From Macrostomum lignano (lineage: Eukaryota): 64,000 bases of DNA. A program made the position numbers and the translations under genes. Positions 1 through 64,000 of the stretch are shown here, piece by piece (within the stretch, counting starts at the first letter, position 1; each line of letters begins with the position of its first letter). The DNA is taken from positions 62,001-126,000 of the forward strand of contig NIVC01000859.1 in the NCBI GenBank assembly GCA_002269645.1, in the 5' to 3' direction. The notes below the pieces were generated by a model, which worked only from the letters and a program-made list of their open reading frames with translations, had not been told where the DNA came from and searched no databases.

Positions 1-184
1 CAAAGCCGTCAAGGTTAACTAACAACTTATTTTTCCAGAACACCCTATAATCAGCTCTATCGTTAAAACTGGTCTGCGCACCTTTGAGTTGGAATCGCTT
101 ACGAATGGCAGGTAGTTGGGCTAAGTCACGGACCAATGCGTCCGGAACCTCTTCGAGGCTCACCAACTTCTGCCATTTGTACAT
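1..184 (-). CDS. Partial ORF running off the left edge (MYKWQKLVSLEEVPDALVRDLAQLPAIRKRFQLKGAQTSFNDRADYRVFWKNKLLVNLDGF...), possibly the first ORF of an LTR element
   Basis: Hand translation gives 61 stop-free codons from ATG at 184. It lies just downstream of an LTR-like segment. The product is not recognised. Confidence 0.3.
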   Translation of the reverse strand, partial: MYKWQKLVSLEEVPDALVRDLAQLPAIRKRFQLKGAQTSFNDRADYRVFWKNKLLVNLDGF

Positions 185-1310
185 AGGAACGAGCGTAAGT
201 AAATAAGACAAGACAAGTCAGTTAACGTTTATTAATGTGAATAACGGTCACAGGCCGATCCTAAATTATCATTTAAAGCTCAACTGGTGTCGCAGTAACA
301 AGCCCTAAGCCTTATTAGGTGTCAATTTAATGTTGCCCAAACAGCGTAGGTTGTAAGCCACGAGACCGAATCCAGACGGTGTTGAAGGTCTAGCGTGCTG
401 TCGACACAGTAGCCTGCGGCAGTCTTAATGAGCAATGGCAGCTGCAACGAATGTTTGCTTGTAGGTTATCCCTAGGAAAAACGTCTAGCGAATCTGCCTA
501 AGCTAGTTCGTCTAGGAAAAGTGTCTGGGAATACTAGCTCTTGCTCGAAGTCAAGCAGGCGGTCTCCGAAGGATCGGACGATGGTCTCTTTTGGGCCCTC
601 ACCTACTCCGTATTTATACTAAAATCGGGGGCTCAGGGCCAATAGGAGGCTCAGAGGCAGTTTCGTGGCAGATCCTGTGGCAGTTCCGTGGACTACCTGG
701 AGCCAGGAACGATCTCGGAGATCTCCATAAGACATCTTCCTCATCACGAGGCCTCCGCATGGCCTACTGGTACACTGCTTGCATGTTGCAGCATGCAAGG
801 AGTGTACCCCCAAAATCCCACAGGAGCCTACCCCGGTCGGAGAGCTATGCTCTCGTTCCCGCTGACTAACAAAGACTCTACTAAAAGGAATGTCCCACTG
901 ACTAATGTTCTATTTTAGCCCATTGCAGCCTGCGCCAGGGGGAGAGGGGGAGAGAGTCTCTCTCCCTGTCCCGCGACAGCTGCACACCCGAGCCTGCACA
1001 AGGGATGGGGAGGAAGGGAAGGGCGCGCTGAAAGCGCACAGACCCTATACCCAGCTCCCAGAGCTACAGCTCAAACACTAACTAACTATGACTAAGCGGG
1101 TATCCAAGGAGCAGCCTATGCTAACTATGCTGGATCACCACACTATATTGAACGTTTCTGCTGTAAACATTTACGGGAACTGAATATTTAGTTCAGTGCT
1201 GCACTAAAGCTATTCCCAGAATTTCATGCCTTGTTTTGCTCAAGATAACCCCACCCCACTCCAACGGACTCCTTTATCACCGCCAACCACCCCAAGACCC
1301 ACAACACCCC
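178..1310 (-). mobile_element. LTR-like sequence of an older element, interrupted by the Bel/Pao insertion and continuing at 8289 to about 8820
   Basis: On the minus strand: TATA-like AGTATAAATA (~611-620), AATAAA (~228-233) and a ...TATGTACA end at 178 followed by TGGCAGAAG. The flanks join across the Bel/Pao TSD (cccaagaccc repeat on both sides). Boundaries are uncertain. Confidence 0.35.
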
Positions 1311-1595
1311 TGTTAAATCGACTAACTCTTCGAAACCGAAAAATAACTAAGTAGGCAAAAATCGGATGCTTGTAGGCTTCAATACCTCTGCGTTCTCGCG
1401 CAGGCAAATAAAACAACCAAGTTAGCAAAAAAACACGCTGACCAAAAATCACGCCCTTTTTAATTATTATTTAACGTGGGGTGGGGTTAGCAAATCGAGG
1501 GGGGTTGGCTCATGTACATTAAATAAAGAGCAAATACATGTACAATTAAATAAGTAAAACCCCAAAAATATGACAAAAAATGAACCTCCAGAACA
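1311..1595 (-). repeat. Bel/Pao 3' LTR
   Basis: Matches 8003-8288 except for one small indel/substitution near caggcaaa(t/ac)aaaac. Confidence 0.97.
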
Positions 1596-1608
1596 TTCCC
1601 CCCTTCCT
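1596..1608 (-). promoter_or_regulatory. Polypurine tract of Bel/Pao element
   Basis: GGAAGGGGGGGAA on the minus strand, immediately before the 3' LTR. Confidence 0.9.
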
Positions 1609-2198
1609 GATTGGGGCCAATCAGCAAAAAAGCAGAAAAAAAATTGCCTCCTTGAAACTTACGTGCAATTAATTGAAACGGTTGCAAGCATAATTCGAAA
1701 AAACAGTAAACTCCTGTAAACAAAAAAATAAATCGCGCGAAATCAGAAATTAACATTAAGAACGCATGCAATGTGAAGTGTCAATTGGGATCAAAAGATA
1801 GTGTGCCAAATATAAACCTTTGCAATCGCTGGCCAACACAAAAAATCTCTGCTAAGAAACGAACACAAACGAACTCAAAGATGCTCAAACGATAATTAGT
1901 GAAATAACACGGGATGAAAAATGTCTTGAAAACTTAAATAATCCCTACTGTAAACATATGAAAAAATCAAAGCACAAAAACTGCCAAAAGAACTCGCATT
2001 CAAGCAATCAACAGGTCTTTTTACTCAGAATAAAAAAACACAAAATACGCAAAAATAAGCAACCCGTCACCACATCAGCTATTAGGTGCAAAAAACGCAA
2101 ATAATGACATGAAATTATAGATTATACTAACCATCATGAACTAGACGTAAAAAAAAACTACGTCTGAAAAGTCTTGTTTAGCAATAAGTCAACAGTCA

Positions 2199-3476
2199 CT
2201 ATTCACCTCGCTGCAGCACACACAACTTCGTCACGGGTCGCAGCACTGTTCCACCGCCAGTTCGCACCTTGGCCACGCGCACATGGCCGTCTCGTCCAGG
2301 AAATACCTCGAGAACTCGCCCGAGCGGCCAGTGTCCTCGAGGCGCATCCGCTCGTAGTGCCAAGACGATGTCGCCGACGGCGAGATCTGGCTGCTCCTTG
2401 ACCCGCTTGGATCTGGCGTTGAGTCTTGGCACCCACTCACGCAGCCATCGGTGCCAGAAGTGCCGCACCAACTCTTGGACACGTCGCCACCGCCGGCGCG
2501 GGTCGCGGCTGACCTCGGTCGAGACTTCCGTAGCAAAGTCACCACCCAGCTGTCCATGCAAGAAATGGTTTGGCGTCAACGGCGTGTCGTCCTTTGGGCT
2601 TGTGGTTTGGTATGTCAACGGCCTGGAATTGATGAGCGCTTCCGCACCTGTGAAGGCGGAATGCAGCTCTTCGTCGGTGATGTCAGCGTTGCTAAGGATG
2701 GCGCGCACAGCTCGCTTAGCGGCGCGAACCATAACTTTGTGGGCGCCGCCGAAATGGGGCGCCGACGGAGGCTGGAAGTGCCACTTGATGCCGCGCTCAG
2801 CTGCCGCTCTCTGGATTTTGTTCTGCTGCTCGTTTTCGAATTCTCGTAGTTCTCGCTCGCCTTTAACAAAATTGCCGCCGTTATCGGAGTAAACTTCGAG
2901 TGGCCGGCCTCTACGGTTGATCATGCGCGCGAAAGCATTCAGAAACGAGTCAGAATCCAAGCTGTACGCCATTTCCAGGTGCACAGCTCTCGTCTCCAAA
3001 CAGGTGAACAGGGCCAAATACCTCTTCGTTCGCCGTCTTCCGCGCCCTTGTACCGTTTCAAACGGACCACCGAAGTCGACTGCCACAAAGCTGAACGCTC
3101 GGAGCGAATTCTTCAGCCTGGCCTCTGGCAGCGGCGCCATCTGCTGCACCTCCGGTCCTGCTTTCTGCCTTCTGCATCGCGCGCACTCCTTCTCCCATTC
3201 TCGAATGGCTTCGCGCCCACCGATCACCCAAAACTTCGTCGACATCGCTGCCAGCGTCTGGTTTGTTCCGCCATGTCCTTGATCTTCGTGATAGTGCTTC
3301 ACCAACAACTTCGTGACCCAACTTCGCCTCGGCAGAATGACCGGATGCTTGGACTGATATGACAGATTCTGGTCGAACTTCAGTCTTCCGTCCACTCGCA
3401 GCAGTCCGTCTTCATCAAGAAATGGTTGGAGACAGCGAAGCTGACTGCTGGAGAAGACTGGCCTTCCCTTACGCAC
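2199..3476 (-). CDS. Bel/Pao integrase region (HHCC zinc finger, DDE core, C-terminal DUF5641-like); frameshifted from upstream pol
   Basis: HYHEDQGH...CARC; AVDFGGP, SDNGGNF, SRPLT, LTPNHFL, WPLGRVLEVFPGRDGHVR motifs typical of Bel/Pao. Confidence 0.93.
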   Translation of the reverse strand: MRKGRPVFSSSQLRCLQPFLDEDGLLRVDGRLKFDQNLSYQSKHPVILPRRSWVTKLLVKHYHEDQGHGGTNQTLAAMSTKFWVIGGREAIREWEKECARCRRQKAGPEVQQMAPLPEARLKNSLRAFSFVAVDFGGPFETVQGRGRRRTKRYLALFTCLETRAVHLEMAYSLDSDSFLNAFARMINRRGRPLEVYSDNGGNFVKGERELREFENEQQNKIQRAAAERGIKWHFQPPSAPHFGGAHKVMVRAAKRAVRAILSNADITDEELHSAFTGAEALINSRPLTYQTTSPKDDTPLTPNHFLHGQLGGDFATEVSTEVSRDPRRRWRRVQELVRHFWHRWLREWVPRLNARSKRVKEQPDLAVGDIVLALRADAPRGHWPLGRVLEVFPGRDGHVRVAKVRTGGGTVLRPVTKLCVLQRGE

Positions 3477-6400
3477 CTGCTGAACTTCTGCTTTGAAAGC
3501 TTCTTCTGAGCCACACGTAGGATTCGATCCTCAGTTTCTTGCAGCTCCTCGACCTCGAGATCACCAAGTCGCCTCTCATCTCGCGGAAGTCGGCAATTAC
3601 TGATGAAGCGCTGAACCCATGCTGTCACGCTACGCAGCCTGCGGTAGCTCGAAAATCGCTCTGGATTCAAACGCCAATCGTTGTCTGTGGTGTCGTTCGA
3701 CAACAGAGTTACGGCCGCCGATTTACTACTCTTGCTCGCCTCTCGCCGAACTTCTTGATCTCTGTCAACCGATGTCGGAACTAGCCTTGCCGGCCAGCCA
3801 TCCTCATCTAGCAGCAGAAACTCTGGTCCCGCGCTCCAGACCGCTGATTGGCAAAGGTCTTTGGCGCTACAGCCTCGCGATACGGCATCAGCGGGGTTCA
3901 GATCGGTCGGCACGTGACGCCACTGACAAGTCTTCACCGCCTCCTGAATGAACGCAACACGATTTGCTACGAACGGCTTGAAAATTCTACTGCGACCTCG
4001 AAGCCACCAGAGCACATTTGCACTGTCACTCCAGAACACCGACTCTCTCAGGTCTAAATCGAGCGCATCTGCCACCGTCTGGGCGAGTCGCACGCCAAGC
4101 ACCGCCGCCATGAGCTCGAGTCTGGGGATGCTGCATGCTGCCAATGGAGCTACACGTGCTTTTGCGGCTACAAGACGAACACAGATTTCGTCCAGGCTTG
4201 TGGCGCTCCTGAGATAGATTACCGCGCCGTAAGCCACCTGAGATGCATCCACAAAGACGTGTAGCACTGCCTTTTTGGTAGGATCAGGCCATAGACATCG
4301 TGGAATTTTCAGCATGCTCAACTCTTCAATCTCCGCTGCCCATTGCGTAGCCTTCGCGGCAACTTGCTGATCCAAGGGCTCATCCCAATCCGCTCCATTC
4401 TGCCAAATCTCTTGCAGAAGAATTCGCCCGCGAATTGTAAATGGACTCAGAAACCCGCATGGGTCGAACACCATCGCAACGCGCTTGAGCAGCTGTCGTT
4501 TCGACTCAACGGACACTTCCTTCGCACCTGCATTTCCCGTGATCGCGAGCATATCATCATTGGCTGTCCAAGTCACTCCCAACGCCTTCGACGTCGCCAT
4601 TTCTCCACGAAGCACGTGCTGCGCTTTCACCGCTCGATCCTCCGGAGCTACTGTCTCCAACACCTCAGACGCGTTCGACATCCATTTTCTCGCACACATG
4701 CCGGCTTTTTCCCACAGAGCTGTCAGTTCGCGGCGCAACTGGATAGCTTCATGGACGCTGTTCACTGAGTCCAAACTGTCGTCCATGTAGGTCGACTTCA
4801 GAATGGTTTCTGACGCTCTTGGAAAATGACTCCTAGCATGCTCCTGCGACACGAACTGAGCAAGAAACGGCGAACAATTAACTCCAAAAACGACACTCTG
4901 AAACTCGAATACCTCAGGTTTGCCCGTTTCGTTCCTGTCTCGCCACAAAAATCGAAAGTAGCGCCGATCTTCTGGCTTGAGGCGAATTCTGAGGTACATC
5001 TCTTCAATGTCGCAAACGATTGCCACTGGACCGCGACGGAATCGAAGGAGCACTTGAAATAGGTCGTTCTGAAGCTTCGGTCCTGGAAGGATGACGTCAT
5101 TGAGACTCACTCCTTGGCAGCGCGCGGAAGCGTCAAACACGATACGGACCTTGGTGGTGTCCTTGTCTTCTCTGATTACCGGCAAATGCGGCAGGTACCA
5201 TTCGGTGTTTTGAAGCTCACTGCTGTCTTCGACCTTCTTGAGATAACCTTTTTCCAACTGACCTTCCAACACCTCCTGATACGCTTTTGGCAATCCTTCA
5301 CTCCTCTGCAGTCGCTTCTCCGTGCTGATCAGTCTGCGTTCCGCAGCTTCACGATTGCTCGGCAGAGCACGATTTTGAGACTTCCATGGAATGGCTACCT
5401 GATATCTTCCTTCCACCATCGACATCGACGCCTTGACTACCGCCACAGCACGCTGCTCATCCGCAGTTAACGTCCCTCTTTCGCGGTTCAGCTCAGCTAC
5501 ATCAGGAACTTCCTCGATCGCCCACAACCTTCGAACCTGACTGTCGACCTGATCTTGACACTCGTGGCAGAGGAACGATTCCCCGCTCTTGCTGCTTCCC
5601 TCATTCGAACCTAACTGCCCGATGCAGGTCCATCCAATAGGAGTCAGTCGAGCTATTGGTTCCCCTGGCATTCCACAGACTTCTTTGCAAGCCAGATGCA
5701 TCTCGGCATTGTCGACACCGATAAGCATGTCAACCGTTTTCCGGCTTGATGTTGACTCAAACGGAATGCCTCTCAGATGCGCCCAGTGCTCCGCCAGTTG
5801 ACTCCAATCAACTGCCTTCATTCCGCCGGTTACTTTCTCCGCTGTGAAAGCAACAATTTTTGTCTCAAACGCTGCATCGACACTCCGGACTGTCACTTCT
5901 ACAGGCGCTGTTTCAAACGACTCGACTCCTCCGTTGAGCACCTTAACGTTTATGCGCTGAAGTTTACCTTCGAGTCCCAGCTCTGCTGCTACGTCCGCAT
6001 TGAGGTACGTGCGCGTACTCGCATCATCAAGCAACGCGTTGATCCGAACTTGGCGCTCACCAGCCACCAATATCACCGGCACCGTCCTCAACGCAGTTTC
6101 TTTTACGACTTCAGCCAGCATAGTGCGCTCCTTCTTCGTCGCCGCTGCTACGTCCTCCGTGGATTTTCGTGCCTCTCCTTCGCCGCTTCTCGTCGCTGCA
6201 GCTGCTGGTTTCGGCTCCCGCTTCTGGTGAAGCATTCGATGGTGTTTTCCCTGGCAACCATCTACGCCACAGGTTCTAGACCACCGACAAGCTAAACCAG
6301 AGTGATTGACGCCGAGACAATGAAAGCACAGCTTCTTCTCACGAGCAACGGCCCATCGCTTCACTACATCCATCTCCGCAAACTTCGGGCACTCCCAGGC

Positions 6401-7300
6401 GCCATGGCTTCCTTCACAGACACGGCAGTTTTTCTTGCGCTGCTCATCGGCTCTCGTTGACTCCGCGACAGCGCCAAAATGCGTTCGAGCTGTTTCCGTG
6501 CGCTGCATCCCGCTGAATTTCTTACTTTGCTCCATCTTCCCTGCTCCTGGCCCATTCTGTGCCGCAACTCCATGCACTGCCTCCATAGCAACCGTCTGAT
6601 ACTCAGCCTCCCGCAGCAGCCATTGATGAAGAGCGCTGAGCGTGTCATTTCTGCCATTCTCCCCGACCCATCGGTGGTATCGTGCCAGGGTGTCAGTCGG
6701 CAATTTCTTTTGCACGCGAAGATGAAGCAATCCATTGCTGTCTAGTTCAGCTTCACGACCCGCCTCCATCAGATTGATAACCGCTACATCCACCAGATCA
6801 GCCAGCTTCTTCAACTGAGGCGCGCTCTCCGTCACAATGGGCCGAAAACGGTCTAGATCCTCCAACACTAGCACCAGCCGGCGCCGCTCTCCTCCATATT
6901 CTCTCTCCAACCTATCCAGAGCCGCCTTGTACGCAAATTCAGAATGCCCTAGGTTGGCTATTAGCTTTAGCGCATCGCCCTGCAGACACTGCCTCAGTTG
7001 CAATAGCTTGTACACTCGAGAGGAGGGTGCAGCATCTACACACGCGTAAAAGGCCGCCTTCCACCCCTCGTATTGACGCTTATCACCTGAGAAACTGGGA
7101 ATCGCCACCCGCTGCAATTGCCGCCACATGTCCTGACTGACCTGCCTCTCCGCTTCTTCTCTCACCCTCTGTGTACACTCTTGCTGAACGATTGGCTCTC
7201 TAAGTTGCCACTGTACACTGGCTGACTGTGAGGTGGCTGGCCTGGGTGCAGGGTTTTGTTTTATCGATCGCTCGCCTGACCCCCTTCGTGGGCAGTCCAA
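3380..7300 (-). CDS. Bel/Pao Gag-Pol: DUF1759-like gag, CCHC knuckles, aspartic protease, reverse transcriptase, RNase H
   Basis: IPSFSGD; CRVCEGSHGAWEC and CFHCLGVNHSGLAC; ALLDDAS; WYLPHLPV, RIVFDAS, YMDD; HVFVDASQVAYGA, IPRLELMAA. Confidence 0.95.
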   Translation of the reverse strand: MDCPRRGSGERSIKQNPAPRPATSQSASVQWQLREPIVQQECTQRVREEAERQVSQDMWRQLQRVAIPSFSGDKRQYEGWKAAFYACVDAAPSSRVYKLLQLRQCLQGDALKLIANLGHSEFAYKAALDRLEREYGGERRRLVLVLEDLDRFRPIVTESAPQLKKLADLVDVAVINLMEAGREAELDSNGLLHLRVQKKLPTDTLARYHRWVGENGRNDTLSALHQWLLREAEYQTVAMEAVHGVAAQNGPGAGKMEQSKKFSGMQRTETARTHFGAVAESTRADEQRKKNCRVCEGSHGAWECPKFAEMDVVKRWAVAREKKLCFHCLGVNHSGLACRWSRTCGVDGCQGKHHRMLHQKREPKPAAAATRSGEGEARKSTEDVAAATKKERTMLAEVVKETALRTVPVILVAGERQVRINALLDDASTRTYLNADVAAELGLEGKLQRINVKVLNGGVESFETAPVEVTVRSVDAAFETKIVAFTAEKVTGGMKAVDWSQLAEHWAHLRGIPFESTSSRKTVDMLIGVDNAEMHLACKEVCGMPGEPIARLTPIGWTCIGQLGSNEGSSKSGESFLCHECQDQVDSQVRRLWAIEEVPDVAELNRERGTLTADEQRAVAVVKASMSMVEGRYQVAIPWKSQNRALPSNREAAERRLISTEKRLQRSEGLPKAYQEVLEGQLEKGYLKKVEDSSELQNTEWYLPHLPVIREDKDTTKVRIVFDASARCQGVSLNDVILPGPKLQNDLFQVLLRFRRGPVAIVCDIEEMYLRIRLKPEDRRYFRFLWRDRNETGKPEVFEFQSVVFGVNCSPFLAQFVSQEHARSHFPRASETILKSTYMDDSLDSVNSVHEAIQLRRELTALWEKAGMCARKWMSNASEVLETVAPEDRAVKAQHVLRGEMATSKALGVTWTANDDMLAITGNAGAKEVSVESKRQLLKRVAMVFDPCGFLSPFTIRGRILLQEIWQNGADWDEPLDQQVAAKATQWAAEIEELSMLKIPRCLWPDPTKKAVLHVFVDASQVAYGAVIYLRSATSLDEICVRLVAAKARVAPLAACSIPRLELMAAVLGVRLAQTVADALDLDLRESVFWSDSANVLWWLRGRSRIFKPFVANRVAFIQEAVKTCQWRHVPTDLNPADAVSRGCSAKDLCQSAVWSAGPEFLLLDEDGWPARLVPTSVDRDQEVRREASKSSKSAAVTLLSNDTTDNDWRLNPERFSSYRRLRSVTAWVQRFISNCRLPRDERRLGDLEVEELQETEDRILRVAQKKLSKQKFSRCVREGQSSPAVSFAVSNHFLMKTDCCEWTED

Positions 7301-7977
7301 TCAGCTTTTTCACTCCTGTCTGGCGCAGCGCTTACACCCACCTCAGCCCCAATCGACTGTTCAGCCAAACCTGAACCTGGGCTAGCCCTTTCACACGGGC
7401 TCTCTGCCTTAGTGCTGCCAGTAACAATTTTCAATCGCCTCAGCTCCTCTGCCAACTGCTCATGCCGTTGTTGATAGTCTTTCTCTAGCTCTCTCTGCAC
7501 CTCTTCCAACTCCAGCGCTCTGTGCTCTGCGGCTTGCACTTTTCGCTGCTCTTCCTCACGCCTCTGCTGTTCTTCAGACTCCGCCAAGCGATCCTGTTCC
7601 TCCCTCTCAGCTGCTTCACTTCTGCTACGATCTTTCCAGAACTCGGTCATCAGACCCACAGTCTCACCGTAGTCCTTTTCAGCATTCTCTAGCTCCTTGA
7701 TCGTTTGGCGACGCAGTGGCAGGTCGTTTCCGGCGAGCTCCAGCAGCTTCTCCAGCTCTGTTGTCACAGCCTCGAACAGCTTCTCCATGAGAGTCGCTTG
7801 CTGTTGTACTTCGGCGCCGTCTTGACCACCAGCAGCGAGTTGTTGCACCAGCCGGTTTCTTCCTTTGGTGAATGCGGCCTTGGCCCTCGTCTTGGCGGCC
7901 TTCGCGTCCATCAGCTTGCGTTCTTCCTCGTCAGCCGGCGGGTAGTTCGACTCGAATTCTTCTCCGTCCTTTTGCAT
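7261..7977 (-). CDS. Bel/Pao Gag N-terminal coiled-coil segment (frameshifted from rest of gag-pol)
   Basis: ATG lies just after the PBS. The ORF is E/Q/K-rich and helical and overlaps the next ORF, which suggests a single indel. Confidence 0.8.
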   Translation of the reverse strand: MQKDGEEFESNYPPADEEERKLMDAKAAKTRAKAAFTKGRNRLVQQLAAGGQDGAEVQQQATLMEKLFEAVTTELEKLLELAGNDLPLRRQTIKELENAEKDYGETVGLMTEFWKDRSRSEAAEREEQDRLAESEEQQRREEEQRKVQAAEHRALELEEVQRELEKDYQQRHEQLAEELRRLKIVTGSTKAESPCERASPGSGLAEQSIGAEVGVSAAPDRSEKADWTAHEGGQASDR

Positions 7978-7982
7978 TTTTG

Positions 7983-8000
7983 AACCACGCTCTGCTACCA
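7983..8000 (-). promoter_or_regulatory. Primer binding site, initiator tRNA-Met type
   Basis: TGGTAGCAGAGCGTGGTT, 2 nt after the 5' LTR. It resembles the complement of the animal tRNAiMet 3' end (AACCATCCTCTGCTACCA). Confidence 0.85.
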
Positions 8001-8002
8001 GT

Positions 8003-8288
8003 TGTTAAATCGACTAACTCTTCGAAACCGAAAAATAACTAAGTAGGCAAAAATCGGATGCTTGTAGGCTTCAATACCTCTGCGTTCTCGCGCAGGCAAA
8101 ACAAAACAACCAAGTTAGCAAAAAAACACGCTGACCAAAAATCACGCCCTTTTTAATTATTATTTAACGTGGGGTGGGGTTAGCAAATCGAGGGGGGTTG
8201 GCTCATGTACATTAAATAAAGAGCAAATACATGTACAATTAAATAAGTAAAACCCCAAAAATATGACAAAAAATGAACCTCCAGAACA
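8003..8288 (-). repeat. Bel/Pao 5' LTR
   Basis: Direct repeat of 1311-1595. Confidence 0.97.
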
Positions 8289-8479
8289 ACCCCCAAGACC
8301 CAGACACACACAAAAATTCGATGCGATCGCTTTTTACTCCTGTTATCTTTTAATTACTTATTACTTTTTACTTTTATTGTTTTGCCTTCCAACTCACACT
8401 ATCTTACAATCCTACCCACTCCGCCCTGTGCGCCCCCTCCCATCTCCATACTGCTTACTTTCTAGCCAAACCCCAACCC

Positions 8480-8945
8480 ACACCCCAACTCCTTGCGCCG
8501 ACCTCACCTCCACCCCGCCCATCGCCACTCTGCCCTCCTATCTCCGCACTGTTCGGCAGGGCTCTGCTAACTTTTCAGCCGACCCGCCCCAACTCATTGC
8601 GACGGCCTCACCTCCACCCCGCCACTCTGCCCACCCACCCCAACTCCTTGCACCACCTCACCTCCGCCCATCGCCACTCTGACCTCCTATCTCCGCACTG
8701 TTCGGCAGGGTTCTGCTAACCCATACTACTTGCACCACCTCACCTCCGCCCATCGCTACTCTGACCTCCTATCTCCGCACTGTTCGACAGGGTTCTGCTA
8801 ACCCATAATACTTTTGTGTACAACTCTGAGCCTACGGCTTCTGGTGTCTGTACAGCTTTGCCTCCCTTTGAACCTACACGGCTTCTGTTATTTGTACAGC
8901 TTTGAGCCTACACGGCTTCTGGTGTCTGTGCAGCTTTATCTCTGA
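8480..8945. repeat. Imperfect C-rich tandem repeats (3 copies of ...cctatctccgcactgttcggcagggttctgctaac...) followed by 3 copies of cctacacggcttctg...tacagcttt
   Basis: Direct repeats read in the sequence. Confidence 0.8.
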
Positions 8946-9323
8946 CTCGAATAACACTAACGAAGATCAGCTTTCTCAGCCAAAAGTCAAGTTTGCAAAA
9001 CTGGTCACAGACCAAGAGCAGAAACGTTAACAAAGTTTTAGCAAAAACCAAGTTGTATATTTTTCTGTTAAATTCAGGCCCTTTATAAAGCAAAAAGGAG
9101 GGGGTAATTGTTACGTTTAAACAAATTATTTGTAAAATATTTACAAAGCTAATTTAAATAAAAATTCTGCGCATTGAAACAAGAAATTCTGTGATTGGTA
9201 GAGAATTATTTCGCCAATCATATTACAAGAAGTAGTATAGTATGCCCCTATTACATAATATAAGATATTGTGTACTTCTAGTGCTTCTAGTGTAACTTTT
9301 GGCAATTGAATTCTTTCAAACTG

Positions 9324-9516
9324 TATTGGGTGCGGCCATAGACGACTAAGTCGCACACACACCCAGCCATGAGCTAAAGAAACGATGCTTCAAGCTTGGA
9401 AATAAAAAAATAGAAGTTACGATACATGAAATAAGGCGCTCTGTTCAGGGTGCAAACATTTCGGTGACCTTGTTGATCTTGACTCACTGTCTTCCGCTAG
9501 AGAAGAAGTCATAACA
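9324..9516 (+). repeat. Gypsy 5' LTR (terminal TG mutated to TA)
   Basis: About 12 differences from the 3' LTR by manual alignment. Confidence 0.93.
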
Positions 9517-9517
9517 G

Positions 9518-9535
9518 TGGCGTCGCAAGCAGGAT
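9518..9535 (+). promoter_or_regulatory. Primer binding site (TGGCGTCGCAAGCAGGAT, tRNA-Ser-like)
   Basis: Starts with TGG 1 nt after the LTR and overlaps a probable former gag ATG at 9534. The tRNA identity is from memory. Confidence 0.75.
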
Positions 9536-9537
9536 GG

Positions 9538-10630
9538 CTAGATGGGCCACTGGGTCGGCCCCGCCCGCTTGTCCCTGGCCGGCGAGGCGCCCCCGCCAGC
9601 GCCCAGCCGCTGCACTGCGTCTATTTGCTGACTTTAGGCGGCTTGGTCTATGGGCCTGGCACCGGCCGCGCGGCAGAATTCGGCATACACCTCATAGGAG
9701 ACAGCCTGAACGCTCGCTGAATTGTCGAGCCACTGTTGGAGCGCCGCGCTGGTCCGGGCCATGCTAGTTTTGAAGCTTACTAGCAGGTGCCTCCAGTCGT
9801 AGCTATAATCGGCAAAGCTGTTGCACAGCCACGTGGCGCCATTGCGCACGATCGTAGAGACACCAAAGCTGTGCAACGGGGCGCAGCACCTCGAAGAAGG
9901 TCGAGAGGTGGCCCATGCTGTTGTTGGTGCACTCGAGGTCTAGCACCAACTGGGCTTCGCCGGTCAGGTAGTAGCTGCCCACGTGGTAGCGGGCCCGAGA
10001 CTTATTAGCGTGCTGGATGCCGTTGATCGGGCCAGGCAAGCCCGCAGCGTCGTCGCGCTGGCCCAGCGCACTCTCATCTAGGATTGCTCGCTCTAGATCC
10101 AGGACCTGCATGCAGGCGGCGAGCACATCGGTGGGGATCGCAAAAGCTAGTTTGTGCTTTTGCACAGCACGGGCCATACCGGCCGCTAGGACCAGGCGAT
10201 GGGTGCCAGATGGGCAGTCGGTCATTCTCAGGACTACGTCCTGCGCCAGGTTCGTCTGGGGCAAGGCAGGGCTGTACTCCGCGGGCTCTAGTATGCCTTG
10301 GAGGCCCATAGCGCGGAGCAGCCGCTTGGTGCTGGCCCAATGACCGATCGTATGCACCACCTTGGTATAGGTCTCAAGGCAGGCCTCATCAAAGCCGGGC
10401 CACGTCTAGAGCACCTTGAGGACGTAGCCCTGGAGGGTCCTGCCGCCGGTGTGGTGATTGGTCGCCCACCGCATCACTTTGCTAGCAAGCACAAGGTTTG
10501 CGGCAATGCGCAGCCGGCCCTGGTCCTCATCAATGAGGTGCCTGGTCTCGGCTACATGGGCCGGCTCGAGCTGGGTTGGGGCAGCCTCCACCAGAACGTC
10601 TCCATCTTCCAGTCTTACCCACCCGAGGGC
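9538..10630 (-). pseudogene. Endogenous viral element: Jingchuvirales/chuvirus-like nucleoprotein, 5'-truncated, with premature stops (10406-10408, 9634-9636) and one frameshift (~9880)
   Basis: Stitched translation has KVMRWATNHHTGGRTLQGYVLKV, HTIGHWASTKRLL, DVVLRMTDCPSGTHRL, RYHVGSYYLTG, GHLSTFF, STI..SFADYSYDW. This is the ordered motif series I recall for chuvirus N (KxNWWxxNHHTG, HxxGHWAST, PxGTHR, YHxGAxYLTG, GRLGTF). Confidence 0.82.
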
Positions 10631-10899
10631 AACGCCCGAAGAATCTTTCCGAGTTAGAATCCTTCCTTGGACTTGTGATGCACTTTTATATACTTTATTT
10701 AACTAGTTGGCGACCAGCCCCCCACTCTCCTACCCTCGCACATGACTCAGCGTACATAGCCTGATCGCAACTCTAGCTCATATTTAATGTACATTGCTCA
10801 ATGCTCAATATCGGCAACAGTCAAATATTCTAAATAAATATAATCGCATCGACCGTCTAGGGGCTCTAAGCTTTTTCTCTTCGGCCAGTTCTGCCAAAG

Positions 10900-12319
10900 C
10901 ATACTTGAACTCTTACAGGACTGATTACGTTCTTCTCGCGATTCATTCCAAACCTTTCTGGAATATCGGCTCCGTTGGTACACCTGAAGCGCAAAGTTGT
11001 GGAGTTTCGTTGGGGCGCAAAAGAACAAAATGCGTTCAGAAATCTTCAGAAATCACTTTCAGAAGACGCTGCTTTGCATGCGTACGACCCAAAGCTACCG
11101 GTTGAGCTCGAAGTAGACGCTTCGCAAATTGCCCTTGGTGGTGTCCCGAGTCAACAAGGACGCCCTGTCTTGTACATCAGCAAACTTTTGTCATCATCGG
11201 AGCGAAATTATTCACAAATAAAGCGAGAAGCGCTTGCGATAATTTGGGGTGTTAGAAGATGTCATCGTTTTCTCTGTGGCAGAAAATTTAAGCTAATAAC
11301 CGACCATCGCCCTCTCGTGTACATCTTAGCTTGTGACATAGAGCTACCATCGAGAGTGTCCGCAAGGCTGCAGTGATGGGCGATATTTCTCACGGCGTAC
11401 GATTACGAGATCGAGCATCGTAAATCTAAAGCTATGGCATCTGACGCGCTCTCAAGATTGGTTCCGCAAGGAAGAAGCGGTGAAACACTCGAGATTGGTA
11501 ACATTCACACCGTTTCAACTTCACTGTCTCTGGAAGATAGAGGCTGTGAGTCCTTGGGATAGAGTCCATATCGAATTTGCAGGACCGGTCGACAACCGTT
11601 ACATGCTCGTTCTGGTAGTGGTAGATTCTTACAGCGGATATCCTGAAGTCCATGTTACTAAAGATATGACTTTTCGAACTGTCATTCAGTGTCTCAGGAG
11701 GACATTTTCTCAGCTTGGAATTCCAAGGACACTTGTGTCAGATAACGGACCATGCTTTATCAGCAAGGACTTTACGGAGTGGTTGGCAGGAATTGACTGT
11801 GAGCACCTAACTATCGCAGCTTATCAGCCACAAAGTAATGGGGTTGCAGAGCATTTCGTACGCACGCTAAAAAAAAGCATCAAGGCAAATGGCTTCAGTC
11901 AAGAGTCTGTTGACCGCTTCTTTCTGTTTTATCGGACATCAGACAATAAATCGGGATCTTCACCAGCGGAGCAGCTACTGGGGCACAAGCTCAGGGTTCC
12001 GTTTACTAAGAGGCCAGTCGGACTAGAGGATCCAGTTATCTACAAAAACGAGAGAGACAGGCCCATCACTGCAAAACTGCTCTTGCCTATCGGAAGGAGC
12101 ATGGCCATGATCAAGACAGATGAACCGAACTCGAATTATCGGAAAGTTCACCTGGATCAGCTACATCCGTACAGTCCAACCGGCGAGGAGCCCGCAGAAA
12201 CCGACAGAATGCCACCCGGAGCTGGCGAACACGTGGAAGGGAGAAAAAGAGGAGCCTCCACAACAAGAGGGGCTGCGTACATCTCCAATCCCTGCGGTTC
12301 CCGAGGATACTATGATTAA
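10900..12319 (+). pseudogene. Gypsy pol remnant: RT thumb, RNase H and integrase core; HHCC region deleted
   Basis: GLITFFSRFIPNL, VDASQIALGGV, SERNYSQIKREALAI, TDHRPL, DALSRL, PWDRVHIEFAGP, VSDNGP, PQSNGVAE. Stop at ~11374 plus frameshifts. Confidence 0.92.
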
Positions 12320-12432
12320 ACTCAGGAGAAGCATCCGACTTTCGGAGAAACCCAAAGTTAACTATAAGTGCTAAAATTTGTTTCTCCCGCATTAACTTAA
12401 AAAATTGTTCTTTGCCATTGTAAGGGGGGAGA

Positions 12433-12625
12433 TGTTGGGTGCGGCCATAAACGACTCAGTCGCACACACACCCAGCCATGAGCTAAATAAGCGATGCTTT
12501 AAGCTTGGAAATAAAAAAATAAAAGTTCGATAACATGAAATAAGAAGCTCTGTTCAGAGTGCAAACATTTCGGTGACCTTGTTGATCTTGACTCACTGTC
12601 TTCCGCTAGAGAAGAAGTCATAACA
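12433..12625 (+). repeat. Gypsy 3' LTR
   Basis: TG...CA termini, preceded by PPT AAGGGGGGAGA. Confidence 0.93.
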
Positions 12626-12849
12626 AACTGCAACATACTTCATCCACGAAAACGAGAGCTTAATTTAGAATATGCCATAGACAGTAGCGTTTGCGCTAAA
12701 TGTTTCATCCCAGTTAGCAAAACTTTTCGTTCTCAGTCCAATTCATTTAACAACTTTAGTTGATAGAAAAACTAATAGTGTCAGCATTAGAAGATTAACT
12801 ATCTATGTTAGTCTAGGGGACGAAATTTTTGTAGTTTGGGCAAAATCAA

Positions 12850-15800
12850 AGTCTTAATTTATTTGCACCACGGTGCAGATAAATGCCGCTACCTCCTCGT
12901 GGTCAGAGTGGAGAGCCGCGCTTAACTGCTGCGGCGGCCAAATGCGGCAGGACTAAGCGAGGGCAGCGGAGCGCCCGTCGGCGTGTTGAGCGTCGGCGTG
13001 AGCGGAACCGACGAGGCCGGCTGCGTGGCGCCGCCCGTCGAACTGCCGCGCGGGTCCACTCGGATCCTCCGGGTGGCGCCGGGGACCGTGAGGCTCAACT
13101 GCATTAAGCCCCAGCCGTACCACAGGGCATGCTTCGGGTCGGGACGCTGAACTGCCGCACTCTCAAGGCTACTTGGCGTAGAGGTGTGCTGGCGAAGCTA
13201 GCGTACGACCTGAGCTGCGACGTCATTTCGCTACAGGAGGTGTCTATCAAGGCCGACCCGGGACTTCATTGTGAGGACTTGGGCGCCGGGTGGACCCTCT
13301 TCTATACTTCTGCGGACCAGCGAGGTCGTGGAGGAGTTGGAGCGCTGATCGGGCCGAGGCTGCAGCAGAGCTGTCGCTGCATCTCCCCCCCCCCGGTTGC
13401 TTCGGATCGACGTCCGGCTTCGCGGTCAGAATGCTCGCCTGTTCTGCGCGTACGCGCCCCCTGCCACACGCCCTGACGAGGCTCAAGAGTTTTTTGAGCA
13501 GCTCTCAGCGCAGGTAGAGGCGACGGCGCAGCGTGACACAGCGGTCGTCCTCGGAGACCTGAACGCAGACCTGCGTAGGTCCGAGAGGTCGCTGTTCGTG
13601 ACGTGGCGGGAACAACAACACCGAGGCATTGGAGGACTTCCTGGAGAGGCAGGACATGGTGTCGGCCAACACCCGCTTCCGCAAGCCACTGAGTGGTCTC
13701 GCAACCTTCGTGGGCTGCAAGCGGAGGCGACGGAACGCGCGTGGCAGGAACGCAACCCGGAGACAAGCACAGCTCGACCACGTGCTCGTGCGTTTCCGTG
13801 AGCGTCGTCGCGCCGTCAACTGCCGTACCATCACGCCGCTGGCTCTGCGGTCCGATCACCGGCTCCTCATCTGCAACCTCAACCTTCGCGATCCGCTCTA
13901 CCGTCCGCCGAAGCGGCCACCGCAGCGCTACTACCGCGCGCTCAGAACCACCGATACGCAGCGTCGCTTTGCTAGCGCCTTTAACACCGCGCTGGGCGAC
14001 AAGCGTGGAAGTGCCGAGTATGCGGAAGTTTGCGCTGCAGTCAGAACCGCCGCGGAGCAAGCAGTCCCGATGATGCAACCGGCTCAACGTGGGAAGCCGG
14101 TCTGGCAGGACGACCCCGCGATTCAGGCAGCGAGGGAAGATCTGGAGAGGCTCCGCTTGAGCAGGCGACCAACCCGCGAGGCAGAGGTAGCTCTGGCAGT
14201 TGTCTACCTGCAGCGCCAACAAGCGGATGTCGATGACGCCATTCAGGCTGTCTCTGCCGCTGGGCCCGATGCCAGAGGGCGCGTGGCCTGGTCCACCATC
14301 AACGCTCTGACGGGGCGAAAGCGGCGCAATCCACTGAACTGGCTGGTGACACTCCGGACGAGCGCAGGAACGAGCTGCGCGAGTTCTTCGCCGCCATCGT
14401 TAACGCGCCGCCACCCCCGCTGCCAGACAATCTGACACTGCCGCCGGAGACGCCGTTGCCGGCAGAGGAGAGTTTCAGCGTAGCCCCAGTCAACGCAGCC
14501 GACGTTGTCAAGCTCGCCCAGCAGTCCCCGGGCGGGTCCGGACGAGGTGCCTATCGAGGCGTTGCGCATCCCCTGTGTTGCCGCTGAGGTCGCCAGAGTG
14601 ATGAACCGCGTGCTCTTCGGTGAGGCGGCGCCCAACGAATGGACCACGGCGCACATCGTCGCTGTTCCAAAGAAGCCGGGCATCACTAGGCTTGAAGACC
14701 ATCGAGGCATCTGCCTTCAGTCCTGTGCAGCGAAGCTGTTCAACCGGATGCTGCTTTCGCGGTTGCAGCCCGTGCTGGATCCGTACCTGCGCCCAGAGCA
14801 GAACGGGCTCCGGCCCTATCGCGGCACAGTGGCGCAGATCCTGGCTCTTCGCGGAGTCATCGAGGAGGCGTGGATTCGCCAGTCGATCCTGATTCTAATC
14901 TTTATTGATTTCAAGAAGGCATTCGACTCGGTTGTCAGAGCCGTGCTTCCAATGGTTCTCCGCGCGTACAACGTGCCTGGGCAGCTGATCTCCGCCATCA
15001 TGGCGATGTATCGTGATACGACAGCTGCTGCGACAACACCGGACGGCCTATCGGACTCCTTTAAGACATTCTCCGGAGTGCTTCAGGGAGATACGCTGGC
15101 GCCGTTCCTGTTCGTCCTGGTGCTTGACTGGGTGCTGCGGACTGCTCTTCCTACCGACGACGACGGCTTTCTGCTGCAGCGACGCGTGGGTCGACGTCAA
15201 CTGGAGAAGCGGCTCATCGTGCTTGGCTACGCCGACGACCTCGCCCTGCTATCCTCGACCGTCGAGGGCGCCCAACGGCAGCTGGACAGGCTAGTTGCCG
15301 TTGCGGCGAGCGTCGGCCTGGTGGTCAACACGCAGAAGACCGTTGTGCTCTGCGTGCCGGACGACATCGAGGCTGCAATATTCTGCCGAGGCGCTGACGG
15401 GCAGGCGACCGAGCTCCCGCGATGTCAGCAGTTCTTCTACCTCGGCGGTCTGGTTCCAGACGCTCGCGAGGACCTGCGACGCCGCCGCGGACTTGCCTGG
15501 GCTGACTTTCGTTCTGTGAGGGCAGTCCTGCAGTCCGAGGCCCTACCGGACCGCCAGAGGGCGGCGCTGTTCCAGGCGGTAATCGAGACCGTCCTGCTCT
15601 ACAACGCCGAGACCGTCCTGCTCTACAACGCCGAGAACTAGACGCTGACGGACTCGCTCAAACAGCAAGTCGATGCGGCGCACGCTGGCCTGCTGCGCGC
15701 CTCCTTCAACATCGGCGTCGAGCGAGTCAACAACGCGGCACTCTATCGCCGCGCTGGCCTGCCACGTCCAAGCGATCTACTGCGCCGTCGGCGACTCCAG

Positions 15801-16045
15801 CCCGCAGGCCATCTCATCCGCGCCGAGTCGTACTGCCCACAGCCGGTGCAGGAGGTGCTGCTGCTCACGCTGCCGGCACCCTACCGGCGAGGTCAAGCGC
15901 GAACTCGGCGTTACGTAGACTGTCTGCTGGCTGACGCTGGCGCCTCGGACACTGCCGGTGGCGCGGCCTTTGTTCGCGCCCAAGCCATGAAGCGCGCCCT
16001 GTGACGCTGACTTTTGCCATCCTGACAGCGTATTTTGTTGTTGTT
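12850..16045 (+). mobile_element. Full-length RTE-type non-LTR retrotransposon (APE endonuclease + RT), frameshifted
   Basis: GTLNCRTL, SLQEV, GDLNA, LDHVL, SDH (APE); RGICL, FIDFKKAFDSV, GVLQGDTLAPFLF, YADDL (RT). (TTG)n tail. 10-bp TSD GCAAAATCAA at 12840-12849 and 16046-16055. Confidence 0.9.
13129..15641 (+). pseudogene. RTE APE-RT polyprotein split over several frames
   Basis: ORFs 13129-13476, 13397-13801, 13629-14435 and 14505-15641 are consecutive pieces of one protein. A 24-bp duplication (gagaccgtcctgctctacaacgcc) and a stop lie near 15590-15640. Confidence 0.88.
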
Positions 16046-16220
16046 GCAAAATCAATTGCAAAAAGGAACAGTTTAAAGCCACTTTTACTCTAGGCATTAC
16101 TTTGTGCATAGTAAATGAATTCTTAGGAGGCTCACCCATTGTTCATTCTCAGGGTGTTCGGGCCATTGCCGCACCTCCTGCAATGTAAAATTCCAGGCTA
16201 CGTCCTGTCGATTTGCGTTT

Positions 16221-16485
16221 CCCAATGTAGAGATAGGGCTCATATCTCCGCAGTGCTCAGCTGTCCCCAATGTAGAGATAGGGCTCATCTCTCCGCAGTG
16301 CTTAGCCGTCCCCAATGTAGAGATAGGGCTCATATCTCCGCAGTGCTCAGCCGTCCCCAATGCAGAGATAGGGTTCACATCTCTGTAGTGCTCAGCCGTC
16401 TTCAATCTATCCATAGAGATGGGTCTCACATCTCCGCAGTGCTCAGACATCCCCAATGCAAAGAGATAGGGCTCATATCTCCGTA
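16221..16485. repeat. 45-bp minisatellite, ~6 copies
   Basis: Unit cccaatgtagagatagggctcatatctccgcagtgctcagccgtc. Confidence 0.92.
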
Positions 16486-17689
16486 GTGTATTTTTCCTTC
16501 ATTTGCATTGCCGCCTATCTCGCCAGTGCTAGTGCGGCAGTACCATAATTCGCCCTACTACTGTCATAAAACTTGACCTTCTTGCCGTTTTTGGCGTTTA
16601 CCTTGATACCGTTTTTGCCAAGCCAGTATTGGAGGATTCTTATGTATTTTTGGAGGTGTGTAGAAGCAATTTCGTTGTTTAGTGAATAAGAGCAAGGCGG
16701 TGGTTTGTTTAGGTTTTTTTAACAAAAATTAGATCAGTATAAGAGTTAGAAATCTGAAGTTTTTATACTACGCCATAAGATAGGTAGGAAAGTATGAAAT
16801 GCCCAGGTGCAATGAAGGGCGAGGCAAAAAAGCACAATGTAACGCCCCAGATAGCCTTTAAAAGGGCAAACAGAAGCAGCATTAAGATAATTAATCAACT
16901 GTCAAGTCAAATTTGAATGACCGAATCTAATAAAGCCCCTTTCCATTCCAGTGAGTAGCAACACCCCGCCTCAGGCACAATGGCGCTCAAACCGGCCGGG
17001 AGAAGCAAACCGAGGAGAGGCCCGGTTTAGACAGCAATGACGTCAAAAAGAGCAATCGGCCCGTGGCACGCGTCAGAACCTGGCGAACTTTGAAGGAGAA
17101 ACGCACGGCCCGCCCACGGACTTCTATTCAACCTGAAGCTGCACAAGAGGGCGAGATCAACCCCAAGTAGCTTGACAACTGAGAGAGAGAGAGAAAGGAC
17201 TGCATCAACCATATCAACCATGGTCAGAGTTAAGAGAAGGAAAATTAAGCTCTTTGTCTTTGTAATCCTTCTATCTCAAAATTTACCTAACTCAACGCAT
17301 AGATTTGCAAAACACCCAAATAATCTCTAACCCACGCACTTAGCAACTTACTAGAACTAACTAAATTCGTGTACAACTAGGAGAATGAGTCCCAGATTTT
17401 TTATTGCTGAAAACCCCCGCCGTTGCTAACCACGCGAAGACACCCCACCGGCGGCGGGGAGGTCAAAAATGCCAATCTGTATAAAATAGACGCCCATCTC
17501 AAACCGGAGCGGTGCTACTTTCTCGCGCGGTTTCAGATCTTAACCCGCTCTATTTGTGTTGGTCTCATGGATTATCCAGTTGGCTTAAATCTAAGTCTTG
17601 AAATCAATTATTTGCCTTAAAAGGTTACGCAGAGCGAATTAATATTCGTGTGATTCAATTCAGGTTCTTGATTCTTGCAGTCACACGGG

Positions 17690-17875
17690 GGGAATGATTT
17701 CCGACACATTTTTAACCAGTGTCATGAACTCTTCAAGCCAGCGATAGACAGCACTCTTTGAGATCGCGCTTACTCCGTGGATTTCAGTCAGCTGGCTAAC
17801 AATTTCGCTACCTCGCTTCCCCAATTTCTACTGGGAGAACACGAACTGGCGCTGACCTTCTTTCGACGAAACGCT
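17690..17875 (-). pseudogene. Mariner-type transposase N-terminal HTH relic
   Basis: Hand translation RQFVFSQ*KLGKRGSEIVSQLTEIHGVSAISKSAVYRWLEEF resembles the Mos1-type HTH (EI...L...YG..A.S...VY.W...F). Confidence 0.55.
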
Positions 17876-18203
17876 AAACATTGAACAATTGAATATGGAA
17901 AAAAGAAAATCCACTCAAGCACCACATCGATTTCCGAGATTGTCTATTGTTTCTGTTGGTGTCAGTGCTGTTTCTTTTGTCAACTCTGCTTCTGGTTTTA
18001 CTGCTTCTGCCTTCTTTTTGCCTAATTTTCCCACTATTTTTGGGACACCCATTGAATGAGTTATCTAGACTTTAGAGTGATGCACGGCTATCTCATAACT
18101 GTTTACACTTAAATTAGACATTTAATATTGCAGTAAAATTTGCTCATTCTAGTGTAATTTGAACCTCAGTTTCTCTACTAAATCTGGAGCACAAGCACTT
18201 ACA

Positions 18204-19254
18204 TGTAACTCGCGCAGCATACGGCTGGATATTATCAAATAATGATTAAAAGTAATGGAAATCGTTTAAGTCACTGCACTAGTCCTTAAACTCCGCGTGT
18301 CCAACGTTGATATTTATTGGTGACAGTAAAGAATTATTAAATAAATTAGATAGTACAAATGGTGGGCAGAAAGCTACATGCAGGAAACAAATTACGTCGT
18401 ATGAGTTAAAAGCAGGCGGCAGTACGACATCGCAAGAACGATTTAAAAATGCCTAAACCATGCCACAGACGACATGTTGACTCGATCCCTGCTGAAAACG
18501 GTCCGTGCAGTTCAAGGCGGCGTAGTCACTGGCATCTCTGTTTTCGCTGAGGGGGGAGTCGAACTGATGCTATTCCGGGCGACGGTTCTCTCCGGAGTCC
18601 GGGATCAGGGGATTGGGACTTGACGAAATAACTATAAGGTTGGATCAAAGGTGATATCTTGGGTCAGTTTAATCTATGATTGATTGCTGATTGCTGATTG
18701 ATTGCTGATCCTAGGGCTGGGGGCTCGTCCAGGGTGAGCATGAATCTGCGTCAGGTGATTTCCGAGGTTGGGGACTGGTCTACTAGCAGCAGATCGTGAA
18801 AGGTACTGGAAACATCAGGTGGGGAAGGAAACGAAGTATTTTAGATATCAGGCAAAATGAGCAGCTTATATAGAGCTGGAATCGCGTCTTATGCGCGTGG
18901 CTAGTGATGCACAAGACCTTGAACTGCGCTGGACCTCACCTGCCTAGCCCTACGTTGATTGGCTAATAGAATCTGGTTTGGAAGAGATGGCTTATGAGAG
19001 GGGGAGTTCATTTGGTGAATTCCGGTTCAGTGATTTCGAACAATGGAACGGAGTTTGAAGAAGGGGGAAAGGAATGGGATTTGCGTAGTGATGAGTTATC
19101 TGATGAACCTTATGGCGAAAGGGGCCTGGATATCCAGGGTTCTGATCGCGTTCGGTGGACTTAAACCGTCATTTTTAAGGCGTTGGTTTGGCTACCAAAT
19201 CATAATAATCAGCCTGGTTGATCTTTGTTACCTTAAAAGTCATTAGCTTGTACA
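18204..19254 (-). mobile_element. Probable solo LTR (~1.05 kb)
   Basis: TGTA...TACA termini, 4-bp TSD TACA (18200-18203, 19255-19258), minus-strand CTATATAAG (~18865) and AATAAA (~18314), no coding capacity. Confidence 0.45.
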
Positions 19255-19302
19255 TACACGCCTTTTCTGTCTTTCAGTAAGTTACGTCAATTGTTGATAA
19301 CA

Positions 19303-20907
19303 TCAGTCAGAGTGTACTTGACGCTCCGGATCCAGCTGCCAAGTAATGAAAAGGACGCCTCTGCCTTTGATCTGCACCAACTTGAACTCTGTCTCACCAT
19401 CAGCGGTCAAAGTGTATCGGGGTTTCTTAGACAATGGTAATCTTACCAAAAACGATATGCTACGGAACAGATTGAAGTCAGCCGAGGTTGGCTGGCTTCC
19501 CGTAATCGTGAAAACCCTGTCAATATTGTCTTCAATCTTAAAGAAACTTATCCATATGTCATCTTTCAAAGACCTGCAGCAAACAAGCTTTTCTGTGATA
19601 GTACAGATGGTGAACACATCGCAGCGGTCAGACAATATTAACATTCGATCTCGAACTGCCATGCGAGTGTCTTTCTTAATAAGCTCGCAATCATGAGGCA
19701 CTGGAAAAGTCATTTGAATCTGATTAGAATCTTTGTTGAGCCCCAAAATTGTTAGATCATCACTATGCTCTTTAATCAGGGTGAACAACTTGTCACAGTT
19801 TCCAGCGATGCAGTACAGCTTCTTAGTACTTTCGTGCAACTCGGTGATGCAGATTCTTGACTTGTGAGCTCCGCTGAGGTCGGTCACTGTCACCGCTTGC
19901 TCCTGAGCGATGAACAGCAGCTGTCGCTCATTGTCGCAGTGGAGATCTCGGATTGGCTGATCGGCCTCCCAGCTGCAGGCCAGGCGACCCACAATATCTG
20001 CATCAGGAGACAGGAGCAGAATTTTGGATTCAGGAAAGTTTTTGACGCCTCTAGTATCGGCTTCGCTATCCGAGCTCTCCGAGGCAACCTGAACCTCAAC
20101 AGCTACAAAAATGCTTGGCTGAGGCAGTCGGCTGGGATCTGTAGAATGCTCGGCAGACTTCTTAACGATATCCGAGTCATGTATGACGAACCCAGAGGTG
20201 TTGTTGCACACGGTAAGACACGTGGCTATCTCGTTTTCTTGAAGCTTTGCTTCTTTTCTGCTTTCATTTGCTTTCAGCTGAATTTTATCGCATCGGACAG
20301 AGTCAGAAACATCGATCAGTTCAACATACTTTTTTAACATTGTCAGCTCGGATTTTACGGCATTTTGCAGCTCCCTTACTGACGAGTTCAAATCTGGATA
20401 AGCGACAAGCTCGACTTTCCCTTCATCCTCATCCATTTTCACCAGCTTCGAGTCCAACTGAAGCGTTCTTAGCGATGCCTCCAAGCTCCTGTTGACGAGG
20501 AAGACCTGCCTCATATTGTTGTTATTCTTTGCTTGCTTTAACTCTCTCTCAGAGTCTTCCAGCTCCGAGACACTTGATAGAGAGACCATTAGCTCGTCAT
20601 GCTGTTTAGTAACAACAGCACAGAGCTCACTTTGGCACTGGTCCAATGTCTCTCTGAGTTCGGCGAATGAGTCATCAAGAAGCTGCAGGTCAGACGCGAG
20701 TCTCTGCTGCATCAGTCTCATTGGCGCTCGATATGCCTTGAAGTGATGTATCCTCTCAGCGACTGAGGCTTCCAACGCGTCTAATTCAGCAAAGTCGTTT
20801 TGCAGGTGCGAGACGCAGAGAGGCTGGCAGGTGATTGGAGAATCGCTTGTAGCAGCACTGCGGCAGAGTCGCACGGAACAGCGACAAGGTGACTCCATAG
20901 CTTGCAA
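19303..20907 (-). CDS. Intronless 534-aa protein: CX4CX15CX2H putative Zn motif, long coiled coil, putative beta-propeller-like C-terminus
   Basis: Long open ORF. It shares blocks with 22688-24337 (VRLCR..A...SPI..QPLC..HLQ.D, RLMQQRLASD, DQPIRDLHCD...LLFIAQ). Confidence 0.8.
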   Translation of the reverse strand: MQAMESPCRCSVRLCRSAATSDSPITCQPLCVSHLQNDFAELDALEASVAERIHHFKAYRAPMRLMQQRLASDLQLLDDSFAELRETLDQCQSELCAVVTKQHDELMVSLSSVSELEDSERELKQAKNNNNMRQVFLVNRSLEASLRTLQLDSKLVKMDEDEGKVELVAYPDLNSSVRELQNAVKSELTMLKKYVELIDVSDSVRCDKIQLKANESRKEAKLQENEIATCLTVCNNTSGFVIHDSDIVKKSAEHSTDPSRLPQPSIFVAVEVQVASESSDSEADTRGVKNFPESKILLLSPDADIVGRLACSWEADQPIRDLHCDNERQLLFIAQEQAVTVTDLSGAHKSRICITELHESTKKLYCIAGNCDKLFTLIKEHSDDLTILGLNKDSNQIQMTFPVPHDCELIKKDTRMAVRDRMLILSDRCDVFTICTITEKLVCCRSLKDDIWISFFKIEDNIDRVFTITGSQPTSADFNLFRSISFLVRLPLSKKPRYTLTADGETEFKLVQIKGRGVLFITWQLDPERQVHSD

Positions 20908-22687
20908 TTGGTTTTAATTTCGAGGCAGTTACAGGTAGCTCGTCTTCATTTCTGTAAGGAGTTTATTAAGTCTAAGACTCGTACGGTCATTTTAAAGTGT
21001 ACTGCGCTGTACGTTCACAATGCGAATTAAAGCTGATGAAGGCTTCATTTGTGCTTTTTACGAGCGCTCGTAGTAGTAGGGTTCTAATTTCCTGCACTAG
21101 AGGGCCAAAATTGCAGGCTATTCATGCACAACTTAATTGTACTTAGAGAATGCTCTGTAGGATAGAAAAGCTGAAATATCAGGCCAAACCTTACAAATAC
21201 TGCTGTAGAGGCTGCGTCAGAACATTTTGTGGGCCGTTTTGATGCAGTTGGTGTAGATATGATGCTAGAGATGCAAATTGATAACTGAAAAGCATAAGAA
21301 TAGCGGATCATAGCTGGGTTGCAGACAGTCTAAGTAGTATGCTAGTAGAAGGACGTTTTTTTATTGTTCTAACTAAATATGAACAATTAATGGCTAAAAG
21401 TGAAATTTTATTGACTTTTCTGTCCAGAAGACACAAACCAAATTTATTTTGACTGATCAAACTTACTGACACTTGGTTTTTACCAGGGCAAAAAAACAAA
21501 AGCACCAAAAAATTACAACTCATCGTTTTTCTCATTTGTTCTTTGTAATAAATTAAACCTCGTATGCTTTGATCCTTCAATTAAAACAATACACTCGGAA
21601 AAGCATCGCAATGCCGCCGATAGTCTAGCAATGAAAGTGATAGCGATAGATAATAATAGGCGATGGTTTGTCCTGATAGAAACGATTCGTTGTCTTTAGT
21701 GATCACCATAATCCCCCTCTTAAAGCAGCCTTCTTAGACACAGCCTCCACCTGTAGCAACACACTTCTCCCGTCGCGTGAAACGCATCAAAACAGCATGT
21801 CTGGGAAGACAATAGAGGAGACTGCGCCGGAATTTCTCTCCCAAATGATCTCTGCTTGCACCAACTCACTTCCTCAAACGATCAAGGAAGTTACGCAAGC
21901 AGAAGATCCAGTATGAGTGAATTAACTCACAACAGTGGTTCAGAAACCACTGGGCTTGAAAATCAACGCTTTTTAAATTCGCTGACACATTTACAAAATT
22001 TTGTGACGAATACAGATTAACAATGCCAGGTTAAAACGCGAAGGGGTTGAAAGTTAACGATATTTGCTTAATTGCTTAAGATCATATGAGCTCCGCACAA
22101 CGCCCGCTTGGAAGAAACCCGATTCAAATTGTATTTTATATGAACGCAACCCTTACTTTGTAAAACAAATATCAGTCAAGTTACTACGCTACTTACAAAC
22201 TTCAGCAACGCAAGATGTTAAATTACTCGTACATATTTTAATAGATGGCGCAAGCAATTACAGAAATCGAATAAGTGGCTAACCCCAAAATAGGATAACG
22301 ACAGAAGTGACATCGTCACAATTTAAATAACAACAAAGTTGTTCCATTTCAACCGTGATAAAGATGGAAACATGGAAAAATGACAGATCCTGTCTGCGAA
22401 TAGTACAGATGAAAATTATCTAATGGAAAATCGAACGTCTAATCAATCGAATATGATAGCATAAATATTGGTTAAAGGCCACAAAGATAACAGACATAAC
22501 AGAGCTCTGATGAAAAGCACATGATAGGATAAAAAACTTTTTTACGGTTAAAAAGCTAAAGAAGTCATACTTTAAAAACTACAACAAATTTAACTCAAAT
22601 TTCCTTTATTGTTCATTGCGCAGTCTAAAGTCTACTAAAAATCGATATCAAGTCGGTATGATTGTGCTACACCAAAACAGTCGGAGT

Positions 22688-24337
22688 TCAGAATTCAAAA
22701 ACGCGCTGCCTCAAGGAATTGTTAGCCACATCGAAGGCCACGCAGCGCTTGCCGTCGGTGCTAAACTCAATCACCGAGTCGTCGGTGAACGGAACTTTGA
22801 TTGCAGCACCGAAGTAGGGCGTTCCGAAGCCGCTGCTCACCTGCTGAGCAACGAGAGCGGCCATGTTTCGGTTGCCTCGCAGCAGTTCAGCATTCAAGTC
22901 GAACTTTCCTTTGTCCTGCACACTGTTCGAGGCCAGCAGCATCCCAGTGATGGAGCACACTGTGTGCAGCTTCTCACCGTCATCAATGAACAGCATGCGG
23001 TCCCTCACCGAAATCCGAGGCCTGGCGCCCGCCTTGTCGATGCCGGTCACCGCGAGCTTCAGCTGGACTTCGTTCGACTTCTTGGACAGTCCGAAAATCA
23101 CCGGCTTGCCATCAGCTCGCTCGGCGAGGATGAACAGCTTGTCAGAGTCTCCGGCGATGCAGCGCAGCTTCTGCACGTCATCTTGCAGGTCAGAGATACC
23201 GACTCGAGACTGCTCCACTCCGCACATGTCGGCGATGATCAGCTGTCGATCTTGAGCGATGAACAGCAGTTGCAGTTTTGTGTCGCAGTGCAGATCTCTG
23301 ATGGGCTGATCCCAGCTGCCGGGTACCTTGCCGACCTCCTCGGAGTCGAATGAAACCAAAACGACATTTTTCTCGCTGGCAGAACGATCCACGGCGACAA
23401 GAATGGATTTGGGAGGCAGCTGACGTGTTTCAGACACTTGGGTCACTTCTGCAGTTGCTGTCTGAGATACCTCGATGACTTCAGTAGCTGTCTGAGATGC
23501 TTCGATGACTTTAGTAGTTGGCTGATGTATTTGAGTGTCTTCAGAAGCTGGTTGAGGCACTCGCTTTTTACGCGACTTACGATGTCCACTCGCTGTTTTA
23601 GCTTTAACGATGCTACCAGATCCGTCAAGAGCAAAGCCCTCAGTGCTATTCCACACTGTCAAGCAAGACGGGGTTCCGATGAGTTGGACATTGTTTTGTT
23701 TTGGAACTACATCAGTACTTGGACCACCCTGGCTTTTGCAAGCGCGAATATCAAGGCTTTTAACCAATTTCTGAGCAAGCTGAAGCGACATCTCGAAGCT
23801 CATCTGCAGGTTTTTAACCATCGAGTTCACATCCGGGAAGGCAGCCATCGTGATCTCGGTTTTTCCTTCATTCATGCACACAAGCTCTGAGTTAAGCTCA
23901 AGTGACTCAAGCGACTTGTCCATATTCTCCGTGATGAGAAAGGCCTGTCTCAGGTCGCTCTCGTTCTTCGCCGTCCTGAACTCCGTCTCAAGATCGTCAA
24001 CCACGGCTAGAGTCGCAAGAGACTCCGAAACCTTTTCGTAGTGCTCGCTGACGGCTTCAGTGAGCTCCGCCTGGCACTTTTCGAATGAGTCGCGCAGATC
24101 TTGAAAGGTGTCACAGAGAAGCTCCATGTCGGACGCCAGCCTCTGCTGCATGAGACGCAGCGGGCGCTGGTAATTGCGGAAGTGAGCGATTCTATCCGCG
24201 ACAGCGGCCTCCGCATTCTCGCACCTGCGCAGGTCGGCCTGCAGATGGTGCTCACAGAGCGGCTGGTCCGAGATCGGAGACTTTCTGGCCGACGGATTTC
24301 TGCACAGTCTCACGAAGCAAGTCGCTTTGGTGTCCAT
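22688..24337 (-). CDS. Intronless 549-aa paralogue of 19303-20907
   Basis: Long open ORF with the same conserved blocks plus a low-complexity T/E/Q linker. Confidence 0.82.
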   Translation of the reverse strand: MDTKATCFVRLCRNPSARKSPISDQPLCEHHLQADLRRCENAEAAVADRIAHFRNYQRPLRLMQQRLASDMELLCDTFQDLRDSFEKCQAELTEAVSEHYEKVSESLATLAVVDDLETEFRTAKNESDLRQAFLITENMDKSLESLELNSELVCMNEGKTEITMAAFPDVNSMVKNLQMSFEMSLQLAQKLVKSLDIRACKSQGGPSTDVVPKQNNVQLIGTPSCLTVWNSTEGFALDGSGSIVKAKTASGHRKSRKKRVPQPASEDTQIHQPTTKVIEASQTATEVIEVSQTATAEVTQVSETRQLPPKSILVAVDRSASEKNVVLVSFDSEEVGKVPGSWDQPIRDLHCDTKLQLLFIAQDRQLIIADMCGVEQSRVGISDLQDDVQKLRCIAGDSDKLFILAERADGKPVIFGLSKKSNEVQLKLAVTGIDKAGARPRISVRDRMLFIDDGEKLHTVCSITGMLLASNSVQDKGKFDLNAELLRGNRNMAALVAQQVSSGFGTPYFGAAIKVPFTDDSVIEFSTDGKRCVAFDVANNSLRQRVFEF

Positions 24338-25469
24338 TCTTGTGTCCGAAATTCAGTGAGTGATTAAGCTTTGGAGTGACTAAGAAATGAAAGCCTGTAA
24401 GCGTCACGAAAATGTGATGCTGCTAATACAATAGAACTAGGAGGCAGTATGTGGGCTGTATTTACTGCAATCCCGGAATGTTTATAGCCATGAACTTCAT
24501 TACACGTACAGTCCGAGACAACGTGTACGTAGGCAATGTGCAAAGTTTTTAGCCTGCACATGTACGGCATGCGAAGTTCCGCTTTTTCTAAAGCCGATGT
24601 AGCTGCATCTGCATTTCATGTACAGGCCAAGATTACGTGCAAGCGCGAAATGTGCAAAGTTTTATCCTGTACGGCATGCGAAGTTCCGCTTTTTCGAAGC
24701 TGATTTAGGCACTTGCTGGTCTAGTGACGGGGAAATGCCTGGCCAACTGAGCAACGTGTTTTGTAAAGTACTGCGTCTGTGACCTTCTACGAGTACGTGG
24801 GGAGCAGCCTAAGTACTGTGGGTTAGCGATCGCGTCGTGGAAGGGTCGCTCCAGGCTTGAATTGGGTCTCTGCGCTGTGCTTTCTCTCTCACTGCTGTCT
24901 CGCGGGGGGGGGGGGGTGAGCGTTCGAGCCTCCTCATCTCAACCCGTTGGGTGTTTTTCTATGCCGCCGCGCGGGGCTGCTGCCCGGTCTCTCCCTTGCA
25001 CGCTAATTTTTTCTCCATGCGCCCTTATTCTATCCTATCTTTTTCAATCACCGTTTTTATACTGATTTACACTCGTATTTGAGTGCGCGGCGGACATGGG
25101 CTTGTCTAAATGGCAACTGTGTTGACATATTGACACTCCACACCTGACTCCGCGATTCTCTGCGGCACCAATGGAACACCAATCCTGTAGATTGATTTTG
25201 TCTGGTGGACTGTCCACTCCATTTTAACGCCGGGCAGCACTTGTCTGAATTTAACTGCTCTGCGTCTTGAATTTAATGCGCAGCCACAGACGGTGTTTTG
25301 ACCATAGACAAAAGTAGAAACATTGTTGAATATGATTGGCAGTGTCTTAAAAATGAGTGTTCAAATTTCTAAAATTCTATAGTGTATGTACTACTGTTAG
25401 TATAACACTTACCTAACTTTTACTTCTAATCCAATCTGTACTTCTCGCTTCTAAGCTCTTATTATCCAA

Positions 25470-25790
25470 CGGTCCAACACGGCGCTTCGATGTGCCAGCG
25501 GCCCAGGCTCGATTCCAAGTGCAGTCACATTAATTTGGGGCTGAATTGGAATCTCGGCTTGGCTCTGCTCGTGCAATTAACGACTAACGCCATTGAGGGC
25601 CAACCCCCGAGGAACAGTGAAGTGTATATGCCTAAAGATAAATAAAGTTAGGGCCGCTGTACACTCCTGTGTGAGTGTGTGCCTGCTCAGCGAAATCGGC
25701 GGAATGGGCAGTAATGCCTCTCGCCGGTTATGTGAAAATGCCGCTTAAAAGTTCCCACAGCCCTTGAAACTAATAAAAAACCCATTACTG
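25470..25790 (+). mobile_element. tRNA-derived SINE copy (5' degenerate)
   Basis: gatgtgccagcggcccaggctcgattcc...gcagtcacat core shared with 53593 and 56042; A-rich end. Confidence 0.8.
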
Positions 25791-25952
25791 TAAGTAGCTA
25801 ATTAGCACTTTAAGTTTCAGATAAAAATCTGAATAAAAAACTTTAACAGAATCGAAGGCAGCAATGATTTTGTCTATTTTTTCATAGTAAATGATTAACA
25901 GTTATCGTCACTCTGATAGAAATCGCAAAATCTTAATTAGTAGTATAACAAG

Positions 25953-26505
25953 TTAAAGCCAAGGACGACTTTAGTAGAAGGACGGGAAACCTGGTCTCTT
26001 AGAAAATGTTAGAAGGCAGGTTCTCCCGAGAAAACACACCACGGAGATAGAAAGCCTTCATTTTTTCAGCACAAAAATTGTTATTGCTTTTGATAGGAGG
26101 CAGATCCAGTGTTCATTTTTTGATATGCTGTGCCTTTCTTATTGCTCTATCGATATTCATATCAGGATTCTATGTTAATTTTAATTCTACGTACATTTCC
26201 TGTACCTAAAAACAATATTAATGCATTGTACGGCTCTAAATATTTGGTTTTATGAATCTATTTTATCATTTTTGCTACGCATATTTGTTACAAAGTCAGC
26301 TAAGAATGATAAAACAGACTCATAAAACCAAAGAGCCGAGCTGTGCCATTCTAATGGTTTTTAGGCACAAGACATGCGCAAATTGTGCTGAAAAAATGAA
26401 AACTTCCCATCTCCGCAGTGTATTCTTTCGGGAAAACCGGCCTTCCAAATTTTTCTAAGAAACCAGGTTTTCCGTCCCTCTACTTAAGTCGTCCTTGATT
26501 ATTAA
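25953..26505. mobile_element. MITE/foldback element with ~120-bp imperfect terminal inverted repeats, TTAA-flanked
   Basis: aaggacgactttagtagaaggacgggaaacctgg...ttcagcaca matches the reverse complement of tgtgctgaa...ccaggttttccgtccctctacttaagtcgtcctt. Confidence 0.75.
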
Positions 26506-26685
26506 GGCATTCAGCATTGATAATAATTTTTTATGAGCCTGACCAAAAAAATCCTTGAGTTACAGTTCAATGCTCCAAATTAAGTCAATCTAATCAGAAC
26601 ACTCACTCTAGATAGAAGACAATAGAAAGACAATTATTCTTTTATTGAAAATTTCTATCATGCAGGCGAGAAGGAATGGAGAGCA

Positions 26686-26795
26686 TCAGATTCCGCGAAT
26701 CCGCAGCAGCAGGAGGGCCAGCAGCAGCAGCCCCGAGGCCCAGGCGATCGCCGACACAAAGCCCAAATAGACAGGGGCGGCCGTGAAGCCGAAAC
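26686..26795 (-). CDS. ABCH: ABCH exon 7 (last TM helix, stop)
   Basis: [19 protein letters not shown]...RIRGI*; minus-strand AATAAA at ~26640. Confidence 0.85.
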
Positions 26796-26868
26796 CTGCA
26801 GTGCGGCGGGTTATCAGTGCTTGCATAATGCGGAGAGACAGACAAACAGAGAGGACAGTCAGACCCAC

Positions 26869-26919
<51 letters not shown>

Positions 26920-26926
26920 GCCAGAC

Positions 26927-26978
<52 letters not shown>

Positions 26979-27019
26979 GGACGGACAGACAGACAGACAG
27001 AGAGGACAGTCAGACCCAC

Positions 27020-27058
<39 letters not shown>

Positions 27059-27094
27059 GCCAGACAGACAGACAGAGAGGACAGTCAGACCCAC

Positions 27095-27191
<97 letters not shown>

Positions 27192-27219
27192 GAGGACAGT
27201 CAGACCCACACAGACAGAC

Positions 27220-27258
<39 letters not shown>

Positions 27259-27277
27259 GCCAGACAGATAGACAGTC

Positions 27278-27330
<53 letters not shown>

Positions 27331-27331
27331 T

Positions 27332-27368
<37 letters not shown>

Positions 27369-27382
27369 GAGGACAGTCAGAC

Positions 27383-27415
<33 letters not shown>

Positions 27416-27440
27416 CACAAAGACAGACAGACAGACCCAC

Positions 27441-27473
<33 letters not shown>

Positions 27474-27547
27474 GAGGACGAGAGGACAGTCAGACAGATG
27501 ACAGACAGACAGAGAGGACAGTCAGACAGACAGACAGACAAACAGGC

Positions 27548-27590
<43 letters not shown>

Positions 27591-27706
27591 TACAGACAGA
27601 CAGATACATAGACAGACAGACAGACAGATAAACAGACAGACAGACAGACCCACACAGACAGACAGACAGACAGACAGACACTAAAAAAGACAGGTAGGCA
27701 TGCATG

Positions 27707-27745
<39 letters not shown>

Positions 27746-30043
27746 GCAGACAGACACACAGACAGACAGGCAGACAGACAGACAGACAGGCTAGGCAACC
27801 CAGACCAGACACGCAGCAGCCCAATCTCACCCCTGCTCAGCACGGATCTCATGGCCTCCACAGACTGGCTGATCGGCAGTCCCCTACTGATGAAGCGCAG
27901 ATACTGCGGCATGGCCTCAGCAGGCCAGATGATGCCGCTGAGCAGCAGGTTGGGGTACATGGTGCCCAGGGCAGCTTGAATAGCGGAGTTCTCAGCTGAG
28001 CACAGGGCGGAGATCATGAGCCCGAGTGACATTCCGGTGAAACCGTTCAACAGCGCCAGCAGGATGACCCATAGCACGGAACCGTGACACGGCACCTGAA
28101 ACACCACCAGAGAGAAGAACAGAAGCAAGCCGGTCTGCCCGGCCATGATGAGCAGCTGGGTGAGCATATGGCCGAGCATCAGCTCCAGTATGGTGACCCC
28201 AGCAACAAGACTTCGATCTAGCAGGCCTTCCTTTCGTTCCAACACGAAGCTGAGCGCAGTGAGTCCGGTAGCCATGAAGAATACAATGGTGACAATCATT
28301 CCAGGGGCCATGAACTCCGTAAAGCTGGGATTATCAGTTCCTAGCAACGGAGCGTCCATGACAACCGGTAGACTGACCAGCTCTGGCGATAATCCAAATT
28401 GGGAGAGCAAATCTCCGGCAAATTTTTGAAATGATTCAGCGACAGACTTTTGAATCATCAGGCTGACTTGATAGTTGGAGTTGTCCAGTTGCAGGTGGAC
28501 ACTGCCGCCACTCAGGGTGGCGTTGGTGGCAGCCGTCGGGTTTGAGAAGCGCGCGAGCAGGTCGGTAGAGAAATTCGAGCCAAGCGAGAGCACCGCCCAG
28601 GCGCGAACGTTGCGAACTTCAGTGCGAGCTTCTTCCAGACTTTTGAATGGTTTCTGTGGGTGGGAGTTTAAGGAGGGTGTCTGTGGTGGAGTTTGAGTAG
28701 GGTGTCTGTGGTGGAGTTTGAGTAGGGTGTCTGTGGTGGAGTTTGAGTAGGGTGTCTGTCAGTAGTTTGAGTAGGGTAGTAGAGTTTGAGTAGGGTGTCT
28801 GTAGTAGACTTTGATTAGGGTGTCTGTAGTATACTTTGAGTAGGGTGTCTGTAGTATACTTTGAGTAGGGTGTCTGTAGTATACTTTGAGTAGGGTGTCT
28901 GTAGTATACTTTGAGTAGGGTGTCTGTAGTAGCCTTTGAGTTGGGTGTCTGTAGTAGATTCTGAGTAGGGTGTCTGTGGTGGATTTTGAGTAAGGTGTCT
29001 GTGGTGGAGTTTGAGTAGGGTGTCTGTAGTAGACTTTGAATAGGGTGTCTGTAGTATACTTTGAGTAGGGTGTCTGTAGTATACTTTGAGTAGGGTGTCT
29101 GTAGTAGCCTTTGAGTTGGGTGTCTGTAGTAGATTCTGAGTAGGGTGTCTGTGGTGGATTTTGAGTAAGGTGTCTGTGGTGGAGTTTGAGTAGGGTGTCT
29201 GTAGTAGAGTTTAAGTAGGGTGTCTGTAGTAGACTTTGAGTAGGGTGTCTGTAGTATACTTTGAGTAGGGTGTCTGTAGTATACTTTGAGTAGGGTGTCT
29301 GTAGTAGCCTTTGAGTAGGGTGTCTGTAGTAGCCTTTGAGTAGGGTGTCTGTAGTAGCCTTTGAGTTGGGTATCTGTAGTAAAAATAGTGTTGGGTGTCT
29401 AGTAGGGTTTGAGTAGGGTGTCTGTAGTAGAGTTTGAGTTAAATATAAGCACAGTATTTAGAGCAAAACCATCGAAGCCTCACCACATGGAAGGTGTTAT
29501 TATCCAGGTAGGTCATAAACTTGGCTCCCAGCTCCCCAGAGCTGTCCAGATTAACACTGGCAAGAGTGAGCCCAAACGGGTCTCCGCCAACGCACACGCA
29601 GAACAGCACAATCTGAATAATTGGCAGGATGAACTGGAAAGCCAGGAAGGTGAGTCGCCTTCGCAGATTGTTGAAATTCTTGCCAACCACCGCCAGGATG
29701 TGCCAGAGGGAGGGCAGGGCGAACACAGACCGGAGACTGTCGCCCAACGGCACGTACTCTTTGTAGAGCAGGTTTGGCAGCGAGTCGCCATCGTTCGAGT
29801 TGGAAGTAGCACCCGCAGGTGAGGAATTTAGCGAGCGATCGTGGTTGCTAGGCTTGGGTAGCAACGGCGAATTTTCGGTGACGATTTCTGATGTGGAGGC
29901 AGCGGCGTTGGCGGCTACTGAAGTGCTGGATGCAGCTGCCGAGGTATCTGGCAATGAATCTTCCGAGTCCATCTCGCAGAGCTTGAGAAAGACCGACTCC
30001 AGGCTCTGAGATTTTGAGAAGATGCAGATAGTAGTAGTAGTAA

Positions 30044-30084
<41 letters not shown>

Positions 30085-30221
30085 ATAGTAGTAGTAGTAG
30101 TAGTAGTAGTAGTAGCAGTAGTAGTAGTAGCATTAGTAGCAGTAGTAGGAGGAGTAGTAGTAGTAGTAGTAGTAGTAGTAGCAGTAGTAGCAGTAGTAGC
30201 AGTAGTAGTAGTAGTAGTAGC

Positions 30222-30283
<62 letters not shown>

Positions 30284-30323
30284 CATTAGTAGTAGTATAG
30301 TAGTAGTAGTAGTAGTAGTAGTG

Positions 30324-30354
<31 letters not shown>

Positions 30355-30355
30355 C

Positions 30356-30392
<37 letters not shown>

Positions 30393-33300
30393 TAGTAGTA
30401 GTAGTGGTAGCATTAGTAGCAGTAGTAGTAGTAGCATTAGTAGTAGTATAGTCAGTATCAGTAGTATATTACTCACACTATCATTATACCTATCCAACAG
30501 TTCCTGCGGTTCAGCCTCAGCCAGCAGTCGGCCGTCACGCATCAGAGCCACCATGTGACCCTGGCGAGCCTCCTCAATGTAGTGAGTCGTGATCACGATT
30601 GACGTGGGGCGTTCCCGGTTGTTAACAATCGACAGCATGTGGTTCCAGATGCTGAGGGCGAAATGGGTGATGCATGATGCTAGTATGGCAATACAAAGTA
30701 TTACGTGTCTTGTAGTATATGAATTAGATGGACAGCGAATTACTTGACCCTGTACCGTAATTCCGGGGCTTAAACATCTACCAGCTGACACCTACAAACT
30801 GACATCTACCAGCTGACACCTACAAACTGACATCTACCAGCTGACACCTACAAACTGACATCTACCAGTTGACACCTAAAGCTGACATCTAAAGCTGACA
30901 TCTAAAGCTGACACCTACAAACTGACATCTAAAGCTGACATCTAAAGCTGAAATCTACCAGCTGACATCTAAAGCTGACATCTAAAAGCTGACACCTACA
31001 AACTGACCCCTACAAACTGACATCGACCAGCTGATATCTACAAACTGACATCTACCAGCTGATATCTACAAACTGACATCTACCAGCTGATATCTACAAA
31101 CTGACATCTACCAGCTGACACCTACAAACTGACATCTACAAACTGACATCTACAAACTGACATCTACCAGCTGATATCTACAAACTGACATCTACCAGCT
31201 GACACCTACAAACTGACATCTACAAACTGACATCTACAAACTGACATCTACCAGCCGACATCTACAAACTGACATCTACCTGCCGACATCTACAAACTGA
31301 CATCTACAAACTGACATCTACAAAATTACATCTATAAACTGACATCTACAAACTGACATCTACCAGCGGATATCTACAAACTGACATCTACAAACTGGCA
31401 TCTACAAACTGACATCTATAAACTGACATCTACAAACTGACATCTACCAGCTGATATCTACAAACGGACATCTACAAACGGACATCTATAAACTGACATC
31501 TACAAACTGACATCTACAAACGGACATCTATAAACTGACATCTACAAACTGACATCTACCAGCTGATATCTACAAACTGACATCTACCTGCCGACATCTA
31601 CAAACTGACATCTACAAACTGACATCTACCAGCTGATATCTACAAACTGAAATCTACAAATTGGCATCTACAAACTGACATCTACAAACTGACACCTACA
31701 AACTGACATCTACAAACTGACATTTACAAACTGACATCTAAAAAATGACATCTACAAACTGACATCTACAAACTGACATCTACAAACTGACATCTACAAA
31801 CTGACATCTACAAACTGACATCTACAAACTGACATCTACCAGCTGTATTAAATATAATGCTCAGAATCAGTCCGACTGCTCACCACTGCCTGAGCAGCGG
31901 GTCGACGCCCACGGTTGGCTCGTCCAAAATCAGCAGCGGCGGCCGATGCAGCAGGGCGCAAGCGAACGACACGCGACGCTGTTGGCCTCCGCTGGGTGTT
32001 GGAGTGAAGGATTGCATTTGATGAGTCATACAGTGATTATTGGTTGTGCAAGATGGCTAATTGAGTCATGGTGGACTGCAATATGAGTTATTGATTTCGC
32101 AAGATGAGTCATCGATTGATGATTGATTGTGCAAGATGAGTCATCGATTGATGATTGATTGTGCAAGATGAGTCATCGATTGATGATTGATTGTGCAAGA
32201 TGAGTCATCGATTGATTATTGATTTCGCAAGATGAGTCATCGACTGATGATTGATTGTGCAAGATGAGTCATCGATTGATGATTGATTGTGCTAGATGAG
32301 TCATCGATTGATGATTGATTGTGCAAGATGAGTCATCGACTGATGATTGATTGTGCAAGATGAGTCATCGATTGATGATTGATTGTGCTAGATGAGTCAT
32401 CGATTGATGATTGATTGTGCAAGATGAGTCATCGATTGATGATTGATTGTGCAAGATGAGTCATCGATTGATTATTGATTGTGCAAGATGAGTCATCGAT
32501 TGATGATTGATTGTGCAAGATGAGTCATCGAGTGACGATTTATGGCGGAAGATGAGTCATCGAGTGATTGATGATGTCGAGATGGTTCATACAGTAATTA
32601 TGATTACTTGCAAGATGTATATATGATGTATAATAGAGTGACTATTGCACAATGAGAGTCAAAACACAGAAAAATATACAAGATGAGCATAAAAAATTTA
32701 TCGTAATTCTCACCTAAGCTGACAGATCAATCGCCTCTTGCTAGGCAGCTCAAGCAGAGAGACCAGAAAGTCTGTCTGCCTGTCAATCTCCTGCGATGGC
32801 ATGTGAAATATCCGACCAAAATAGTACATAGTCTCTGACACGGTGAAGTCTTGATACAGAGCCAGGTCCTGCGGCATGTAGCCGATGAGATTACCGGGCA
32901 CCCGGTGACCCGGTTTACCAGGTCGGCCGCCCATCACTTGAACAACGCCCGCGTCGGGTTTGAGTCTGCCAACCACGCATTTGAGCAGAGTGGTCTTGCC
33001 GCAGCCGCTAGGTCCGAGTAGGCCGTAACTGAATCGTAAAAATGAGCAATTGTTGAACAAGAACTGCTCAAGAACTTGGGCCGGGTCGATTTTCGTACAC
33101 GAGCAACAAAGTCAAAACGAGTTAATAAATGAGGTAACTTGTGCTCTCCAATTTTGAACAATACTGGCAAATCTTAGTAGTAGTGGTAGACTAGTAATCT
33201 ACACCCCTGAGGGGGATTCTGACTTACCTAAAGATCCTGAAGAGTCCTGACCTAAATAAGATCCTGATGGATCCCTGTTTCCTGACCTAAATAAAATCCT

Positions 33301-36300
33301 GATGTATCCTGATTCCTGGCCTAAATAACATCCTGATGGATCCCTGGCTCCTGACCTAAATAAGGTCTTGATTTATCACTAATTCCTGACATAAATAAGA
33401 TCCTGGTGTATCCCCTAATTCCTGACATAAATAAGATCCTGGTGTATCCCTAATTCCTGACATAAATAAGATCCTGGTGTATCCCCTAATTCCTGACATA
33501 AATAAGATCCTGGTGCATCCCCTGATTCCTGACCTAAATAAGATCCTGGTGTATCCCCTAATCCCTGACCTAAATAAGATCCTGGTGTATCCCCTAATCC
33601 CTGACCTAAATAAGATCCTGGTGTATCCCCTAATTCCTGACCTAAATAAGATCCTGGTGTATCCCCTAATCCCTGACCTAAATAAGATCCTGGTGTATCC
33701 CCTAATCCCTGACCTAAATAAGATCCTGGTGTATCCCCTAATTCCTGACCTAAATAAGATCCTGGTGTATCCCCTAATCCCTGACCTAAATAAGATCCTG
33801 GTGTATCCCTGATTCCTGACCTAAATAAGATCCTGGTGTATCCCCTAATCCCTGACCTAAATAAGATCCTGGTGTATCCCTGATTCCTGACATAAATAAG
33901 ATCCTGGTGTATCCCCTAATTCCTGACATAAATAAGATCCTGGTGTATCCCTAATTCCTGACATAAATAAGATCCTGGTGTATCCCCTAATTCCTGACCT
34001 AAATAAGATCCTGGTGCATCCCCTGATTCCTGACCTAAATAAGATCCTGGTGTATCCCCTAATCCCTGACCTAAATAAGATCCTGGTGTATCCCCTAATC
34101 CCTGACCTAAATAAGATCCTGGTGTATCCCCTAATTCCTGACCTAAATAAGATCCTGGTGTATCCCCTAATCCCTGACCTAAATAAGATCCTGGTGTATC
34201 CCCTAATCCCTGACCTAAATAAGATCCTGGTGTATCCCCTAATTCCTGACCTAAATAAGATCCTGGTGTATCCCTGATTCCTGACCTAAATAAGATCCTG
34301 GTGTATCCCCTAATCCCTGACCTAAATAAGATCCTGGTGTATCCCTGATTCCTGACCTAAATAAGATCCTGGTGTATCCCTGATTCCTGACCTAAATAAG
34401 ATCCTGGTGTATCCCCTAATCCCTGACCTAAATAAGATCCTGGTGTATCCCCTAATCCCTGACCTAAATAAGATCCTGGTGTATCCCTGATTCCTGACCT
34501 AAATAAGATCCTGGTGTATCCCCTAATCCCTGACCTACCCAGTGGTTAGAAAAATTGGGGCGTACCCTCTAGGCCGGCGCCCCGGCGGCCCTCAAGGGTC
34601 CGCCCCATCCCGCAAGATAAAAGTTTGTAGGTTTTCTTCTTTGTGCGTATGAAATATTTTTGTGAGGAAATTATGTAAAGAGCAGAATTTTTAAAGTTGA
34701 TTTTTTTAGTTTCGGGTGTTTTTGTGCTCAAACCTGACAGTACGCCTTTCAGTACGTGCAGTGGACAGTGGGGCGAACTATTGATATCCTTATTAATTAT
34801 TTTCTTGTATAATGAGCTCATTATTTATTTGCATTGACCAATCCTCATACTACAGCTAACTTGAACTTTTAACCCTTTGAGCAGCCATCTCTTTGAAAAA
34901 ATTGCTGCAAGCTCCAAAGTGGGGTATAGGCGACTCGTGCAAATTTTTCTGAGTTTCATACACTTCAGAAATTGGATGTGAACGCAAAAGTGTGCGTTTT
35001 AGCCTACCTACTTATAAGTAATACCTTTTGATCTTCGAAATCAACGCAACAAAAAATATATTTTTTAATACTCCACTACTTAAGCACTAGCGCATGTACA
35101 ATGTTGCTTGTATTCTTAAGTTTTCATTTAGATGAGTCCGATTTGGTGGTCAATTCAGGATTTTTAAAGTAGTGGGGGCAGATTTGCCCAAATTTTTGTT
35201 TTGGCCTAAAAAGCCAAAGTAAGCTCAAAATTTACCCCCCTTATATGCAAGTCTAGCCATGGCAAAGGGGGCGGCCGCCGGGTCTACTACATCTACGAGT
35301 ACATTTGACCGCCACAATTTGATCGCCGTTCTATTCAAGGTGAAATAGGGCGGCGGGCAAATTGTCTGGCGGGCAAATTGTCTGGCGGGCAAATTGTCTG
35401 GCGGGCAAATTGTCTGGCGGGCAAATTGTCTGGCGGGCAAATTGTCTGGCGGGCAAATTGTCTGGCGGGCAAATTGTCTGGCGGGAAAATTGTCTGGCGG
35501 GAAAATTGTCTGGCGGGCAAATTGTGGCGGTCTCCGCTGTCGGTCTCCCGCGGCCGCGCCCCCCCCCCTTGGATAGTGGCGTAAATAAATACTCATTTCA
35601 AAGTTTTACATGTAAGTAGGCGGCATACCCTTGCACAAGGTTGCATAATTATTTGAAAGCCGTATGCTTGTATGGGGTGGACAGTTGACAGTCAAAATGC
35701 CTATATCTACATGTACCTCCATACAGTAATACTTTTCCTATTAAACAACAATTAAGGTCAAAGATAACATATGCGTATGCCAGCAAAGGTTTAAAATTTT
35801 CAATAATTAATTGTACGGTACAATGCGATAGCAAAACAAACTAATCTTAGATGCAGCTATTATCTAGAATCTCGATTTATCTTCCAGAATTTTAGAGAAA
35901 TACAACTAGGACAGGGGAAATCCCGGAAAATCAATCAGGTTTGCCAAGCTGTATTAAAGGGGGACCAAGCGCATTTTTACCAAAATACAGAGCCACCCCT
36001 CCGCCCCCTTGGGTCTTTACCCTTCAGAATCCGCCCCCCCCCCACATAAGAAATTTCTGCTTGCGCCACTGCTAACAGTTCAAGTAATTCTGGAGAGCAC
36101 AGAGTGCTGTCTAGAGAAGCTGTTCAGGCTTGGCACAACGCGCCCGCCAAAATTTTGTTAATGTCAACTTTTGCTCATTGTAATGTTCGAAATTCCTTGC
36201 CAGGGATTGGCTAACTATTTTACTTTAAGTGCCAGATAGAGAATCTAGCTCAAGACTGCGGGCCAGAAGGAGGAGAGTGGAGGGGAGAGGGGAGAGATGT

Positions 36301-37673
36301 GAGATGTGAGAGGAGGGAAGAGAGGAGAGAGGCGAGATGAGAGAAAGAAGGGAGATAAGGGGAGAGAGGAGAGAGGCGAAAGGAGAGATGTCAGAGGAAG
36401 GGAGCAAGCAGTAGCGCAACCAGAAATTTTTTGAGGGGGGCGGATTCTGGAAGGTAAAGTCCCGTGAGGGGGGCGAAGGGGAGGCTCTGTTTTTGGCGAA
36501 AATTCGCTTGGTCCCCCCTTCAATTTTTTCTGAGTCTCCGCCTAAGGGGGGGACCGCCCCCCCCCGCCCCCCCCCCCGCCCCCCCCCCCCTGGTTGCGCC
36601 ACTGGGAGCAAGGAAAGAGGGGAAAGGAGGAGAGAGGGGAGATTTTGATGAGAAAAGGAGAAGAAATTAGCAAAAAGCTGAGAAGAGATGCAAACCTTGA
36701 GCGGGCTGGATTGTTATTGGCATGGGAAGTTAGAAAGGACCCGAGGGCCGGATAGAGAGACTGCGGGCCGCATGTGGCCCGTGGGCTGGAGTTTGCTGAC
36801 CCCTGCAGCCTGCAGTAGGCTATGCATGACGGGCCCAGTTAAGTGCATAATGGCAAATAAGAGACATGGGAGATTGGAGATAGGAGACTGTCTCCCCTGT
36901 CTCCCCTTCATTTATCTCCCCGATTACGAGTAGGGCACAGTCACTCAGTCACATTTTGATACATAGACATAGATATTTTCTCAGTTTTCATATTCATAGG
37001 CGGTCAGAGCTCAAATGGGACAGGTCATGAATAAATAACAATCTAACCCCCGCCTTGTCATTTTTCCGGATGAATAAATCCACTGAATCATAAAGGTTTC
37101 AAAGTGCATTTGCGTTCTCATGACAGTTTTTGCCACTCAATTATTCTAGTCTTACTGAATCCCCGAGTTAACAGAAAATTATAGCTCGGCGCACGTCCGC
37201 CAGCTTGAATATTCTCGCTATATTGTTCTCTATTTGCGATCGTCTTTTACAACCCGACATCAATAAAACCTGTGTGGGCTTTATCTCTCATTAACAGAAA
37301 TCTCTCATCAATTATAGCCTGTATAAAGCTTACTCATTTAGAGTTGCTCTTAGAAAAATGTTTTGAATTTCCTGGCCAGTGGCAATAACCCGTAATGACA
37401 GGGCAATGCAAGGAATTATTTTAACCTAGAGGTGACAGCTAATTTTGGCCAATTCATTTCAGTTGGGGTGGGGGGGTTAGAAGAAAGGCTAGAGAAGTGA
37501 TATGGGAATTTCTACGTTGTACCGTTCTTGCCTGCTTAAGCGAACCTATGCGAAACAAACAAACTGTCCTGACTCCTTATCAGTGCAGGTCATCAAGTTT
37601 TTTCTATTCCCATATTGCACCAAAGATAAAGGAAGAACAAAGACGAATTTCGTGCGAGGCTTGACAAGGTCTG

Positions 37674-37728
<55 letters not shown>

Positions 37729-40700
37729 TTACAACCTAGCATAAACACATAAATACTTTGATACGGAAAGTATTGATTCGATCTGACCTAAAATAGGTGC
37801 CAGCAAAAGAAAGAAAATATTCATAGCATTTTATATGTGCTTAAAAGTAAAACCAGATGGTAACAGATGGAAATTGCAGTTGTGCAGCTAGTTGATTATT
37901 ATCAATGGGATAAGTAAAATATTACAAAAATTCTGTTGGCTTGAATTGGAGGTAGGAATACTGTATACAATACCATTAGTATTTCATATACTGGGGTTTA
38001 AGAAAATAAATCCCCCATTTCAGCCGCATCACCTCCCACTAAGTTTCCGGCCCCTCCACCCCTCCTACACAGTTTTGAGCTAAATTACCCCTCCGGCCTC
38101 TATAACACCGAATTTTAAGCTGTACCTAATTCTAGGGTTCAAGAATGTAAACAATAAAGATAGAAGCAATATAATCAGTCTCTAAAATAACTCCAGTTCA
38201 TGAATGACCGATCGCCAGGCTTGTAGTAAACTCGTGAAACTGCGGATCCTAAAAGTAAAGATAAAATGGCAGTTTGCGATCGAGTATGCATCGTAATATA
38301 CTAATATTTAACTCACAATCTACAATCATGTCTGCGTGTTGAAGCTGAGAACATATACAGGAAGAAATTGCAGAATTGCAGAATACAGGGAATACGAGAA
38401 TCGAGATAGAAGGAAATCGGATTGATATAAAAAACAGAGAAAGATATTTTTAGTACTCACTTGCGACTCACGCGTCCTACATCAGGCCTCCTCGGAGTCA
38501 CCTGTCAGAGGAATGACAAAAAAATGGCTTGCTGGATCCCTGTCCGCTCCAGCAAGATTGGCAAGCAGATTCGCAGGCAAAATCCAGCACTTTCGCTCAG
38601 GTGTGCCAGTTAGAACACCAGATGTCATCCTGTACAAGCCGATTCCCAGACGCAAAGATGGATATGGGTTGGCGTAGATGTTGTCAACTGGGTGTAAAAT
38701 CCTGCCAGTGACTTGATTAGCTTCACTTACAGCTTCGATTAGGACGCATACTTTGTCGATTATGCAACAATTATCACCTCGCTTTGTGCTGAATTTCAAC
38801 GGTGGAATGCGCTGCTCATTCAACAGAAGATCGCGAACTCTGAGCACCTGCTTAACTGAATGCGCTGCCATGTGCCTTGTCACCTTTACGCGGCGCTTTA
38901 CAGATCCAAGAAAGTTTTCGAAAGGGAAAGTCGAAAAGTTGTTTAAACTGCCTAGCTTTCGGACAAACTCATCCAAATGAAGAATAGTGTGAAGATTGAA
39001 ACTTATAAACTTCTGGCCGTAAAGGTGGGCAGCCCGTTCAACAAAAACTTCAATGCAAGTTTTTGCCTGCGTCCACCACTTGGAGTACCTTTCGTTGGAG
39101 TATGCGTAAATGGCGAAATGGAGGTAAAGAAAGTGGTTATACCTTTCTTCATTTAAAATGCCTTTGAAGAGGACAGGTCCTAGGTACAGCAAGTACTGTC
39201 TGAATTCAGTAGCCTTCATGTGCTTTAGTTCCAAGTCGATTTTCCGGGGTCTTCGTTGAAAGTTTGAAGGTGTCCAACCGGCAGCCATAGTAATTCGGTC
39301 GCCCAATAGGCTCATCGGACCGGGATAGACGAGACACTTCTTGCCATTAGATTTGTCGAAAAATAGGTAAAAAGCTTCCTTGTGACTCCAAGGCAGACGG
39401 CATGCTGGTAGTCAGGGGGAAAAGCATCGACAAAACTAATGTTAGGCAAATTTAGAAGGGGCGATAGAGCGATTTTTTTATTTTCCTGGTTAGACTCCTT
39501 TCCCTCTCGGTATTGTTGGCTGCTACGAGACTCCCCGACGCTCGTTGAAAATGTTACTCTGTTGTCGGTATAAGGTCCAGTAGCCCTGCAGTACATGCAA
39601 CCGACGTACGACATGTGCCCTTGAGTTACTGAGACCCAGGCTCGAGCAGGCGCATCGCAAACAAATCGGATAGTCGAGAAGCTGATGCTTAAATTTTCGA
39701 TAATTTTAATGGGACCCGTAAGAAAACGTTTAGCCTCGTCGCAAAATTGTCGAAGATAATCATTCAGAGGTGGCTTGCCACAACCAGCCCATACGGCTAC
39801 TGGAAAAGGTCTGCTGAATACGCTGGGAATAGACATTAGTATGGGCCAAAGACCGAAGTGGCTTGCTCGGTACAAAGGCAAGCCGTCAAAATTAACGATG
39901 GCTTCAATTTTGTAAACCTTCTCAGTTTCACTATCGTGTTGTAGATATTCTGGCTTCATGTGCAGCTGGTTTTTGCGAAACATTAGTTCTAGATTTTTCA
40001 GAATCGAAATGTAGCGAAAATGGCCTTTTCCCATGGCTCCAATTTTTCCGTTGGATCGCCAGCATTGATGACGGCCTCAATAGAGTTGACAGACTTCGGC
40101 GCAGGCAAGCCTATGTCTCTTAGACCATCAACAAGGAATTTTTTAGATCCACGACTTAGGTTGAAACAAGAAAAGTAGACTACCAGCAAGGCGAATATTT
40201 TATCTTCTAAAGAGCGGTCATCCTCTTTCTTGTCAATCTCCTCATCTTCATCGCTGCAAACTCGCGCGAACTCGTCAAAATCAGGATAGCTGCCATTGTC
40301 GTTGCCAAGATCTGGATCAGTACCTTCATTGATTTCTGCTACAGAGGACTCCGAAGCGATGAAACCGGCGACTCTCCCAGAATCATCTGCTTCGACTACT
40401 TTTCTTTTTTTCTCTTGCAGTGCGATGTCTTCCAAAGCTTCTTGTTCTCCTTCCATGAACAAGCCCAGCAAATCCTTATTTGCTTGTCGCCTCAATTGCC
40501 TTGTCATTGTTTTCGTCCGAATCAGACTTTGATGATAGTTGACTGTTGTAATAAAGTAATTACTACGATTGCTTATTTCGTATTAAAGAAAGTATATGAA
40601 CAAAAGCTGGGAAGAATTGAAAACTATTCCTTTGGGGGTTTGTGCGCGCTGATTGGACAGGTATGGGTGCGGGGACGGTAGGGCCAATGAAATTGGAAAA

Positions 40701-43700
40701 GCCATTGCGGCCTTTTTCATTCGAAGAACTATAGAAGACAATTGCTTCTAGAAGCAACCTAAACCACTGAATCATTAAATAAGCATAAACTATAGTGTGA
40801 GCTCCAAACTCTTGCTTTATTTGGTACTCAGTTTTGCACTAGCATAGTCTAGTCTGCATGCTACAATGAAGTTTTTAGTGATCTTTAAAGACGACCGTCA
40901 AATTGTTGAGGTCCCGGAAAGCGAACTGAAGCTTCCTGAAGGCTTTCAAAACCTTAAGGAAGAGGAATGGTTAGAAAAGAGGGACTCCACTGAGAAGTGG
41001 AAGTGTGAAGCCTTGTATGAAGGCTGTTTTTACTCTGCTCTAATTATTCAGGTAAGCAACCGATCCCAACGATATTTGAAATGTTAAAATTCTTGAATCG
41101 ATCTAATATTTGTACGCTCATATTTTCTCATTAATTTAAAGGTAATACTAAGCAACAACCTAGAGCCTGGGAGCTTCCGCTTTGTGCGTGAATTGGTGGC
41201 CAAAAAGACCCGACTGAACCGAATTCTCGAGTTGGTTCAACCCAGAGTCTTTCAGGAGCGTGACATGAAGAAAGCACGAAGGCATTACCAGACTAAGGTA
41301 AAATTAAGCACAGCCCATATAATTTTTATCGAGAACTTTGTTTTCTCCGTTTTACCTTTTAAACTAATTTTTAAGAAAAGGGAAGAAATTAAATGTGAGA
41401 ATAATCTTTAAAACTGACATTACCTTGATAATTTCTCATGCCGTAACCATCCCAAACAGAATCTGTCAGACGGCTCAGCCACCGATTCCGAGGCAATCTT
41501 CGAAGATAAGAGCAGCCGCTGTTTGCAACCTCCAGCTTTGCTGCCTAAACAACATCCGCCTACGATTGCACAGTTAGCGCCAATGCCTCCTATTAGTGAT
41601 GATGAAGCAGAAGCTGGCGTAGACGCCGATATGGAAGCTGAGGCGGAAGCTGAAGTGGAAGCTGAGGTGGAAGCTGAGGTGGAAGCTGAGGCGGAAGCTG
41701 AAGTGGAAGATGAGGCGGAAGCTGAAGTGGAAGCTGAGGCGGAAGCTGAAGTGGAAGCTGAGGTGGAAGCTGAGATCGGAGCTGAGGTGGAAGCTGAGAT
41801 GGGAGCTGAGGCGGAAGCTGAGGCGGAAGCTGAGGTGGAAGCTGAGATGGGAGCTGAGGTGGAAGCTGAGGCGGAAGCTGAAATAGAAGCTGAGTTCGTA
41901 GCAGATGATCGATCGACGATTCCTAAGTCGCCTCCCACCATTTCATCTTTTAATTTTGGTTCTGGCTTTCTTAGAAAACTAGAAGAGCAGATCCAAGCCG
42001 GTGTTAGCTTTGAGCTGGAAAGTCCAAGAGGCATCAAGTTTCTGTCCTTATATGCCCTACGCGAACTTACTATGCGCAAGAATGAATTGAAAGCATTAGA
42101 AAATGGTTTGACCAAACAAATCACCGCAATGCGCACTGAAGTGCAGAGCGTGCTACGCTTTTTGGTACCGGTTGGCGCTGACATTCCAACTGATAATTCT
42201 GAGCCTTCATTCTGGCCGATCAACTCCTGGGAAAAATATGTGCAATTCGCTTCCAATCCAAATGAATATATTTCTACTTTGGTAAGTTCATGACTGAGTT
42301 TTTTATTTTCTTTTCATTAAAAGAAATGCTCTAACTACTACTCAAAGCGCACTAGTACTATCACTGTGAAATAACAATCTATAAGTATTCTCACCTGTAA
42401 AAATCTAAACAGAAGAGCCTGCTACGTTCATGCAAGCGAGACAAGTGGTCCGATGCTTTAATGGCAATGCTTAACGAGAGCTTGTCGAAAGAGATGCAGG
42501 CGGTTATTAATTTAATCGGGTCAGACATGCGAAGCCGAGCTGTTGCTGCTGGAGTTGCGACCAACCTTGCTGATGCGCAGCTTGGATTTCAGAGCACTCT
42601 GCTCAGCCATTTCCAAAGTAAGTCTACTTAATCAACGTTCAATGAGACTTTTAAAGCTAAATATCAAGAAATTAGTCGAGCACAGCGCATGCTATTCATA
42701 GTAACTTTCAACTTTTTTCCTAACAGAAGCAATCACATTCATCTATGGCGCGACCGCTGAAGCCGGCAGGCCCTCTGAACAATCTGTAAGAAATACTTGC
42801 AGACAGCAGCTAAAGCATGGCGGTGACCGATTAAAGGGGCGGTCGCATCGCACAGGAAGCCAGCTGCTTTCCGGAGTCCAGACTCAAAGCCCCGCTTCTG
42901 ACAGCACCGTACAAAGACAGTCTCTGGTGGCAGCGACTCCAAGCCCCGCTTCTGGCAGCGCCGTACAAAGACAGTCTCTGGTGGCAGCGACTCAAAGTCC
43001 CGCTTCTGGCAGCGCTGTGCAAAGACGATCTCTGGTGGCAGCGACTCAAAGTCCCGCTTCTGGCAGCGCCGTGCAAAGACAGTCTCTGGTGGCAGCGACT
43101 CCAAGCCCCGCTTCTGGCAGCGCCGTGCAAAGACAGTCTCTGGTGGCAGCGACTCCAAGCCCCGCTTCTGGCAGCGCCGTGCAAAGACAGTCTCTGGTGG
43201 CAGCGACTCCAAGCCCCGCTTCTGGCAGCGCCGTGCAAAGACAGTCTCTGGTGGCAGCGACTCAAAGCCCCGCTTCTGGCAGCGCCGTGCAAAGACAGTC
43301 TCTGGTGGCAGCGACTCAAAGCCCCGCTTCTGGCAGCGCCGTGCAAAGACAGTCTCTGGTGGCAGCGACTCAAAGTCCCGCTTCTGGCAGCGCCGTGCAA
43401 AGACACAGCCATTCATCTTCTTTTTCCCTAGTGAGTAAAAACGTATCTAAACTGAATAATGAACGATGAATACGATGATTGATAAGCATTAAATACTACT
43501 GTCAGTAAGATAAAATGTGCATGCAGTAATTTTTTGTTTTCTTTCCAATGTCACAGACACCATCGCGACTATCAGCGGGAGAAGTGCCGCCAGCGGTGAC
43601 AGCAAAGCCGAGCTCCCAATCCAGAAAGCGAGCGAGTATTCAGTTGGATTCTCAGCCTCGAAAGCGGAACAACCATCGCCCCCGTTCAGCAAAGTCAAAA

Positions 43701-44759
43701 AACAACTACCGCACTGACTGCTCTCTCGAATCTGATGACGAAACCGAATCAAGTGGATCAAACTGGTCCGAAGATCAGCGAGAGCTGGGTGATGGACAAT
43801 TTAAAATCTTCTAATTATGAGAGCACGTATTTTACGAGTAAATGCTGTCACAAAATGATTCTAAAACTGACATTCTTTCAACACCTTTGTTGCCAACTAT
43901 TTTTCGTTCTAATATTGTGTTTTAATATCAGTTCCATTTAACTTCGCTAAATAAATTCAAATTTCATTAGATTTAAGTTTCTTATTCGATTTCATTCATA
44001 GACTCAAACTAATTTTCTAAAAAACTGCAAAAAATTCACAAAAGGCAAACTTCGTAAGCAAGTAGCAGCAAGGTTGTTTAAATTTATAATGGAAGAGACA
44101 ATTGCTTAAAAAAATCAGATAGCTCTGAAAATTATTTGGAAATAAATTCAATTTTGAAACAACCAGAAAGCTAGCCTGCTGCCAGAGAAAAATATATCAG
44201 TAAAAGCCATGCATACTACTGTTAGTAGAGTAAACCAATTCTTGCCTTAATTTATTGGGCAGTCCACCGGGCGCCGGGTATAAGGCCGGCGCCCCGACTG
44301 GACAAAGAGTGCGCCCCGCTACCGGCCACAGGCCACCGGGCGCCGCGGTCTGCGCACCCTTGGGCGTACCAGAATTTCCCACTGGGTAAATAAGATCCTG
44401 GTGTATCCCTGATTCCTGACCTAAATAAGATCCTGGTGTATCCCTGATTCCTGACCTAAATAAGATCCTGGTGTATCCCTGATTCCTGACCTAAATAAGA
44501 TCCTGGTGTATCCCCTAATCCCTGACCTAAATAAGATCCTGGTGTATCCCCTAATCCCTGACCTAAATAAGGTACTGATGCACCAATAAGGAGAATGGGC
44601 ACGACTACTTGCCTCCGCTTTGTTTAACACTTTAACTTACATTTTACCCAATGGCACTTGCAGTGAAAGACCTTTAAGTACGGGTGTACTTTTATAATAA
44701 GATTTGCACAACGTGTCCACTTCAACAGCGTGCATCAGCTGGCCCGGGGTGACGTCCAT
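26686..44759 (-). CDS. ABCH: ABCH-type (ABCG20/23-like) half transporter, 7 exons, 723 aa
   Basis: Exons 44759-44641, 33028-32714, 31991-31884, 30651-30477, 30005-29484, 28653-27831, 26795-26686. All introns are GT-AG with consistent phases; total 2172 nt. Walker A GPSGCGKT, signature LSGGQQRR, Walker [42 protein letters not shown]. Confidence 0.93.
26835..27790. repeat. (CAGA)n microsatellite with interspersed gagaggacagtcagacccaca units (ABCH intron 6)
   Basis: Read directly. Confidence 0.95.
27831..28653 (-). CDS. ABCH: ABCH exon 6 (TMD)
   Basis: Multiple TM helices; [17 protein letters not shown]. Confidence 0.93.
28665..29430. repeat. 25-bp minisatellite (ABCH intron 5)
   Basis: Unit gagtagggtgtctgtagtatacttt. 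Confidence 0.95.
29484..30005 (-). CDS. ABCH: ABCH exon 5
   Basis: [11 protein letters not shown]...KNFNNLRR...[21 protein letters not shown]. Confidence 0.92.
30028..30460. repeat. (TAG)n microsatellite (ABCH intron 4)
   Basis: Read directly. The poly-Leu/Val/Tyr ORFs here are artefacts. Confidence 0.97.
30477..30651 (-). CDS. ABCH: ABCH exon 4 (H-loop)
   Basis: IWNHML...[11 protein letters not shown]...[10 protein letters not shown]. Confidence 0.92.
30775..31845. repeat. 14-bp minisatellite (ABCH intron 3)
   Basis: Unit ctgacatctacaaa with variant ctgacatctaccag. Confidence 0.95.
31884..31991 (-). CDS. ABCH: ABCH exon 3 (signature, Walker B)
   Basis: [35 protein letters not shown]. Confidence 0.93.
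32070..32570. repeat. 32-bp minisatellite (ABCH intron 2)
   Basis: Unit aagatgagtcatcgattgatgattgattgtgc. Confidence 0.95.
32714..33028 (-). CDS. ABCH: ABCH exon 2 (Walker A)
   Basis: [15 protein letters not shown]...YMPQDLALY. Confidence 0.93.
33240..34537. repeat. 35/36-bp minisatellite (ABCH intron 1, left part)
   Basis: Unit tatcccctaatccctgacctaaataagatcctggtg; resumes at 44387-44572. Confidence 0.95.
35254..35576. mobile_element. Small inverted-repeat element enclosing a 16-bp tandem array (ggcgggcaaattgtct x ~11)
   Basis: gaccgccacaatt / aattgtggcggtc and gcggccgc inverted pairs flank the array. Confidence 0.55.
36201..36805. mobile_element. Degenerate hAT-like MITE (CAGGG...CCCCTG) hosting a second MITE
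   Basis: cagggattggctaact vs agtttgctgacccctg; internal gcgggccgcatgtggccc motif; no clean TSD. Confidence 0.45.
36409..36604. mobile_element. hAT-family MITE, 196 bp
   Basis: 15-bp TIR CAGT(A/G)GCGCAACCAG and a perfect 8-bp TSD GGAGCAAG (36401-36408, 36605-36612). A related truncated end is at ~36060-36072. Confidence 0.9.
37678..37727. repeat. (TA)n microsatellite
   Basis: Read directly. Confidence 0.95.
38482..40507 (-). CDS. EnSpm/CACTA-like transposase, split by two single-base frameshifts (~40030, ~39350)
   Basis: VNFDGLPLY...[65 protein letters not shown]. Confidence 0.88.
40866..43469 (+). CDS. Transposon ORF2 (TnpA-analogue, DUF4806-like), spliced
   Basis: Exons 40866-41051, 41142-41297, 41460-42281, 42413-42617 and 42727-~43430/43469 have consistent GT-AG phases. 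Contains (EAEV)n, ...[17 protein letters not shown] and an 18-aa repeat. The 3' end is uncertain and DUF4806 is recalled from memory. Confidence 0.7.
42885..43405 (+). repeat. 54-bp in-frame tandem repeat ([18 protein letters not shown] x ~9.5)
   Basis: Read directly. Confidence 0.93.
44387..44572. repeat. 35/36-bp minisatellite, right part (split by transposon)
   Basis: Same unit as 33240-34537. Confidence 0.95.
44641..44759 (-). CDS. ABCH: ABCH exon 1 ([40 protein letters not shown])
   Basis: ATG at 44759. Donor GTAAGT at 44640; phase 2 joins AT+T to give [11 protein letters not shown]. Confidence 0.88.
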
Positions 44760-44840
44760 GACAGAAACGGTTGGTTAGTTTGAGCTGCTCGCAAAGATCG
44801 CTGGAATTAGTGAGTAAAAATTTGCAGATTCGAAAATCAT

Positions 44841-45116
44841 CCCGATTAAAACGGTACCCAGGCCAAGAAGCGTCCTGAAGTCACGCCCCATAGTCGCTTC
44901 AGACGCGTTGCAGATGACAGGTTAAATAGGAAAGAAGTGATTCGAAACACCTCTGAAGCGACGAGATGTCACGGTACAAATCGCCAAAAATTCGTCAATG
45001 AGTCGTCCCAGAATCACTTTGAAGCGTCTTATTTATTGTCTGCGACACTGAAACGACTCTGACGATACGAAAGTGATTACGGGACGCTTCTTGGTCTATG
45101 TACCGTTATCATCGGG
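44841..45116. mobile_element. MITE-like element with 35-bp imperfect TIRs (CCC...GGG) just upstream of the ABCH start
   Basis: cccgattaaaacggtacccaggccaagaagcgtcc vs ggacgcttcttggtctatgtaccgttatcatcggg; a further TIR-like end lies at ~45365-45380. Confidence 0.6.
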
Positions 45117-45670
45117 CAATAAAACATTCAGTTTTAGCCTATTGAACTCAAATTGCACAAACCTACTGAGTTAGTAGAAAGTTAGGCGCCTCTTTTGCGA
45201 CTCTTTTACGCTTCTACAACTCACGTGACGCGCTTGTAATGCAACAGTCACCTCTCCGTCTCATTGGACGCGTTTGTGTCTGTAAAAATTTACAAGAGTC
45301 GCCCCAGACGCGCTGGAGTCACCAGAGAGTTGTTTGCAACGACTTTTTAGCGACTCTTGTCACGGTATCGTTTTTAAGGGAATTATATAATGGCCTACAG
45401 TAAAAATAAACCCTTTAATAAATGAGAAGACCTTGATTTAAATTAAGGCACGCGTATATTTATTAAAATTCATCTACGTATAAAATAGATAACCCGCTAC
45501 AGTTATTGACTTGAAAAGATTTTAAAAAAGCTATCTATTGTTATAGAATCAAAAAATGCTTTACAATTTCAGTAAAAAAAGGATTAAAAAATTGAAAAGT
45601 TCAAGGCTTGATCAAATCTAATTAAACAGACGTACTAAACCCAAGAGTCTTGACTGGTTTTGTTCATTAA

Positions 45671-46459
45671 TCACACCGAAGACTTCATCGACTTGTCAAT
45701 GTACTGGACTTGGTCAGGCGGCAGGATGCACACAGCGTAACCATTGAACTGCTGAGGATCTTCAACCAGTCGAACGAACTGATCTGTCAGTAGGGACATC
45801 GGAATGAGCGCTTGATTTTCAGCCATCTTCTTCTTTAGCTTGTCGGACATCAGTGTAGACTGATTGCCTGGCTTAAATGAGTCCATAACCATGTCAGTTT
45901 TGATGAAGGCCGGGCACAGGCAGTTGAATCGAACTCCGTGTGCACTCAAGTGCGGCTCAGAACCCATGGAGCCGGTCCAACCCACCACAGCGTGCTTCGA
46001 GGCTGTGTAAGCCGGCACATAGGCGGATGTGAACAGACCAGCTGCACTGGCTGTGTTGATCACCACACCGCCGTGACCTCCGCTCTGCTTCGACATGAAC
46101 TCCACGGCCATCTGGCTGCCATAAATCACGCCTTTCACGTTCACGTCGATGGTCAGGCCCGGGTCCGCCTCGTTCATCACTCCGGCATTGTTCACTACAA
46201 TGTCGACTCGACCGTCCAGCTCGATGGCCTTCTGAAAGACGCGTCGCAGCTCTGCTCTGTCCGTCACGCTGCACCGGACAAAGTGGCACCGGCCCGAGCC
46301 GTGCGTCTCGTTCAGCTCCTGCACGGCCTGACCTCCCGTCGCTTCGTTCAGGTCGGCGACGATCACCCGGCGGGCCTGGCGGACCAGCAGCGACTCTGCG
46401 ATGGCCCGGCCGATGCCGCGGCCGCCGCCCGTTACTATGGCAACGGAGTTGCGAATCAT
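45671..46459 (-). CDS. HPGD: 15-hydroxyprostaglandin dehydrogenase-like classical SDR, copy 1
   Basis: TGGGRGIG, ADLN (NAD preference), VNNAG, INTASAAGL, YTASK; 262 aa, intronless. Confidence 0.9.
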   Translation of the reverse strand: MIRNSVAIVTGGGRGIGRAIAESLLVRQARRVIVADLNEATGGQAVQELNETHGSGRCHFVRCSVTDRAELRRVFQKAIELDGRVDIVVNNAGVMNEADPGLTIDVNVKGVIYGSQMAVEFMSKQSGGHGGVVINTASAAGLFTSAYVPAYTASKHAVVGWTGSMGSEPHLSAHGVRFNCLCPAFIKTDMVMDSFKPGNQSTLMSDKLKKKMAENQALIPMSLLTDQFVRLVEDPQQFNGYAVCILPPDQVQYIDKSMKSSV

Positions 46460-47356
46460 GCTTTCGCTGCTGCTGCATGAATGCGTCAGAAATTCATGCT
46501 TTTTTAGGTCAAGGTTTGTTTAGATAGGCATTATAGAGCCGTGGGTTTTGGTCAAACTTCGGGAAATCACGGATGTCACATTCTGCTGAACCCTGAATTA
46601 CATAAGCACAGAACAGGCACACAATAGCATATACTATTGTCATAGTTAAGCAGTGGATATCCTGTGTTGTTTGTTGTTTTTCGAGTTGGCTTAAAAGTCT
46701 GCGTGGAAGTCAATGTCAATCAAAGCAAGGCATTCAGAAAAAAACAAGAAAAAAATGAGGCAAGTTACAGAGGATAAAATCAACTAGAAATAGTTTTGCA
46801 ATTCATGTATTACATTATGAACTAATTTCCTAACTATACAATATTAAAACACGGCTTTCAAAGTCAATAACTCAGAAGTCAAATCAAGAAGACATTGTAA
46901 ATAAAACACTATTTTAATAACAACGAAAACAGAGTGAAAGACGAGCCTAAAAAACGGCAGTTCCAAATATCCGAATGTCCTTGAAACATAATCAAAGTCC
47001 TTGTGAATAATATTAGTTTCATTTCTTGCAACGTCAGAAAAAATTATAAAATACAAAGTGTACACAAAAATAAAGCTTGTTTCAATTTGGCAAAATGTTA
47101 CACTTGATTCCTTTTTATAATCGTACAATAGTCAGGGTACACTGGACACGAAATCTTAATGATGAAGTTAATTCCCTACAAGAATTTGCCCGTTTCTGCA
47201 TTTTTGCCGTGGGACTGTTCCCTAACCTGCTCTGGATATCTTGCAAAAGACTAAAGAGCTGATAGCAACAAAGGCACAAGCTACAGACGTAGCTGTGAAT
47301 GCTGCTGAAAGCTGGCTTTAACGAACTGCTTGTCAGCTTGTCTCGAGCTCCCAGCA

Positions 47357-48145
47357 TCACATCAATGCCTTCATTGACTTGTCAATGTATCGGACCTGAT
47401 CAGGCGGCAGGATGCTCACAGCGTAACCATTGAACTGCTGAGGATCTTCAACCAGTCGAACGAACTGATCTGTCAGTACGGACATCGGGATGAGCGCTTG
47501 ATTTTCAGCCATCTTCTTCTTTAGCTTGTCAGACATCAGTGTAGATTGATTGCCTGGCTTAAATGAGCCCACAATCATGTCCGTTTTAATGTAGGCCGGA
47601 CACAGGCAGTTGAATCTAATCCCGTGCTCACTCAGGCGCGGCTCAGACCCCATGGAGCCGGTCCAACCCACCACAGCGTGCTTCGAAGCTGAGTAAGCCG
47701 GCACATAAGCCGAAGTAAACAGACCAACAGCACTAGCCGTGTTGATCACCACACCGCCGTGACCTCCGCTCTGCTTCGACATGAACTCCACGGCCATCTG
47801 GCTGCCATAAATTACTCCTTTCACGTTCACGTCGATGGTCAGGCCCGGGTCCGCCTCGTTCACCACGCCAGCGTTGTTGGCCACAATGTCGACTCGACCG
47901 TCCAGCTCGATGGCTTTCTGAAAGGCGCGTCGCAGCTCTGCTCTGTCCGTCACGCTGCACCGGACAAAGTGGCACCGGCCCGAGCCGTGCGTCTCGTTCA
48001 GCTCCTGCACGGCCTGACCTCCCGTCGCTTCGTTCAGGTCGGCGACGATCACCCGGCGGGCCTGGCGGACCAGCAGCGACTCCGCGATGGCCCGGCCGAT
48101 GCCGCGGCCGCCGCCCGTTACTATGGCAACGGAGTTGCGAATCAT
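47357..48145 (-). CDS. HPGD: HPGD-like SDR, copy 2
   Basis: Same motifs, YSASK. Confidence 0.9.
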   Translation of the reverse strand: MIRNSVAIVTGGGRGIGRAIAESLLVRQARRVIVADLNEATGGQAVQELNETHGSGRCHFVRCSVTDRAELRRAFQKAIELDGRVDIVANNAGVVNEADPGLTIDVNVKGVIYGSQMAVEFMSKQSGGHGGVVINTASAVGLFTSAYVPAYSASKHAVVGWTGSMGSEPRLSEHGIRFNCLCPAYIKTDMIVGSFKPGNQSTLMSDKLKKKMAENQALIPMSVLTDQFVRLVEDPQQFNGYAVSILPPDQVRYIDKSMKALM

Positions 48146-48834
48146 GCTTTCGCTGCTGGTGCTGGAATGCGTCGGAAATTCATGCTTTTCTAGGTCAAGG
48201 TTTGTTTAGATAGGCGTTATAGAGCCGTGGGTTCTGGTCAAACATCAGGCAATCACGGATGTCACATTTTGCTGAATCCTGCAGCAAAATGACACAACGT
48301 GACACACAGTTACACAATGTCACAGATTAGTATTTATTGACGTTTAGGTTTACTTAAATAATGTATATGCGTATATCTCACATGCAACTGCAAAACTGTT
48401 CAGGATTCATGGTTATAGGAATGGTACTAGTAGTACTAGAAGTATATACTACTTCGGATCGTACTTTTATATACAATTGGATTGAAAAGAAGCAAGTATT
48501 GATTACACATTTTCAATTATTTAATGATCATTTTATTATTACTTCTGAACTGCCGAACCATAACGGAGGGAAGGACCGTTTCTACTATTGGCACGTAGAC
48601 AGGCATGATGAAAAAGTGAAACTGTAAATATGAAATATCAGCTAGACTATGGGCACCGCCTAATTAGGCCTAGCCCAGCCAATATTGTCTAAATGCTTGA
48701 ATTAGATACCTCCTATCTCCGTAATGTATTTTTTTCGGAAAAAAACCTGCCACCTAAAATTTCCCAAGAAACGCAGTTTTCCGTTCTTTTCCTTGAGTAG
48801 TCTTTGGTGTGAATGTGTGCATGACTGGGTACGT

Positions 48835-48965
48835 ATCCACGCGCCTGTGTGCCTGCTCAGGGAAGTCAGCGGAATGGACAGTAATGCCTTTCGCCGGTTG
48901 TGTGACAATGTCGCTTAAAGTGCGCCAGGGTGCACACAGTCCCTGCCTCTAATAAAACCTTATTG
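48835..48965 (+). mobile_element. SINE 3' fragment
   Basis: gtgtgcctgctcag...ggaatggacagtaatgcc...cacagtccctg..ctaataaaacc matches the tail of the other copies. Confidence 0.65.
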
Positions 48966-49264
48966 TTGATCAAATAATGCAATAGAAAAGTACAAAAATA
49001 TCAAAGCAATTACAGATTAAAGAATAAAATCCATTAAAAAAATAATAGCTATTAGGAACATTTATTAGGAGCAAGTCATGGGCTGTTTTTTTTATTTATC
49101 AACACAGGGAAACAAGCCAGTATTGTTAGCAGTCTGGTTTTGATTGAAACGATATTAAAACAGCAGAGGAAAAGCCAACAGACTGAAAGACAATTAATGG
49201 TGGTCCTTAAAAAATGTCTAACTCGACATTGGGCTACCAATTAGAATTTTTATTTCCACAGGGA

Positions 49265-50220
49265 AGTCGTCTGATTGACGCCAACATTCGCTTCCTGCCC
49301 CATTAGGCCATGGCTAAGCGCAAGCTCCAGCCTCACACCGACCTCTTGCCTCAAGGACTTGAGAGAGACGGCGGCGGGCTCCACGTCTTATCTGACGGCA
49401 AACCCCGCACTCTCAACCTCTTGCAGCGCTACAAGTTCACCATCCCCTCAAGGGATGCTGCCACTAACCACTGGAATTTCCAGAAGGTTCACTGTTGCAC
49501 GCGCAGATTCATCAAAGACGGCTACGCCGGCTTTGGGGTCTACATCATTATCAACGGCCGCGTCATTGCCACGCATGCTCAGCACACTGATAGACTCTCC
49601 ACGGTCTTCCAGAACGAAGTCATTGCTATCAGCTCCTGGGCTGCAGAGCTGAACGCCAAGGGTACGAGAGGAGAGACTATTGTCATCCACTCCGATAGCC
49701 AAGCGGCCTTACAGGCCCTTTGCCACACCACCACGAACTCCCGGACAGTCGCTGACTGCGCCCGGCAGCTCAACCTCCTGGCGAGTAGCAATACTGTCAG
49801 GCTGAAGTGGATCCCAGAGCACGAAGTGTTTCTGGGGAACGAGTTGGCAGACACCCACGCCAAGAAGCGACCTCGAGAGTGAACTTTGCCCTTTTTGCGA
49901 GTACGACAATGAAGATGCTGAGCACTTTGTTTGTCACTGCCCTTTCTTTCACAGAGACCGGCTACGCTACCTCCGGCGCAACCCTCCATTGACGAGGTCT
50001 GCAAGTCCGACAGCATCCCACGGCTAATCCAGTTCCTCCGGGCGACAAGACGGGCGACTTTCTTCCACATACGAAAGATCACGCTGCAGAACAGACTGGT
50101 GGACCTCCCTGACCGGCCCCACGCCTCTGCCTGTCTGCGGGCCTTCAGGGACTAGCGAAATGGACGACCCTTGCCTCCCTAATGTGTCTACGGACCACCC
50201 TGCAGCTAAGTAAAGTAAAG
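49265..50220 (+). mobile_element. 5'-truncated non-LTR retrotransposon end with RNase H and C-terminal CCHC zinc finger
   Basis: TVFQNEVIAI, HSDSQAALQAL, LKWIPEH...GNELAD (RNase HI); CPFC..DNEDAEHFVCHCP; TAAAG-type tail. Confidence 0.82.
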
Positions 50221-50357
50221 CTATAGAATCAAAAACATGCTTTGCAATTTCTTTAAAAATGACAGGGCAAAAAACGGTCAGCATTAATCACCAGTAATCA
50301 AATTGGATTAACCAGCCGGAGGCACTAAACCCAAGAGTCTTGGATGCTACTCGTCAA

Positions 50358-51146
50358 TCACATCAATGCCTTCATTGACTTGTCAATGTACCGCACTTCA
50401 TCAGGCGGCAGGATGCTCACAGCGTAACCATTGAACTGCTGAGGATCTTCAACCAGTCGAACGAACTGATCTGTCAGTAGGGACATCGGAATGAAAACTT
50501 GATTCTCAGCCATCTTCTTTTTAAGCTCGTCCGGCATCAGAGTTGATTTGTCGCCCAGTTTAAAGCACTTCGTTGCCATGTCAGTCAGAATTAGGGCAGG
50601 ACACAGACAGTTGAATCGAATTCCGTGTGTACTCAAGTGCGGCTCAGATCCCATGGAGCCGGTCCAACCCACCACAGCGTGCTTCGAAGCTGTATAAGAA
50701 GGCAAGTAAGAGGATGTGAACAGACCAGCTGCACTGGCTGTGTTGATCACCACACCGCCGTGACCTCCGCTCTGCTTCGACATGAACTCCACGGCCATCT
50801 GGCTGCCATAAATCACTCCTTTCACGTTCACGTCGATGGTCAGGTCCGGGTCCGCCTCGTTCACCACGCCAGCGTTGTTGGCCACGATGTCGACTCGACC
50901 GTCCAGCTCGATGGCCTTCTGAAAGACGCGTCGCAGCTCGGCCCTGTCCGTCACGCTGCACCGGACAAAGTGGCACCGGCCCGAGCCGTGCGTCTCGTTC
51001 AGCTCCTGCACGGCCTGACCTCCCGTCGCTTCGTTCAGGTCGGCGACGATCACCCGGCGGGCCTGGCGGACCAGCAGCGACTCCGCGATGGCCCGGCCGA
51101 TGCCGCGTCCGCCGCCCGTTACTATGGCAACGGAGTTGCGAATCAT
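50358..51146 (-). CDS. HPGD: HPGD-like SDR, copy 3
   Basis: Same motifs; divergent C-terminal loop (DMATKCFKLGDK). Confidence 0.9.
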   Translation of the reverse strand: MIRNSVAIVTGGGRGIGRAIAESLLVRQARRVIVADLNEATGGQAVQELNETHGSGRCHFVRCSVTDRAELRRVFQKAIELDGRVDIVANNAGVVNEADPDLTIDVNVKGVIYGSQMAVEFMSKQSGGHGGVVINTASAAGLFTSSYLPSYTASKHAVVGWTGSMGSEPHLSTHGIRFNCLCPALILTDMATKCFKLGDKSTLMPDELKKKMAENQVFIPMSLLTDQFVRLVEDPQQFNGYAVSILPPDEVRYIDKSMKALM

Positions 51147-52043
51147 GCTTTCGCTGCTGCTGCTGGAATGCGTCAGGAATTCATGCTTTTCTAGGTCAGG
51201 GTTTGTTTAGATAGGCATTATAGAGCCGTGGGTTCTGGTCAAACTTCGGGAAATCACAGATGTCACATTCTGCTGAATCCAGAATTACATAAGCACAGAA
51301 CAGGCACACAATAGCATATACTATTGTCATAGTTAAGCAGTGGATATCCTGTGTTGTTTGTTGTTTTTCGAGTTGGCTTAAAAGTCTGCGTGGAAGTCAA
51401 TGTCAATCAAAGCAAGGCATTCAGAAAAAAACAAGAAAAAAATGAGGCAAGTTACAGAGGATAAAATCAACTAGAAATAGTTTTGCAATTCATGTATTAC
51501 ATTATGAACTAATTTCCTAACTATACAATATTAAAACACGGCTTTCAAAGTCAATAACTCAGAAGTCAAATCAAGAAGACATTGTAAATAAAACACTATT
51601 TTAATAACAACGAAAACAGAGTGAAAGACGAGCCTAAAAAACGGCAGTTCCTAATATCCGAATGTCCTTGAAACATAATCAAAGTCCTTGTGAATAATAT
51701 TAGTTTCATTTCTTGCAACGTCAGAAAAAATAATAAAATACAAAGTGTACACAAGAATAAAGCTTGTTTCAATTTGGCAAAATGTTACACTTGATTCCTT
51801 TTTATAATCGTACAATAGTCAGGGTACACCGGACACGAAATCTTAATGATGAAGTTAATTCCCTACAAGAATTTGCCCGTTTCTGCATTTTTGCCGTGGG
51901 ACTGTTCCCTAACCTGCTCTGGATATCTTGCAAAAAACTAAAGAGCTGATAGCAACAAAGGCACAAGCTACAGACGTAGCTGTGAATGCTGCTGAAAGCT
52001 GGCTTTAACGAACTGCTTGTCAGCTTGTCTCGAGCTCCCAGCA

Positions 52044-52832
52044 TCACATCAATGCCTTCATCGACTTGTCAATGTACCGAACTTGATCAGGCGGCAGGAT
52101 GCTCACAGCGTAACCATTGAACTGCTGAGGATCTTCAATGAGTCGAATAAATTGATCTGTCAGTACGGACATCGGAATGAGCACCTGATTCTCAGCCATC
52201 TTCTTCTTTAGCTTGTCGGACATCAGTGTAGACTGATTGCCTGGCTTAAATGAGTCCACAATCATGTCCGTTTTAATGTAGGCCGGACACAGGCAGTTGA
52301 ATCTAATCCCGTGCTCACTCAGGTGCGGCTCAGACCCCATGGAGCCGGTCCAACCCACCACAGCGTGCTTCGAAGCTGAGTAAGCCGGCACATAAGCCGA
52401 AGTAAACAGACCAACAGCACTGGCCGTGTTGATCACCACACCGCCGTGACCTCCGCTCTGCTTCGACATGAATTCCACGGCCATCTGGCTGCCATAAATC
52501 ACTCCTTTCACGTTCACGTCGATGGTCAGGTCCGGGTCCGCCTCGTTCACCACGCCAGCGTTGTTGGCCACAATGTCGACTCGACCGTCCAGCTCGATGG
52601 CCTTCTGAAAGACGCGTCGCAGCTCTGCCCTGTCCGTCACGCTGCACCGGACAAAGTGGCACCGGCCCGAGCCGTGCGTCTCGTTCAGCTCCTGCACGGC
52701 CTGACCTCCCGTCGCTTCGTTCAGGTCGGCGACGATCACCCGGCGGGCCTGGCGGACCAGCAGTGACTCTGCGATGGCCCGTCCGATGCCGCGGCCGCCG
52801 CCCGTTACTATGGCAACGGAGTTGCGAATCAT
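52044..52832 (-). CDS. HPGD: HPGD-like SDR, copy 4
   Basis: Nearly identical to copy 2. Confidence 0.9.
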   Translation of the reverse strand: MIRNSVAIVTGGGRGIGRAIAESLLVRQARRVIVADLNEATGGQAVQELNETHGSGRCHFVRCSVTDRAELRRVFQKAIELDGRVDIVANNAGVVNEADPDLTIDVNVKGVIYGSQMAVEFMSKQSGGHGGVVINTASAVGLFTSAYVPAYSASKHAVVGWTGSMGSEPHLSEHGIRFNCLCPAYIKTDMIVDSFKPGNQSTLMSDKLKKKMAENQVLIPMSVLTDQFIRLIEDPQQFNGYAVSILPPDQVRYIDKSMKALM

Positions 52833-53592
52833 GCTTTCGCTGCTGCTGCTGGAATGCGTCGGAAATTCATGCTTTTCGAGGTCAAGGTTTGTTTAGATAG
52901 GCATTATAGAGCCGTGGGTTCTGGTCAAACATCAGGCAATCACGGATGTCACATTCTGCTGAACCCTGCAGCAGATGACACAGTCACAGACAGGCACACA
53001 ATGTCACAGATTAGTCATTTATTGACATTTAGGTGTATTTAACTACTATGTATACGTACGAGTATATCTTACGCCCAACTGCAAAAACTGTTGAAGATTT
53101 ATGGTTATTAGAATAGTACTAGAAGTAGCATATTTACTTTGTCATACTTTTTACAATTGAATTTAAAAGAAGCAAATATAGCTTCGCAATTTTAAATTTT
53201 TTATTGATTCTTTTTACTTATAAACTACTGAGCCATGAAGAAGGGAAGGACGGTTCCTACCTCTAGTTAGACAGGCATGGTGAAAAAGTGCAACATTAAT
53301 TAATAATTTATTTTATTAATACGATTACGATTCGAAATGCGATTTCGGTGTGATAGCCTCGCCCAATCACTCAACCTCATCTTGAAAAAGATCGAAAAGT
53401 GTAACCACAATCCACAAATTTCAGCCCAGTAACAAAACTCGTAAGACATAAATGAATTTTTTTAACTATGGAAGTTTAGCAAGGACCATTTAAAATTTCT
53501 AGTTACTAGGCGCTATTTTTAGATTATGCTATAAATAGAATTAGGAGAGATCTGGAACTTGAAACGAAACGGTTGTTAAAAGAATGTAGAGT

Positions 53593-53920
53593 GGGGTGGC
53601 CGTAGCCAGTGGCCTAGCGCGGTGCTCTGATGTGCCAGCGGCCCAGGCTCGATTCCGAGTGCAGTCACATTAATTGGGGGGGGGGGCTAAATTGGGAATC
53701 TCGGCTTGGCTCTGCTCGTGCTATTAACGGTCTTGTGGTGGGAAAACCCTCAAGGCACAGTGAAGTGTTCATTGAACCATAAATAAAGTTGGGGCGGCTG
53801 TACACTCATGTGTGTGCCTGTGAGTAAGACCTCGGAATGGGCAGTAATGCCTCTCACCTATGGTGGGACGATTTCTCTTCAAGTGCGTGCACACAGCCCC
53901 CTGTCTCTAATAAAACCACA
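53593..53920 (+). mobile_element. tRNA-derived SINE, full length
   Basis: A box GGCCGTAGCCAGTGG, B box GGCTCGATTCC, unique body, A-rich end. Confidence 0.85.
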
Positions 53921-54551
53921 TTTTTAATAAAACAATGCATGAAAAGACTAGAAAAAAATACAAAACCGGTTATTACAGATAAAAAAAAATCAATTGAAGA
54001 AATTATTACTATTCGTTTATTAGTAAGTCATGGGCAACGTTTTTCAAAATTATCAACACTCAGATATTTTTAGCAGTTTAGTTGTAATCGACCCGACGAT
54101 ACAAAAGAAGCAGAGAAAGCCCAGCAGACTAAAAGAAAATCAATGGTGGTTTTAAACAGAATTCCTGAAACAATATTGGCCTGCATTATTGGGCGTGATG
54201 TTAAAGAACTATACTCGGCAACATCAAAGAGTCACCAGCACAGAAGATTCCGTCTGTGATCGCCACTTTTGAGAGTGCAGGTAAAGTCTTTCTCAATCTT
54301 GCGACTGACGCAACTCAGCTACGCCACGGCAGACTTGAGTTGAGGAATGAAGTGGGGGAGCGGTGTCCGAGGGTTGGACGGATTAAAGCTACCCCGATCA
54401 GTTTTCTCGCATCTTTAATATTAGAATAGTTCAAAAGAGAAATTGATCACTGGCGCATAGAGTGGCGACTTTCCAATTTTGCCTGATTCTCTAAACACTA
54501 CTTTGACATAGAAAAAATTCAGAAGCTCTGTCTGACTTGATGCTCCCAGCA

Positions 54552-55340
54552 TCACATCAACGCCTTCATCGACTTGTCAATGTATCGGACCTGATCAGGC
54601 GGCAGGATGCACACAGCGTAACCATTGAACTGCTGAGGATCTTCAATGAGTCGAATAAATTGATCTGTCAGTACAGAAATCGGAATGAGCACTTGTTTAT
54701 CAGCCATTTTCTGCTTCAACCGATCCGACATCAATGTGGCTCCGCTGCCTGGTTTCAGAGAATCGGTGATCATGTCAGTCAGAATGAAGGCAGGGCACAG
54801 GCAGTTGAATCGAATTCCGTGTGTACTCAAGTGCGGCTCAGAACCCATGGAGCCGGTCCAACCCACCACAGCGTGCTTCGATGCTGAGTAAGCTGGACCA
54901 AATGATGACGTGAACAGACCAGCTGCACTGGCCGTGTTGATCACCACACCGCCGTGACCTCCGTTCTTTTTCGACATGAACTCGATGGCTAGTTGAGTGC
55001 CATAAATCACGCCTTTCACGTTCACGTCGATGGTCAGGCCCGGGTCCGCCTCGTTCATCACTCCGGCATTGTTCACTACAATGTCGACTCGACCGTCCAG
55101 CTCGATGGCTTTCTGAAAGGCGCGTCGCAGCTCTGCCCTGTCCGTCACGCTGCACCGGACAAAGTGGCACCGGCCCGAGCCGTGCGTCTCGTTTAGCTCC
55201 TGCACGGCCTGACCTCCCGTCGCTTCGTTCAGGTCGGCGACGATCACCCGGCGGGCCTGGCGGACCAGCAGCGACTCCGCGATGGCCCGTCCGATGCCGC
55301 GGCCGCCGCCTGTCACTATGGCAACGGAGTTGCGAATCAT
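54552..55340 (-). CDS. HPGD: HPGD-like SDR, copy 5
   Basis: Same motifs; most divergent copy, with a distinct upstream region. Confidence 0.9.
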   Translation of the reverse strand: MIRNSVAIVTGGGRGIGRAIAESLLVRQARRVIVADLNEATGGQAVQELNETHGSGRCHFVRCSVTDRAELRRAFQKAIELDGRVDIVVNNAGVMNEADPGLTIDVNVKGVIYGTQLAIEFMSKKNGGHGGVVINTASAAGLFTSSFGPAYSASKHAVVGWTGSMGSEPHLSTHGIRFNCLCPAFILTDMITDSLKPGSGATLMSDRLKQKMADKQVLIPISVLTDQFIRLIEDPQQFNGYAVCILPPDQVRYIDKSMKALM

Positions 55341-55555
55341 GCTTTCGCTGCTGCTGCTGCTGACAGAGTTGTTGTCAAGATTGTTTAGTAAATCGAATTT
55401 TAAAGACCTTTAAGACTTTAAAGAACTTTAAAGATTTAAAACAGGCTGCTTAATCGAACTCTAAACATATGAATGGCCTGCCAAAAAACAATTGACATTG
55501 ACACTTTGATTTCAGCAAAACCAGAACGCACAGTGGAAACCCGGAGCAATCCTAC

Positions 55556-55645
55556 GTACCAGAGGCGCCAGCACCAGAGGCGCCAGCACCAGAGGCGCCA
55601 GCACCAGAGGCGCCAGCACCAGAGGCGCCAGCACCAGAGGCGCCA
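55556..55645. repeat. 15-bp tandem repeat (accagaggcgccagc x6)
   Basis: Read directly. Confidence 0.93.
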
Positions 55646-56041
55646 GATAACGGATAAATTAATAACTAATAGTTTCAAACTTTTAGTTTGAACTAGTACT
55701 GAAACTCGTAAACTCAATACTAAATTAATATTGTTAATAAGCAAATTCAATTAACACTAGAGACAATAAATAAATATTTAGAATGAGTCAGCTTATATTT
55801 AAATGACAGAGAAAAATGGCAAACGCTTAATGCAGTTAGTTCGATAAACTACAACTACTAAATAAATTTGTATTTTAAAAGCTAAATTGAGCTAATCAGA
55901 AGCTAAACACTGGAAACTGTGCGAATTTCTCACTTGGAAGTCGAGTTTTACAGTGAAACTGAAATTCAATTAAATGAGAAGTTGTCAGTTTTATTTACTC
56001 TACCTACGGTGAAAATGAGCTTAAATTAAGAAATTTGCATA

Positions 56042-56293
56042 GGGAGGCCGTAGTCCAGTGGTCTAGCGCAATGCTCTGATGTGCCAGCGGCCCAGGCTCG
56101 ATTCCAAGTGCAGTCACATCAATTTGGGGCTAAATTGAAATCTTGGCTTGGCTCTGCTCGTGTAATTAACGCCTTTAAGGATCCACCCGCAAAACACAGT
56201 GATTAATAAAGTTGGGGCCGCTGTACACTCCTGTGAGTGTGTGCCTGTGCGTAATGCATCTTACTGGTTGTGTGAAAAAGTCGTTTAGCACAT
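56042..56293 (+). mobile_element. tRNA-derived SINE copy
   Basis: A and B boxes as at 53593. Confidence 0.82.
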
Positions 56294-56369
56294 AAAAAAG
56301 AAATTCGCACAATATTTCCGAGTTCAGCCCCTCTCCTACCTCAGTTTGCACCTGTGCTCACTGCTCACG

Positions 56370-57910
56370 CTAGACTGTGCACCGGCACAAAGGATCTTTA
56401 AGTCCCAGCGAAGGTCCATAATCAGACTCAGCTGACGGGTCATCAAACAGTCGCACAATCTGCCTGCCAGAGCTCTGGGTCGGCCGGTTCAACGTCTGCC
56501 ACAGGTCCGCTGTCCAACTCTTCGAATCAGCCTGCTCATGCAGCTCCTGACCCAGCTCAGACTGTGGCGGCACGCACGCCTCAAGCCGCACAACCTGCCA
56601 GCCGGCATCTCCGCCATCATCTTGCAGACGTTTGCCATAGACAAACAGGCAGCCGCACTGATTGCACTTGTCCGCAACCAGGATTCGATGAAATTCCACT
56701 GCACTGGCCGGGTTCCAGTCTGTGTCGCGGTTTGACAGCCGGTCAAAATTGAGTCCAATATTGGACAGACTCTCTGCCTCATCTGATAGGCGGCAGTGCA
56801 GTGGTAGACTGTACAGTCTATTAGCCTGAGGGATTTTTTAGTTGAGTTGACATTTAAGTTAGCTCATTGTGATTCAAAACCTGATTTGAGAGCAGTTGAT
56901 TTGATGCAAAATCTGCAGATTTGAGAGCAGTTGATTTGATGCAAAATCTGCAGATTTGAGAGCTGTTGATTTGATGATGCAAAATCTGCAGATTTGAGAG
57001 CAGTTGATTTGATGATGCAAAATCTGCAGATTTGAGAGCAGTTGATTTGATGATGCAAAATCTGCAGATTTGAGAGCAGTTGATTTGATGCAAAATCTGC
57101 AGATTTGAGAGCAGTTAATTTGATGCAAATCCTGCAGATTTGAGAGCAGTTAATTTGATGCAAATCCTGCAGATTTGAGCATTTGATATGATGCAAAATC
57201 TGCAGATTTGAGAGCTGTTGATTTGATGATGCAAAATCTGCAGATTTGAGAGCTGTTGATTTGATGATGCAAAATCTGCAGATTTGAGAGCAGTTGATTT
57301 GATGATGCAAAATCTGCAGATTTGAGAGCAGTTGATTTGATGATGCAAAACCTGCAGATTTGAGAGCAGTTGATTTGATGATGCAAAACCTGATTTGAGA
57401 GCAGTTTTTTTGATGATGCAAAACCTGCAGATTTGAGAGCAGTTGATTTGATGATGCAAAACCTGCAGATTTGAGAGCAGTTGATTTGATGCAAAACCTG
57501 CAGATTTGAGAGCAGTTGATTTGATGATGCAAAATCTGCAGATTTGAGAGCAGTTGATTTGATGATGCAAAATCTGCAGATTTGAGAGCAGTTGATTTGA
57601 TGCAAAACCTGCAGATTTGAGCAGTTGATCCATTAATCACAGCATCTCACCATTTGACTAGAATTGGCCAAGCTCAAAGCCAAACTCGCCAGTTTCTCTC
57701 GCTGCTCCAGTCGTTCTCTGGTGCGCTGCCTGCTTCGCCAAAACATATAGGAAACGGCGCCCATGGAGACGCAGGTGAACAGGTAGCCAAAAAGTTTGAC
57801 GGGCCGGCTCAGGAGCGGCTGGGACAGGCCGCCCCGCGACTGAGCAGAGGCAGATCGCTTCTGGGCACGCTGTGGGGGGGGGGAGAATTCGGTTTGATGC
57901 CTGGTTGGCA
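56370..57910 (-). CDS. Divergent COA1-like protein (exons ~57910-57651 and 56782-56370; first exon not found; 1-nt phase discrepancy)
   Basis: TM segment KLFGYLFTCVSMGAVSYMFW, then SLALSLANSSQM, WNPASA...GCLFVYGKR...WQVVRLE aligning to the neighbouring COA1 (KLALELINDY, WTPKSA...GYLYIWAKK...WQIERLD). Confidence 0.55.
56870..57625. repeat. 35/38-bp minisatellite with palindromic core AAATCTGCAGATTT (intron)
   Basis: Unit gcaaaatctgcagatttgagagcagttgatttgat(gat). Confidence 0.95.
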
Positions 57911-58320
57911 CTGAGGATATGGGAGGCTGGCCCAGCAACTGAGGATATGGGAGGCTGGCCCAGCAACTGAGGATCTGGGAGGCTGGCCCAGCAACTGAGG
58001 ATCTGGGAGGCTGGCCCAGCAACTGAGGATCTGGGAGGCTGGCCCAGCAACTGAGGATTTGGGAGGCTGGCCCAGCAACTAAGGATCTGGGAGGCTGGCC
58101 CAGCAACTGAGGATCTGGGAGGCTGGCCCAGCAACTGAGGATCTGGGAGGCTGGCCCAGCAACTGAGGATCTGGGAGGCTGGCCCAGCAACTAAGGATCT
58201 GGGAGGCTGGCCCAGCAACTGAGGATCTGGGAGGCTGGCCCAGCAACTGAGGATCTGGGAGGCTGGACCAGCAACTGAGGATCTGGGAGGATAGCGGTGG
58301 CTCAGCAACTGAGGATCTGA
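57911..58320. repeat. 28-bp minisatellite
   Basis: Unit cagcaactgaggatctgggaggctggcc; same family as 62090-62700. Confidence 0.95.
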
Positions 58321-58644
58321 GAGGGCGACGATGGCTTTGCAGTTCAAAAAACAATAAACATTTGTAAAAAATTACTGCAAATACATTCATATGCTAAAGT
58401 AAGAGAAATGCAATTTATTTAATCTTGTTATAAAGCACAAAATGATGCAGTCACAATAGGCAAACACACAATCGCAACAGTGTTCTAAAACCACAAAGAA
58501 AAAACAATAAGCTTAAGATGTCGTGTGTTAATACTCGTAGATTTATGCTTCGTTTGATAATCGACTATCGGGTAAACAGCCGGAGTAACTATCCGTTAAG
58601 CGACTCGTCAGCTAACTAGTGCTTTAGATAAAGATTACGCGTTA

Positions 58645-59106
58645 CTAATCAACTTTAGCTTTATCGCTACCGCCTCTATTATAGAAAGTCCATCGACAAT
58701 TGCCGCCTTGCAGTTTAGGCAAAGCCAGATCGAGTCTCTCAATTTGCCAAACAGTCTCGTCCGAGTCATCCGGCTCCAGCATGTCAATCTTCTTTGCCCA
58801 GATGTACAAATAGCCGGAGCTGTGAAACCCATGAACAGGCAGTTTCAGCTTTCTCAGAGCAGATTTCGGTGTCCAAGAATTGAAGCGCTCTTTATCGCCA
58901 AAGAATACAACTCTGCCGGGAGTGACCGGACGGCCGAGGCACTTCTCAACGTGAGGATAGTCGTTAATCAGTTCTAACGCTAATTTTGTGTAGCCAGCCG
59001 TGTGGACTTTGTGCTGCATGTACTTGGTGCCGCTGTACACAACACCGACCATGCCGATTGAGAACACTGCACAGCCGCCTAGGAGGCGGGCTGCTTGCAT
59101 CTGCAT
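58645..59106 (-). CDS. COA1: Cytochrome c oxidase assembly factor 1 (COA1/MITRAC15-like), single coding exon
   Basis: N-terminal TM; TKLALELINDYPHVEKCLGRPV and KLKLPVHGFHSSGYLYIW match human YKLAVEQLQSHPEAQEALGPPL and KLKIPVSGSKSEGLLYVH as I recall them. The start could be 59106 or 59100. Confidence 0.85.
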   Translation of the reverse strand: MQMQAARLLGGCAVFSIGMVGVVYSGTKYMQHKVHTAGYTKLALELINDYPHVEKCLGRPVTPGRVVFFGDKERFNSWTPKSALRKLKLPVHGFHSSGYLYIWAKKIDMLEPDDSDETVWQIERLDLALPKLQGGNCRWTFYNRGGSDKAKVD

Positions 59107-59189
59107 CACTCCGCTTTGGTGAGTAGATGAGACTGTAATATGCTCTGAAATGCGGCACATTGATCAGCAAGTATGAAGCATCATTGCCG

Positions 59190-59837
<648 letters not shown>

Positions 59838-60584
59838 AGGTAGGGGAAGTTTGAAGAGTGGATTGATACGATAGAGTAGATAGGGAAGGGTAGATAAGAT
59901 GAGTAGTCAGTTAAAAAAAGACAAGATAAAGTACAATAGAGAGAAGATAGAAAAGGTAGATAGAGGATTAGAGTAGAGATTAGATAAACAATAAGCAGAT
60001 AGAGATGGAATAGGGTAAGAGTAAGTACTTCTAAAACAGTGAAATAATTAAGAAATAAAACAGACGACAAATTCATAACAAAATCAAGTGGCGCATGCAG
60101 TTACATCATCAAGAATATGTATTTTTTCATTTCTAACAATAAAAAATTTTTTGCAGAGCATCTCAATATGAAAACAATCAAAGTTGAGGTCAACTCACTC
60201 TAGCGTGAAATATTGCAAAGCAATGGTTGAAATAAGTTATTCAAAATACTATATGTTATTATTTAAAGCTTCATTATACATGGTGCTTATGAGAGTAGCG
60301 AAGTTGACATTAGGAATCATAATTTACTATTCCACACCTGAAGATTATGCAAAAAAATATTTCAGATAATTAAATTACTGTTATTGCACAATATTAGCGC
60401 TAAAAATCTTACATTAGACTGCCCATTGAGATTAGTGTGAAAAGTTCGGCGTTTTTATACCGATATGTCGCGTAAAAACTCTTTATAAAGTATGAAAATG
60501 AATTACTAAGTTTTTGGTAAAACACAATTGGATATTAATTGAGTTATTAAATAACTTAATGATTTATCACTCAGATTAGCGAGG

Positions 60585-61055
60585 AATTCCTTACTCAGAT
60601 TTGCAGGGAATTTCTTACTCAGATTATCGGGGAATTTCTCACCTAGATTAGCGAGGAATTTCTTACTTAGATTATCAGGGAATTTCTAGCCTAGATTAGC
60701 GGGGAATTTCTCACTTAGATTATCGGGGAATTTCTCACCTAGATTAGCGAGGAATTCCTCACTTAGATTATCGGGTAATTTCGCACCTAGATAATCAGGG
60801 ACAGGGAGTTCCTCACTTAGATATTAGGGAATTCCTCACTTAGATTATCGGGGAATTTCTCACTCAGATTATCAGGAAATTCCTCACTTAGATTATCGGG
60901 GAATTTCTCACTCAGATTATCAGGAAATTCCTCACTTAGATTATCAGGGAATTTCTCACTCAGATTATCAGGAAATTCCTCACTTAGATTATCGGGGAAT
61001 TTCTCACTTAGATTATCGGGATAATTTTCAGTTAGTTTATCAGGGAATTTCTCAA
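60585..61055. repeat. 24-bp minisatellite downstream of TBCK stop
   Basis: Unit cacttagattatcggggaatttct. Confidence 0.93.
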
Positions 61056-61070
61056 ATCTCTAAAAAAGCA

Positions 61071-62027
61071 TCAGTTGGAAGGCAGCGCCAGAAGTCCAGT
61101 AGATCGCAGTCCTTCAACACCGCCCTGCAGCAGACAGACTCTTGTGACGCCCCTCATCACCAGGTGGTTAGCAACGGAAATTGCCTCCTCTTCTAGCCGA
61201 TAAATCAACACTTTAACATTGGCTTGTACAACAGGATCAGACAGTCGGGCGAGATCGCACTGGTTAGACAGAACCGTCTCAGCAGGCAGGTGGATGGAGT
61301 TGGGCAGGCAGCCTCTGCCGTACTCACCAGCTGGCCGGATGTCGATAATGCTGAGTCTGGACCGAGCAATGCAGGACACCTTGGCATCCAGGTGACCTGC
61401 GATAGTGAGGAACTCTTCCTGACTAATCCTGGGAGCCCGGCACCTCTGCAGAGCCTCAATGTCCAGCGTATCAATGGGGAACTGCTGGCCGCACAGCTCC
61501 AAGTCCGAGCCGTCGAACTTCCGGTAGGAGCAGCTGTGCGGAGTGTCCCGGTACATCCGGGTAGCATCCGACAGGCACAGCTCCAAGTTGACATTGGCCA
61601 CCTGCGGCAGGATGTCGTGTACAGCCTCATTAAAATCGTGCTCCATCAGGCCTAACCGGCGCTTCAATTGCAACAGGATGGCCAAGCCGACGAACAGAGG
61701 AAAGCTGCTGTTGCCTAGCAACAGGGCATCCCAGATGTGCACCACGCTGGGCAGGGAGAAATGATGAGCGAACATAGTTAGGAACCATGGGAACGCGTAG
61801 TGATCAGGGAACAGGCCGATCTGTTCCAGGTAAACAGCCAGGGTGGGGCAGTGAAACGCCAGCAGCTGTTGAAAGACAGCAAAGTACTCCTGCGTCACCT
61901 CTTTGTTGTTGTCGTTGGCAAAGAAGTTGGCCTGGTACTTGTCGATGAACCGTTCGAGACAGGCCAAGGCCAGCGGCTCGTCTGAGAAGTTCAGGTGAAG
62001 GAAGACAGCCGCCACGGAGTCCACACC
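61071..62027 (-). CDS. TBCK: TBC1 domain-containing kinase, last exon (TBC C-half + rhodanese)
   Basis: GVDSVAAVFLHLNF, LLAFHCP, YAFPWFLTMF, IWDALLLGNSSFP, IIDIRP...LPNSIHLP; acceptor AG at 62029-62028. Confidence 0.92.
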   Translation of the reverse strand, partial: GVDSVAAVFLHLNFSDEPLALACLERFIDKYQANFFANDNNKEVTQEYFAVFQQLLAFHCPTLAVYLEQIGLFPDHYAFPWFLTMFAHHFSLPSVVHIWDALLLGNSSFPLFVGLAILLQLKRRLGLMEHDFNEAVHDILPQVANVNLELCLSDATRMYRDTPHSCSYRKFDGSDLELCGQQFPIDTLDIEALQRCRAPRISQEEFLTIAGHLDAKVSCIARSRLSIIDIRPAGEYGRGCLPNSIHLPAETVLSNQCDLARLSDPVVQANVKVLIYRLEEEAISVANHLVMRGVTRVCLLQGGVEGLRSTGLLALPSN

Positions 62028-62089
62028 CTAAGGCATGAGTTATCAGGTGCGATCGTTTGCTTAAAATGGGATTTGCTGATTTTAATGGG

Positions 62090-62700
62090 GATCTGGAAGG
62101 CTGGCCCAGCAACTGAGGATCTGGGAGGCTGGCCCAGCAACTGAGGATCTGGGAGGCTGGTGGCCCAGCAACTGAGGATCTGGGAGGCTGGCCCAGCAAC
62201 TGAGGATCTGGGAGGCTGGTGGCCCAGCAACTGAGGATCTGGGAGGCTGGCCCAGCAACTGAGGATCTGGGAGGCTGGTGGCCCAGCAACTGAGGATCTG
62301 GGAGGCTGGCCCAGCAACTGAGGATCTGGGAGGCTGGCTCAGCAACTGAGGATCTTGGAGGCTGGTGGCCCAGCAAATGAGGATCTGGGAGGCTGATGGC
62401 CCAGCAACTGAGGATCTTGGAGGCTGGTGGCCCAGCAAATGAGGATCTGGGAGGCTGATGGCCCAGCAACTGAGGATCTGGGAGGCTGATGGCCCAGCAA
62501 CTGAGGATCTGGGAGGCTGGCCCAGCAACTGAGGATCTGGGAGGCTGATGGCCCAGCAACTGAGGATCTGGGAGGCTGATGGCCCAGCAACTGAGGATCT
62601 GGGAGGCTGGCCCAGAAAATCAGGATCTGGGAGGCTGGAACAGCAACTCAGGATCTGGGAGGCGGGCCCAGAAACTGAGGATCTGAGAGGCTGACCCAGA
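62090..62700. repeat. 28/31-bp minisatellite filling the TBCK intron
   Basis: Same unit as 57911-58320, with tgg/tga insertions. Confidence 0.95.
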
Positions 62701-62713
62701 AACAGCAAAATAC

Positions 62714-64000
62714 CTGATAATATGCGCACGAAGGCCTCCGCAGCACCCAGGCCTTGATCAGCTTGCGCAGTTTGGCGTGCCCGTGCGGCGAGGCCATCAG
62801 CGGGTTGTACTGGTGACACCTGGGAATGTCGCTAGCCAGCTGCTTATCGCTAATCCGTCGACTCTCCCTAGGCGTGACGGTGTCCAGAGCGCCGTATCGA
62901 GACCGGACATCGCCGGACACGCCCAGCAGGTGAGCCCAGGTCAGAGCTCGGTACAGAGGAGGGATGTCCTTGGCGGACTCAGCCAGGAGCAGCGGTCTGG
63001 CATAGGGGCAGCACAGCAGCAGCTGGTGGAACAGAACGCACCGCTCGATCTGGTAGGCCACGTCGCGCTCTTTCACAGCTTTCGGCTGCGAGGACGTGTC
63101 CGCGTAGGCCCCGTGCCGGCCGGGAGCTGACGAGGTGGCAGCGGTGGCGGCAGCGGATGTAGCGCTGACAGACTCCGGCTGCCGAGGCACAGGGAAGAAC
63201 ACCAGAGGATTCAGCTTTCGTACCCGATCGCGAAGCTCTCGATCGTTCAATGCCACGACGAACTCGTGCAGCAGGTGCGGCTTCGGCTGCTCCAGGTAGA
63301 GGATGAGGCCGGCGCTGCCGCCTAGGTAGCAGGGCAGCTGGGTGATGGGGCGGTGGCGCTGGACCAGGCCGGCCTGACGAATCGGCTGCACAGGATCGCC
63401 TCCGGCCAGCGTCCACCAGTGGTAGAACTCTTCAACAGAGCGGAGGCTGGCCAGCTCCCCGCGCGTGATCAGCCGCTTCTCCGACGGGCCAACATCAACA
63501 TCATCGTCAGCATCCAGCTGCTTTCCGAGAGCTGCTGCATCCCCGTTCGAGACAGACGATTTCTCCGGACGAAACTGTCCGAATCTTCGTCGGCAACGAA
63601 TATCAACTCGAGGCTGAAAGCCGCCGAGCTCTGAGGAACTTCGCGATCGGAGCTGCTCCAGCTTAGCGGCCAGGGGGGCTTCGAACTTGGCCGAGACCAG
63701 GTCGGACACGAACGGTCTGTGACTCGGCCAGCCAGACAGACAAGACCGAATCATGTCAAGAGTGCCGCCCAGGCCAATGCCCAGCTCCCGGTCAACAGCC
63801 GCCCAGTCGAAAGATTTAAAAGCGTGGGTAAAGTCGCTATCCACTGCCAGCAGGGAGTCTAACAAGCAGTCGCCAGTACATCCGCATCGGATCAGCATAG
63901 CAACCGTTGCTAAGGCCTCATCAGAGTCTGGCAACGCAGCCGGCAAAGGCGGCACTCCAACCAGCAGGTGCAGAGCCAGCAGTCCCAAGCCGAAGCTGTC
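62714..64000 (-). CDS. TBCK: TBCK penultimate exon (pseudokinase C-lobe, linker, TBC N-half); 5' part beyond window
   Basis: EEFYHWWTLAGGD, KERDVAYQ, DIPPLYRALTWAHLLGV, DIPRCHQY...GHAKLRKLIKAWV...YYQ|GT. Confidence 0.92.

Follow-up and report, generated by a model that had tools for sequence, protein, structure and literature searches.

A decaying Gypsy element of Macrostomum lignano carries an antisense qinvirus-like gene fragment in place of gag, protease and the reverse transcriptase core

Results

Structure of the element

The element at positions 9324-12625 of the 64,000-nt stretch of Macrostomum lignano DNA analysed here (the window; all coordinates are positions in it) is probably a single-locus, decaying Gypsy retrotransposon in which gag, protease and reverse transcriptase (RT) were replaced by an antisense qinvirus-like fragment, likely through one capture by RT, and which has likely never been remobilised. 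The following features were assigned:

9319..9323, plus strand: left copy of the target site duplication (TSD) AACTG, single at 5/5 empty paralogous sites examined
9324..9516, plus strand: 5' LTR of Gypsy family 1, 193 bp, TA...CA; K2P 0.054 against the 3' LTR
9518..9535, plus strand: primer binding site (PBS) for tRNA-Ser(AGA), with 14 parent-like nt (9518-9531) and 4 nt of extra match; overlaps the 5' junction
9532..10635, minus strand: fragment of a qinvirus-like small-segment (putative nucleocapsid) gene, antisense to the element
10636..10673, plus strand: RT remnant, 3' of the catalytic core; the 3' junction of the insert is 10635/10636
10674..10917, plus strand: nested solo LTR of another tRNA-Ser-primed family, 244 bp, TG...CA, a later insertion
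10669-10673 and 10918-10922: GGACT duplication around the nested solo LTR
10918..11537, plus strand: RT connection / RNase H remnant, 94-96% identical to parent copies
11540..12319, plus strand: integrase core remnant, preceded by a 352-bp deletion at 11537/11540
12420..12432, plus strand: polypurine tract (PPT)
12433..12625, plus strand: 3' LTR, 193 bp, TG...CA
12626..12630, plus strand: right copy of the TSD AACTG

The preliminary description of this DNA had listed two LTRs, a PBS, a PPT and a 5-bp AACTG duplication, all of which were verified, the duplication also by empty sites; the main parts of its anatomy hold, and what it overlooked are the nested 244-bp solo LTR and the 352-bp deletion. 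The LTR pair differs by 10 substitutions and 2 gap columns, and the 5' LTR begins with TA instead of TG. The 244-bp insertion was assigned as a solo LTR in the same orientation because its relatives precede a tRNA-Ser PBS (3 of the 4 close copies read). Domain search recovered RNase H followed by integrase in the window element and gave no match there to the integrase zinc finger, though this was found in the parent. An ASC gene that lies between paired copies of the solo-LTR family belongs to a 5.16-kb tandem duplication and is not an enclosed gene.

Integration at a single locus

The flanks of the element are members of a small repeat family. At the paralogous copies examined (C749 twice, C184, C29 and C1413) these flanks adjoin and hold AACTG once, which shows that the element is flanked by a genuine duplication. 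A twin at G000:C620 shares 99.3% identity across 4.5 kb, flanks included, and so represents a second assembly of this one insertion. A contig from public run X5 spans positions 9502-10665, reaching 30 nt past each junction of the insert (1 nt below the 31-nt rule), and a second X5 contig joins the left flank to the 5' LTR; the chimera is therefore not a mis-join. Chromosomal embedding is supported by the presence of the insertion on two genomic contigs, that of the window and that of the twin, together with the empty paralogous sites, and the earlier suggestion that the chimera integrated as a single unit is supported by the matched TSD with its empty sites.

The parent Gypsy family

The genome was searched with the LTR and the best 40 of 70 candidates were scored, a depth at which diverged copies may be missed. 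All 7 full-length 4.4-kb parent copies carry 5-bp TSDs with LTR-pair K2P of 0-0.027, and the intact copies include identical LTR pairs. An unbroken gag-pol frame of 1,313-1,314 aa is present in 3 of the 8 parent loci translated, so that an autonomous parent with matching LTRs, the existence of which had been left to be checked, does exist. In parent L059 the domains run protease-RT-RNase H-integrase, which is the Ty3/Gypsy order.

Compared with the parent, the window copy has gained 1,104 bp and lacks a 2,116-bp segment bounded by the PBS end and RT residue ~695. The lost segment held gag, protease and the RT core (YMDD at 623), in line with the earlier account of a ~1.1-kb insert that starts within a few nt of the PBS and replaces gag, protease and most of RT. 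The same account took the ATG at 9534 for the former gag start; this assignment fails because the parent gag ATG, 34 nt past the PBS, falls in the lost segment, and the C620 twin has no ATG at the matching position.

Identity of the viral insert

Pfam searches of the insert frames and of 25 homologs returned no meaningful family, PDB sequence searches with the insert gave nothing significant, and scans of IMG/VR and JGI contigs contained no relative of it. Word-indexed protein searches gave no match at E ≤ 1 with the insert and one unnamed match with the profile described below. For the 200-aa frame the best ESM Atlas value was an uninformative 0.87, and an AlphaFold model computed from 3 sequences reached a pLDDT of 32.

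A profile of three endogenous copies (X at stops) was then searched against 1.84 billion proteins, and 232 homologs were obtained at E ≤ 1e-3 (best 1.6e-22). We looked up 30 of the 150 listed homolog clusters, namely the 20 best long matches and 10 others picked mainly for a length close to published qinvirus proteins. Contigs of 1.3-2.3 kb carry 27 of these 30, which matches the size of qinvirus segment 2. Qinviridae are negative-strand viruses, and their segment 2 is mostly 1.6-1.9 kb long with one protein that is assumed to be the nucleocapsid and is termed hypothetical or putative nucleocapsid in the literature (PMC10496375). NCBI names were found on 3 of the 30 clusters, only one of them viral: Hubei qinvirus-like virus 1, and hypothetical proteins of an ant (Formica) and of Trichuris. 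The match to the Hubei protein (YP_009337848) has 28% identity over 290 columns (pairwise E 4e-24, profile E 7e-13).

The viral origin claimed earlier is thus borne out by the 232 homologs and the named match. The proposed chuvirus N is not supported: the named relative is a qinvirus, and, by cluster names, 0 of the 30 looked up belong to a chuvirus. By these matches the insert is qinvirus-like, encoding a small-segment (putative nucleocapsid) protein, and probably not chuvirus-like. Homologs of the insert protein occur also in Formica and Trichuris records.

A profile of 126 homologs matches the window at positions 92-323 and 339-399 of 446, and the gene start (~first 90 profile positions) is absent. 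The conserved frame lies on the minus strand, antisense to the LTR promoter direction as had been described, and stops (near 10407 and 9635) and frameshifts (near 9878 and near 9630) interrupt it. In this frame, the C620 twin and the related copy at C500 differ by 0.22/0.12/0.53 at the three codon positions with dN/dS of 0.06; the fragments therefore represent a conserved protein, the copies of which diverged under selection before insertion. In a tree of 47 rows, some partly filled, made by a quick method, the four endogenous copies cluster (SH-aLRT 83) beside one environmental fragment (94) and apart from the Hubei virus. The 12 stretches fetched around L-like endogenous viral elements (EVEs) of the genome held no fragments of this gene.

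Related captures elsewhere in the genome

Related viral pieces were found at three further loci: C500, C2101 and a locus present in four assembled versions (C247, C1377, C3130 and C4099). The four endogenous copies differ pairwise by 26-40% in protein. The C500 copy lies in sense within an element of a different, DnaJ-bearing Gypsy family, with a truncated 5' LTR on one side, the element's 3' end on the other and a 4-bp ATAT duplication (TSDs of this family are 4 bp in 3/3 copies checked). At C2101 the fragment is antisense and abuts a piece of integrase that has 57% identity to that of family 1, and at C1377 it sits within a THAP/P-like DNA transposon, replacing ~45 bp. Weak matches at C671, C636 and C2215 were left out; C671 and C636, which were tested, scored nothing with a homolog-only profile. 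From these loci, capture of this viral clade is recurrent, with four separate insertions of varying orientation.

Two of the Gypsy fusions are antisense and one is sense. The idea that the antisense arrangement is a design is not supported, given the sense orientation of the C500 sister capture. Some selection for antisense copies may nevertheless have acted, given two antisense fusions among three against a same-polarity bias in Aedes cells, where the nearest LTR has the same polarity as the EVE in 543 of 614 cases and other virus groups dominate (10.1101/127498).

Junctions and the tRNA match

The PBS pattern had 17 genomic matches, and 3 of the 5 fetched were called tRNA-Ser(AGA). The match to the tRNA is 14 nt long in 9/9 parent loci, 18 nt in the window, and 17 nt in the C620 twin and in run X5, where it then ends; the 18th nt differs between window and twin. 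Three to four extra tRNA-matching bases would arise by chance in ~1 in 64 to 1 in 256 cases. Plus-strand synthesis stops after 18 nt, at tRNA position 58 (PMC12657518). The alignment to the C500 viral paralog continues into the PBS, and the virus was therefore probably similar in sequence to the PBS end at this point. Both junctions substitute parent sequence rather than adding to it. An own TSD or a homopolymer tail on the viral piece had been named as the mark of a later insertion into a resident element; neither is present at the insert ends, and the longest A or T run is 4.

The PBS-end junction, the extra tRNA match and the lack of an own duplication or tail argue for RT template switching as the origin, as the preliminary description had proposed, and the capture likely happened during reverse transcription. 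Plus-strand transfer and a minus-strand switch would both place the junction within reverse transcription and are inseparable here, because the extra bases number only 3-4, two of them are common to the viral paralog, and the 18th varies.

Mobility and transcription

The genome search with the insert yielded 19 matches. Sixteen of them cover no more than the 38-bp RT piece; the other three are the present locus, the twin and C500. No second insertion site of the chimera with different flanks was found in this search, which scored best candidates only, so that diverged copies may escape. The chimera's LTRs have K2P values of 0.054/0.049, compared with 0-0.027 in the 7/7 full-length parents. Where a LARD/TRIM carrier has several insertions of the same insert, one locus and a twin with the same flanks were found here, although the autonomous partner is present; the search with the LTR turned up intact parents, that with the insert no further site among its best candidates, and the mobile cassette envisaged earlier is not supported. 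Mobilisation in trans is unlikely because the LTRs are older than all seven dated parents, the leader is lost and an LTR is nested within the element. With 5% LTR divergence, the nested solo LTR, the integrase deletion and the broken viral frame, the element appears to be single-locus and decaying.

Coverage of the insert in runs X1, X2 and X5 is uninformative on transcription because intergenic control DNA is covered too (29, 27 and 30 of 30 bins), as it would be in DNA libraries. In run X13, coverage falls mostly on two genes (15 of 30 bins) and words of the insert are almost absent, although this does not demonstrate that the locus is silent. No joints across the element were listed in 4 runs.

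Discussion

Proposed mechanism and alternatives

The following course would account for the chimera. Gypsy RNA would have been co-packaged with the small, negative-sense genome segment of a qinvirus, and minus-strand synthesis would have copied the PPT, integrase and RNase H before RT switched to the viral genome strand just past the RT core and copied 1.1 kb. The template was likely genomic RNA rather than mRNA, because the element strand is the viral genome strand. Two routes may have led back to the element at the PBS end: plus-strand strong-stop DNA, with up to 18 nt copied from the tRNA, annealed to viral cDNA of similar sequence, or RT returned to the element template by way of this short homology. 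Integration of the hybrid by the parental integrase, with a 5-bp duplication, would have followed. Divergence of the LTRs, the nested insertion, the integrase deletion, stops and frameshifts are observed to have followed. RNA started in the 5' LTR would pair with viral mRNA, as a by-product of the strand copied.

The same origin is compatible with a present function: an antisense transcript from the 5' LTR, which may end in the solo LTR that immediately follows the insert, would supply piRNAs that target the cognate qinvirus, and the element would have been kept for that reason. We consider this unlikely. The antisense geometry, the same-orientation solo LTR directly downstream of the insert, the presence of the element in both assembled copies of the locus and the capture of this viral clade four times, twice antisense to a Gypsy, are in its favour; against it, the LTRs are 5% diverged, the TG end of the 5' LTR is lost and the C500 sister capture is in sense. 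The four copies also differ by 26-40% in protein, and piRNA targeting tolerates little divergence. Piwi is kept in free-living flatworms (PMC8191739) and EVE piRNAs restrict virus in Aedes (PMC6797480, PMC8048955), but in the Aedes work these piRNAs come mostly from host piRNA clusters (PMC8048955), and LTR orientation need not set the strand. A wider version, which we hold to be doubtful, is that Gypsy elements have repeatedly served this lineage of worms as an archive for the nucleocapsid gene of a single qinvirus clade. This copy would then be an antiviral unit complete in itself and located outside piRNA clusters, with an RNA complementary to viral mRNA that starts in its own LTR, ends in the solo LTR and is made into PIWI guides, and the 18-nt tRNA copy would document, in the germline, a jump of plus-strand strong-stop DNA onto viral cDNA.

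Repair at the DNA level, with free viral cDNA patched into a resident Gypsy at a break and 2.1 kb deleted, is very unlikely. Such insertions do occur in this genome, as the C1377 fragment in a P-like transposon with ~45 bp lost indicates, and viral insertions that lack LTRs and are accompanied by small deletions have been reported from Aedes (PMC8048955). From random repair one would not, however, expect a junction that coincides exactly with the PBS end and extends the complementarity to the tRNA, and two other copies are likewise fused to Gypsy 3' halves. That intact parents copy the chimera in trans and so spread an antisense viral cassette is the reading we find hardest to credit. LTRs, PBS and PPT are present, as are intact parents with identical LTR pairs, but the genome search found no second site, the element is older than all 7 full-length parents dated, and the nested LTR would likely shorten the transcript. 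Also lost is the parent leader that follows the PBS, the usual site of packaging signals. Capture during reverse transcription followed by decay at one locus remains the reading we prefer.

Relation to known systems

The kind of structure is less novel than first assumed, since an RNA-virus gene in a two-LTR element has been published for a nematode (PMC5177903). There, eBxnv-1 of Bursaphelenchus xylophilus is a nodavirus RdRp in a degenerate Bel/Pao element, at a single locus and weakly expressed. As here, an RNA-virus gene lies between two LTRs with a PBS, a PPT and pol remnants, gag is absent, the locus is single, and copy-choice capture was proposed. The present case differs in that the element is a Gypsy and the gene a negative-strand, qinvirus-like small-segment gene that is antisense and broken, described here at the DNA level; here, moreover, intact parents survive and both junctions can be mapped.

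LCMV-IAP recombinants in mouse cells (Geuking 2009, as summarised in PMC3205384) and Sindbis/CFAV-LTR hybrid vDNA in Aedes cells (PMC6797480) likewise reflect recombination of LTR-element RT with non-retroviral RNA to give hybrid DNA. Those hybrids are experimental or somatic, whereas this is a germline fossil with a TSD; recombination in PMC6797480 is described as not homology-driven, while one junction here overlaps likely short PBS homology. Defective HIV-1 proviruses (PMC12657518) have junctions at the same place, the PBS end, after aberrant plus-strand transfer, with tRNA-derived bases. They show read-through of 7-54 nt past position 58, against ≤4 nt beyond the parent PBS and a normal stop here, and the acceptor in our case is foreign viral cDNA.

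Aedes EVEs give antiviral piRNAs (10.1101/127498, PMC8048955). Mosquito non-retroviral EVEs (nrEVEs) resemble this element in that viral fragments lie in or beside LTR elements and nucleoprotein-derived EVEs are common, but they are mostly in piRNA clusters with small RNAs shown, and the chuvirus EVEs there are glycoprotein genes in Bel/Pao elements. Qinviridae have been endogenised elsewhere too, as an RdRp fragment in an ant (PMC6540820) and a table entry for the bristletail Machilis (PMC6955108), with no LTR capsule described in the available text of these reports. No LTR-enclosed qinvirus gene and no flatworm qinvirus were found in the openly available main literature searched, and the main text of a flatworm virome study (PMC9241645) contains no qinvirus. 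New here are the virus group and the clean junction, the kind being known from nematode eBxnv-1 and mosquito nrEVEs.

Significance

If small RNAs from this locus are found, EVE-based antiviral memory would extend beyond arthropods; otherwise the element is a fossil. In either case both junctions, the primer tRNA, intact parents and the empty site are available in one genome, which makes it an unusually clean natural record of LTR capture. Hosts of qinviruses are mostly uncertain (PMC10496375, PMC11108086), and the four separate insertions tie a qinvirus clade to the germline of Macrostomum lignano.

Further insertions of the viral clade

Three further insertions of the qinvirus-like clade lie on other contigs of the same genome (G000; L coordinates are local to each fetched stretch):

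L050:5001-7712 (G000:C500:133000-135712), second LTR-virus chimera, viral gene in sense
L183:8447-9434 (G000:C2101), antisense, qinvirus-like N-terminal fragment abutting a Gypsy integrase piece
L135:2711-3755 (G000:C1377; also C247, C3130 and C4099), qinvirus-like C-terminal fragment within a THAP/P-like DNA transposon

The C500 chimera carries a related gene within a Gypsy family that differs from family 1; its 5' junction is inside the LTR, and its TSD is 4 bp. The far side of the C2101 fragment is truncated by a piece that we take to be mariner-like. Judging from a reading of the exons, the C1377 fragment and its host transposon apparently lie in an intron of a putative DEAD-box helicase gene.

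Parent leader and neighbouring elements

Past its 14-nt PBS, the leader of the family 1 parent copy L059 (compared with window 9532-9545) is similar, with small gaps, to the complement of the tRNA T-loop, and this stretch may perhaps be a second tRNA pairing site. Outside the main element, the window shows these features:

2199-8004, minus strand, near-intact Bel/Pao-like gag-pol, directly upstream
from about 13100, LINE-like element, downstream
19303-20913 and 22688-24352, minus strand, two related intronless ORFs (~540 aa), both covered by the RNA-like run X13

The Bel/Pao-like and LINE-like labels come from frame reading; the domain search gave only a weak endonuclease match.

Other viral fragments, a DnaJ-bearing Gypsy family and annotated homologs

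Two other kinds of feature were recorded elsewhere in the genome:

L160:2616-3998 (G000:C498; also C497, C1166, C1292, C4304, C56 and C838), endogenous L fragments from negative-strand RNA viruses, with PF00946 matched at E 1e-45 in the best case
L125:7160-8116 (G000:C343), DnaJ-domain ORF (E 6e-18) of a Gypsy family

Top PDB matches of the L fragments were L proteins of 1,711-1,756 aa; on C498, a Gypsy RNase H piece lies ~3.5 kb upstream. The DnaJ-bearing family is multi-copy (9-kb element, 900-bp LTRs), and its additional ORF, 3' of pol, is kept in several copies.

Full-length homologs of the qinvirus protein are annotated on long contigs in two Trichuris species (protein clusters P0065/P0155) and in Formica fusca (P0037), and these are possibly endogenous or domesticated copies.

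What the first reader, a model, noticed from the sequence alone, without database searches (positions are those of the whole stretch)
9538..10630. Chuvirus-like (Jingchuvirales) nucleoprotein gene fossilised in an animal genome
Seen: three minus-strand ORFs (10406-10591, 9803-10360, 9634-9876) join into one reading. There is one in-frame TAG (KVL*TWPGF), one frameshift near 9880, and a probable premature TAA at 9634 that extends to TAG at 9538. Established, from my recollection of chuvirus N proteins: conserved blocks KxNWWxxNHHTG.G...GY..KV, HxxGHWAST, LR...PxGTHR, YHxGAxYLTG, GRLGTF and STL. Here they appear in the same order and similar spacing as KVMRWATNHHTGGRTLQGYVLKV, HTIGHWAST, LRMTDCPSGTHR, YHVGSYYLTG, GHLSTF and STI. 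Inference: this is a non-retroviral endogenous viral element from a negative-strand RNA virus of the host lineage. If the host is a free-living flatworm, it records an otherwise unsampled virus.
Basis: partly seen in the sequence, partly recalled or inferred. Interest (0 to 1): 0.93.

Follow-up and report, generated by a model that had tools for sequence, protein, structure and literature searches.

The report
Qinvirus-like nucleoprotein fossil inside a retrotransposon
A broken copy of the nucleocapsid gene of a qinvirus-like negative-strand RNA virus, not a chuvirus, sits backwards inside a decayed LTR retrotransposon in an unidentified animal genome, so it is a real but ordinary kind of viral fossil from a poorly known virus family.

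Summary
The three minus-strand ORFs and the quoted motifs are there. Each ORF alone matches one protein family (115.6, 47.3 and 12.4 bits; shuffles at most 3.4).

The family is not Jingchuvirales. The named relatives are segment-2 nucleocapsid proteins of Qinviridae (order Muvirales), such as Wuhan insect virus 15 and Shahe qinvirus-like virus 1. An exhaustive search gave 272 hits, the best at E 9e-24. Foldseek of a model of the window fragment returned only Qinviridae N proteins as significant matches. With a full-length qinvirus N model, a chuvirus-related N ranked 30th at E 0.88.

The gene is a pseudogene. It has no start, about 70 N-terminal profile positions are missing, and it carries one internal stop and one frameshift.

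The roughly 1.1 kb, 63% GC insert lies antisense inside a degenerate LTR retrotransposon (9322-12625). That element has 95% identical TGT..ACA LTRs, a primer-binding site, a polypurine tract, and RNase H and integrase remnants. The insert occupies the place of gag, protease and RT.

The likeliest origin is template switching onto viral RNA during reverse transcription. This mechanism is inferred, not shown.

The host is a divergent metazoan of unknown species. The finding is a new member of a known kind and of moderate interest.

The parts
9322..9516 (+). 5' LTR of a degenerate LTR retrotransposon (195 nt, begins TGT and ends ACA)
   Evidence: It forms a direct-repeat pair with 12433-12625. 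Identity is 95.3% over non-gap columns and the K2P distance is 0.049. The termini were read.
9518..9535 (+). Primer-binding-site-like 18-mer (TGGCGTCGCAAGCAGGAT), one base after the 5' LTR
   Evidence: Read directly. Its complement ends in CCA, as a tRNA 3' end does. No tRNA gene in the window could confirm the match.
9619..10684 (-). Qinvirus-like nucleocapsid (segment-2) pseudogene. It is 5'-truncated, with one internal stop and one frameshift. The virus-derived GC-rich block as a whole spans about 9536-10640.
   Evidence: Profile envelope, 187 bits, i-E 3e-57. Per-ORF scores with shuffle controls. Exhaustive phmmer best E 9e-24 with 272 hits. Named relatives are Yingvirus N proteins. Foldseek top hits are all Qinviridae N. 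GC is 62.7% against 36-47% around it.
10609..10689 (+). Short plus-strand stretch (PVLPTRGQRPKNLSELESFLGLVMHFY) that looks to me like a retroelement Pol RT-RNase H connection motif. Its status is unverified.
   Evidence: Read. There was no PDB match and no similarity to the neighbouring BEL/Pao Pol. There was no DNA similarity to the second such motif near 10890-10990.
10890..12319 (+). Pol remnant of the LTR element, running from the end of RT through RNase H to the integrase core. gag, protease and most of RT are absent. The RNase H and integrase parts lie in different frames, so there is at least one frame change.
   Evidence: Pfam RT_RNaseH_2 E 4.5e-28, RT_RNaseH E 6e-25 and rve E 2.7e-15. 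The plus-strand translation was read.
12422..12432 (+). Polypurine tract (AAGGGGGGAGA) abutting the 3' LTR
   Evidence: Read directly.
12433..12625 (+). 3' LTR (193 nt, TGT...ACA)

Best explanation
A fragment of about 1.1 kb from the nucleocapsid (segment-2) gene of a qinvirus-like negative-strand RNA virus (Qinviridae/Muvirales-like) is fixed in an animal genome as a pseudogene. It lies in antisense orientation inside a degenerate Ty3/gypsy-type LTR retrotransposon (9322-12625). It fills the space between the primer-binding site and the end of RT, where gag, protease and RT should be.

The most likely origin has three steps:
1. In a germline cell that carried both the virus and the active retrotransposon, the element's reverse transcriptase switched template from retrotransposon RNA to viral RNA and back (copy-choice).
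2. The element's own integrase inserted the chimeric cDNA.
3. The locus has decayed since then. It lacks a start and the N-terminus, and it has one stop and one frameshift.

Shown here: homology to the qinvirus N family, the pseudogene state and the LTR/PBS/PPT/pol architecture around it. Inferred: copy-choice capture, germline origin, and moderate age (about 5% LTR divergence). Because the viral insert is antisense to the element, the captured template would have been genome-sense RNA.

I put the identity of the insert at about 0.95 and the capture route at about 0.6.
For: Identity:
- Exhaustive phmmer gave 272 hits at E <= 1e-3 and 92 at E <= 1e-10, best 9e-24. All listed hits are proteins of roughly 100-700 aa, most 350-500. 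Those looked up lie on 1.4-2.2 kb contigs.
- Two hits are Wuhan insect virus 15 (YP_009342457) and Shahe qinvirus-like virus 1 'nucleocapsid protein' (YP_009337853), both genus Yingvirus, family Qinviridae.
- BLASTP of window pieces against the former gave 2e-13 and 2e-9.
- The family consensus carries the same motifs.
- An AF2 model of the longest uninterrupted window piece (pLDDT 77) hits only Qinviridae N significantly, at E 1e-5 to 6e-4.

N function of the family:
- The full-length model has pLDDT 93.5.
- Beyond Qinviridae and a yue-like virus, its remote hits are dominated by rhabdovirus, paramyxovirus, pneumovirus and filovirus nucleoproteins in BFVD and PDB. These are weak, with TM 0.3-0.42.

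Context:
- An LTR pair with TGT..ACA ends, a PBS, a PPT, and RNase H plus integrase on the plus strand.
- The GC-rich insert starts right after the PBS.
- There is no poly(A) at the mRNA-sense 3' end.

Precedents:
- eBxnv-1 lies inside a gag-less LTR element with PBS and PPT (PMC5177903).
Against: - The N sense is opposite to the retrotransposon sense. In Aedes most EVE-LTR pairs share polarity (10.1101/127498), and encapsidated genome-sense RNA should be a poor template.
- The target-site duplication is ambiguous: AAAC on the left against AACT on the right, or AAAC if the boundary is shifted by one base.
- About 250 nt between the insert and the clear pol remnant are unexplained. They include a second RT-connection-like motif with no DNA similarity to the first.
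- Qinvirus segment termini, as seen in L002, are not recognisable next to the PBS.
- No second copy of the chimera and no intact relative of the LTR element was available to define the breakpoints.
- The host genome was not identified, so integration rests on this one assembled window.
Confidence: 0.7

Rival explanations
1. The qinvirus-like N fragment entered an already integrated LTR retrotransposon by another route. Candidates are a cDNA made by a LINE-type reverse transcriptase or end-joining at a break. The insertion would have come with a deletion of gag-protease-RT, or that deletion would have followed it.
For: - The orientation is antisense to the element, which random end-joining explains without special pleading.
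- A LINE-type RT ORF lies nearby at 14505-15641 (RVT_1, E 1.6e-27).
- There is unexplained filler with a second RT-like motif between the insert and pol.
Against: - There is no poly(A) and no target-site duplication around the insert.
- The insert begins directly after the PBS and replaces the retroelement's 5' internal region cleanly, which would need a coincident deletion of several kb.
- There are published precedents for in-element capture (PMC5177903; 10.1101/127498).
Confidence: 0.2
2. One reading: the element derives from a chuvirus-like (Jingchuvirales) nucleoprotein gene.
For: - RdRp-based work places Chuviridae as a tentative link between Monjiviricetes and the Qinviridae and Yueviridae classes (PMC10101049), so the two groups are neighbours.
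- One chu-related N appears among the remote structural hits (rank 30).
Against: - The named sequence relatives are all Qinviridae.
- No chuvirus N appears among the hits to the window-fragment model.
- The chu-related N scores E 0.88 and TM 0.31, no better than the rhabdovirus and paramyxovirus N proteins in the same list. Qinviridae N proteins score E 1e-21 to 8e-14 with TM 0.67-0.82.
Confidence: 0.03
3. An assembly artefact or contamination: a viral cDNA or RNA-derived read set wrongly joined to host sequence.
For: The composition (63% GC) differs sharply from the immediate flanks. No reads were available to check.
Against: - The gene is truncated and broken, unlike exogenous relatives, which have open frames on 1.4-2.2 kb contigs.
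- It is bracketed on both sides by matching parts of one LTR element within a continuous 64-kb window.
- Host coding regions in the window are similarly GC-rich.
Confidence: 0.03
4. A co-opted host gene: the N-like sequence still encodes a working protein.
For: Many family-conserved residues are retained. An uninterrupted 446-aa qin-like N ORF exists in another public assembly (L021), so open copies do occur elsewhere.
Against: In the window there is no start codon, the N-terminal part is missing, and there is one internal stop and one frameshift. The sequence lies antisense inside a decayed transposon.
Confidence: 0.02

Closest known systems
Segment-2 nucleocapsid proteins of Qinviridae (genus Yingvirus), e.g. 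Wuhan insect virus 15 YP_009342457 and Shahe qinvirus-like virus 1 YP_009337853
   Same: The window pieces share the protein family, the motif order (NHHTG..GY..KV, H..GHW.ST, LR...P.GTH, YH.G..YLTG, G.L.TF, ST.) and the predicted fold. They are 20-37% identical to family members, comparable to the 21-39% among classified and unclassified members.
   Different: The window copy is DNA in an animal genome. It is truncated at the N-terminus, broken by one stop and one frameshift, and has no accompanying L segment. Its nearest relatives are unnamed metatranscriptome sequences at 37% identity or less.
eBxnv-1, a nodavirus-like EVE inside a degenerate BEL/Pao LTR retrotransposon of Bursaphelenchus xylophilus (PMC5177903)
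   Same: An RNA-virus gene lies between two LTRs of an element that keeps its PBS, PPT and pol remnants but has no gag. It is interpreted as capture by the retroelement.
   Different: That donor is a positive-strand virus, the captured gene is RdRp and the element is BEL/Pao with identical LTRs. Here the donor is a negative-strand qin-like virus, the gene is N, the insert is antisense, the pol is Ty3/gypsy-type (RT_RNaseH_2) and the LTRs are 95% identical.
Qinvirus-derived EVEs in arthropods: Camponotus floridanus EVE7 (PMC6540820), Machilis (PMC6955108), and Shi et al. 2016 as cited there
   Same: They are genome-integrated fragments of qinvirus-clade viruses.
   Different: The ant qinvirus EVEs (PMC6540820) are listed as RdRp (L) fragments. 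PMC6955108 records qinvirus EVEs in Machilis and, citing Shi et al. 2016, in arthropods, without naming the gene in the passages I read. In the papers I could search I found no N-derived (segment-2) qinvirus EVE. The host here is a metazoan of unresolved lineage.
EVE-LTR retrotransposon association in Aedes (10.1101/127498; PMC6797480) and Chuviridae EVEs linked to BEL/Pao elements (PMC7642597)
   Same: Non-retroviral RNA virus fragments are embedded in or next to Ty3/gypsy and BEL/Pao elements, and copy-choice recombination is proposed as the cause.
   Different: In Aedes most EVE-LTR pairs share polarity. Here the N sense opposes the element. Neither piRNA-cluster membership nor small-RNA production can be assessed from sequence alone.
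Endogenous bornavirus-like N elements (EBLN) of vertebrates (PMC4982594)
   Same: They are N-gene-derived EVEs of a Haploviricotina virus.
   Different: From my own knowledge, EBLNs are processed-mRNA retrocopies made by LINE-1, with poly(A) tails and target-site duplications, and some are co-opted. This locus has no poly(A) tail, lies within an LTR element and is a pseudogene.

Membership tests
Qinviridae-like (Muvirales) segment-2 nucleocapsid protein family | Significant sequence similarity to segment-2 proteins of ICTV-classified Yingvirus species | tested here: met
   Wuhan insect virus 15 protein (P0024) scored E 1e-16 and Shahe qinvirus-like virus 1 protein (P0037) scored E 9e-15 in the whole-library search. 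Pairwise BLASTP gave 2e-13 and 2e-9.
Qinviridae-like (Muvirales) segment-2 nucleocapsid protein family | Family-conserved motifs present in the same order | tested here: met
   The consensus of 40 and of 100 aligned members shows the same blocks in the same order as the window. The profile match is colinear over positions 70-391.
Qinviridae-like (Muvirales) segment-2 nucleocapsid protein family | Same predicted fold as qinvirus N proteins | tested here: met
   Foldseek against BFVD with the window-fragment model gave five Qinviridae N proteins at E 1e-5 to 6e-4 with TMq 0.58-0.66. Nothing else fell below E 0.2.
Qinviridae (the virus family as such) | Bisegmented genome with an L protein of the qinvirus RdRp lineage (IDD in motif C, PMC10101049) | not testable with these tools
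   No L-derived sequence is linked to the locus, and only the N-derived fragment is present. The donor can therefore be called qinvirus-like, not a member of Qinviridae.
Jingchuvirales (Chuviridae) nucleoprotein | Sequence or structural similarity to chuvirus N closer than to the N proteins of other Haploviricotina | tested here: not met
   No chuvirus N appeared among the hits to the window model. With the full-length qinvirus N model, a chu-related N ranked 30th at E 0.88 and TM 0.31, no better than the rhabdovirus and paramyxovirus N proteins in the list. No direct profile comparison was made because the tools held no chuvirus N sequence.
Non-retroviral endogenous viral element (EVE) | Virus-derived sequence physically continuous with host or transposon DNA | tested here: met
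   The locus lies inside one 64-kb window between the LTR/PBS and pol/PPT/LTR of a retrotransposon. Metazoan genes and a BEL/Pao element lie around it.
Non-retroviral endogenous viral element (EVE) | Germline integration with vertical inheritance (present at the same site in other individuals or related species) | not testable with these tools
   The host genome was not identified. Six exact-protein look-ups and an exact LTR DNA scan found nothing.
LTR retrotransposon (Ty3/gypsy-type) | Paired LTRs with TG..CA termini | tested here: met
   The pair is 195 and 193 nt long, 95.3% identical, with TGT...ACA ends.
LTR retrotransposon (Ty3/gypsy-type) | PBS after the 5' LTR and a polypurine tract before the 3' LTR | tested here: met
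   TGGCGTCGCAAGCAGGAT lies at 9518-9535 and AAGGGGGGAGA at 12422-12432. The cognate tRNA was not identified.
LTR retrotransposon (Ty3/gypsy-type) | Target-site duplication | tested here: inconclusive
   The flanks read CAAAC and AACTG. A 4-nt AAAC duplication appears only if the right boundary is shifted by one base.
LTR retrotransposon (Ty3/gypsy-type) | Complete gag-pol | tested here: not met
   Only RT_RNaseH_2/RT_RNaseH and rve were found. The gag, protease and RT core are replaced by the viral insert, so this is a degenerate, non-autonomous chimera.

The most novel reading that the evidence does not exclude
This would be the first recorded nucleocapsid-derived fossil of a qinvirus-like (Chunqiuviricetes) virus, and it would lie in a non-arthropod animal. 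It would then be direct genomic proof that such viruses replicated in the germline cells of that animal lineage. One paper states that so far only trypanosomatids have been confirmed as hosts of this family (PMC11108086). Because the insert lies antisense behind an LTR promoter, the chimera might also yield antisense N transcripts that feed small-RNA defence.
Probability: 0.2. Interest if true: 0.6.

Novelty: new member of a known kind. Interest (0 to 1): 0.45.

Why it matters
Qinviridae is known almost only from metatranscriptomes, and one paper states that only trypanosomatids are confirmed hosts (PMC11108086). A qin-like N gene embedded in a metazoan-type retrotransposon, next to metazoan genes, is physical evidence that such a virus once replicated inside cells of an animal lineage.

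It also adds an N-derived example to qinvirus fossils that, where the papers I read name the gene, are RdRp-derived.

The locus is an unusually legible example of an RNA-virus fragment sitting exactly between the PBS and the pol remnant of an LTR element. That supports the copy-choice model of EVE formation. The reversed polarity is a detail worth explaining.

The finding does not reveal a new kind of system.

Tried and rejected
- **Pfam:** no family for the three ORFs or for ten homologues.
- **Word-indexed protein search:** nothing with the longest uninterrupted piece. With a 40-sequence alignment it returned only one protein.
- **PDB sequence search:** nothing.
- **The search for related loci with the broad alignment:** failed for lack of a conserved stretch. 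A narrower alignment worked.
- **Cluster look-up of ten top hits:** no informative names.
- **Rfam and tRNA scans of the window:** empty.
- **Host identification:**
  - Six exact-protein look-ups found nothing on record.
  - An exact 41-nt LTR scan of metagenome contigs found nothing.
  - TBCK-like ORF homologues reach only 38% identity or less over the full length, all from animals. I therefore rejected naming a host phylum.
- **Capture of the viral segment terminus:** I looked next to the PBS for the terminal panhandle motif seen in L002 and did not find it.
- **Plus-strand RT-like motif at 10609-10689:** I tested whether it duplicates the later one. There was no DNA similarity and no protein support, so I left it as an unverified resemblance.
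- **Second N-like copy in the window:** none found.
- **WGS prefixes JAAUXU and JAAUXT:** no paper holds them.
- **Foldseek against PDB:** no significant hit. The nucleoprotein fold assignment of the family rests on weak but consistent matches.

Full report
**1. Observation**

The quoted peptide blocks are in the translations as they stand. Pfam gave nothing for them, as did a word-indexed search and a PDB sequence search.

An exhaustive phmmer search was decisive. The query was a single-frame reading with an X marking the in-frame stop. The library was 1.84 billion representative proteins. The search returned 272 proteins at E <= 1e-3 and 92 at E <= 1e-10, with a best E of 9e-24 at 37% identity.

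A profile of 112 full-length hits matched one place only in the six-frame translation of the whole window:
- It lies on the minus strand, with envelope 9619-10684.
- It covers profile positions 70-391 of 432 and scores 187 bits.

Each of the three ORFs matches the profile alone, at 115.6, 47.3 and 12.4 bits. The best of 200 shuffles of each scored at most 3.4 bits.

Break count:
- One internal stop.
- One frame change.
- Loss of the start codon and of about 70 N-terminal profile positions.

Whether the final stop is premature cannot be said, because the C-terminal tails of the family vary in length.

**2. What the gene is**

The hits carry no Pfam domain, and those looked up lie on contigs of 1.4-2.2 kb with a single ORF.

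Exact look-up of two IMG/VR loci named them:
- Wuhan insect virus 15 (YP_009342457).
- Shahe qinvirus-like virus 1 (YP_009337853), which UniRef calls 'Nucleocapsid protein'.

Both belong to genus Yingvirus, family Qinviridae, order Muvirales, class Chunqiuviricetes. They are hits P0024 (E 1e-16) and P0037 (E 9e-15). BLASTP of two window pieces against P0024 gave 2e-13 and 2e-9.

The family consensus reads NHHTG..GY..KV, H..GHWAST, LR..S.PAGT, YH.GA.YLTG, LGRLG.F and STLA.SPH.

Structural evidence agrees:
- An AlphaFold2 model of the longest uninterrupted window piece (199 residues, pLDDT 77) matched five Qinviridae N proteins in BFVD at E 1e-5 to 6e-4. A sixth Qinviridae fragment came next, and nothing else was significant.
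- A full-length model of the Wuhan insect virus 15 protein (pLDDT 93.5, pTM 0.90) matched Qinviridae N at E 1e-21 to 8e-14 with TM 0.67-0.82.
- It then matched a yue-like virus protein at E 3e-4, and rhabdovirus and paramyxovirus N proteins at E 0.02-1.
- A chu-related N ranked only 30th, at E 0.88.
- In the PDB nothing was significant. The weak top matches were mostly rabies, HMPV, Nipah and Ebola nucleoproteins, with TM 0.32-0.42.

The family therefore most likely has the two-lobed nucleoprotein fold of Haploviricotina. The window gene belongs to the qinvirus branch, not to Jingchuvirales.

**3. Context**

Direct repeats lie at 9322-9516 and 12433-12625. They are 95.3% identical (K2P 0.049), begin TGT and end ACA.

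- One base after the left repeat comes TGGCGTCGCAAGCAGGAT. This is a primer-binding-site-like 18-mer whose complement ends in CCA.
- Just before the right repeat comes AAGGGGGGAGA, a polypurine tract.
- Between the repeats, on the plus strand, are RT_RNaseH_2 (E 4.5e-28) and an integrase core (E 2.7e-15).

This is an LTR retrotransposon on the plus strand. It lacks gag, protease and most of RT. In their place, starting right after the PBS, lies the N-like sequence on the minus strand. That sequence is a block of 62.7% GC between LTRs of 42-44% and flanks of 36%.

There is no poly(A) tail at the mRNA-sense 3' end. The target-site duplication is ambiguous.

About 250 nt between the insert and the clear pol remnant are unexplained. 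They hold a short plus-strand motif that I take, from recollection only, for an RT-RNase H connection motif. No tool supported that reading.

**4. Host**

- The neighbouring element at 1311-8294 is a BEL/Pao retrotransposon (Peptidase_A17, DUF1759, DUF5641, with 99% identical LTRs). From established knowledge, BEL/Pao elements are confined to Metazoa.
- A TBC-kinase-like gene at 61-64 kb has only animal homologues. Identity is 38% or less over its full length.
- Other host genes include an ABC-2 transporter exon and a tandem array of short-chain dehydrogenases.
- The species could not be found. The flatworm idea remains untested.

**5. Mechanism**

The best-supported account is copy-choice recombination during reverse transcription of the LTR element, followed by integration with the element's own integrase.

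This has been proposed for eBxnv-1, which has the same gag-less LTR/PBS/PPT architecture (PMC5177903), and for Aedes EVEs (10.1101/127498).

Two templates copied in one pass keep the same polarity. The antisense orientation therefore implies that genome-sense viral RNA was copied. This is the less expected template and the main point against the account. Insertion into a pre-existing element by another route is the main rival.

The LTR divergence of about 5%, together with only one stop and one frameshift in roughly 1 kb, points to a moderately young insertion. The date cannot be calibrated without the host.

**6. Comparison and novelty**

Qinvirus-clade EVEs are known in arthropods. The ant ones are listed as RdRp fragments (PMC6540820). 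PMC6955108 records them in Machilis and, citing Shi et al. 2016, in arthropods, without naming the gene in the passages I read. I found no N-derived example in the searchable literature.

One paper states that only trypanosomatids are confirmed qinvirus hosts (PMC11108086).

The finding is a new member of a known kind: a non-retroviral EVE captured in an LTR element.

**7. In passing**

A scan of metagenome contigs with the family alignment found 15 short virus-like contigs and two WGS-style contigs:
- JAAUXU010013756.1 is 64.5 kb long and holds an uninterrupted 446-aa qin-like N ORF. That ORF is 35% identical to the Shahe virus N (E 4e-63) and lies about 6 kb from a glycosyltransferase ORF.
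- JAAUXT010005484.1 holds a truncated N-like ORF.

Neither contig resembles the window at the DNA level.

**8. Verdict**

Interest is 0.45.

Noticed in passing
L021 (JAAUXU010013756.1) 9851-11191; L022 (JAAUXT010005484.1) 613-1134: Two public WGS-style contigs carry qin-like N sequences. One is 64.5 kb long, with an uninterrupted 446-aa ORF that is 35% identical to Shahe qinvirus-like virus 1 N and lies about 6 kb from a Glycos_transf_1 ORF. The other has a truncated 173-aa ORF. The organisms are unknown. Neither contig has DNA similarity to the window.
   Followed up: partly
window 1311-8294 (minus strand): A near-intact BEL/Pao LTR retrotransposon with 99% identical LTRs (1311-1601 and 8003-8294). 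Its ORFs carry DUF1759, RVT_1, Peptidase_A17, Integrase_H2C2, rve and DUF5641.
   Followed up: partly
window 10609-10689 and 10890-10990 (plus strand): Two plus-strand peptide stretches look like the same Pol RT-RNase H connection motif but share no DNA similarity. They are separated by about 200 nt of AT-rich sequence. The first abuts the viral insert. It may be a scrap of a second retroelement or a chance resemblance.
   Followed up: partly
window 19303-20907 and 22688-24337 (minus strand): Two paralogous long ORFs of 534 and 549 aa have no Pfam match. They share a Cys/His-rich N-terminus followed by coiled-coil-like sequence. A 131-nt stretch is 70% identical between them.
   Followed up: no
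window 45671-55340 (minus strand): A tandem array of five 262-aa intronless short-chain dehydrogenase ORFs (adh_short, E 1.7e-45 for the first). An RNase H ORF lies between copies at 49310-49882.
   Followed up: no
window 14505-15641 (plus strand): A reverse transcriptase ORF (RVT_1, E 1.6e-27) without LTR-type domains lies in a 64% GC region. It is probably a non-LTR retrotransposon.
   Followed up: no
window 26796-27500 and 28626-29525: Long tandem arrays with periods of 8 nt and 25 nt lie beside an ABC-2 transporter exon (27490-28593, minus strand). The local AT and GC skew is strong.
   Followed up: no
window 61071-63988 (minus strand): A TBC-domain kinase-like gene (RabGAP-TBC plus Rhodanese) lies in large GC-rich ORFs. 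Its best homologues are animal proteins at only 36-38% identity, which marks the host as a divergent metazoan.
   Followed up: partly
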